Assembly: GCA_002269645.1 (NCBI GenBank)
Contig: NIVC01004489.1
Location: forward strand, 1 to 44,367
Source of the DNA: Macrostomum lignano
Lineage: Eukaryota
Reading direction: 5' to 3'
Length of the DNA stretch: 44,367 nt
Each line of letters starts with the position of its first letter. The first letter of the stretch is position 1. Positions 1 through 44,367 of this stretch are shown here, in pieces. A model generated the notes under the pieces. The model did not search any database. It was not told where the DNA came from and was given only the letters and a program-made list of their open reading frames with translations. A program made the translations under genes and the position numbers.

Positions 1-2871
1 GTGTGTAAGCCTCGCCCTCTGTTCGATAATACCGATTCGCTTCCCGTTCAATTCGAATCACTCTCTCGCAGTCGGCCAGGTAAGTCAGCGAGCAGGCTAG
101 GAAGGCGCCGCCACCAGCACGGACACGAAACAGCAGCAGTACATGGCCAGCTGCAGGGCGCTGAATTTCACAGCTACCGAGGCCGAGTTTTTGGCAATCA
201 GATCCGACGCCAGGCCAACCAGGTAAGGCGAACCGGCGTCTCCCAGCAGGTGGCTGGCCAATATATTGATACTAGTAGCCATTGACCGCCTGGTTGGCAC
301 CGTCACTCTCAGTGTGATCTCATTAACCAGAGCCCAGTTCAAGCACAGCAGCAACTCCGTGGCGAACATCAGCACCAAGGTTAGGTACACGCTAACTGGC
401 ACCAGGTACAGGGTGGCCCACAGGAACGGGCCAGCCAGCAACAGGCCTGCGCCGTTCACAATGGGATCAATATTCGGCATTCGATGGCGCAGCCGCCTGG
501 CGATCTCGCTGCCCAGCGCCACCCCGGCGATGCCAGCCACGCAGGTGACAATGCCGAAGCCCAGGGCGGCTTGGTCGGGTTTAACTGGGCCGCCGCGCAA
601 TTGCAGATCCAAGTCCAGCATCAGCGGAGTCCACCAGGTCAGGGCGCCGGCTACGAAGGCAACAGCGGTGAAGCCGAGGGTGTTGAGCATGAAGCTGCGA
701 TTGCGCAGCAGATGGCGGACATCGTCCCGCCAGGAGGTGGCGTGCATGTGCGTGGATTTCTCGGCTTGGCGCGCAGGCCGGCTCCCGGAACTGGAGCAGC
801 AGCAACAGGACGCAGACCACGCCTTGGAAAGGGTTTGGGAGATTCTGATAAGATCTACCTGAAGATTTCATTACTCAACCTGAAGATTTCAATAATCTAC
901 CTGAAGATTTCAATAATCTACCTGCAGATCTACGTGAAGATTTCAATAATCTACCTGAAGATTTCAATAATCTACCTGCAGATCTACGTGAAGATTTCAA
1001 TAATCTACCTGAAGATTTCAATAATTTACCTGAAGATTTCAATAATCTACCTGAAGATTTCAATAATCTACCTGCAGATCTACGTGAAGATTTCAATAAT
1101 CTACCTGAAGATTTCAATAATCTACCCGAAGATTTCAATAATCTATCTGAAGATTTCATTTATCTACCTGAAGATTTCATTTATCTACCTGAAGATTTCA
1201 ATAATCTACCTGAAGATTTCAATAATCTACCTGAAGATTTCAATAATCTACCTGAAGATTTCAATAATCTACCTGAAGATTTCAATAATCTACCCGAAGA
1301 TTTCAATAATCTACCCGAAGATTTTAATAATCTACCTGAAGATTTCAATAATCTATCTGAAGATTTCATTTATCTACCTGAAGATTTCATTTATCTACCT
1401 GAAGATTTCAATTATCTACCTGAAGATTTCATTTATCTACCTGAAGATTTCAATTATCTACCTGAAGATTTCAATTATCTACCTGAAGATTTCAATAATC
1501 TACCTGAAGATCTACGTGAAGATTTTATTAATCTACCTGAAGATTTCAATTTAATCTACCTGAAGATTTCAATAATCTACCTGAAGATTTCAATAATCTA
1601 CCCGAAGATTTCAATAATCTACCTGAAGATTTCAATAATCTATCTGAAGATTTCATTTATCTACCTGAAGATTTCATTTATCTACCTGAAGATTTCAATT
1701 ATCTACCTGAAGATTTCATTTATCTACCTGAAGATTTCAATTATCTACCTGAAGATTTCAATTATCTACCTGAAGATTTCAATTATCTACCTGAAGATTT
1801 CAATAATCTACCTGAAGATTTCAATAATCTACCTGAAGATTTCAATAATCTACCTGAAGATATACGTGAAGATTTTATTAATCTACCTGACGATTTCAAT
1901 AATCTACCTGAAGATTTCAATTTATTCTACCTGAAGATTTCAATTTATTCTACCTGAAGATTTCAATAATCTACCTGAAGATTTCAATATCTACCTGAAA
2001 ATTTTATTAATCTACCTGAAAGTCCAATAATCTACCTGAAGATTCGGAGATAATCTACCTGAATATACCGAGATAATCTATCTGAGGATCCAGATACTAT
2101 TACAGAGATCCAGCAGCAGGATAATAAGCCCTTTAACAACCTCAATCCTCTTGAACAGCAAAACAACAATCCTAAAACTTGAAACTCACCAAGACCTGGC
2201 GTGACCCGTAGCGCTGATCTCCAGCTATCGGCTGCCTGAGCCACCTGGCCGCCAACCACGTAGCCCAGACCGCTGCCCAGGGGTACCTGCAGATTGAACA
2301 CAATCAATGCCACGGTGCGAGCGTCGCCCACAAACAAATCGGCCACAATAGGTGTTGACACCGTAATATAAGAGGCTTCGCCAATGCCAACTAGGCAACG
2401 GGTTAGCAGGAACAGGCCGAACTGGTTCTTAGGCACGAACGAACTGGCCAAAGTGACCGCAGACCAGGCGAGCACACCGCCAATCATGATGGTCTTGCGG
2501 CTCCACAGACTGCCAGGACTGCCGCGATCGCCCAAGTAGCCAAATAACGGACTAAGCAGCATGTAGGATACAATAAATGAAGTCTGCAATAATCCAGCTT
2601 CACTATTGTCTATTTTGTAATCTTTTTCGATTCGATCGAGTACTGCTGCTACGGTGAATCTGTCCATATAGTTGAGCAAATTAATGCAGCACAGTACAGC
2701 AATTGAGATCAGAGCTTCGGATTTGCTGATTGTTGGCTGACTGCCAGATGAGTTGTCTATGGTTGAGCCATCAGCGGTGGTCACCTGCGCATCGTCCTGC
2801 AGGTCGACGTGATCAACTTCTTCATTGTCAGTGATTGAGGCAGTCTGACTAGCGTCAATGTAAGCAGACAT
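1..2871 (-). CDS. spin: Spinster-family (SPNS) MFS transporter; exon 1 2871-2190, exon 2 822 to <1 (3' end outside window); two apparent 1-bp frameshifts in exon 2
   Basis: Spinster motifs: INLLNYMDRFTVAAVL, GLLQTSFIVSYMLLSPLFGYLGDR, RCLVGIGEASY, GSGLGYVVG, WRSALRVTPGLG, REP, SW..D..HLLRNRSF.LNTLGFTAVAFVAGAL, NWALV, SHLLGDAGSPYLVG. Phase-1 donor CTTG|GTGAGT (2190/2189) and acceptor TTCCAAG|GC (823/822) join to TPGLGVVCVLLLLLQFREP. Frame changes near 775 and near 115 (restored reading VLGGGAFLACSLTYLAD). Confidence 0.93.
823..2189 (-). other. GT-AG intron of the Spinster gene (1367 bp)
   Basis: GTGAGT donor and pyrimidine-rich CCAAG acceptor in the same phase; splicing restores continuous Spinster homology. 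Confidence 0.88.
849..2090. repeat. Intronic 21-bp minisatellite (AATAATCTACCTGAAGATTTC)n, roughly 55 units with variants
   Basis: Directly visible tandem array, including variants with a CAGATCTACGTG insertion; degenerates at both ends. Confidence 0.97.
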
Positions 2872-5800
2872 GCTGATGACTAGATAGTCTGGGATTTGTT
2901 TGGGACATGAGAATATTGGGAGAAAATATAGAACTTTTATAAGGTTTTTATAACAATATTTTGTTTTAACCTTTTTGTTTTGTTTTTTTTATTTTAAGAG
3001 TATTCTAACAAAGTTTTTAATGTATTTTGAATCAATTTTTATGAGATAGCAAAGTAAAAAAATTGCACAAAATCTCCAAGATGCCATTTTTGAGAAAAGT
3101 ATTGATAGTATCTATTATTTTGAAAAGATTTAAAAAAGAGATTTGATTTTAGATATTTAGGGAATTACTTCAATCTTCATCAAAAGAACACAAAAGATTA
3201 AACAAAAGAATTATGGATTACAAAGAAACTAGCTATACCCTATCAGAATATTTTTTCTGTATAATAAACTTAACCAGAGTTCTCCAACAATGACAATATA
3301 AAATAGCTTCAATGAGCATACTTGATTTCTCTATGATCTTTGTATAAGTCACATAGTCACTTTTGGTATATTTATAAGATATAATAATATATCATAGTCT
3401 AAAACATAACTTAAAAATTAATTAAAATAATTATTATGTCTATACAACTTTTTATAGGTTTCAATAATGCTAGAAATATAGATAAGATAAAATGAAAATT
3501 TAATAATAATTTAATTCGATTTTAGTATAAGTCAGTAAGACAAATTAATAAGTTAATTAGTAATTAAGTACCTTATGATTATGCTCTAGGATTCTAGCTA
3601 TACAAAATGAAACCCTAGGAAAAGTTTTATAAGACTTGGAATGTGAGGACATATTGTAGAGTGCTATATCTCCCAAGAAAAGTCATACAAATTGTTAACA
3701 TACTACTTATAAATTTTATTCAGTAATATAGCAAAGAGCACGTACAAAAATAAGTATTGAACCATGACTACACTTATGTTAACCAATCGAAACTGCAAAA
3801 AAGTTGGTCATGTTATTTTAGTAACCAACCAATCACTCGTGACCCACAATTGTCAAGTCTAACCCTATCTGCAATTCATCATCTGGCTTGCACCCAGTCT
3901 GCACCAAGCAAACCAATCAAACGCTACAGAAAAACACCAGATATGGTAACCAATCATTTGTGCTTACACTAGAATAGTTGCACAACTTTCTGCCCTGTCA
4001 TGCTTGACAGCGGCCAGAAGCTGAACCTTTGACATTTTCAGAAATTGTACCCAGTGCACAATTAATAACCCCATGAGGGTCTGATTGCCTATAAATACAA
4101 GTGGTCCGGAATGGACCCAGAGCCAACAACTTCTCCAAGAGAGAGAAGCTCCAAAGAGGAAGCCATAGTTGGACTTCCTGGAATCAAGTCAACCGAGCCT
4201 TGGTTGAGTTCTTGTGGTAAGCCTTACTCATTTGTGCCCATTGTGTGAGACATCTTGCTTAAGTCTAGTGTGACTTGAGTTTGTTTGAGTCTGTTGAGAC
4301 TCTTGAGTCTAGTTAGACTCCACTGGTTGCAGTCTCCAGAAGGACTGCCCCTGATATATCTTAGAAGACTATCAGTGGTTTCTGGAGCTATACCTAGAGT
4401 GCATAGAGGCACTGCTAGAAGGAGTAGGCTTATATTAAATGGCAGTTTGGCTCAGGGTACCCATTGTTAATTTGGAAGCTTCCTATTGGTCCGAATGACA
4501 GATTCTGGCCAGAACTAACTTCTACAGAAGAGAAGAAGGAAACTCGGACCTGATCTATACCTGAAGACGTCTAGAAGTCTACAAGATCTACTGAGAGATC
4601 TATAGTTGAGAACTACTCAAGGATGAGAGCTACGAATCTAGATTAAAGGTAATTGAATACCTTCAGTTGACTTACTGGGTTGCCTAGCTACAGAGCTAGA
4701 AGTGATTGCTCCTTGATTATTGGAAGTTGGGTAATAAGGAACATCAATATAGAGGCTTTGCATGTTAGCACTAGAGCTTGGTAATCAAAAAAATATGACA
4801 TACTAACCCAACTAGCTTTGGGTACTCTGACCATTCAGCTAGGCAAAGCTACAATTAAGCAAGTCTTTAGTAAGCTATTGAACTTCTTAACAAAAAATTC
4901 AACAAGCTTAGTAAATTGTTGATTGATGCCTACCTTTTTGTTTGATACTATGTACACTAATCTGGGCTAGCTAGTGAAAAGAGTCTATAACCTGCAAAAA
5001 CTTTCCATTGACAAATGTCTACATTCAGTCAGCTAGGAAGGCTTGCTAGCATTTATAGAATTCCTTCAATAGCAAAAAAATGCTAATAAGGCCAAGAAAG
5101 ATGCATAAAACAGATAGAAGAGCAGCTTGCTGCTAAGATTGAAGTAAACAAAAAGAAGATAGAATTAGAAGTTGCTAAAAAGTTGGCTACAGAGCATGAA
5201 AAATTGAAGCTAAGAAGCAAGCTACTTTAGCTATGCTACTTGAGTACTAGAAGAAAATTGTTAAAAGAGCAAGAGGCCAGAGCTCTATATGATGATGCCA
5301 AGTTACTAAAGAGAAAGTTGATGACTCAAGATAAGCTAGCTGCAAAAGTGCTGAAAAAAGCTGCAAGGATGATATACAAAACAAATTAATGCTGCTTTTT
5401 TCATCAAAATTGTTATGTCATTTTCAATTTTGATATGCCATTGGCATTAAATATAAAATAGCACTTTGTAAGTTCATATTACTGTTTCTTTTTAGGATAA
5501 TATTTGAACAAATTTAAAAGCAAAACTGAAATTTAAATTGGGGATTCAGCATTAGCAATTTGGCAATGGCATAATGGCAAAAATCATTTAAGCCATTGTA
5601 GCATACGAGGCTCGTAATAGCATCAAAATCATTATGTCATTTTTAGTTTTGACATTTCATGGCATGCCTATGACACAAAAAAACCTAGCTGCTATGCAAA
5701 TCACTAACAAACAAAAAATGGTATAAATTAGTAACAATTAAGATAATATTATACATTGTGATAGAAGCCAGGTGGGATAAGATGATTGGGATCCCAGCCA

Positions 5801-5974
5801 ATATTAGGGCCTAGTATCCTAGATTTGTTATTGTACAAATAGAAAGGAATTGAGATAAAGCAAAAAATAATTAAAAACTACCATATTTGGCTTATAAAAA
5901 GCAATAACTACAATCTTTGCTAGTTTAAATTATTAATATATTATCCATTAATTCCATTATCTAACTGATAATAA

Positions 5975-6555
5975 TATTATAGCATTTCTTGGTCAATTTG
6001 GTCCTAGAAGCAGTCAATTTAATCTGCAATAGAGAACTCCAATTCAATTTGCTAACACTAGAGATCATACATGCGCAACCTCCGAAATTCGGTTGGCCAT
6101 GCGACTTAGTTTTAACAAAAATGCGACGTAGTTTTTGGCCAAAAATGCGACTTACATGTAAAAAACCCTAAAGCAAAATTAATGCAACTTTGGGTAAATG
6201 GCAGAATAACTATGACGGTCTTATTAAGCCAAAATGCCTCGTCAGCTACTTAGTACTACTACTTGGTTATTTTTTTGGGTGGGCATTTTTGCGACTTCCT
6301 TGGTTGGCTGCCAAATCGGTCGGCCGACTGTTGCGCATGTATGCTAGAGATATGTCTATGGCCAAATAGACTATTTTGTTTTACTTAATTTAAAATAAAT
6401 ACACAAAATAAGTGCCCCCAGGATTAAATTGAGTGGAATGAAACAGCATATTCGCCATAGACATATCTTTAGTAATGGCAGAATGAATTGGAATTTACTA
6501 TTTCAGATTTAATTGAGTGCTTCTAGGACCAAATTAACTGGGAAATGTTATAATA
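5975..6555. mobile_element. Palindromic MITE with ~100-bp imperfect inverted arms; left arm interrupted by a hAT MITE
   Basis: Left AATTTGGTCCTAGAAGCAGTCAATTTAATCTG...CTAGAGATATGTCTATGGC matches the reverse complement of right GCCATAGACATATCTTTAG...CAGATTTAATTGAGTGCTTCTAGGACCAAATT. Outer limits are approximate and no clear TSD was found. Confidence 0.7.
6066..6343. mobile_element. hAT-superfamily MITE (278 bp)
   Basis: Perfect 14-bp TIR CATACATGCGCAAC / GTTGCGCATGTATG; perfect 8-bp TSD CTAGAGAT at 6058-6065 and 6344-6351. Confidence 0.9.
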
Positions 6556-7205
6556 GTGTAACAGATGCCTTGCCTTCAAGTTTATATTATACAATTTTGC
6601 CAAACATGCAAAAAACTAAGAAACACAATTTGTTATATATATATTTTTCAAGATATTTTTGCAAATTAATTTTTGTTTAAAACTACTAAAAAATTTAGTA
6701 TAAATAGATGCAATCTAAGCCAAGGAGAGAGCAATTTGCTCTAGTGCAGTTCCTAAGAAAGAAGTAATCAGTGAGCATACTAAGAAAGGTGTGTTCTAAG
6801 CAAATATAAGTGAAGCCGTTTTCTGAGTTATTCATTTGTAAAAGTAAGAGGAAAGTAAACTGAAGTATATACACTATATACTACTAAAAAGTAGAAGTAG
6901 TAAAAGAATACAAAGTAGATCCTAAATCAATATATATAAGAATAACTGGAGGCTATGACCCTCTGATTTCAGTTACGTCTAGGATTTGGAAAATATATGC
7001 AATATATATACCAGTAAGCCAATGGCAATATACCACCCAGGCCAAATTACTAATAAAATGCTACCAGAATAACAGAAAAACAATACTTGTAAAAGCTAAA
7101 TGGTATTCCAAGAATTATACTTAGACAAATACTCAGATATATTCTAAAAAATAATATTATTTAATAGACTCATTCTAAGATTAATAAACTCATAATTTAT
7201 TAATA

Positions 7206-8505
7206 CAAGGGTTGTTCGGAAAGTCCAGAATCAAACATGCATATATTTTTTGAGTCACTACTTTGTCTTGAAACTTTATACCATAGACAAATATCATACC
7301 CTGAATGTTTTAAATCAAGTGGTCTTGTTTAAGCCAGGAATTTCCTTCTTGCAGTGTTTTTAGTCACACACGAATTCCATCACTATGCTGAATAACGAAA
7401 AAGCAAAGCAAAGTATCATTTGGTTTTTGTGGAAACAAGGAAAGCAACAGGCAGAAATTCTTTGCAAGTTGCAAGCAATGTATGGCAAATGTGCACCATC
7501 AAAAACAATGGTCAACAAGAAGGTGCAGCATTTTGAAGATGGCTGGGAGATAGTCAATGACCTTCCACAGAATGGCTAGCCTGCCACCACGGTCAACAGG
7601 TCAAACATTGAGCTTGTGCATCGTGCTCTAGATGTTGACTGCCGAGCTACAGTGCGAGAGTTGTCAACCATTACTGGCATCTCATCAATGGCCATTCATT
7701 CAATCTTGATGGTTAAGCTCAGTATGTCATGCATTGTTGCTCATTGGGTCCCGAAACTTCTGACTGACCAGCAGCAGCGAGAGCGGGTCCAGGTGTGTTG
7801 GCAGCTCCTCCAGTCATATCGCAGTGATCCCAACTTTTTGGACCAGATTGTGACTGGGGATGAATCCTTGTTTCATTATAGTGAGCCAGAGTCCAAGATG
7901 CAGAGCAGTGTATAGAAGGCCAGCCATGAGCCCACACCTGTCAAGGCCCTGACTGCACCTTTAGCTGGAAAGCAAATGGCCACCATCTTCTAGGACAAGG
8001 AGGGTTTTCTGCTCATTGAATGGCTTCCTTGTGGTGCCACAATAAACAGTGAGTACTACATCTAAGTCCTGCAGAAGTTGCGTGAAGCCATCAAGGCCCA
8101 GCGGCGTGGCAAACTGAGCCATGGTATCCTGCTTCAGTACGACAATGCCAGGCCGCACACCAGCTAGGCAACAATGGCTGCCATTTCGGACCTGGGCTTT
8201 GAAGTGCTGCCACACCCACCCTACTTGCTGGACCTCGCACCCAGTGACTTCTGGCTATTCAGAGAGATGAAAAAACCTTCCGAGGTTGCCAGTACAGCTC
8301 TCTATAGCATCGGCCATCAGCCAGTAGGTCAGGGGGTCACCTGCCGATTTCTATGCTTCTAGCATTGAGAAGTTGCCTGAGAGGTAGCACAAATGCATAA
8401 GCCTCAAAGGTGCCTACATTGAGAAGCAGGAAGAGTAGTGTTATATTTGTTCAATCCCTTAAATTGTTAGACACTTTTGATTGTGGACTTTCCAAACAAC
8501 CCTTG
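7206..8505 (+). mobile_element. Full-length mariner (Tc1/mariner) DNA transposon, 1300 bp
   Basis: 27-bp TIRs CAAGGGTTGTTCGGAAAGTCCAGAATC / GATTGTGGACTTTCCAAACAACCCTTG (2 mismatches); TA TSD at 7204-7205 and 8506-8507. Confidence 0.96.
7385..8438 (+). pseudogene. Mariner transposase pseudogene (7 premature stops, frame disruption near 8270-8310)
   Basis: Motifs WVPKLL, IVTGDES, F*DKEG (FWD), YDNARPH (HDNA), HPPYLLDLAPSDF (YSPDLAPSDF) and R*HKCISLKGAYIEK; stops at 7577, 7913, 7991, 8063, 8165, 8325, 8385. Confidence 0.95.
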
Positions 8506-8597
8506 TAGAATAATCTTGGTAGCAGCTACTAACATTGAGAACACGCAAGATTAGTATAATAAATTTAGCCATAGTACAACTTAGTGACAACAGTAGA

Positions 8598-8864
8598 TAG
8601 GGGTGGATTTAGGGTGGGGGGCAGCTGCCCCCCAAAATAGCTTAACCAAACCAAACATTGTGCCCCCAAAAAAACCTAAATTTGTGCCCCATAATGTGAT
8701 TTTTTGCCTGCAAACACCTTTATAGCACTTTTAAGCTTGATTTTTTGCCCTTTATGCACATTTTTAGCACTCCCTAGCTTAAAAATTGGCATCCCTTACA
8801 CTTATGTTGGCGCCTCAAACTTGGACTGCCCCTCCCCCAAAATGAAACTCTGGATCTGCCACTG
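8598..8864. mobile_element. Degenerate hAT-type MITE
   Basis: Ends TAGGGGTGGATTTAG and CTGGATCTGCCACTG resemble the CAG(G/T)GGCGGAT TIR type; flanking 8-mers ACAGTAGA / ACAATAGG match at 6 of 8. Confidence 0.5.
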
Positions 8865-10231
8865 ACAATAGGCCTTAGAATATTCATAGTAAGAACAATC
8901 ATCACTTTAATAACTCTAAAAGCATTTAGGACAATTTATAGAAATAGAAGCAAATCCCTAACACAACTTTGGTGACTTACTAGATTTCTAGAGAGAGCTA
9001 AAAGGCCTGTTTCAACTTTGGTGGCATTTTGAAATTATTTATAAAGACAGAAGTTAAGCCCTACGATAATAGCCTAGCTTCTATTTCTATTCTAGTAATC
9101 TAGTTGGATAAAAATATAAGTCCATTTTAGCCAAACATAATTTAATATTAGGATATAAATTAAAAAGATGGCCTAGTGAACTAGTCTAGCCTAGGCCTAA
9201 GCATAGCTGCATAGGCATCCAGGCATAATGGACATAAGCCTAGTCAAATGAAGTAATTTACTTAGCTCTAGTCTTAGAACAATTTGGTAGAATTTTAGGC
9301 CCTATGTAGGCCCTAATTTTTACACTTAAATATTAATATTATTATTAAGTCATTTTGGTGTTTTGCTGGTACTTATTTAAATTTAAATCATGTATAGTTT
9401 AGGCCTAGGAGGCCTTGTGTGAACATGAACACTGAAATTGAAAGAGGCCAGAGGGTGTTACTGAGCTTTCTCGATATAGTTTAAGAGTCTAAGACCATGA
9501 TGCGGACTGACTGAAAGTGAAAAAGTAGCCTTATAAAAATATTCTGCATTCGAATTTTTCAACAATTTAATTCAGTTTAGGCCAGATATATTTCTGCTAA
9601 TTTCATTCAGATAATCCATGTTTGTGTCTGCTCGTGTCTTGTCTTAATCTTAAATAAAGTGGTCTGTTTTCTTCCTTGTGACGTTGTGTAGCATTCCATG
9701 AAACAGAAAATTAAAAGAGGCGTTGGTGCTGACCGTTTTTGCGCGCGTGCTTTTCTAGGATTTAGGTGGATTAATTTCCCGCGAATTAGGATCTATAATT
9801 TGATTTATAAATTTTAAATTCTACCACAAAACCACTGAGCAACCACTGCATGCAATTAGCTCAATTGGGGTCGGGGGGGGGGTTGAAAGAAAAAGGCTCT
9901 GTGCCGTGGGTTTTAGTAGTAGTAGTAGTAAATTTGGCTCAGGCTTAAGGAGCCTGTTATGCCAGTATGATCCGATTTATTTATTCAAAAGGTTAAATTT
10001 TACACGGTCGCTGAAAACGAGTACTACACGATAGTAGTAGTAAGTAGTAGTAGTAAGTTGGCTCAGGCAAGAAGCCTGTTTGGCCAGTATATTTCTGTGT
10101 ATTTAAGTTATTTTAGCATTAGTTGTTTAATTACGATTAAGTTCAAAAGGTTAAATTTGTTCAAAAGGTTAAATTTTTACACGATTTACGATGCGAGTTA
10201 CGATATTTGTAAAATAATTAAGGTATTTGAA

Positions 10232-10727
10232 AGAGCGTTTTTTGTAAAAAGATATAGTATTTTGCAAGCGCGCAATATTTCAAAGCGTGAAAAACGAACG
10301 AAAAATGAACAAAAACGAACTTCGAAAGAAATTTACGTTAAACGAATAGCGACGATTTAAATAGGTATTAGATAGGAAACTAATTAAATATTAATTAAAT
10401 GCTAATTAAATAGGAAATTAAAAAGACAGTAAATGAATAAACAAAAGAAAAGAAAAGCGGATTTATTACACTGCTGATATGTCTGTTTCAGTTTGCATAA
10501 CTGTTTTAGCTATTCATGACTTCATATATTTTAGCTACACCAGTGAGCTCTTTTCTGACTCTTTTCATTTGTAGCATATCCTAACTTGTGTACTTGCTTG
10601 TCATTTAAGAGGTACTGACAGAAGTTTTTTTTCTGATCTTTTCAGTTTGTGGACATTCGGTCAAGTAGTGTAGGATATCGGAACCATTTCTCGCTCCACA
10701 CAGTCTACATGCTTCATGAGAGAAAAT
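10232..10727 (-). repeat. 3' copy of the LINE terminal direct repeat (partner at 33353-33837)
   Basis: Near-identical to 33353-33837 across the last ORF2 codons and proximal 3' UTR; more diverged toward 10232. Confidence 0.92.
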
Positions 10728-11392
10728 GTTGGGTGTAATTTCGCATTTCAGTTTTAGGAGGGTTGTTAAGAATTTTTTGTTTCTAAAAGTGCATGGAAAG
10801 TAATCTGAAAGGTCGGGCCTGCAGATTTTTTTGTAGAGATAGGCGTTTTTGTAGAGTTTAATATGTTGCTGATTCTCTAGCTTTTGGCTAAGTTCTCTTT
10901 CTCTGTGTATCTTGAGGTGCTTTTTCACTAGGTATTTCTCGTTATTAAAGCTTTGGGAAAGTTTATCTTCAGTTAGTGCTTTAAAGTCTATACTTTCCAG
11001 TTTCTTTAGTACATTTGTTTTCCATGGATTTTTTTGGCTGGTGTTTGAGTAGAAAATTTCTAGAGTCGTTTGGCAGAGTTTTTTGTGTCTAATCTTCAGC
11101 CAGTAGATGAGGTAGGTTTTAGCGATTCGTTGAGAGATTGGAGTAAGCTCAAGTTCTGATGATATCACACTGTTGCTAGCAAATTTTGGTAGATTGAGGA
11201 GATATTTGTAGAACTTCAGCTGAATATTATCAATAGCTTTTGTATCAGACATGGTAGCCAGAGGGCCCCAGAGCTCACAACTGTAAGTGATAACGGGGGT
11301 AACAAGCGCGTCAAATAGTCTGCGAATGAGTGTGATGTCTAGGGACGTATTCTTTACCCTATGGAGTAGGGAAAACATGGCTGTATATCCCT
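10605..11392 (-). pseudogene. LINE ORF2 C-terminal part (post-RT region and zinc finger)
   Basis: LFDALVTPVITYSCELWG, IQLKFYKYLLNL, CRLCGARNGSDILHYLTEC; continues in frame from 29434 once the EnSpm insertion is removed. Confidence 0.88.
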
Positions 11393-12780
11393 GCCCCAGT
11401 GAAAAAAATGATATGGATTCCATGTGGATTTTTCATATGAAATCCATATGTGCATTTGTCTCCGTCCATCCATGTGGAATCAAGATATGGATTCCACATG
11501 GAAGATCCATATGGAAGTAATTATGTATTTCACATAGAATCCACATTGTCATTGAATAAGCAGCCATTATACTGGTTGCCATAATAAATTGTTGCATCCT
11601 AAATCTCAAAATAATACCAGATCTCAAAATTTCATACGAACCCCAGATCTCAATACCATATAAAAGAAACTGAAACAGATAAAACACTAGCTATAGCCAA
11701 AAATATTTCTGCACAAAAATTCAAAATTCAAAATTCAATATTCAAAAACGATGTAAGGTGTATTTATGTACAGTAGTGAGTCACTGGCACACAAAGAATA
11801 AACACACTGATGTAAATATTGATATCTTTAGAGTTGCACTGCGCATATGATATAATATATAATTTGAAATTGACATTGTCAATAGCATTAATTAACAATA
11901 ATATAATGCATCAGAATTAGAACAGTCAGAAACATGCTGCTGCCAATTGCCAGAATGCTGCTTCTTCAGGTCAGGTGAGCAACCTTAGAAAAGAAAGGGG
12001 TTAAATTACAGAATTTTATAACAGATTGATGACAGATTTTGTAATAGATTTTGATAGATTTTGATGACAGAAAAAAATAAGTTTATAACTAAAACTTACC
12101 ATTGCTTCACAAAAGGTAGCATTTGAGATATTAAATTCAAATTCCAAGTAGCTTTGCAAGCTTCTTCAAATGCAAGACCAAGGTGACATCCAAGTTTGAA
12201 GATGGGTCATGTAATGTTAGGCATGCATGAAATAGAAAAATAATTGTTGCCAATTAAGATTGATAAATAATATTGATATAATTCATAAAACTAATTTAAT
12301 GATGAATACTTATAAAATAAAATAAAGGTTATTTTAAAATTAACTAGGCCTAAGTCCTAGGTTTATTTTTTAAGCGCAAAGTGTGCATATGCACCCTAAA
12401 TTTAAAAATTGCACCTTGAAAATTGAAATTAAAAAGTTGATGATACAGTTTAGGTGTGATCTCATTACCTATTTTTCTGTTGAAGCCTTTTTTGCACTGC
12501 CTTTATATAAGAAAAAAGAGAAACTGCATTTTAAGCCTTAAAATCATAAAACCCTAAAAGTGAGCATAGGGTATGATTTTGCACCTTGTCTCTAGCAAAA
12601 AAGAAAACCCTACCCAAGTCAATCAATAAAATTAAATTAATAAAATTAAAATAATAAGTACAAAAAATTAATATGTTTCTATAAATTTAATTTTTTATTT
12701 TAAAATTGATTTTAGACTATAAAGTATTTAGGCAAAGCAATGCATGTTTTTTTTATATTTGCGGGCCTATTATGATTAAA

Positions 12781-13144
12781 AGGGGGGCTGTAGCCAAGCG
12801 GTAGCATAGCTGCTCTGGTGTGCCAGCGACCTAGGCTTGATTCTAAGTGCAGTCACATTAATTTGGGGCTGAATTGGAATCTTGGCTTGGCTCTCTGCTT
12901 GTGCAATTAATGGCCTTTAGAGGCAACCCCCAAGGCACAATGAAGTATACATGCCTAACAATAAATAAAGTTAGGGCCACTGTACACTCCTGTGTAAATG
13001 TGCCTGCATACGTATCCGCACGCTTGTGTGCCTGCTCAAGGGAGTTAATGGAATGGGCAGCAATGCCTCTCGCCAGTTGTATGCCTATGTCGCTTAACGT
13101 GTGCCAGGGTGCACACAACCCCCTGCCTCTAATAAAAAAAATAG
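12781..13144 (+). mobile_element. tRNA-derived SINE
   Basis: Head GGGGGGCTG, A box TAGCCAAGCGG (12791-12801), decayed B box GGCTTGATTCT (12834-12844), A-rich tail, 10-bp TSD TATGATTAAA (12771-80, 13145-54). Confidence 0.78.
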
Positions 13145-15288
13145 TATGATTAAACATTAGGCCTAATCTTAAAAGCTATGCCCTATAGCTATTAAATTCT
13201 AGACTTGGCCTAAATCAGATCAAATTTACAATAATCATTATTTATTTGTAATAGCAACCTTAGGGATCTGCTAGGCTAGCTATGCCAAAAACAGGTTGCA
13301 AGTGTAATTGCAAAGAATTATTTATAATGATTAATAATATTGTTTTTAAAAATGCAACAAGTCTAAAAGACGCTAACAGGCTTTTTTGAAGAAAATCATA
13401 AATGAATAGATTTTTAACAGATTAACTAGATTGACTAGTCACAATTCACAAAGTCAAGCTAGTCTTAACCTTAATTAAAATAGAAGGACCTAAATTGATA
13501 GTTATAGGCCTAGGCCTAGCTTAAAATAGGCCTAATAAGCATACATAAATAGATAAGACTAATAGGTAGGACTAAGAGGAAATTATGAACTTCTAAAGGA
13601 CTATTTAAGTTTAAAAAATGAGTAGCCAATCTATGGACATGGCCATGGGATTCCTAGAAATTGGATAAGCCTAAATAAATTTATCATGGATGGATTTTAC
13701 CAAAAGTATTAGGCCTATCTATGATGAAATACTGATTTATCTAATTTCTAATCCCATGGAGGCCATGGCCTTATAAGTTATTGCCTATAGGCTACGTCTA
13801 CTAAAATTTTTAAGGTGCTTAAATAGCCATAAACAAGGCAATTTATCTTTCAAGGCCTTGAACCAAGACATTGACGAATATAAAATAAAATAAATTTAAT
13901 TTTAAAAAGCACGAAACGTTTTTTATTGTTCACTTCTATTTTGTCTATTTTAACAAACAGTATCTTATTTTCTGATTATAATTTAGCTTTAAGATATTAA
14001 TTTTTACTTAAAAGCATATAAATATAATAATTAATTATAGTAATTTCATAAAAACGTCTGAATGTGGTGTATCACAGCACCCGTGTCAGCAGTTTATACG
14101 CGAATTCAGCACAATTTTAGGTACGATAAACATGCATATCCAGCATGCTGGTTGCCTTTACTGCATGCTGGATACTCGTACATATTGCCTGCACAATGAC
14201 AAACAAACTAGTACCGTCTAAATTCAATATTGTAGCCTAATCACAACTGAATAGTATTGCTTTCTATTCGTTAATAAAAAACGGGAGTTAAATACATTTC
14301 ACTGTACAGAGTTAGTTATTCCTAAAGCAACTTTCGATACATCATCAATTTTGAATATGCTTAATTTTGAGTACAAGTGCCAGCAGCAGGCTTGTTTGAG
14401 CTGACTGCGATCCCTAAAATACAGATATGGATATTAGATATGACTTAGGGGCCTAGCCTAGATAGATGGATCGTCAGAATATCATTAAAATAGATCATAT
14501 CATCATCGTTAGGCCTACTACCTGGTTCTGCCACACTGACTAGACTTAGACTAGACTAGAGTCTATAGACCTATTCTATTGGTATAGAAAAATTAAAATC
14601 AAACTTGATGGGGTTGGGAAGCACATTGATCATTAAATATAGGCCTACCAAATAAATCAAGTTTTAATGCATGGGGATAATAATAAGCTTTTAATATCAA
14701 AGCATTTTATTTTTAAAACCAAACAAAAAGTAAATGGTTAATTTCTAGCATAAAAAGTTCATTAGGCCAGGCCTACATTTATAAAATAAGAATGTTTTGA
14801 CTAAATTCTCATTTTTGTTATTTAAATTTTGTTTTTGCCCCTAAATTATTGTGGCCATAATCATGGATATTTTGTATCTTAACTTTTCTTTCCTGCAAAC
14901 ATTTATTTTATCAAAGGTTATATTATTATAATTATGATATATCTATATTTATATAGCATTAGGTAAGATTATGTTATTTAACCATTTTCATATTATAGTT
15001 CTAAAAAATTATAAAATTTAATGGTTACTTATAATATAAATCTATGTTTATATGCTAGTTTTGTTAATTAATATTTGTTGCCTTGGATTGGTAATTAACA
15101 TGGTTAAATAATCTATGACCAAATTGGCTTAGGGGTAAAATAGTCTATAGGTTAAATTGTTTTAAATGCGAAATTTCCATAGCTAACATAGCTTAAGGGA
15201 ATAATGACCAGTTATTTTTTAATAGGTTTGCTAATTTGCTTTGTTTTTTTACCCAAGAAACAAATTTTTTAGATGCAGAATTATATAC

Positions 15289-15990
15289 CCTCTATACCCT
15301 CCCTATATTCTCCCTGTACCTTCCATACCCTTCATATACCCATCTTTATCTCTCTACATCCTCCATACCCCTTCCCTATACCCTAATGCTCTCTATATAC
15401 CCTCTGTACACTCCATACCTTCCTATACTCTCTATACTCTCCCTATATCTCTCTATACCCTCCATACTCTCTATACTCTCCCTATACCCATTTATACCCT
15501 CCCTATATACCTTCTCTGTACCTCCATACCCTCGCTATACCCTCCATACCCTTCCTATACCCTCCATACCCTTCCTATACCTTCCATACCCTCCATACTT
15601 TTTCTATACCCACCCATGGCCTCCCTGTACCCTCTATGCCCTCCATATACCCTCAATACTCTCCCTATACCCTCCATACCCTTCTATACCCATTCATACC
15701 CTCCATATACCCTCCATACCATCCCTATACCCTCCATACCATTCCTATACCCTCCATACCATCCCTATACCCTCCGTACCATCCCTATACTCTCCTTATA
15801 ACCTCTCCATACCCTCCATACCCTCCATACTTTTTCTATACCCACCCATGGCCTCCCTGTACCCTCTATGCCCTCCATATACCCTCAATACTCTCCCTAT
15901 ACCCTCCATACCCTTCTATACCCATTCATACCCTCCATATACCCTCCATACCATCCCTATACCCTCCATGCCCTCCCTATACTCTCCATA
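15289..15990. repeat. Pyrimidine-rich 8-9-bp degenerate array (CCTCCATAC / CCCTATAC) with an internal ~230-bp duplication; mirrored at about 27280-27981
   Basis: Visible low-complexity array; the block TTTTCTATACCCACCCATGGCC occurs twice (about 15600 and 15832). Confidence 0.9.
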
Positions 15991-16171
15991 CAATCCTGCT
16001 TTTCCTATACTTCTCCTTCCCGCGTTATACTTTTCCCTATCCAGCCTCTACTATCCCCTCTTTCCACCTCCAGCGCCTCCCCCTCTCTAGCCCCTACCCT
16101 CTCTTCCTTTACTTTCCAGCCCCCATCCTCTACTCCCCTCCAGCGCCCACCCTCTTCTCCCATCAGCCCCC

Positions 16172-16990
16172 ACCCTCTCCTCCACTCCAGCGCCCTCCCT
16201 CTCCTCCACTCCAGCGCCCTCCCTCTCCTCCACTCCAGCGCCCTCTCTCTCCTCCACTCCAGCGCCCTCCCTCTCCTCCACTCCAGCGCTCTCTCTCTCC
16301 TCCACTCCAGCGCCCTCCCTCTCCTCCACTCCAGCGCCCTACCTCTCCTCCACTCCAGCGCCCTCCCTCTCCTCCACTCCAGCGCCCTCCCTCTCCTCCA
16401 CTCCAGCGCCCTCCCTCTCCTCCACTCCAGGGCCCTCCCTCTCCTCCACTTCAGCGCCCTCCCTCTCCTCCACTCCAGCGCCCTCCCTCTCCTCCACTCC
16501 ATCGCCCTCCCTCTCCTCCACTCCATCGCCCTCCCTCTCCTCCACTCCAGCGCCCTCCCTCTCCTCCACTCCAGCGCCCTACCTCTCCTCCACTCCAGCG
16601 CCCTCCCTCTCCTCCACTCCAGCGCCCTCCCTCTCCTCCACTCCAGGGCCCTCCCTCTCCTCCACTCCAGCGCCCTCCCTCTCCTCCACTCCAGCGCCCT
16701 CCCTCTCCTCCACTCCAGCGCCCTCCCTCTCCTCCACTCCAGCGCCCTCTCTCTCCTCCACTCCAGCGCCCTCCCTCTCCTCCACTCCAGCGCCCTCCCT
16801 CTCCTCCACTCCAGCGCCCTCCCTCTCCTCCACTCCAGCGCCCTCCCTCTCCTCCACTCCAGCGCCCTACCTCTCCTCCACTCCAGCGCCCTCCCTCTCC
16901 TCCACTCCAGCGCCCTCCCTCTCCTCCACTCCAGGGCCCTCCCTCTCCTCCACTCCAGGGCCCTCCCTCTCCTCCACTTCAGCGCCCACC
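16172..16990. repeat. 24-bp VNTR (CCCTCTCCTCCACTCCAGCGCCCT), 34 units
   Basis: Counted from the PPLQRPPS translation; 336 bp (14 units) longer than its mirror. Confidence 0.95.
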
Positions 16991-18080
16991 CTCTACTCTC
17001 CTTGGTTATGCCTTTGTTACGCTCTTCCCTCCTCTCTGTTTTACTTACTGTGTCATGCATAACCCGTCTGCTACAGTGTTTTTAAATAGCCTTTTATACC
17101 CTCCTCTTTCCCTAGCCCCTCCTCCCCCGGCGGCTCCCCTTCTCGTAGCTCTGCTAATAAAATCGTAATTCTTCTTCTCTTCAAAATAATTTGCCCAGCT
17201 GCGAACTGTGATGGTGCATACCGGGTACTCGCAATTTAAAAAGCGTATGCTTCTTACTGATTTAATTCCGACGCAACCAAGCAAATCGTTTACTTTCAAG
17301 TCCGTGCATTTTTCTTGTGTTTAACTTTTCACCGTTCGGCGTTAATGCCGTGTGGCGTTGGTGTAATACTATCGCGAAATTCAATTTCCAATGTCATTAT
17401 ATAACTATTGTCGCTTTTCTGTATTACAACTATATACTATACTTCTGCATTTATTGACGTAACATTGTGCCAATAATGTCACATTGTGTGGCCCCAATAT
17501 GAATCTGTTGCTGAATGCAACTTATAGCGCAATGACCATTTTAATCGCTTGAAATACATTGTAATGTAATACTGTATCGCTTTTGGCAATCGAAACGAGA
17601 CTTTAGCCAGACTCCTCACTGATCCAAATGCTCCTCAAGCAAAGGTACGAGTATATGGAAAGCAGACTGAGCTCCGCAGACTTAGTATATTTGATCTTCG
17701 GATCGCGGATAGAACCAAGGAAATCTTGATACGTAAATAAAATTGGAGTCACTTTTCCTACTTCCACTTCCCTGCTCTTTCCCTGACCACAGTCTGTGCC
17801 CCAGGCTTAAGTTAGACCAACGCAAAATACTAACCTGAATAGGAAGCAAGCAACTCACTTCCCACTCTAGTCTTTTTCTGCCACTGTTGTCTTGCAATAC
17901 TCGCAAAGATCTCGTATGGCGTCCTATTTGAATTGGCGCAAGTCTCGTTTACATAGTCGAAAGCAATACTGGTGCCAATTATTTGTGTCGATCAAGTTTC
18001 CTAGAGAATGATTTGTTGATAACTGTATATTCGCTGTCTTAGAGCTGCACGCTGTGTTTAACCATTACTTTGTCGTAGAG

Positions 18081-18736
18081 GAGCTGATGAAGGGAGGCGT
18101 TGGGGCGGACCTTTTGGAGGGGCGGAGCTGATGGGGGCGGTAGCGGTGGAGCTTTTGGAGGGGCGGAGCTGATGGGGGCGGTAGGGGCGGAGCTGATGGG
18201 GGGGCGGTAGGGGCGGAGCTGATGGGGGGCGGTAGGGGTGGAGCTGATGGGGGGCGGTAGGGGCGGAGCTGATGGGGGCGGTAGGGGTGGAGCTGATGGG
18301 GGGCGGTAGGGGCGGAGCTGATGGGGCGGTAGGGGCGGAGCTGATGGGGGCGGTAGGGGCGGAGCTGTTGGAGGGGGCGGTAGGGGCGGAGCTGATGGGG
18401 GCGGTAGGGGCGGAGCTGATGGGGGCGGTAGGGGTGGAGCTGATTGGGGGCGGTAGGGGTGGAGCTGATGGGGGGCGGTAGGGGCGGAGCTGATGGGGGC
18501 GGTAGGGGCGGAGCTGATGGGGGGCGGTAGGGGCGGAGCTGATGGGGGCGGTAGGGGTGGAGCTGATGGGGGGCGGTAGGGGCGGAGCTGATGGGGGGCG
18601 GTAGGGGCGGAGCTGATGGGGGCGGTAGGGGCGGAGCTGATTGGGGCGGTAGGGGCGGAGCTGATGGGGGGCGGTAGGGGCGGAGCTGATGGGGGGCGGT
18701 AGGGGCGGAGCTGAGGGGGGCGGTAGGGGCGGAGCC
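18081..18736 (+). repeat. G-rich 22-23-bp array (GGGGGCGGTAGGGGCGGAGCTGAT); C-rich mirror at about 24868-25522
   Basis: Directly visible; each unit has G4-5 tracts and two GGGGCGG GC-box motifs. Confidence 0.95.
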
Positions 18737-18934
18737 CTACGTGTACGTGTATTCGAGCTACGCTGGTAGTGCAGTTGTTTGTCTAGTATAGTTTATACAT
18801 GCGTATACTGTATGTACATGTAGTCTCACAATCCCAGCAAAAGCTAGACATTTTATTTCTTTGGTTAGTAATCGTGGGGATATTAGATCCACATGCAGCT
18901 ATATCGTCATTCGGTCAAGTTATGAACCCGCAGT

Positions 18935-19527
18935 CCCGCTCGATCCAGTTGCACAGATTCTCAATTGGATTGCCAGTCCATGGTGCGGATGTTGTTCTCA
19001 GCAAGCTTCGGATCGTTGTCCTGCTGAAACTGGCAGCACATACCGGCGACCATCAGAACCAGTGCGGGAAAATTTGCTCTCATCACTTCAGATGACCTTG
19101 GCCCCAGTCCTGGGGTGTAGAGCTTGCATGTTGCTTCGCCCAGTTCAAGCGCCGCTTCCGGTTTTTGTCGGAGATGAATGGCTTCTTCCTAGCAATGCGG
19201 CCATGCAGTCCGGCAGCTACCAGACGGCGGCGGACAGTCATGGGGTGCAGCTGGACACCTGAAGTTCACGGCTGATGTCCACAGCGGTTAGCCGACGGTT
19301 GGACTCGGGCATTCGCACAATTCGTCGATCCAGTCGGTGGTCAGTTTTCGGTGCCCGCCAGGTCTTGAGGCACAGCCTGTGCTGCCAGTGCTGCTGAGGC
19401 GCCTGAATGCTTGCTGCTGGACGCACGTTTTCTGCGTACGTGACTTTGGCACGCTGGGAAACTCCTTGGTCGAACAGGGCCCTGATTTTCCTACACGATT
19501 CAGGCGATAGAGCTTTGCCTTTCCCAT
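18935..19527 (-). pseudogene. Internally deleted Tc1-type transposase remnant
   Basis: Across frames: MGKAK, PKTDHRLDRRIVR, LTAVDI, TVRRRLVAAGLHGRIARKKPFIS, R.NWAK.H, KVI*SDESKF, FQQDNDPK, PIENL. Confidence 0.85.
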
Positions 19528-22189
19528 TCTAGGAGAGTTCGAGATCATTTTTGCTTGGGTTGTATTGAATTTGATGTTTTGGACTTGGACTTGGATGTTT
19601 TGGACTTTGGAATCAGCAGGGCCACTGTTGTAGCACCTTTTAGCCCAATTAATTAAGTGGTCTCATTACTGTGTGACTTATCAAATTCGATTGTGAGATA
19701 AGGACTTCAATTAAACAGACTCAATTGTGAGTAATTACACAACACATAACTATAATTTTACTGATTGATACCACGGTTATCTATAACTGATTAGATTAAA
19801 TGCTTCCGCAATCTGTGAAGGTTATGAAACTAAAAGTTCGAATTTGTGTTAGGTGGTCTTAATTCATTGTGCGCCACTTTATGTATAAGTATAATGTTGC
19901 TGAGTACTTTCAAGGCTCAATCCAATTACATGTACCATGTCGGAGTGGCCGTCTAAATATGGCTAAAACACACTAAAAATAAAGCCTGAGAATTTGCATT
20001 TACATTGAGATAAGTAGTAGACCTTGGAACTGGTTAACAGGCCTCAAAACGAGGCAATTGTGTTTTAAATTGAAACTAAACTGATACTGAAATTGAGCAT
20101 GAAAAAGACGTACGCTCAAAATCATTCAAAAACGACGTTAATTTGCTCTCACCGTTAATGGAGAGCCGAAACTGATACAGTGGCGTTAATTTCAATTCCT
20201 GACTACTGGCGGCAGCCCCATCATTTTCTCTATAATGCAGCTGCTATCTCACGGGAGCTGCAAACACAGCTTTTAAATTGGGCTGAGTAGCTGATTGGGC
20301 CGCCTTAATTGTTTCCACGGCGCCTCCGGTGTGCAGGGAATACATGTAGCTGGTCATTCGGGCATGGATCCTTGTCCAGATGTATGAGGGGCACTACGAA
20401 AGTTCTGAGCCATTCGATGGCATTGGATACATGTACGAGCCCAGTGTCCATGATGTCAGCATTATGCCGTAATTATGCTGACGCGTCAGCATATTTTTGA
20501 CAAGCAAAAAAATTCCAAATTTGTGTTGCATTGATATCTGTTTGATATTTATTGAAAGTGCTTTCAGTTTCGCCAGCAATTCTTTCTTTTTTAGGCGCAG
20601 CATCAAACTGGAATAAATTTGGCCTGTGCATGCCACGGCACAATTAAGACATTAAGTGCTAAAAATATGACTTTGAGAAATTTAGAAGGAAAAGATTTTA
20701 TGCAGGTTCCTGAATAGTCCCAAATTGATAATAGTCTTCAAAGATACCCATTGACAAATTTTACTGTCTTCATAATTTTCGCATATATACAGCATGCAAA
20801 TGCTTGTTCATTTCGTCGATTTGATATAATTTGAATTGTACATGTTTCTTATATATACTGAATGGACTACAAATAGTTGTCATACAAGTAATATTTAGAT
20901 GGTTTATTTTAAGCTATGTTATCTTTTGGCTATAGTAGTTATACATGTTTTTATTTTTTGTTATAATACTAAATATTGAACAATATTGAACAAAAATATA
21001 GCACATTTTTAATTGATGCTTTACGAGTCTTAGGCCTAGTCTGTCTCGATCAATTGTACTGGCTTTTATATGTATGCGCAGAAAAATACCTTTTCTAACA
21101 AGGCATTTGTATATTAGTTTCTAGCAATAGTAGTGGGTGCAGTCTGACAATTTTCTAAGGCTGTATATGATATTACGAAGTTATATATGTTAATGTACTA
21201 GCCTAGGCTCTATAGGCATAGGCCTATGTGAAATATTGTACTTGTCATATTTTATATACACCAGTCTTTAGTTGCTTTGTTGTATAAATTGCTGTTAAAA
21301 TATGATATGATATAATACTGTTCCTTGTATTTTATATTGCAAATAGCAAACAATTACATTTTCAGTTGTCAAAAAAGGATAAAACTAATTTTAAGTTTTA
21401 TCTAAATCAATGAAACAAATGTTGAAATCAGACAATAGGCTTTTTCTAGTTTCTTAACTATTTTATTTACTGGGACACTTAAGCCTTTAAGAGGTCTACT
21501 TATAGTAAAGTACTTATCTATAAATTCTATAAACAAAAAATTTAAATTGAATATCAATTATTTAGCAATATTAAAAATGTGATAAATATATTTTTTCCAT
21601 CATAGTTTAAGACTTTATTATGGCTTTTTAAATTCTAATTTTTTATTTTTTATATTGTAATGTTCATGATATTTTCATGATTAAATGTCTAAATATGATA
21701 TATTGATACAATATTAAATATAGCAAAAGCAGTTAATATGCAGTGTATTATGTTAATGTGTAGTTTAATATTTTTATATATTGCAAGTATAGCATGTTAT
21801 TAAAGAGGGACATTATTTTCATGGTATATATTGACAAAGATCAATCAATTTTATTAGTTTACTATGTGGATAAGACTAGGACTAGGAGCAGCATTATCTA
21901 CATAATTCTATGCCAATTGGGAAGATATTCTATAGTATATAATATTAAATATTAAGTATTGAGTAGTATTAAGTATTTTCTTCCTTAATAGTCAGTTTAT
22001 CTAAGATTCTAAGAGAAGGAAAGACAGGGATTGGAAAAGAATGATAGATATATATTAGACAACTATATAAGTGGTAGAAAGGAGAGGAGAAGACTATGGG
22101 AATTGAAAAAAGAAAAGTTTGTAAGTGGGAGTTAAAAGCCAAATAAACATGTTATCTCAAGTCCAATTTATGCATTATTTCTTATTTCA

Positions 22190-22720
22190 GATGAGCATTC
22201 AATTTGAACAATGCAAATTCAAAGTCACATGCTTCGAAGCTGGGATGCAATTACTGTCAAGGTTGAAGAAGTTTCGCTGAAGATAGGGTGGTTTACAAAA
22301 CTTTTGTAGGCATTAAAAGAACAGATGCGGACTACAAATCTGGTCTTGAGAATAACCAACTGCAGATTTCGCCACTCATTGACAATGCAAACTTGCAGTC
22401 TGGTTTCCCTGTTGATTACTAACATTCTGTTTGTTTGGGAGTTGTTCGCCAATTGTTAAAGTTTTTTCTCCACTGTAAAGTGTTTTCGTCTTCGTTGTAA
22501 ATTATACCCAACTGCTTTGGCTAAGCTGTCTGAAAAGTCGATTTCTTTGGCGAAATTTATACCAAATGAGTTTCAGTGACGGCCAAGGCAATTTGATACC
22601 AAGCTTTCTCATTTTAAGGCAACAGAATTCAGACTCTTTGCTGTATTTGGGACCCTATCTTTTAAAGAAGTATCTGCTTATAACTTTTGTATGTTGTTTT
22701 TGTTGCTATATTCTGTTTAT
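22190..22720 (+). pseudogene. CMC/EnSpm-type transposase fragment
   Basis: RAF...KSH..KLGCNYC, RVVY...RTDADY, SPLID, FPVDY*HSVCLGVVRQLL, IPNEFQ*RPR, FKATEFRLF, LYLGPYLLKKYL; stops and frameshifts. Confidence 0.85.
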
Positions 22721-22989
22721 ATTTTTATGTTGTTATGTTTCTGTTTTCCCATGCTATTTAAGTTACTATTTAAGTTAAATTATAAAAGAATTAAAGAACT
22801 AAAAACATGTTCCTACCATTGTTTTCAATGTTAAAAAAATACTTTTCTGCGCCGTCTTTTTTACAATACACTTTTATTTAGTTCTTTTGTACCATTTCCT
22901 AAAGCCTAATTAAAGCCTTGTGGAGTTCAAAAAGGGTTAAGTGCTTCATTGTAATAATTGGACAACAATTGCATTATTTATAAGCCACA

Positions 22990-23340
22990 GAAAGCTACGA
23001 CGTACATTGGTTTACTATATAATTGAACAGGCATATCAGTCGCATATAGTCGGCATAAAAGCAGCATTACACTGGCATTTCATGCTAACATAATGCCTGG
23101 ATCCTGTCGCGACATTCAGTCTGGCATGATATGCCAGCATTATTTCAACAATGCAGCCACAATGCTACGAAGTACATTGGTTAACTACATAATTGAACAG
23201 GCATATCAGTCGCATATAGTCGGCATAAAAGCAGCATTATACTGGCACTTCATGCTAACATAATGCCTGGATCTCGTCGCGACATTCAGTCTGGCATGAT
23301 GCTGGCATAATATTCCGGCATTATTCCGACAATGCGGACA
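22990..23340 (+). repeat. ~175-bp tandem duplication in the right subterminal region of the inner EnSpm
   Basis: GCTACGA.GTACATTGG...GACATTCAGTCTGGCATGAT occurs twice in tandem. Confidence 0.9.
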
Positions 23341-24005
23341 CTGGGAGTGTCCCTTGACGTGTGCGACAATCGCCCCTGGCCGCAAAAACTGTACATGTAT
23401 GTAAAAACATACTCAGCAACAGTCAAAAGTTCCACCCTCCAAGCGAGATGAACTTTTCACTTATTGCGATCATCGCTATCTGTCGACGTGTTAACACATT
23501 TAGTGCCAAACGTGTGCAGTTACGTGCACTTGTACATGTACTTCTGGAAATTTGGTAATGAAGTAGTACATTTAGCAGTGTATGAAGGCTCGCCAGCGCA
23601 AGAACCCCCTGCAAAAGTCCTCTCTGTCCCTGCATGGCCAATGCGATCTTAGTCCCAGCAGCGTCCCTTCTATTCGACTATGACTTCGAGATAGACAGCT
23701 AAAAGACACTAGATGGCAGGTAAGTGCAATGCCCCTCTAGTCGGAAGTCCGATTTCGATAGCTCTGGTTTGGTGAGCCGGGGCGCACGGACTGGTGGTAG
23801 CGGGTTAGTTAATCCGCGGGTTAGCTAATCTCTACCTTTCAAATTCTCCCTGCATTGTCTCTCGCTGTCTTCCCTTAGCTATAGGACCTTGCTGCTCGCC
23901 ACACAATCCAGCTACCACGGGGCTGACCATCTGACAGGAGTGAGAAGCCAGAGTTCTAAGTGATTCATTTCTGAGTTCTGAGGCCCAGAGCTACAGGCTT
24001 AAAAA

Positions 24006-24149
24006 GGCCGAACCCATCAGAATGTTGCGGAGCTGCGTCATGCCATTGAAAACGCTTGGCAGCAACTTCCCCAGGACTTTCTGCGCCGCCTCATCCTGGG
24101 GATGCCCCGCAAAGTCGCCGCACTTCAGCATGCGAGGGATCGTTCTTAA
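24006..24149 (+). pseudogene. Tc1 transposase C-terminal fragment
   Basis: QNVAELRHAIENAWQQLPQDFLRRLILGMPRKVAALQHAR fits the Tc1 C-terminal pattern N..EL...I...W..IP......LI.SMPRR..AV..A.G. Confidence 0.75.
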
Positions 24150-24636
24150 GCATTTGTGATTCTAACTGCATATTGCAAAAAAATAATTGTGTTGATTTTG
24201 CTCGACTGACGTTTATATTGATTCACTCGCGGCGACTTATTTGCGTAACTCGAGGGTTGAATTGTGAGTGAGAAGTCCTCCCTCCCTCAAACTCCTCCCC
24301 CCCACAAGTCCGCCTCTACCGGCCTCCCCCTCCGTAAGTTCCGTCCCTATAAGCTTCGACTGTCTCTGCACTGTCTCTCAATCTTGCGAGTGACGCAACT
24401 TATAGCATTACGCCACAAGACGACTTGGGTTGAGGAATGAAGTGGGGGAAGGGGATCGCGGTGTGCGAGAGTTGGACGGATTAAAGCTACGCCTCAGTTT
24501 TCTCGTATCTTTTATTTCAAATTAGTCCAAGCTAGAAGCTAGCTCACTGGCGCATAGAGTGGCGACTTTTTTCAATGTTGCTTTGTCAGTGGGGATTCTC
24601 AACTTGACTGACAAGATACGAGTATTTTGTATGACT

Positions 24637-27600
24637 GGGTTCAAAACTTGACTGAATGACGATATAGCTGCATGTGGATCTAATATCCCCACGATTACTA
24701 ACCAAAGAAATAAAATGTCTAGCTTTTGCTGGGATTGTGAGACTACATGTACATACAGTATACGCATGTATAAACTATACTAGACAAACAACTGCACTAC
24801 CAGCGTAGCTCGAATACACGCACACGTTGTGTATACTTCAATCGGTCGAATAAATAGAAAAACCATCAACTCCGCCCCTTCGACCCCCCTCCATCAGCTC
24901 CGCCCCTACCGCCCCCCTCCAACAGCTCCGCCCCTACCGTCCCCCCATCAGCTCCGCCCCCTCCAAGAGGTCCGCCCTTACCACCGCCCCTACCGCCCCC
25001 ATCAGCTCCGCCCCTACCGCCCCCATCAGCTCCGCCCCTACCGCCCCCCATCAGCTCCACCCCTACCGCCCCCATCAGCTCCGCCCCTACCGCCCCCAAT
25101 CAGCTCCGCCCCTACCGCCCCCCATCAGCTCCGCCCCCATCAGCTCCGCCCCTACCGCCCCCCATCAGCTCCGCCGCTACCGCCCCCCATCAGCTCCACC
25201 CCTACCGCCCCCATCAGCTCCGCCCCTACCGCCCCCATCAGCTCCGCCCCTACCGCCCCCCATCAGCTCCGCCCCTACCGCCCCCATCAGCTCCGCCCCT
25301 ACCGCCCCCCATCAGCTCCACCCCTACCGCCCCCATCAGCTCCGCCCCTACCGCCCCCATCAGCTCCACCCCTACCGCCCCCATCAGCTCCGCCCCTACC
25401 GCCCCCCCATCAGCTCCGCCCCTACCGCCCCCATCAGCTCCGCCCCTCCAAAAGCTCCACCGCTACCGCCCCCATCAGCTCCGCCCTTCCAAAAGGTCCG
25501 CCCCAACGCCTCCCTTCATCAGCTCCTCTACGACAAAGTAATGGTTAAACACAGCGTGCAGCTCTAAGACAGCGAATATACAGTTATCAACAAATCATTC
25601 TCTAGGAAACTTGATCGACACAAATAATTGGCACCAGTATTGCTTTCGACTATGTAAACGAGACTTGCGCCAATTCAAATAGGACGCCATACGAGATCTT
25701 TGCGAGTATTGCAAGACAACAGTGGCAGAAAAAGACTAGAGTGGGAAGTGAGTTGCTTGCTTCCTATTCAGGTTAGTATTTTGCGTTGGTCTAACTTAAG
25801 CCTGGGGCACAGACTGTGGTCAGGGAAAGAGCAGGGAAGTGGAAGTAGGAAAAGTGACTCCAATTTTATTTACGTATCAAGATTTCCTTGGTTCTATCCG
25901 CGATCCGAAGATCAAATATACTAAGTCTGCGGAGCTCAGTCTGCTTTCCATATACTCGTACCTTTGCTTGAGGAGCATTTGGATCAGTGAGGAGTCTGGC
26001 TAAAGTCTCGTTTCGATTGCCAAAAGCGATACAGTATTACATTACAATGTATTTCAAGCGATTAAAATGGTCATTGCGCTATAAGTTGCATTCAGCAACA
26101 GATTCATATTGGGGCCACACAATGTGACATTATTGGCACAATGTTACGTCAATAAATGCAGAAGTATAGTATATAGTTGTAATACAGAAAAGCGACAATA
26201 GTTATATAATGACATTGGAAATTGAATTTCGCGATAGTATTACACCAACGCCACACGGCATTAACGCCGAACGGTGAAAAGTTAAACACAAGAAAAATGC
26301 ACGGACTTGAAAGTAAACGATTTGCTTGGTTGCGTCGGAATTAAATCAGTAAGAAGCATACGCTTTTTAAATTGCGAGTACCCGGTATGCACCATCACAG
26401 TTCGCAGCTGGGCAAATTATTCTGAAGAGAAGAAGAATTACGATTTTATTAGCAGAGCTACGAGAAGGGGAGCCGCCGGGGGAGGAGGGGCTAGGGAAAG
26501 AGGAGGGTATAAAAGGCTATTTAAAAACACTGTAGCAGACGGGTTATGCATGACACAGTAAGTAAAACAGAGAGGAGGGAAGAGCGTAACAAAGGCATAA
26601 CCAAGGAGAGTAGAGGGTGGGCGCTGAAGTGGAGGAGAGGGAGGGCCCTGGAGTGGAGGAAAGGGAGGGCGCTGGAGTGGAGGAGAGGGAGGGCGCTGGA
26701 GTGGAGGAGAGGGAGGGCGATGGAGTGGAGGAGAGGGAGGGCGCTGGAGTGGAGGAGAGGGAGGGCGATGGAGTGGAGGAGAGGGAGGGCGCTGGAGTGG
26801 AGGAGAGGGAGGGCGATGGAGTGGAGGAGAGGGAGGGCCCTGGAGTGGAGGAGAGGGAGGGCGCTGGAGTGGAGGAGAGGGAGGGCGCTGGAGTGGAGGA
26901 GAGGGAGGGCGCTGGAGTGGAGGAGAGGGAGGGCCCTGGAGTGGAGGAGAGGGAGGGCGCTGGAGTGGAGGAGAGAGAGAGCGCTGGAGTGGAGGAGAGG
27001 GAGGGCGCTGGAGTGGAGGAGAGAGAGGGCGCTGGAGTGGAGGAGAGGGAGGGCGCTGGAGTGGAGGAGAGGGAGGGCGCTGGAGTGGAGGAGAGGGTGG
27101 GGGCTGATGGGAGAAGAGGGTGGGCGCTGGAGGGGAGTAGAGGATGGGGGCTGGAAAGTAAAGGAAGAGAGGGTAGGGGCTAGAGAGGGGGAGGCGCTGG
27201 AGGTGGAAAGAGGGGATAGTAGAGGCTGGATAGGGAAAAGTATAACGCGGGAAGGAGAAGTATAGGAAAAGCAGGATTGTATGGAGAGTATAGGGAGGGC
27301 ATGGAGGGTATAGGGATGGTATGGAGGGTATATGGAGGGTATGAATGGGTATAGAAGGGTATGGAGGGTATAGGGAGAGTATTGAGGGTATATGGAGGGC
27401 ATAGAGGGTACAGGGAGGCCATGGGTGGGTATAGAAAAAGTATGGAGGGTATGGAGGGTATGGAGAGGTTATAAGGAGAGTATAGGGATGGTACGGAGGG
27501 TATAGGGATGGTATGGAGGGTATAGGAATGGTATGGAGGGTATAGGGATGGTATGGAGGGTATATGGAGGGTATGAATGGGTATAGAAGGGTATGGAGGG

Positions 27601-29192
27601 TATAGGGAGAGTATTGAGGGTATATGGAGGGCATAGAGGGTACAGGGAGGCCATGGGTGGGTATAGAAAAAGTATGGAGGGTATGGAAGGTATAGGAAGG
27701 GTATGGAGGGTATAGGAAGGGTATGGAGGGTATAGCGAGGGTATGGAGGTACAGAGAAGGTATATAGGGAGGGTATAAATGGGTATAGGGAGAGTATAGA
27801 GAGTATGGAGGGTATAGAGAGATATAGGGAGAGTATAGAGAGTATAGGAAGGTATGGAGTGTACAGAGGGTATATAGAGAGCATTAGGGTATAGGGAAGG
27901 GGTATGGAGGATGTAGAGAGATAAAGATGGGTATATGAAGGGTATGGAAGGTACAGGGAGAATATAGGGAGGGTATAGAGGGTATATAATTCTGCATCTA
28001 AAAAATTTGTTTCTTGGGTAAAAAAACAAAGCAAATTAGCAAACCTATTAAAAAATAACTGGTCATTATTCCCTTAAGCTATGTTAGCTATGGAAATTTC
28101 GCATTTAAAACAATTTAACCTATAGACTATTTTACCCCTAAGCCAATTTGGTCATAGATTATTTAACCATGTTAATTACCAATCCAAGGCAACAAATATT
28201 AATTAACAAAACTAGCATATAAACATAGATTTATATTATAAGTAACCATTAAATTTTATAATTTTTTAGAACTATAATATGAAAATGGTTAAATAACATA
28301 ATCTTACCTAATGCTATATAAATATAGATATATCATAATTATAATAATATAACCTTTGATAAAATAAATGTTTGCAGGAAAGAAAAGTTAAGATACAAAA
28401 TATCCATGATTATGGCCACAATAATTTAGGGGCAAAAACAAAATTTAAATAACAAAAATGAGAATTTAGTCAAAACATTCTTATTTTATAAATGTAGGCC
28501 TGGCCTAATGAACTTTTTATGCTAGAAATTAACCATTTACTTTTTGTTTGGTTTTAAAAATAAAATGCTTTGATATTAAAAGCTTATTATTATCCCCATG
28601 CATTAAAACTTGATTTATTTGGTAGGCCTATATTTAATGATCAATGTGCTTCCCAACCCCATCAAGTTTGATTTTAATTTTTCTATACCAATAGAATAGG
28701 TCTATAGACTCTAGTCTAGTCTAAGTCTAGTCAGTGTGGCAGAACCAGGTAGTAGGCCTAACGATGATGATATGATCTATTTTAATGATATTCTGACGAT
28801 CCATCTATCTAGGCTAGGCCCCTAAGTCATATCTAATATCCATATCTGTATTTTAGGGATCGCAGTCAGCTCAAACAAGCCTGCTGCTGGCACTTGTACT
28901 CAAAATTAAGCATATTCAAAATTGATGATGTATCGAAAGTTGCTTTAGGAATAACTAACTCTGTACAGTGAAATGTATTTAACTCCCGTTTTTTATTAAC
29001 GAATAGAAAGCAATACTATTCAGTTGTGATTAGGCTACAATATTGAATTTAGACGGTACTAGTTTGTTTGTCATTGTGCAGGCAATATGTACGAGTATCC
29101 AGCATGCAGTAAAGGCAACCAGCATGCAGGATATGCATGTTTATCGTACCTAAAATTGTGCTGAATTCGCGTATAAACTGCTGACACGGGTG
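24637..29192 (-). repeat. Right inverted arm of the foldback (4556 bp)
   Basis: Reverse complement of 14078-18929; shorter mainly through fewer 24-bp units. Confidence 0.95.
26616..27098. repeat. Mirror of the 24-bp VNTR, 20 units
   Basis: Counted from the translation of ORF 26438-27634. Confidence 0.95.
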
Positions 29193-29433
29193 ATCACAGT
29201 TTTTTTATCGAAGTGGATTCCATGTTGAATCAATATACGCTTATTTCTCATGAATTCCTTGTAAAATCCACATCAACATTAGGACAGTAAAAATTAAAAA
29301 ATAGTGCATAAAAAATACTTTGCATACCATTATGTCATCTTTAAGTCATTAATTTGCAAAAATTAAAGAAACATTTAAATTCCACATGGCCACGTGGAAC
29401 CCACGTGGAATCCATGAATCATTTTTCACTGGG

Positions 29434-31422
29434 GCTTAGTTTGGTGTTTAATACATTTTTTAAAGCTGTTTTTTGGTTCAAAAATAATTCCCAGGTATTT
29501 AAATTCATTTACTTCCTCTATTTCTTGGTTGTCGTAGTATATTTTTGTAGCAATGCTTTCTGCGTCGTTTTTTTGTCTGGTATTGCCCTGCATGAACTTT
29601 GTTTTGCTTGCGTTTACTTTCAAGTAATTTTGTTTGCAGTAATTTTCCATAGTCGTAAATGTGTCTTGAAGTTCGTCTTTGTTTTTAGCTAGAATGGCTT
29701 GATCGTCTGCAAAGAGTAGGATGAGTGGGAAAGCAGATCTCGTAAGAGAGCGCCTAGCGCTAGAGAGTTCAAGATATTCAACAATGTCGTCAATATATAG
29801 TTCAAAAAGGATGGTAGAGAGAGGGTTGCCTTGAAGAACACCTTTTGATATTGGGATTGGCTGGGTTTCATCATCATCATCTTCATTTTTTAGAATGAAG
29901 CAGGCATTTTTATGCATGTTCTTGATAAGTTCCGTCTTTTGACCTTTAATACCCTGGTTATCCGTTTTGTGCCAAAGGGTCGGTTGATTTAAGCTATCGA
30001 AGGCTTTTTCATAGTCAACAAATCCAATAAAGAGTTCTTCTTTGTTGTAGATGGATTGGTTTATAATGTTGTAAAGATTAAAACATTGGTCGATTGTGCT
30101 GTGATTGGGCTTGAAACCGTATTGGTATTTTGATATAAGATTGTTTGCGTATGCTAGGTTTTCGAGTCTGGATTTAATAATTTGGCAAAAGAGCTTGCCA
30201 AGAATTGGTTGAATGCAGATTCCTCTGTAATTGTTGGGGTCGGCACTGCTGCCTTTGTTTTTATAAATCGGATGAAGTGTATTTGTTATCCAACTAGTTG
30301 GGAAGGTTCCTTGTTTGAGTGCTTCGTTGAAAAGTGAGCATAGGAGGTCAGCAAGTTCGTTCTCGAGGTATTTGAGTGTTTCTACATATACTTTATCGTG
30401 CCCAGGTGCTTTGTCGGTTTTGAGCTTTTTAAAATGTTTTATAACTTCTTCTTTGGTGAATGGGGCATTGAAATCCTCTAAATCAGCCAGAATAGGGTTG
30501 TCAAGGTGAAGATTGTATGAAAGTCTAATGCTGCTGTCTTGTTCAGTTACAAGATTTTGAAAGTGTATGATAAATTTTTCATCAATTGTTACTCTGTTGT
30601 TTGAGGGATTTGGTGTTTTTAATAAGTTCCAAAGTTGTTTTGTATCGTTTTGAATAAAGGCCTGGTTGATCATGTTGTCTGCACAGAGAGTTGTTTCAAA
30701 TTTCCATGAAGTGAGCTTTTTTTCGTATGCTTTTTTGAGTTGTACTTTGCTTGAGAGGTTGTTGGGAGTAGGGAAGGTTTTATATCTTCTGCAGGCATGT
30801 CTAGCAGCGTTTCTTAAATCTTTAAGGAAACGAGGCAGTGTTGAGCATAGTGGGTTCTTTATCTCTACTGTGATGTTGTTTTGAATTTGTCTAACTTTTC
30901 TACTTAATTCATTTATAAAAGCTGGGTTTTGTATGTCTAGATTTGTGATTTTGTCATGCATGTTTTTCAGGTCATTTGCGAAGTTATTGATATGTTTTTC
31001 TTGTTGCAGGTTGGGTTTATGTGACTTTTTTAGGACTCTGTATCTCGTTTTCGAGTTATTGGTTGCTTGTTTAGTTTCTGTGATTTCCTCTGTGAATTCA
31101 CTTGATAGGGAGAGCACTATTTGGTTGTGGTCGCTAAAGTAGGTGTGGTTCTTTACTTTAAAGTCTTCGAGGTGTTGGAGTAAGCTGGTAGAGACGAAAC
31201 AGAGATCTATAACAGAGGAACCAGATTTTGAGAGAAAGGTGAATTCACCATTTGTGTCTGATAGTGATCTACCAATTGATTAGATGCAGGTTGTATGAGT
31301 CAGCAATCTGGTTAAGTAGTCTACCATTTTTGCAGGTTTTCTTGTCTTGGCTTTGTCTAGTAAGTGAGATGTTTTTTGCTCTGGTGGTATATATTGAATT
31401 TAAATCTATGTACGAGGTATTG
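29434..31422 (-). pseudogene. LINE ORF2: C-terminal half of the AP endonuclease plus reverse transcriptase
   Basis: NGRLLN, SVIDLCFVS, SDHNQIVL, then KAPGHD, NYRGICI, QYGFKPNHST, FVDYEKAFD, GVLQGNPLS.ILF, LLFADD, EFKYLG; two small indels near 31300 and 31225. Confidence 0.93.
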
Positions 31423-31426
31423 TATA

Positions 31427-32473
31427 TGAGGCAGAATCTTTATAAACTATGTATATTACTTATAACAGTAGTTAAACCCGAGTTTTAATCATAGCCAATC
31501 AGAAATTTTCTTCCCCATTTGTTTAAATTCCCCAAACAAATCGAATTCTTTTGTTATAATTTTAGTGATTGTTAAAATGCGTCCCACCTTCCCCAAATTT
31601 TCTGTATATAAGGAATTAGGTTGACACTAAAAAATATAACTTCTTCCTCGGCGATCGTTCTCAATTTTTGCCTTCAGCCACTTGCGAGAATCTTTTAGCG
31701 AAACAAATCTAAATTTGGCTAAGACTTATCTCGTTATTTCTTTCACTAGATAGGGAAACCAGAGGTCGTGGAGACCCAAAACCAGGATTCTAGATAGGGA
31801 AACCAGAGGTCGTGGAGACCCAAAACCAGGATTCTAGATAGGGGAAACCAGAGGTCGTGGAGACCCAAAACCAGGATTCTAGATAGGGAAACCAGAGGTC
31901 GTGGAGACCCAAAACCAGGATTCTAGATAGGGAAAACCAGAGGTCGTGGAGACTCAAAACCAGGATTCTAGATAGGGAAACCAGAGGTCGTGGAGACCCA
32001 AAACCAGGACTCTAGATAGGGAAACCAGAGGTCGTGGAGACCCAATAACAGAAATTTGGACAGGGAGATCGAGATCGTATAGATCCAAAGAAAGCCATAC
32101 AGGCTAATAATAAGCATTACACATTAAGAGATTAGGTATTAGGGAAGTGGATTAGCTACCGCTGGACACCCTTGGTCCCCGGAAGACGCTATACTTTTGG
32201 ACTGAATTAAGGATTAGACAGTGTCTTACCGCTCGGGCACTACACGCTATCACAAGGTTTCTAGGAAATCGTGTGAAATTAGAAGTTTCTAGGAAAAAGT
32301 AATAATTTAGGGCTGCCAACGCTACTCAAAGTAGATATATTAGTGACAATTTATAGAATAAAGAAATTAGAACTAAAGGACAGCAGCAAATTGGTGAGAT
32401 AATTTCAGTAGGAACCCTAAGGCCTAACACAGAGGGTAGCAGAGTGAGAGGTAGAGGAGAGAGAACTGGCACA
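31427..32473 (+). mobile_element. Solo LTR (1047 bp, probably Ty3/Gypsy) inserted in the LINE endonuclease domain
   Basis: TG...CA ends (TGAGGCAG / CTGGCACA), 4-bp TSD TATA (31423-26, 32474-77); CCAAT at about 31495, TATATAA at about 31605, AATAAA at about 32358; removal restores the APE frame. Confidence 0.85.
31748..32045 (+). repeat. 44-bp tandem repeat, six full units plus a partial one, inside the solo LTR
   Basis: AGATAGGGAAACCAGAGGTCGTGGAGACCCAAAACCAGGATTCT repeated. Confidence 0.95.
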
Positions 32474-33155
32474 TATATATGAGCATTGAAGTCGATCCAA
32501 TAAGGAAGATGTTTTCTTCGGAGTGATAAGCATCCAGGAGAATTGTTAACTGTTCCCAATTTTCTTCTTCATAATATTTTGAAGACAGTGGGGGTATATG
32601 GGCGTTTATTAAGGTAAAGCTTTTGTTTTTATCCTTTTTGTGTTTAAAATTTAGTGTCAAGAAGTTTTTATAATGTTTGAATGATTCTGTAACATTGTAT
32701 TGTGTATCTAGTGACTTTTTGTAAGCTGTTAATAATCCACCAGAAGCTCTGCCAATGAATTTACAGCCTTTTTTGTTTGCAGGCTTTTGGTATGTCATGT
32801 AGTTTTCAGACAGGTTGTTGATTTTGAGTCGCTTGTTTTCATTTTTTGTGTCTATTATCCAAGTTTCTTGAAGGCAGAGAATATTATTCTTAAAAATTGA
32901 TTCAGTTTCCAGTAGTTCAAGTTTGGGAATCATCACAGAGTCTTTTATTGTGTAAAGTCCATTGATATTCCAGCTGCTAATAGTAAATTTTTCTTTATCA
33001 ATTTTTTGGATAATATTAAATTCAAGGAGTTTTGATTTGATATTGTAAGGAATTTTTTTGATCTTTTGAGCATTGTTATTTCTAATAGAAATGAGGTACT
33101 TTCTAGTGTATTTTGTATTAAGTAAGGTATTTGAAAGGGCGTCAAGAATTTTTTT
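32474..33155 (-). pseudogene. LINE ORF2: N-terminal part of the AP endonuclease
   Basis: ISSWNINGL, ILCLQETW, GRASGG, LINAHIPP, FLIG.DFNAH (1-bp slip near 32495). Frame is open from a TAA at about 33160. Confidence 0.9.
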
Positions 33156-33352
33156 ACGGTTTTTTTAGCCGATTAACGACTAACGACGGAAGCAGCAAGA
33201 ATCTAAGCAGGGAAAAATAGAAAATCGATGTTGTATAAATATGACCTTAATGCAAAACGATTCTTCTAAAATGCGATTCAGAAAAGGTAGTTAAATATTA
33301 TTTTGTCAATATAGCAAATATCTAGTATAATTGAGGATTGTTCTCAATAATA

Positions 33353-33837
33353 GGCGATTTTTGTAAAAAGATATAGTATTTTTGAAAGCGCGTGATATTT
33401 TAAAGCGTGAAAAACAAGCATAAACACACTTCGAACGAACTTAACGTCTAGCGATTAACGACGAATTAAATAGGAAATTAAAAAGACAGTAAATGAATAA
33501 ACAACTGAAAAGCGGATTTATTACACTGCTGATATATCTGTTTCAATGAATAAACAACTGAAAAGCGGATTTATTACACTGCTGATATATCTGTTTCAGT
33601 TTGCAGAACTGTTTTAACTATTCATGACATCATATATTTTAGCTACACCAGTGAGCTCTTTTCTGACTCTTTTTTCATTTGTAGCATATCCTATCTTGTG
33701 TACTTGCTTGTCATTTAAGAGGTACTGACAGAAGTATTTTTTCTGATCTTTTCAGTTTGTGGACATTCGGTCAAGTAGTGTAGGATATCGGAACTATTTC
33801 TCGCTCCACACAGTCTACATGCTTCATGAGAGAAAAT
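33353..33837 (-). repeat. 5' copy of the LINE terminal direct repeat, containing a ~53-bp tandem duplication (about 33492-33597)
   Basis: Aligns to 10232-10727; match ends abruptly at GAGAGAAAAT (33837). Confidence 0.92.
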
Positions 33838-34815
33838 TCGTTTGTCCCAGCCGTTCGAATCGGTGCGCTTCGACGTTTCAAACAAACTTAAACGAAAACC
33901 TCGGCTTGCAGATGACGGGAGCTCCGCTGCTGAGTTCCTCAGGCTCAGGGGGAGGGTAGCTGTGGTCTCGGCTGAGCGGTCTAGTTGTGCCGACGTTCAG
34001 AAGGCCGAATGCAGAGATTTGTAGCCGATAAGGGAACTTCAAAATAAGCTAGATTGTTGTCGAGAGTCTTACTAATACTAGGTCGCTGCCACCACCGCGA
34101 TTGTGCGCGGGAAAAGCTCTAAAGCTTGAAACTAGCTTGAGTTCGCTCTAGCGCTTCTCAGTAGACCTCCAATTAAGGGTCAAATAAATGCTTCCGCGGT
34201 CACGAAGGCTAAGACACCGTTTTCACACACAAATATTAACTTGGCCGGAGTAACTAAGTGGCCGGTTGAGCTGGATCTTATTATTGACGGTTATTAAGGC
34301 AATAGTTTCACGCACACAGTAGCAATTGACTAAACTTAAATCTTAATCGTTAAACTGATAGGCGAGGCGAGGAGCTGGTCGGGTCGGGATGCTGGGCTTA
34401 CAGGTAGGGTCCCCTCGAATATCTGGAGCTCGGAGTTCGGGACGGGTGAATTCAAATGAGAAGGGGTTCCAGTCGAGAGTCTGGCTGGAAAGGAGGGGCG
34501 CAGACTCTTAAATGTGCTCTCATGAGCCACCGGGAGGAAAAAGGGGTTAATACCCCGGGTGGGACAGGAGAGACACCAGGTGAGGAGAGAGGAGGGTACA
34601 CCGGGTGGTGACGACTAAACACCGGGTGGACCCTAGGGAAAACACGGTAAAACAAAACATTCGGGAGGTGGGAAGGGAAAATTACATTAGGCGAAAAGCG
34701 GATTCCTCACAGGGAATGACGTCAAAAAAGTGCAATTCACTGGGTGAGCAAATCCACTCGGCGGAAACAAAGTTTCGTTCGGTGGGAGCAGTGGGAGGCC
34801 GTGCCTACCACACAA
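33838..34815 (-). mobile_element. Possible remnant of an LTR element (LTR-like block followed by a PBS-like motif)
   Basis: Minus strand begins TGTGGTAGG at about 34813; TGGAGGTCTACTGAGA (34171-34156) resembles a tRNA-Gln primer-binding site. No CA end, TSD or ORF could be fixed. Confidence 0.3.
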
Positions 34816-37800
34816 TGAACGAAATTACAATTAAAAAATTGATCAGCTCAAATTAAATAGTGAAATGATTCCTATACCTTTAATAAATAAGCGAAAGGAT
34901 AAATTTGGTTCAGTCCTAGTTTGGAAAAAAACCTAGCTTTGAAAAAAGATAAGCTGTGCAGTATCTGAAATTAATATGCAATTACTGCATGTATAGTTGT
35001 TATAACTAAGATCTTGGGCCGGTGCAGTATCTATAGCTCTCTAATTATGAGTTCGAATGCGTTCTCAATAAATCCATCACACACGACTTCAGCGAGTTAG
35101 CTGACTTCTTATGATTGATGAGCTGGCGAACTTGGGTATTACTAAATACGTTTGTACTTCTGAAATGGATGCTTTATAGAATTAACAATTGATGTTTGTA
35201 TGATGCTACTTATAGTGTTGTTTTTCGCATGTGGATAGAATAATTAGCTTAGGGCATCTAAACACTCTACAATGCTCCAAAATTTGTTTAATAATATTGT
35301 AAAAGAGCGTTGCTGAGGAATTCAAGAACTGTACTTTTAAAAACAACGTTTACATGTAATTTCAGCTTTAAAACAGTCGATTTAAAACATATTTTACTAT
35401 ATAATTATTTATTCTATGGAAACGAAACATTTTGAACATTTTGAAAATGAGAATTCTGTTCCTAAGAATTCCTTTCATTTTAAAGGATTCGCCCTTGCTT
35501 ATTGGCCGCCCCGAAAGGGGGCACTAGATTGCTAGTAAGACCTAATTTCGTGTCATCACAAAATTTGTACATCGAATTTGATTTCTTTGTACTTATTGGC
35601 CGTGTGATTTGGTGTCGTTTGAATGGCAGTGTGAAATGAGCCTTTAATTGTCCAATGCCATCCAGCCCACCATGAAGTCAAGCTATAATAAGTACATTAC
35701 ACGGGCTTCGTAAAACCTGAGCTCGAGCTGTACATACACATGATCGTTAAATAGCGACACTGTACATTAATTGCAGTAAGTTTAGGGGGTTAGTTGTGCC
35801 AGTCAGGGCGTAAAAACGACCCTCTCCCCCACAAGAGCAGCAAGCCCACTCTAGGGTCACAATCCTTAGTTGTTGTAAATGAAAGTCAATATACGAGCTA
35901 TGTCCAAATATTTTTCAACCCCCCCCCCTAACTTGTTATTACGAATTAAAAAGTCAGTCCCTAATAATCGTTCGGTGTCGTTTCTATTGCGTTACAAATT
36001 AAACGCATTAAAATTACAACCAAAAAAACAAATCTTAGGCTTCTTATTGTACATACAAAGCTACTAAGAGTTTTAGCTAATGAAATTGACTCTGTGTACT
36101 TGTCCTGTCCATACTGCCTCAGGATTTAGCACGATTGGTACTCAACTTTGGCAATTAATTTTATTGCTATCGCTTCGCTCTGACGTCCCTGATCTTAGCT
36201 AGTCAGACAACTTATTCTTAACCAACTTCCCCTGGTTCGAATTAAATATGTGTAATTTATCGAACTTCGAACAGCTTATCAGGTTATCCATGACTGTCAA
36301 GATTTTGCCTCGATACTAAGGTGGTACATGCAGTAAGTCGATTCCTTTATCTTATATCTCTGTTTAACTCGGTTTATTTATTTAGTCACCAACTTTGACA
36401 AAAGCCACGTGTACACGCTGATTATAGTTCCTTCCTTGTGGTTTAAAGAAGCCTGCCTGCTTGCTTGAGCTTCGAGTTTTGCTCGGTACAGCAGAATTCG
36501 TCTTACCTTTACGACACCCCAACCCAACCCCCAAGCACAACACAGCTTGTGTGCGATCCCCGACTCCCCATAGGGCACGACTAGCTAGCTACTAGCTAGC
36601 CCAATGATTTCTTATCTTCCCCTATCAGTCTGCATGCGTTCGGTGAGTACGGCCTCTTGCATGTTCAATGAATGCAACGAATAAATAGCTTGCGTTTTCA
36701 GTGTCGTTAAGAAACGTTGAAAGCAATTTTTATTTATAAAAGTCAAAGCCTGGCCTACTCGCGCCATAGCTATATAGCTAGCTGCTTTTATTATCGATCC
36801 AAACTAGAGAGGATTCGATCATCAATAGTCTATGGCCAAGAGCCTTTAATGGCTGAAGAAAACCTCAGCATTCTATCTAAAGCGTCTTAACTGAAGCAAT
36901 ATCAGAGAACTTCATAGATTGAAAAACAACTTGGCAGTTTAGTGGAGAGAGTTGTATCTCGTCAAGCATCCAATTTTTGACGCGCATGGGTCGCATATGT
37001 AATTATCGACCACTGCTTTCTGTGTCAATCGCGATGATGAGATTCTACTCCTCCAACTGCACTGCTCAAGTGTGAGCGCCGCTGATTGTATGCACTTCTA
37101 TCCTGACTCTCAAGGCAGTGTCTCAACGTCTCAAAGTTGGGAATCGCCCTGTAGCCCTCCTGACTCCGACGTCTGACTCATCTGCCACGACCCCAGGTGC
37201 TGCATGGTTCGATTCCGCCCCATGAGCGACCAGAGTTGTATGGGGTTTTTGTGCACTAAAAATTGGCCAACCCTCAAGGCACAGAAAGTGTACATCATCC
37301 CTGATGATTAGAAAGCCAGGGCCGCGTGTAAACCCTGTGTGCATGAGCGTATGAACGAGTGCGTACCTGCGTGCAGTATCCGCGCGCTTGCATGTGCTCA
37401 GGAGCTGTCAGCGGAACGGGCTGAATTGCCGTCAGCGCAGGTTGAGCTGCTTGCTAATTTAGAAAATTCAGCTACGCATTCTTTCAAGATTTGGGGTCGT
37501 TTGATATTGATTATTGTCTTATTATTTAATAACAAAATTGATTCAATAAGCTAACGAACCTGTGGATTAAGTGCTTAATTGCATTCTCAAGCACGACGCT
37601 ATACTTCGGAGTAAGTTATGAACAATTATTAGATATGGAATTCTATGCCATACTGCATGCCACCCAGTGCTTCTTGAGAACTACGTTCGTTAATTCTAAC
37701 TGTGTAGGTGTATTTTTAGCAAAATAATTTTAAATTTTGCATTCAACGAGCGTGTGCTGGAGCATTTCGAGTTCCATTTAGTAGCTCTTCAATACATGCA

Positions 37801-38174
37801 TTTTTATGTTATGCAGAGCATTATGCAGTACAAGTACTGCAAAACATTACGTAATGCAGTTACATATTAAAAATAAACGCACAAACGTTGTAGTCTAAAT
37901 TTATCTAATGGTATGACCCTTAAAACAACAACCAGCATGGTCAGCAAATGATCTTGGAAAAGTTATTACCTTCTCTATCTTTTCTATCAGCGCTAAAATA
38001 GGCGCTGTTCGCCAAATTAGAAAGCCCAGATTGCGTTGTCTATGGTCAAAAGTGGTTCCGGCCCTTCACTGGCACTCCTGCCCACCCCCTCCCCCCCAAT
38101 CGAAGACTAAGTTACGGCCCTTATCGAATACACAGATACACTTAACCTATTGTAATTTAAACGCATAACAGATT

Positions 38175-38463
38175 GCCCGCCCGCTGAGAGGATGTCTATG
38201 GCCAAAAGGCAAAAGCCAAACTGATTCAGCGTAAATGCATAGTCACGGGCTTGCACGAAATGCGACTGTCTGTTGGTGAATCCTCACTTTGGGGCCATGC
38301 TAGCTACATATAGCTACAGCACAAGTACGTACGCTAGTACGTATACACTTGTAGGCTGGCTGCATCATTCAGTTGAATAAAACTGTGTATTTCTCGTCTG
38401 CCTTCGTTCAATATAGGGGCGAATCAATAGTATTTTGGCCATGGACATCGTCAGCGGTCGGGC
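38175..38463. mobile_element. MITE with ~31-33-bp imperfect TIRs
   Basis: GCCCGCCCGCTGAGAGGATGTCTATGGCCAAAA versus the reverse complement of TTTTGGCCATGGACATCGTCAGCGGTCGGGC; no TSD seen. Confidence 0.6.
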
Positions 38464-38944
38464 TGTCGTGCGTTGTAATCGATACCTTCTTTGAACATGT
38501 TTACATGTACTTCAAGTAAGGCTATATAAAACAAGAATAGACACTTATCTGACGTTATTGGTATCATCATACAAGTACACGCTCGTATGTCTCTACTGTC
38601 AGTAGCAAAAGGAAGTATTTATACATACACAGATTTTTTATTCGGATTTTACGATTTTCAAGTGCTGAATTAAACATAATGGACGAGAATTTTGGAGCCA
38701 ACCAATCACCGATGGCGGACTTTCAGATCGATTTCTCAAATTGAAAGTGCGCACTTATTATTGTTATGTGTAATTGTTTATTTAGAACTTAACCAACTAC
38801 AACCACTAACATTAAAAGGAAAAAACCGATTAAATAAGGTTTGAATTTCACTGTCAGCAAAAATATATACTCGGTATAACTGTTTCCATCGTGAACTGTA
38901 AAATGATTGAGCATATAGCCTGTTCTTTTGCGTACTGCATAGGC

Positions 38945-40353
38945 CTAAGGTACAACCTTCTTTTCAACGCAAGCCAGGCTGACTCGACGCTCCTTCCTCA
39001 CGCAGCTGCCGTCTTTGTTCCTTTCGTACCTGTAGATGATGTTCTCCCGGAATCCCTTCTTGCAGGGGCCCTCTTCGACCATCTCGTCGGCTTTGCAGGT
39101 GGCTCGCGTGGCGACTTTGTGAGAAGGAATTGTAGTTATATAGCTATCAATATGCGTAATATACAAATGCATTGTAGCAGAATCCTTACCCAATCGGCTG
39201 CATTTCTCGTCGTCGACTCGAACGTTTCTAACGCATCGACCTTTGGCCGAGTTGTATCGATAATAGATCTTCAGAACGCTCCGGTAGCCGTCCTTCCGGC
39301 AGGGCTTCTGATGATAAGTGGAGTCCGGACAGTGGTGCTTGGCCGCTGCGGCCTGTCGCTTCGTTGGCTTGCCGCATTTTCTATTTACGTAATCTTGCTT
39401 CATTCGACAGCGGCCCAGCTTAGCGTCCAGCTCGTAGTGCTCAATCAGCAGGCGCTGCTTGCCTTTGCTACAGGGGCTGGGCTCGATCACCCGCGGCGTT
39501 GGGCACTCTGCGGTTTGTTGGGGCGAGGAAGCGTTCTGTTTTGTCTGAATTTAGGAGACTGACTTTGGTTTTAATTATTATTTAAGCGTCAGTTTGTATT
39601 ATCTCATGTACATTTGACACAGTACGCTAGCTGCTTACTTTTCACTCGATGACAGGAAACTTCTTTAACTCGAAGCTTCCTCACGCAGCGCTTCTTGAGC
39701 TTGTTATAAACATAGTATGTGGTTAGCCAGCGCTCGAATCCAGAGGCTGAGCACGGTTTGGCCAGCTTACGAGATGGAGGCAAACAGTCTAGGTGAATGG
39801 TTGTTAGGGCAAGCATACAATAATTATTCATGACGCGATTCGGATCATACTTTGGCCGTCATATTTAACCGTCTAATCCACGGAGGAGAATTTCCACTGG
39901 AATTCCATTGACTGGGATTCCACTGACAGGGATCCAACTCATGTCTGTATTCCTGTCTACAAATCTATATTTGACACCGTCACCGTAGGTGCAATTTAAA
40001 ATTTGAACATACCTCTATCCCGCGTTGAAACCAGCTAGAGTTCCGCTAACTATACAGGGACACGGGCTAACTACGCATGCAGTGCCATTTGTGGATGCCC
40101 ACATTCTCACTTGGCCTGACAGCAGTCCTATGATCATCTCTCAACTGTACGAGTATACGAGCGTAAAGTACGAAAACATAGTGTTCGTAGTTACCAGCAG
40201 TGCTGCCTTTGCACTCTTCGGTAACAGACTTTTCGGCGCGAGCGCAACGGCCCTCCAGGTCGCGTGTGTATTGATAGATTATATTCGTGCGGAAGCCGCG
40301 GTGACACGGACCGGTCTCCACTACGTCATCCTTTGGACAGGAGGCCAGCTTTA
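38945..40353 (-). CDS. Partial multi-exon gene encoding a basic protein of tandem 4-Cys repeats, family unknown; exons 40353-40195, 39788-39639, 39544-39190, 39114-38945
   Basis: Five repeats C-x(9-10)-C-x(19-21)-C-x10-C with conserved P-C-x(2-3)-G and aromatic residues; GT-AG introns; exons of 159 and 150 nt are phase 1-1; the third exon is 355 nt, one base too long for phase 1-1. Confidence 0.8.
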
Positions 40354-40385
40354 CTAGAAAGCAAGAATGCTCGAATTATTGGCTT

Positions 40386-40581
40386 TGTAAGACCGTGGGT
40401 TGAATTGCAGAGAATAACAAAACGTGAGGAGACCTCACTGGCTCACGCCAATATATTTATTGCCAAAGTTGGGGTGGGTGTAACTACCCTAAGCACGCAC
40501 ACGCCGCAGCGCTAAACCCCAACCCCCAAACCAGCCAGACGTGCACATCTAAGTGCACGCGCACCAACAAGCCAGACTACA
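40386..40581 (-). repeat. 3' LTR of the Gypsy element (196 bp)
   Basis: Starts TGTAGT immediately after the PPT, ends CTTACA, contains AATAAA. Confidence 0.85.
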
Positions 40582-40594
40582 CTACTTTCCCCCT
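40582..40594 (-). other. Polypurine tract AGGGGGAAAGTAG
   Basis: Purine run between the pol stop and the LTR TG. Confidence 0.85.
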
Positions 40595-40617
40595 AGAAGC
40601 AAAAGACAGTTCCAGAG

Positions 40618-43600
40618 TCAAGCAAAGCCCGCCATGTACAAGTCAGGTGGCCGCCGCTCTCTCGCCGACCGCCGCGGAACCGTGACCGGCTCGGCCGGTG
40701 CCGCCGGCTGCTCCTCGGGTGCCTCGTCTGCCTGCAGCTCGGGCCAGAAGGTCACCGCGTCGCCGCCAGGATCGGTCGCCTGCCCGGGCGGCTCAGCGAC
40801 GGTGTCGTCGTTGTCGAAGTCGGCGGCCGGCGGCTGGTGGTCTGCTGCGGCCGGAAGCTCCAGTGACGCCCGCCGCTGCACGAAGCACTTGAGGCGGTCG
40901 TGGTGCACCACCAGCCGGCGCCTGCGGCCGGTCTCGTCCTGGATGCGGTAATTGACCTCGCCCAGGCGCCTCAGGACTCGGTACGGCCCCTTCCACTTGG
41001 CGCTCAAACACCGCGTCTGGCCGCGCTTGACGACGGAGTTGCGCAGCATCACGAGCTGGCCCTCTTCGAACGGCACAAACCGAGAGTCCTGGTTGGCCAG
41101 CCGGTTGCGCTCGGCCTGGGCGCTCCGCAGTCGGCCGTGCACCGTGTCGAAGGCGCTCTGCAGGTTCTCCTGAGTCCGCCGCAGGAAGCCGTGATGTCCA
41201 CCGTCGGCTGCCGGCCGGTCGCCGCTTATCAGCCAGCTGTCGAGATCCAGCCTCGGTGGCCAGCCGTGGAGGACCTGGTACGGACTGAGGCCGATGGTGC
41301 TGTGCACGGAGGTGTTGTAGGCCCAGGTCACATATGGCAGCTTGCTGTCCCAATCCTGCTGGTTCTCGGCCACCGTCGTCGCCAGCATATCGCCGAGCGT
41401 CCGGTTGCCTCGCTCGACGATTCCGTTGCCGCTCGGATGAAACGGCGACGTGCGCGTCTTTTCGACGCCCAGCTTCTCGCAGAGCCGGCCGAACACCTCG
41501 CTCTCGAATTGCCGTCCCTGGTCACTGTGCAGCACCTGAGGAGCGCCGTGACGCAGAACCACCGACTTGAGCAGCGCATCCGCCACCGTAACCGCGTCGA
41601 TTGCCGCCAGGGCTGCCGTCTCCATCCACTTGGAGAAGGCGTCGCACATGCTCAGGATGTACGCTTTGCCATCAGTCGTACGCGGAAGCGGCCCTTTGAT
41701 GTCGATCTGCACCAGCCGCCACGGAGCCGTCGGCTGGCACGTCGACTGTAGCGGCGCCTTCTGCGGCTTGGTTGGACTCTTCTTGGCCAGGCAGACCGCA
41801 CAGCTGGCCACCCAGTTCTCGACGTCCCGTCGCAGACCAGGCCACCAGCAGCGCTCAGACAATCTCGCTCCGGTCTTGTCGACGCCGAGGTGTCCGCTCT
41901 GGTCACACGAGTGCGCCTGCTGCAGGAAATGTGGCCGCAGGTGACCGGGAATGACTGGCCGGCCACCGACCAGCAGGACTCCCGCCGAGCTCACCGAGGC
42001 CTCGTCCAGCAGCTCGCGAACCTGCGCCGCCCATGAATCGGACAGGCTGTCAATCCCTTCGGTCAGCGCCTGGAACGCCTTGCTCAGCAGCGGATCTTGC
42101 AGTTGCTCCTCGTGCAGGCGGCTGTCGTCCCACCGAGGCTGCAGGCGCGTGCCGGCCACCCGGCTCAGCGCATCCGGCACGACGTTGTCCATGCCAGGCC
42201 GGTACAGCAGCTCGAACGAAAACTGCTGCAGCGTAGAAAGCCATCGCGCCAGCCGACCTTCGGGTCCTTCGTTGCCAGCAGACCTTGCAGTGGCCGGTGG
42301 TCCGAGTAGACTCTGAAGCTCGGAACACTCAGCAGGTACGTCCTGAAGTGCTTCAAACTCCAGACAAGCGCCAGCAGCTCGCGGTCGGTCGCCGAGTAGT
42401 TGCGCTCGGCCTTGTTGAGGGTGCGAGAGGCGAACGCCACAGGCAGCTCGGCGTCACCGTGCAGCTGGCTGAGCACCGCGCCGACGGCGAACTGACTGCT
42501 GTCGCAGCTGAGCACAAACTGCTTGGTGAAATCTGGCAGTCTCAGCACCGGAGCTGTCGTCAGCCGGTCCTTCAACTCGCGGAACGCTCGCTCGCAGTCG
42601 CTGCTCCACGCGAAGTCCCTCGATTTCACGCTGACGTCGTGCAGGACCCTCGCCGTCTGGCTGAAGCCTCGGATGAACCGGCGGTAGAAACCCAGCATTC
42701 CAAGAAACCGCTTCACCTCCTCGTTCGTCGTTGGGCTGGGCATGCTGCGAATGGCCTCGACCTTGCCGGGATCCGGTGCGATGCCCTGCTCGCTGATCAG
42801 GTGTCCCAGGTACAGCACCCGGCGATGGCCGAACGCGCTCTTGGCCTTGTGCAGCTTGAGTCCCGCGTCTCGCAGCCGCTTAAAAACTTCCGCCAGCCTC
42901 TCTAAGTGCTCGTCGAACGTCCTGCTGAAGACAATGATGTCGTCGATATAAGTCAGCACGGACTCCCAGGACAGGCCGGACATCACCAGCTCCATGAGCC
43001 GCTGGAACGTCGCCGGGGCATTGCACATCCCGAAGCCCATCTTGCAGAATTGCATCAGGCCGCGCGTCGAATAGAAAGCCGTCTTGTACCGGTCCTCCTC
43101 CGCCACCTCCACCTGGTGGTAGCCCTGCCGGCAGTCGATGGTGGAGAACCAGGACATCCGACAAGCGCATCCATGGCCTGCTGCAGGTGCGGCAGCGGGT
43201 ATGCATCCTTGACCGTGCAGGCGTTGAGCTGCCGCCAGTCCGTGCACAGTCTGATGTCGCCGTTCTTCTTGCGGACCACCAGCAGGTTGCTGGCCATGGC
43301 GATGTCGACGGTTCGATGATGCCGCTTTCCAGCATCTGACCGATCTTCTTGTCCACCTGGTCTCGCACAGACAGCGGCAGCCGGCGCTGGACCTGCCGGT
43401 GTGGCCGCGCTCCCGGCTCCAGCTCGATTTGGTGCTGCAGCAACGCCGTCGTGCCCAGGTCGTACTCGTGCCTGGCGAACAGGTCCTCGTTGCTCTCCAA
43501 CAGCTGTCGCAGCCTCGCAGCATCCGGTTCGGGCAGCTCCGCGTTGATGTTCCAACCGACGGGGTTCTCCTGGGCCGCCTCCTGGCGACTGTCCCCGTCT

Positions 43601-44332
43601 GTCATCGCGCCTTCGAACGTGCCGACCGCCTTGTTGGCGTACAGCAGCACGGGCTCCTCTGCAAGGTTGCACATTTTCACCGGGATGCGGCAGTCGTCCG
43701 AGACCGCCAGCACGCGGCCCGGCAGGACGGCAGTGGACTTCACGAAGTCCTCAGACGGCTCAAAGACTCCCTGCTCGCCGCTGGAATCCACCTTGAGCCA
43801 CACCAGCTTCTCGCTGCGGGCGGGCAGCTCCGTAGTTGCCGCCACACGCGCCACCAGGACACTCGGCACCAGGCGACAATCTGCTCGAGCCGGCTCGCTG
43901 CTGAAAGGCACAGCTGTGCCGTCGAACCTGACGACGCCTTCTTTAATGTCAATCGTCATCGCCTGCGACACCTCGCCAATGAAGTCCATGCCGATGATCA
44001 GGCTGGGCTGGATGCCGTCCACGACTGTGAAGCGATGGCGCACGCGGATGGTCTGGCCGATCGAAACATCCGCTGCTGACAGGCCAAGGCAGCGCAGCCG
44101 GGATCCGTCGACAGCCGTCGGCAGCGCACCGATGTCGGTGGAGTCGATCTTGCACTGCAGTCTGTCGAACAGCGACTTGTCCATCAACGAAACTTGCGCG
44201 CCGGTGTCGAGCAGAGCAGGCGCTGACACGCTGCCAAAAGTGCACCTTCACGAAGACTGAAGGCGCTGATCTGAGGGCCCCTTTTGAGCGGGTCGGTGCT
44301 GGCCCCAGGCTGCCGACCCTCAGAAGTTTCCC
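40618..44332 (-). CDS. Gypsy pol polyprotein with four 1-bp frame slips (about 44240, 43295, 43160, 42265) and no in-frame stops in the homologous reading
   Basis: Homology passes between ORFs 43949-44359, 42880-44229, 43055-43672, 42165-43523 and 40618-42192; each switch sits in a short base run. Confidence 0.9.
44275..44332 (-). promoter_or_regulatory. Predicted -1 ribosomal frameshift signal (GGGAAAC heptamer plus downstream stem or pseudoknot)
   Basis: G GGA AAC at 44332-44326, then TTC TGA (gag stop); 6-nt spacer; stem GGGTCGG / CCGACCC; pol is open in the -1 frame. Confidence 0.8.
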
Positions 44333-44367
44333 TGCGGCTGACCAGTTGGTGTCGGGCACACCGGGCG

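Follow-up and report, generated by a model that had tools for sequence, protein, structure and literature searches.

A 15-kb locus with the anatomy of a non-autonomous foldback transposon, 4.6-4.9-kb inverted arms and a 7-bp target-site duplication

Listed foldback transposons include Drosophila Foldback (FB), sea urchin elements, Chironomus TFB1, and plant FARE/Tnr8 (PMC4079207). Most described foldbacks are Mutator-like, with target-site duplications (TSDs) of 8-10 bp, and for two of them, Tetris and Tm1, the Mutator superfamily was assigned by the length of the duplication, no copy with a transposase having turned up (PMC4079207, PMC3169594). Galileo, of the P superfamily, has as its target a palindromic GTANTAC motif (PMC4168063), and elements of the Dada superfamily make 6-7-bp duplications, have no terminal inverted repeats (TIRs), and insert in small-RNA genes (PMC3706591). 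Here we compare with these systems a locus in a 44,367-bp window (the whole stretch of DNA that was analysed) in which two long inverted arms enclose a core.

Layout and integration of the element

The element and its immediate borders comprise the following features:

14078-29192, foldback element, 15,115 bp in total, inverted arms around a core
14078..18929, + strand, left arm (TIR), 4,852 bp, terminus CACCCGTGTCAGCAGTTTATACGCG; inverted match to 24637-29192, with unique parts 99.9% identical
24637..29192, - strand, right arm (TIR), 4,556 bp
18930..24636, no strand, core, 5,707 bp
14071..14077, no strand, left TSD copy ATCACAG, exact direct repeat of 29193-29199
29193..29199, no strand, right TSD copy ATCACAG, exact direct repeat of 14071-14077

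The arms account for 9.4 of the 15.1 kb and thus are the long TIRs of the foldback class, and the ATCACAG on each side is the TSD of that class. Both arms stop at identical bases, flush with the 7-bp direct repeat: on the + strand, the left junction reads ...GGTGT ATCACAG/CACCCGTG... and the right junction reads ...CACGGGTG/ATCACAG TTTTT... (slashes mark the ends of the element). Because the base outside ATCACAG breaks both the inverted and the direct repeat, the boundaries of the element are unambiguous; the original prediction, which had placed two near-identical inverted arms at 14078-29192, ending at ATCACAG, had these coordinates correct. The terminal 22-mer CACCCGTGTCAGCAGTTTATAC occurs in the window only at the two outer ends, in inverted orientation, with 0 occurrences expected by chance. 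There is no second copy of the element within the window.

Alternatively, the arms could have formed in situ as an inverted segmental duplication (a palindrome), through fold-back priming or template switching and without transposition, in which case the 7-bp repeat would be either coincidental or a microhomology at the junction. In favour of this, inverted duplications induced by breaks are well documented (PMC10622511), the left arm has at its inner boundary a rearrangement junction with a possible GACT(G) microhomology, and a second copy that would prove mobility was not found. However, a direct repeat outside inverted arms indicates integration, since an inverted copy made in situ would carry its flank inverted and cannot yield a direct repeat outside both arms. 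In addition, the arms end at identical bases flush with the repeat, for which the chance of a 7/7 flank match is 1.3e-4 (calculated from local base composition, for one insertion), and a unique terminus followed by graded tandem arrays is the typical layout of a foldback transposon. We consider an origin in place very unlikely.

The sequences that surround the foldback are themselves mobile elements:

11394..29434, no strand, outer TIR element hosting the foldback; non-coding; 2.9 kb without the foldback
10605..11390, - strand, 3' part of non-LTR retrotransposon ORF2; RVT_1; continues at 29435-31276, - strand

The outer element has TIRs of ~35 bp (CCCCAGTGAAAAA..ATGGATTCCAYGTGG) and subterminal GGATTCCAYRTGG motifs, is flanked by CTG/CTT, and gives no Pfam match. 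It splits the non-LTR ORF2 (the reverse transcriptase of which is 37% identical to its best relatives), and deletion of 11394-29434 together with one CTG yields an uninterrupted 876-aa ORF. Since removal of the outer element restores this reading frame, the insertions are nested and young. The foldback's two flanks are different sequences, both of which continue the one outer element. Farther out, at 2.9-10.2 kb and 32.9-40.6 kb, the Pfam scan covered ORFs of at least 150 aa and three shorter ORFs (75-99 aa).

These flanks bear on a composite origin, in which two opposite insertions of a 4.7-kb element bracketed 5.7 kb of pre-existing DNA that later did or did not move with them as a unit. The core is ordinary transposon debris and could be pre-existing local DNA, as a composite would have it, but the flanks derive from one 2.9-kb outer element that the core does not resemble. 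Independent insertions, moreover, would each have a duplication of their own, not one shared outermost 7-bp repeat, and neither arm has a terminus at its inner end: the 22-mer of the termini is restricted to the outer ends even when up to 3 mismatches are allowed. A composite is thus highly improbable in our assessment.

We conclude that 14078-29192 is probably a single copy of a class II (cut-and-paste) transposon of foldback type, which is non-autonomous and was moved in trans. Directly observed are perfect TIRs, the exact 7-bp direct repeat, the absence of a transposase, and nesting in two other young mobile elements; the earlier designation as a non-autonomous foldback element agrees with this anatomy, which is that of a foldback-type DNA transposon. 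In the mechanism that we propose, a transposase encoded elsewhere in the genome would recognise the outer termini, which are identical (CACCCGTGTCAGCAG...), and might recognise subterminal sites too; it would excise the element and insert it at a 7-nt staggered break; and repair of the break would give rise to the ATCACAG duplication.

Divergence of the arms and rearrangement of the core

Each arm is made up of unique parts and tandem arrays (arrays delimited with Tandem Repeats Finder), given here for the left arm, from the terminus inward:

14078..15283, + strand, terminal unique AT-rich part, 1,206 bp; 1 mismatch to the other arm, at 14142
14137-14174, small subterminal hairpin (TATCCAGCATGCTGG...GCATGCTGGATA), 60-97 bp in from the terminus; contains the mismatch at 14142
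15284..15996, + strand, 20-bp tandem array (TACCCTCCATACCCTCCCTA) with a 232-bp higher-order unit; mirror at 27274-27986
16115..16998, + strand, 24-bp tandem array (TCCAGCGCCCTCCCTCTCCTCCAC), 36.9 copies; mirror at 26608-27155, 22.9 copies
16999..18103, + strand, middle unique part, 1,105 bp; 1 mismatch, at 17184
18104..18735, + strand, 25-bp G-rich tandem array (AGGGGCGGAGCTGATGGGGGGCGGT) with 74/221-bp higher order; mirror at 24863-25504
18736..18929, + strand, inner unique end, 194 bp; not Tc1-derived, with no tblastn match to Tc1 transposases

The arms therefore have the repeat organisation of the foldback class: in each arm, a unique terminus of 1.2 kb is followed by arrays of 20-, 24-, and 25-bp units. 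Outside the two unstable tandem arrays, the arms differ at 2 positions in 3,142 bp. The 20-mer array has 0 mismatches between arms over 713 bp, and the inner end has 3 mismatches in the 190 bp compared (18740-18929). With the 24-mer array, the left arm is longer by 312 + 24 bp, corresponding to 14 units, and there are also 7 substitutions; with the 25-mer array, left and right arms differ by many small indels and substitutions. The claim that the arms differ in VNTR copy number is thus confirmed by the 24-mer array (36.9 vs. 22.9 copies). We conclude that the tandem arrays of the arms gained or lost units independently, after or before the last jump. That the arms are nearly identical could be due to gene conversion instead of recency.

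Differences of this kind also bear on whether one arm is a spurious reverse-complement copy, the artefact of a fold in the assembly or in long reads. Assemblers are prone to error both at long inverted repeats and at G-rich tandem arrays. Read-level foldbacks, however, put the two strands within ~200 bp of each other (PMC12870357), whereas here a unique stretch of 5.7 kb keeps the arms apart; a difference of 14 repeat units, many indels, and point changes distinguish one arm from the other; and the flanks differ, continue one outer element, and carry a precise direct repeat. The original prediction had argued against an assembly fold, and the direct flank repeat, different flanks, unique core, and unequal repeat copy number all uphold that argument; we give an artefact very little credence.

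No motif common to the terminus and the tandem arrays, as a candidate transposase-binding site, was found besides the subterminal hairpin; no relatives of one arm ORF were found; the terminal 25-mer and a dimer of the 24-mer array were not found in metagenome contigs; and the sole match to the terminal sequence in the literature was a chance, primer-like one. Exact-match searches with three ORFs of the window also returned no hit.

In six-frame Pfam scans of the core and the unique arm parts, the sole match in the element was HTH_Tnp_Tc3_2 (PF01498, E = 1e-14), with no match in the terminal and middle unique arm parts and no transposase within the element. The core is non-coding except for pieces of a Tc1 pseudogene; it also contains an AT-rich stretch at ~20.6-22.9 kb and a repeat (170 bp x 1.8) at 22994-23300. 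The suggestion that the core carries cargo does not stand in the sense of genes, since its content is transposon debris, namely the split Tc1 pseudogene. Three features describe it:

18930..19416, - strand, Tc1-like transposase pseudogene, N-terminal part, residues ~40-289; PF01498, E = 1e-14
24003..24149, + strand, Tc1-like pseudogene, C-terminal part, residues ~290-343: KGRTHQNVAELRHAIENAWQQLPQDFLRRLILGMPRKVAAL...; E = 8e-5 and 1.7e-4
18930..24002, no strand, putative inverted segment; one breakpoint at the left arm/core junction, the other within Tc1

The N-terminal piece, which lacks ~70 aa internally and is broken by stops and frameshifts, ends ...NPIENLCNWIERDC, exactly on the arm boundary. 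The two halves are in opposite orientation, with the break at ~codon 289/290, and when 18930 (- strand) is joined to 24003 (+ strand), the reading frame is kept and the product can be aligned with four full-length Tc1 transposases with no gap (probes were database Tc1 transposases; Sleeping Beauty was too distant). Because one Tc1 pseudogene is split into halves of opposite orientation, we infer that 18930-24002 was inverted. This 5.1-kb piece of the core would have turned around after or before the last jump, and one of its breaks coincides exactly with the junction of left arm and core, which is where a hairpin or cruciform of the paired arms would be expected to break at its base. The proposal that the element could drive rearrangements thereby gains indirect support, from a core inversion with one breakpoint at an arm junction.

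Two other readings of the Tc1 sequences were considered. Two separate Tc1 copies are disfavoured, since the pieces meet at one and the same codon and can be put together in frame with no gap. A Tc1 3' end as the source of the innermost 190 bp of each arm, which would have meant extension of the arms by recruitment of Tc1, was rejected: that stretch gives no tblastn match, and the actual C-terminus of Tc1 is at 24003-24149. Searches for low-identity homology of the two sides beyond the arms, and for a displaced copy of the 24003-24636 segment in the core, gave no signal above shuffled controls.

Superfamily affinity and comparison with known systems

The length of the duplication fits P/Galileo-like enzymes best, and Mutator or hAT enzymes less well, although even a P/Galileo-like enzyme is less likely than not. 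The 8-10-bp (typically 9-bp) TSD of Mutator-type foldbacks is not what is found here, where the TSD is 7 bp. Dada membership was rejected: the element has 4.6-4.9-kb TIRs, and searches for Rfam and tRNA matches, as a test of a Dada-like target or small-RNA cargo, found none anywhere in the window.

According to the hypothesis that the element is a Galileo-like member of the P superfamily, it would be a non-autonomous two-arm derivative, mobilised by a THAP-domain P-type transposase, with TIRs about four-fold beyond those of any described Galileo. The 7-bp TSD is the same as that of Galileo, which is 7 bp and rarely 8 (PMC4168063); long TIRs with internal tandem repeats that are unequal at the two ends are found in Galileo; and the longest Galileo arms are likewise in non-coding two-arm copies (PMC3573991, PMC3688188). 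Against the hypothesis, the six-frame Pfam scans of the core and unique arm parts found no THAP or P-type transposase domain, and neither ATCACAG nor its 15-bp context GTGTATCACAGTTTT contains GTANTAC or a palindromic target motif (PMC4168063), although the context, with 1/7 palindromic pairs, is a single site and weak evidence against a Galileo target preference. Moreover, Galileo is known from Drosophilidae only, with TIRs of at most ~1.26 kb (PMC3573991, PMC10990002), and the host here is not close to Drosophila: a spinster-like gene in the window is only ~51% identical to the Drosophila protein, so the host is not drosophilid, and the best relatives of the spinster-like exon, 54-58% identical, are spread across animal phyla. 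The original prediction had called the element Galileo/P-like, a claim for which TSD length was the sole basis and which is weakened by the target sequence, the missing transposase, and the host. On balance we hold a Galileo-like origin to be possible but doubtful. The stronger proposal, that a Galileo-like branch of the P superfamily is still active in a non-dipteran animal, with TIRs ~4x longer than any described for the superfamily, and moves a 15-kb unit, is less likely again; if true, P-type transposons would show the foldback habit outside Drosophila too, and with arms beyond the kilobase scale.

Under our preferred reading as a foldback transposon moved in trans, the element is unusual in its size, but its kind has long been known, and it does not represent a new type of system. 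The locus gives a clean and well-resolved view of a very large foldback transposon shortly after it inserted, and it records the kind of instability to which such elements give rise: the arms have diverged in repeat number, and an inversion has one break at the position at which a hairpin or cruciform would be cut. In the genome of the host, the locus is a probable hotspot of rearrangement and a region that is hard to assemble. Were other copies and the transposase to be found, they could show how a cut-and-paste enzyme tolerates multi-kilobase arms, and whether 7-bp-duplicating (P-like) foldbacks exist outside flies.

Large genomic palindromes and inverted duplications formed by fold-back priming resemble the locus in that a spacer lies between inverted arms of kilobase scale and near-identical sequence, that there is a breakpoint where arm and spacer meet, and that gene conversion may maintain arm identity; unlike it, they have no defined identical termini and no direct TSD outside the arms. 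With FB and the other listed foldbacks the element shares long TIRs that consist mostly of tandem short repeats behind a unique terminus, a non-coding sequence, arm length that varies by gain and loss of repeats, and flanking TSDs; it differs from FB in its 7-bp duplication and its other animal host, and the likeness is structural, with no sequence relationship implied. The FB duplications are 9 bp, as Potter is said to have reported in 1982.

Tetris, from D. virilis, and Tm1, from root-knot nematodes, are likewise non-autonomous foldbacks with tandem repeats in their arms, but their duplications are longer (8-10 bp for Tetris, 9 bp for Tm1; PMC4079207, PMC3169594) and both elements are much smaller (~1 kb for Tm1). 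Galileo differs in a maximum arm length of ~1.26 kb, in contrast to 4.6-4.9 kb here, and the present element differs from Galileo in a duplication off GTANTAC, in having no transposase remnant and no THAP domain, and in a host outside Drosophilidae. Galileo termini are conserved over ~40 bp. The two are alike in the 7-bp duplication, in having the longest arms in non-coding two-arm copies, and in a history of structural rearrangement, Galileo itself being a cause of inversions (PMC3573991, PMC4168063, PMC2775673).

Boundaries and arms of the foldback element

The 15,115-bp foldback element (14078-29192) consists of inverted arms, at 14078-18929 and 24637-29192, that flank a 5,707-bp core (repeat finder and self-BLAST). 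The terminal 22-mer CACCCGTGTCAGCAGTTTATAC has two exact copies in the window, where chance predicts none, and these copies, inverted relative to each other, form the outer ends of the element. On the + strand, the left junction reads ...GGTGT ATCACAG/CACCCGTG... and the right junction reads ...CACGGGTG/ATCACAG TTTTT... (slash, element end). The ATCACAG direct repeat (14071-14077 and 29193-29199) is exact (7/7; chance of match 1.3e-4 with local base composition) and is not shiftable, because adjacent bases interrupt the inverted and direct repeats alike. The coordinates, arm and core sizes, and duplication of the original prediction were all reproduced by repeat finder, self-BLAST, and reading of the junctions. 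An inverted duplication formed in place via fold-back priming accounts for neither the direct repeat nor the identical termini, and would have left the flanking bases inverted, whereas the flank repeat is direct. Two independent insertions bracketing the core are opposed by the lack of inner termini in the arms (22-mer scan of the window) and by the single duplication common to both outer ends.

Arm segments, from outermost to innermost, and differences between arms
Part 1 (outermost): unique, AT-rich, 1.2 kb; 1,206 bp compared, 1 mismatch
Part 2: 20-bp array, 232-bp higher-order unit; 713 bp compared, 0 differences
Part 3: 24-bp array; 36.9 (left) and 22.9 (right) copies, a difference of 14 units, and 7 substitutions
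Part 4: unique, 1.1 kb; 1,105 bp compared, 1 mismatch
Part 5: 25-bp array, G-rich; many small indels
Part 6 (innermost): unique, about 190 bp; 190 bp compared, 3 mismatches

Arm-to-arm divergence is strongly uneven along these segments, and the tandem arrays change independently in the left and right arms; the earlier remark that the arms differ in VNTR copy number holds for the 24-mer array, which has 36.9 copies in the left arm and 22.9 in the right. In an assembly or read foldback artefact, both strands would lie within about 200 bp (PMC12870357), whereas here a 5.7-kb core intervenes; nor would such an artefact yield unique flanks or a difference of 14 repeat units between arms. Taken together, in-place formation, artefact, and two insertions are improbable. 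A small hairpin lies 60-97 bp in from each terminus; no motif common to the terminus and the tandem arrays was found, and a protein search with an arm ORF found no relatives. Within the 44-kb window, G-quadruplex motifs of the canonical type (four G3+ runs) occur almost solely in the foldback arms, on the - strand at 15-17 kb and on the + strand at 26-28 kb; they always occupy the strand that, read outward-to-inward, is the G-rich one in the 20-/24-mer arrays.

We conclude that 14078-29192 is structured like a non-autonomous foldback-type cut-and-paste transposon, because it combines identical inverted termini, a flush direct duplication, no coding capacity, and tandem-array arms. In this single copy, every feature of the structural foldback class that could be tested is present, and the structural interpretation first proposed is correct. 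A transposase supplied from elsewhere in the genome would bind the foldback termini, excise the element, and integrate it at a 7-nt staggered cut.

A split Tc1 pseudogene in the core

The core (18930-24636) and unique arm parts were scanned with Pfam in six frames, which gave one match, the HTH of a Tc1-type transposase; THAP, P-type, MULE, and hAT domains were all absent. Alignment with full-length Tc1 transposases from a representative library located two remnants.

Tc1 remnants in the core
19416-18930, - strand: N-terminal piece, residues about 40-289
24003-24149, + strand: C-terminal piece, residues about 290-343

The N-terminal piece, which has an internal deletion and stop codons, terminates ...NPIENLCNWIERDC, flush against the left arm's inner boundary, and the C-terminal piece lies 487 bp from the right arm. 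Rejoined, with the - strand to 18930 followed by the + strand from 24003, the two pieces are in frame, and the junction is gap-free in alignment to four Tc1 transposases. Therefore they are one pseudogene, split at about codon 289/290, and 18930-24002 now lies inverted with respect to the remaining sequence. This inversion has one breakpoint within Tc1 and the other exactly at the left arm/core junction, where GACT(G) is a possible microhomology. Past the arms, no homology was found between the left and right sides of the core, nor was there a displaced copy of the stretch adjoining the right arm. The break at the arm/core junction may be a trace of hairpin or cruciform breakage. The proposal that the element carries cargo is not upheld: because core matches are limited to the split Tc1 pseudogene, the core is transposon debris, without genes.

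Nested insertions and surrounding DNA

The foldback lies within an outer terminal-inverted-repeat element (11394-29434), which in turn splits a non-LTR retrotransposon ORF2 on the - strand that is interrupted at 29435 and picks up again at 11390.

Outer-element termini
11394-11427: terminal inverted repeat
29401-29434: terminal inverted repeat

The ~35-bp terminal inverted repeats, CCCCAGTGAAAAA..ATGGATTCCAYGTGG, lie exactly at the ORF2 break, with flanks CTG / CTT and subterminal GGATTCCAYRTGG repeats; without the foldback, the outer element is 2.9 kb, and no coding capacity was found in it. Deletion of the outer element plus one CTG regains an uninterrupted 876-aa non-LTR ORF. The order of insertion is non-LTR element first, outer element second, and foldback last, and, since the non-LTR frame is still open, all three insertions are young, regardless of arm identity. 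The outer element's 3-bp duplication suggests a superfamily other than that of the foldback. A direct repeat (10235-10727 / 33354-33837, 84% identical) marks where two members of one non-LTR family have their 3' ends; the second copy lies immediately upstream of the interrupted one and carries, at 33492-33598, two perfect copies of a 53-bp unit. Inside the non-LTR element, between its endonuclease ORF (32424-32936) and the point where its long RT ORF starts (about 31276), lies a 44-bp tandem repeat of 6.8 copies (31746-32045, 97% matches).

The window is animal genome DNA rich in mobile elements, with spinster-like MFS exons, mariner and Tc1 remnants, Ty3/gypsy pol, and non-LTR retrotransposons; in a 5.8-billion-protein collection, the spinster-like exon and RT have only distant relatives. 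No exact match to three ORFs of the window was found, and neither the terminal 25-mer nor a dimer of the 24-mer array occurred in the metagenome contigs scanned.

Spinster-like MFS gene exons
97-747, - strand: exon
2032-2871, - strand: exon

Between these exons lies a 1.2-kb array of 21-bp units, ATCTACCTGAAGATTTCAATA (853-2085; about 45-58 copies; 42/63-bp higher order), presumably an intronic minisatellite of the spinster-like gene. A mariner-like transposase remnant (7616-8350, + strand; …VTGDESLFHY…, DNARPHT…) contains stop codons and is not related to the Tc1 remnant in the foldback. Ty3/gypsy-type pol (40618-44229, - strand) encodes protease, RT, RNase H, and integrase, with out-of-frame overlap of the RT/RNase H and protease ORFs, and its G+C content of 58-66% contrasts strikingly with about 30-40% across most of the window. 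A series of short ORFs (38945-40321, - strand) repeats a cysteine-rich module, e.g. GPCKKGFRENIIYRYERNKDGSCVRKERRVSLAC and GPCHRGFRTNIIYQYTRDLEGRCARAEKSVTEEC, with no significant Pfam match; these ORFs could be host gene exons or a domain of the adjoining retroelement.

Comparison with known foldback families

Foldback elements have been known since 1980 in flies, sea urchin, midges, nematodes, and plants (PMC4079207), and most are assigned to Mutator, with 8-10-bp duplications, e.g. Tetris and Tm1 (PMC4079207, PMC3169594). Dada elements have 6-7-bp duplications, no terminal inverted repeats, and small-RNA gene targets (PMC3706591); the latter two properties rule out Dada membership. Galileo is the P-superfamily exception among foldbacks, with 7-bp duplications, terminal inverted repeats of 0.3-1.26 kb, tandem-repeat numbers unequal between ends, and the longest arms in non-coding copies (PMC3573991, PMC4168063, PMC3688188). 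The element described here resembles Galileo in duplication length and arm dynamics, but differs from it in arms about four times longer and in a non-drosophilid host. Of the features that define the P superfamily, it has the 7-bp duplication and lacks two others: ATCACAG does not fit the Galileo target motif GTANTAC, and the element holds no P-type transposase remnant. The Galileo/P label of the original prediction is unsupported, and the element may or may not belong to the P superfamily; a P-type partner, if found, would make the foldback more notable. We conclude that the locus is a large, young member of an already known kind.
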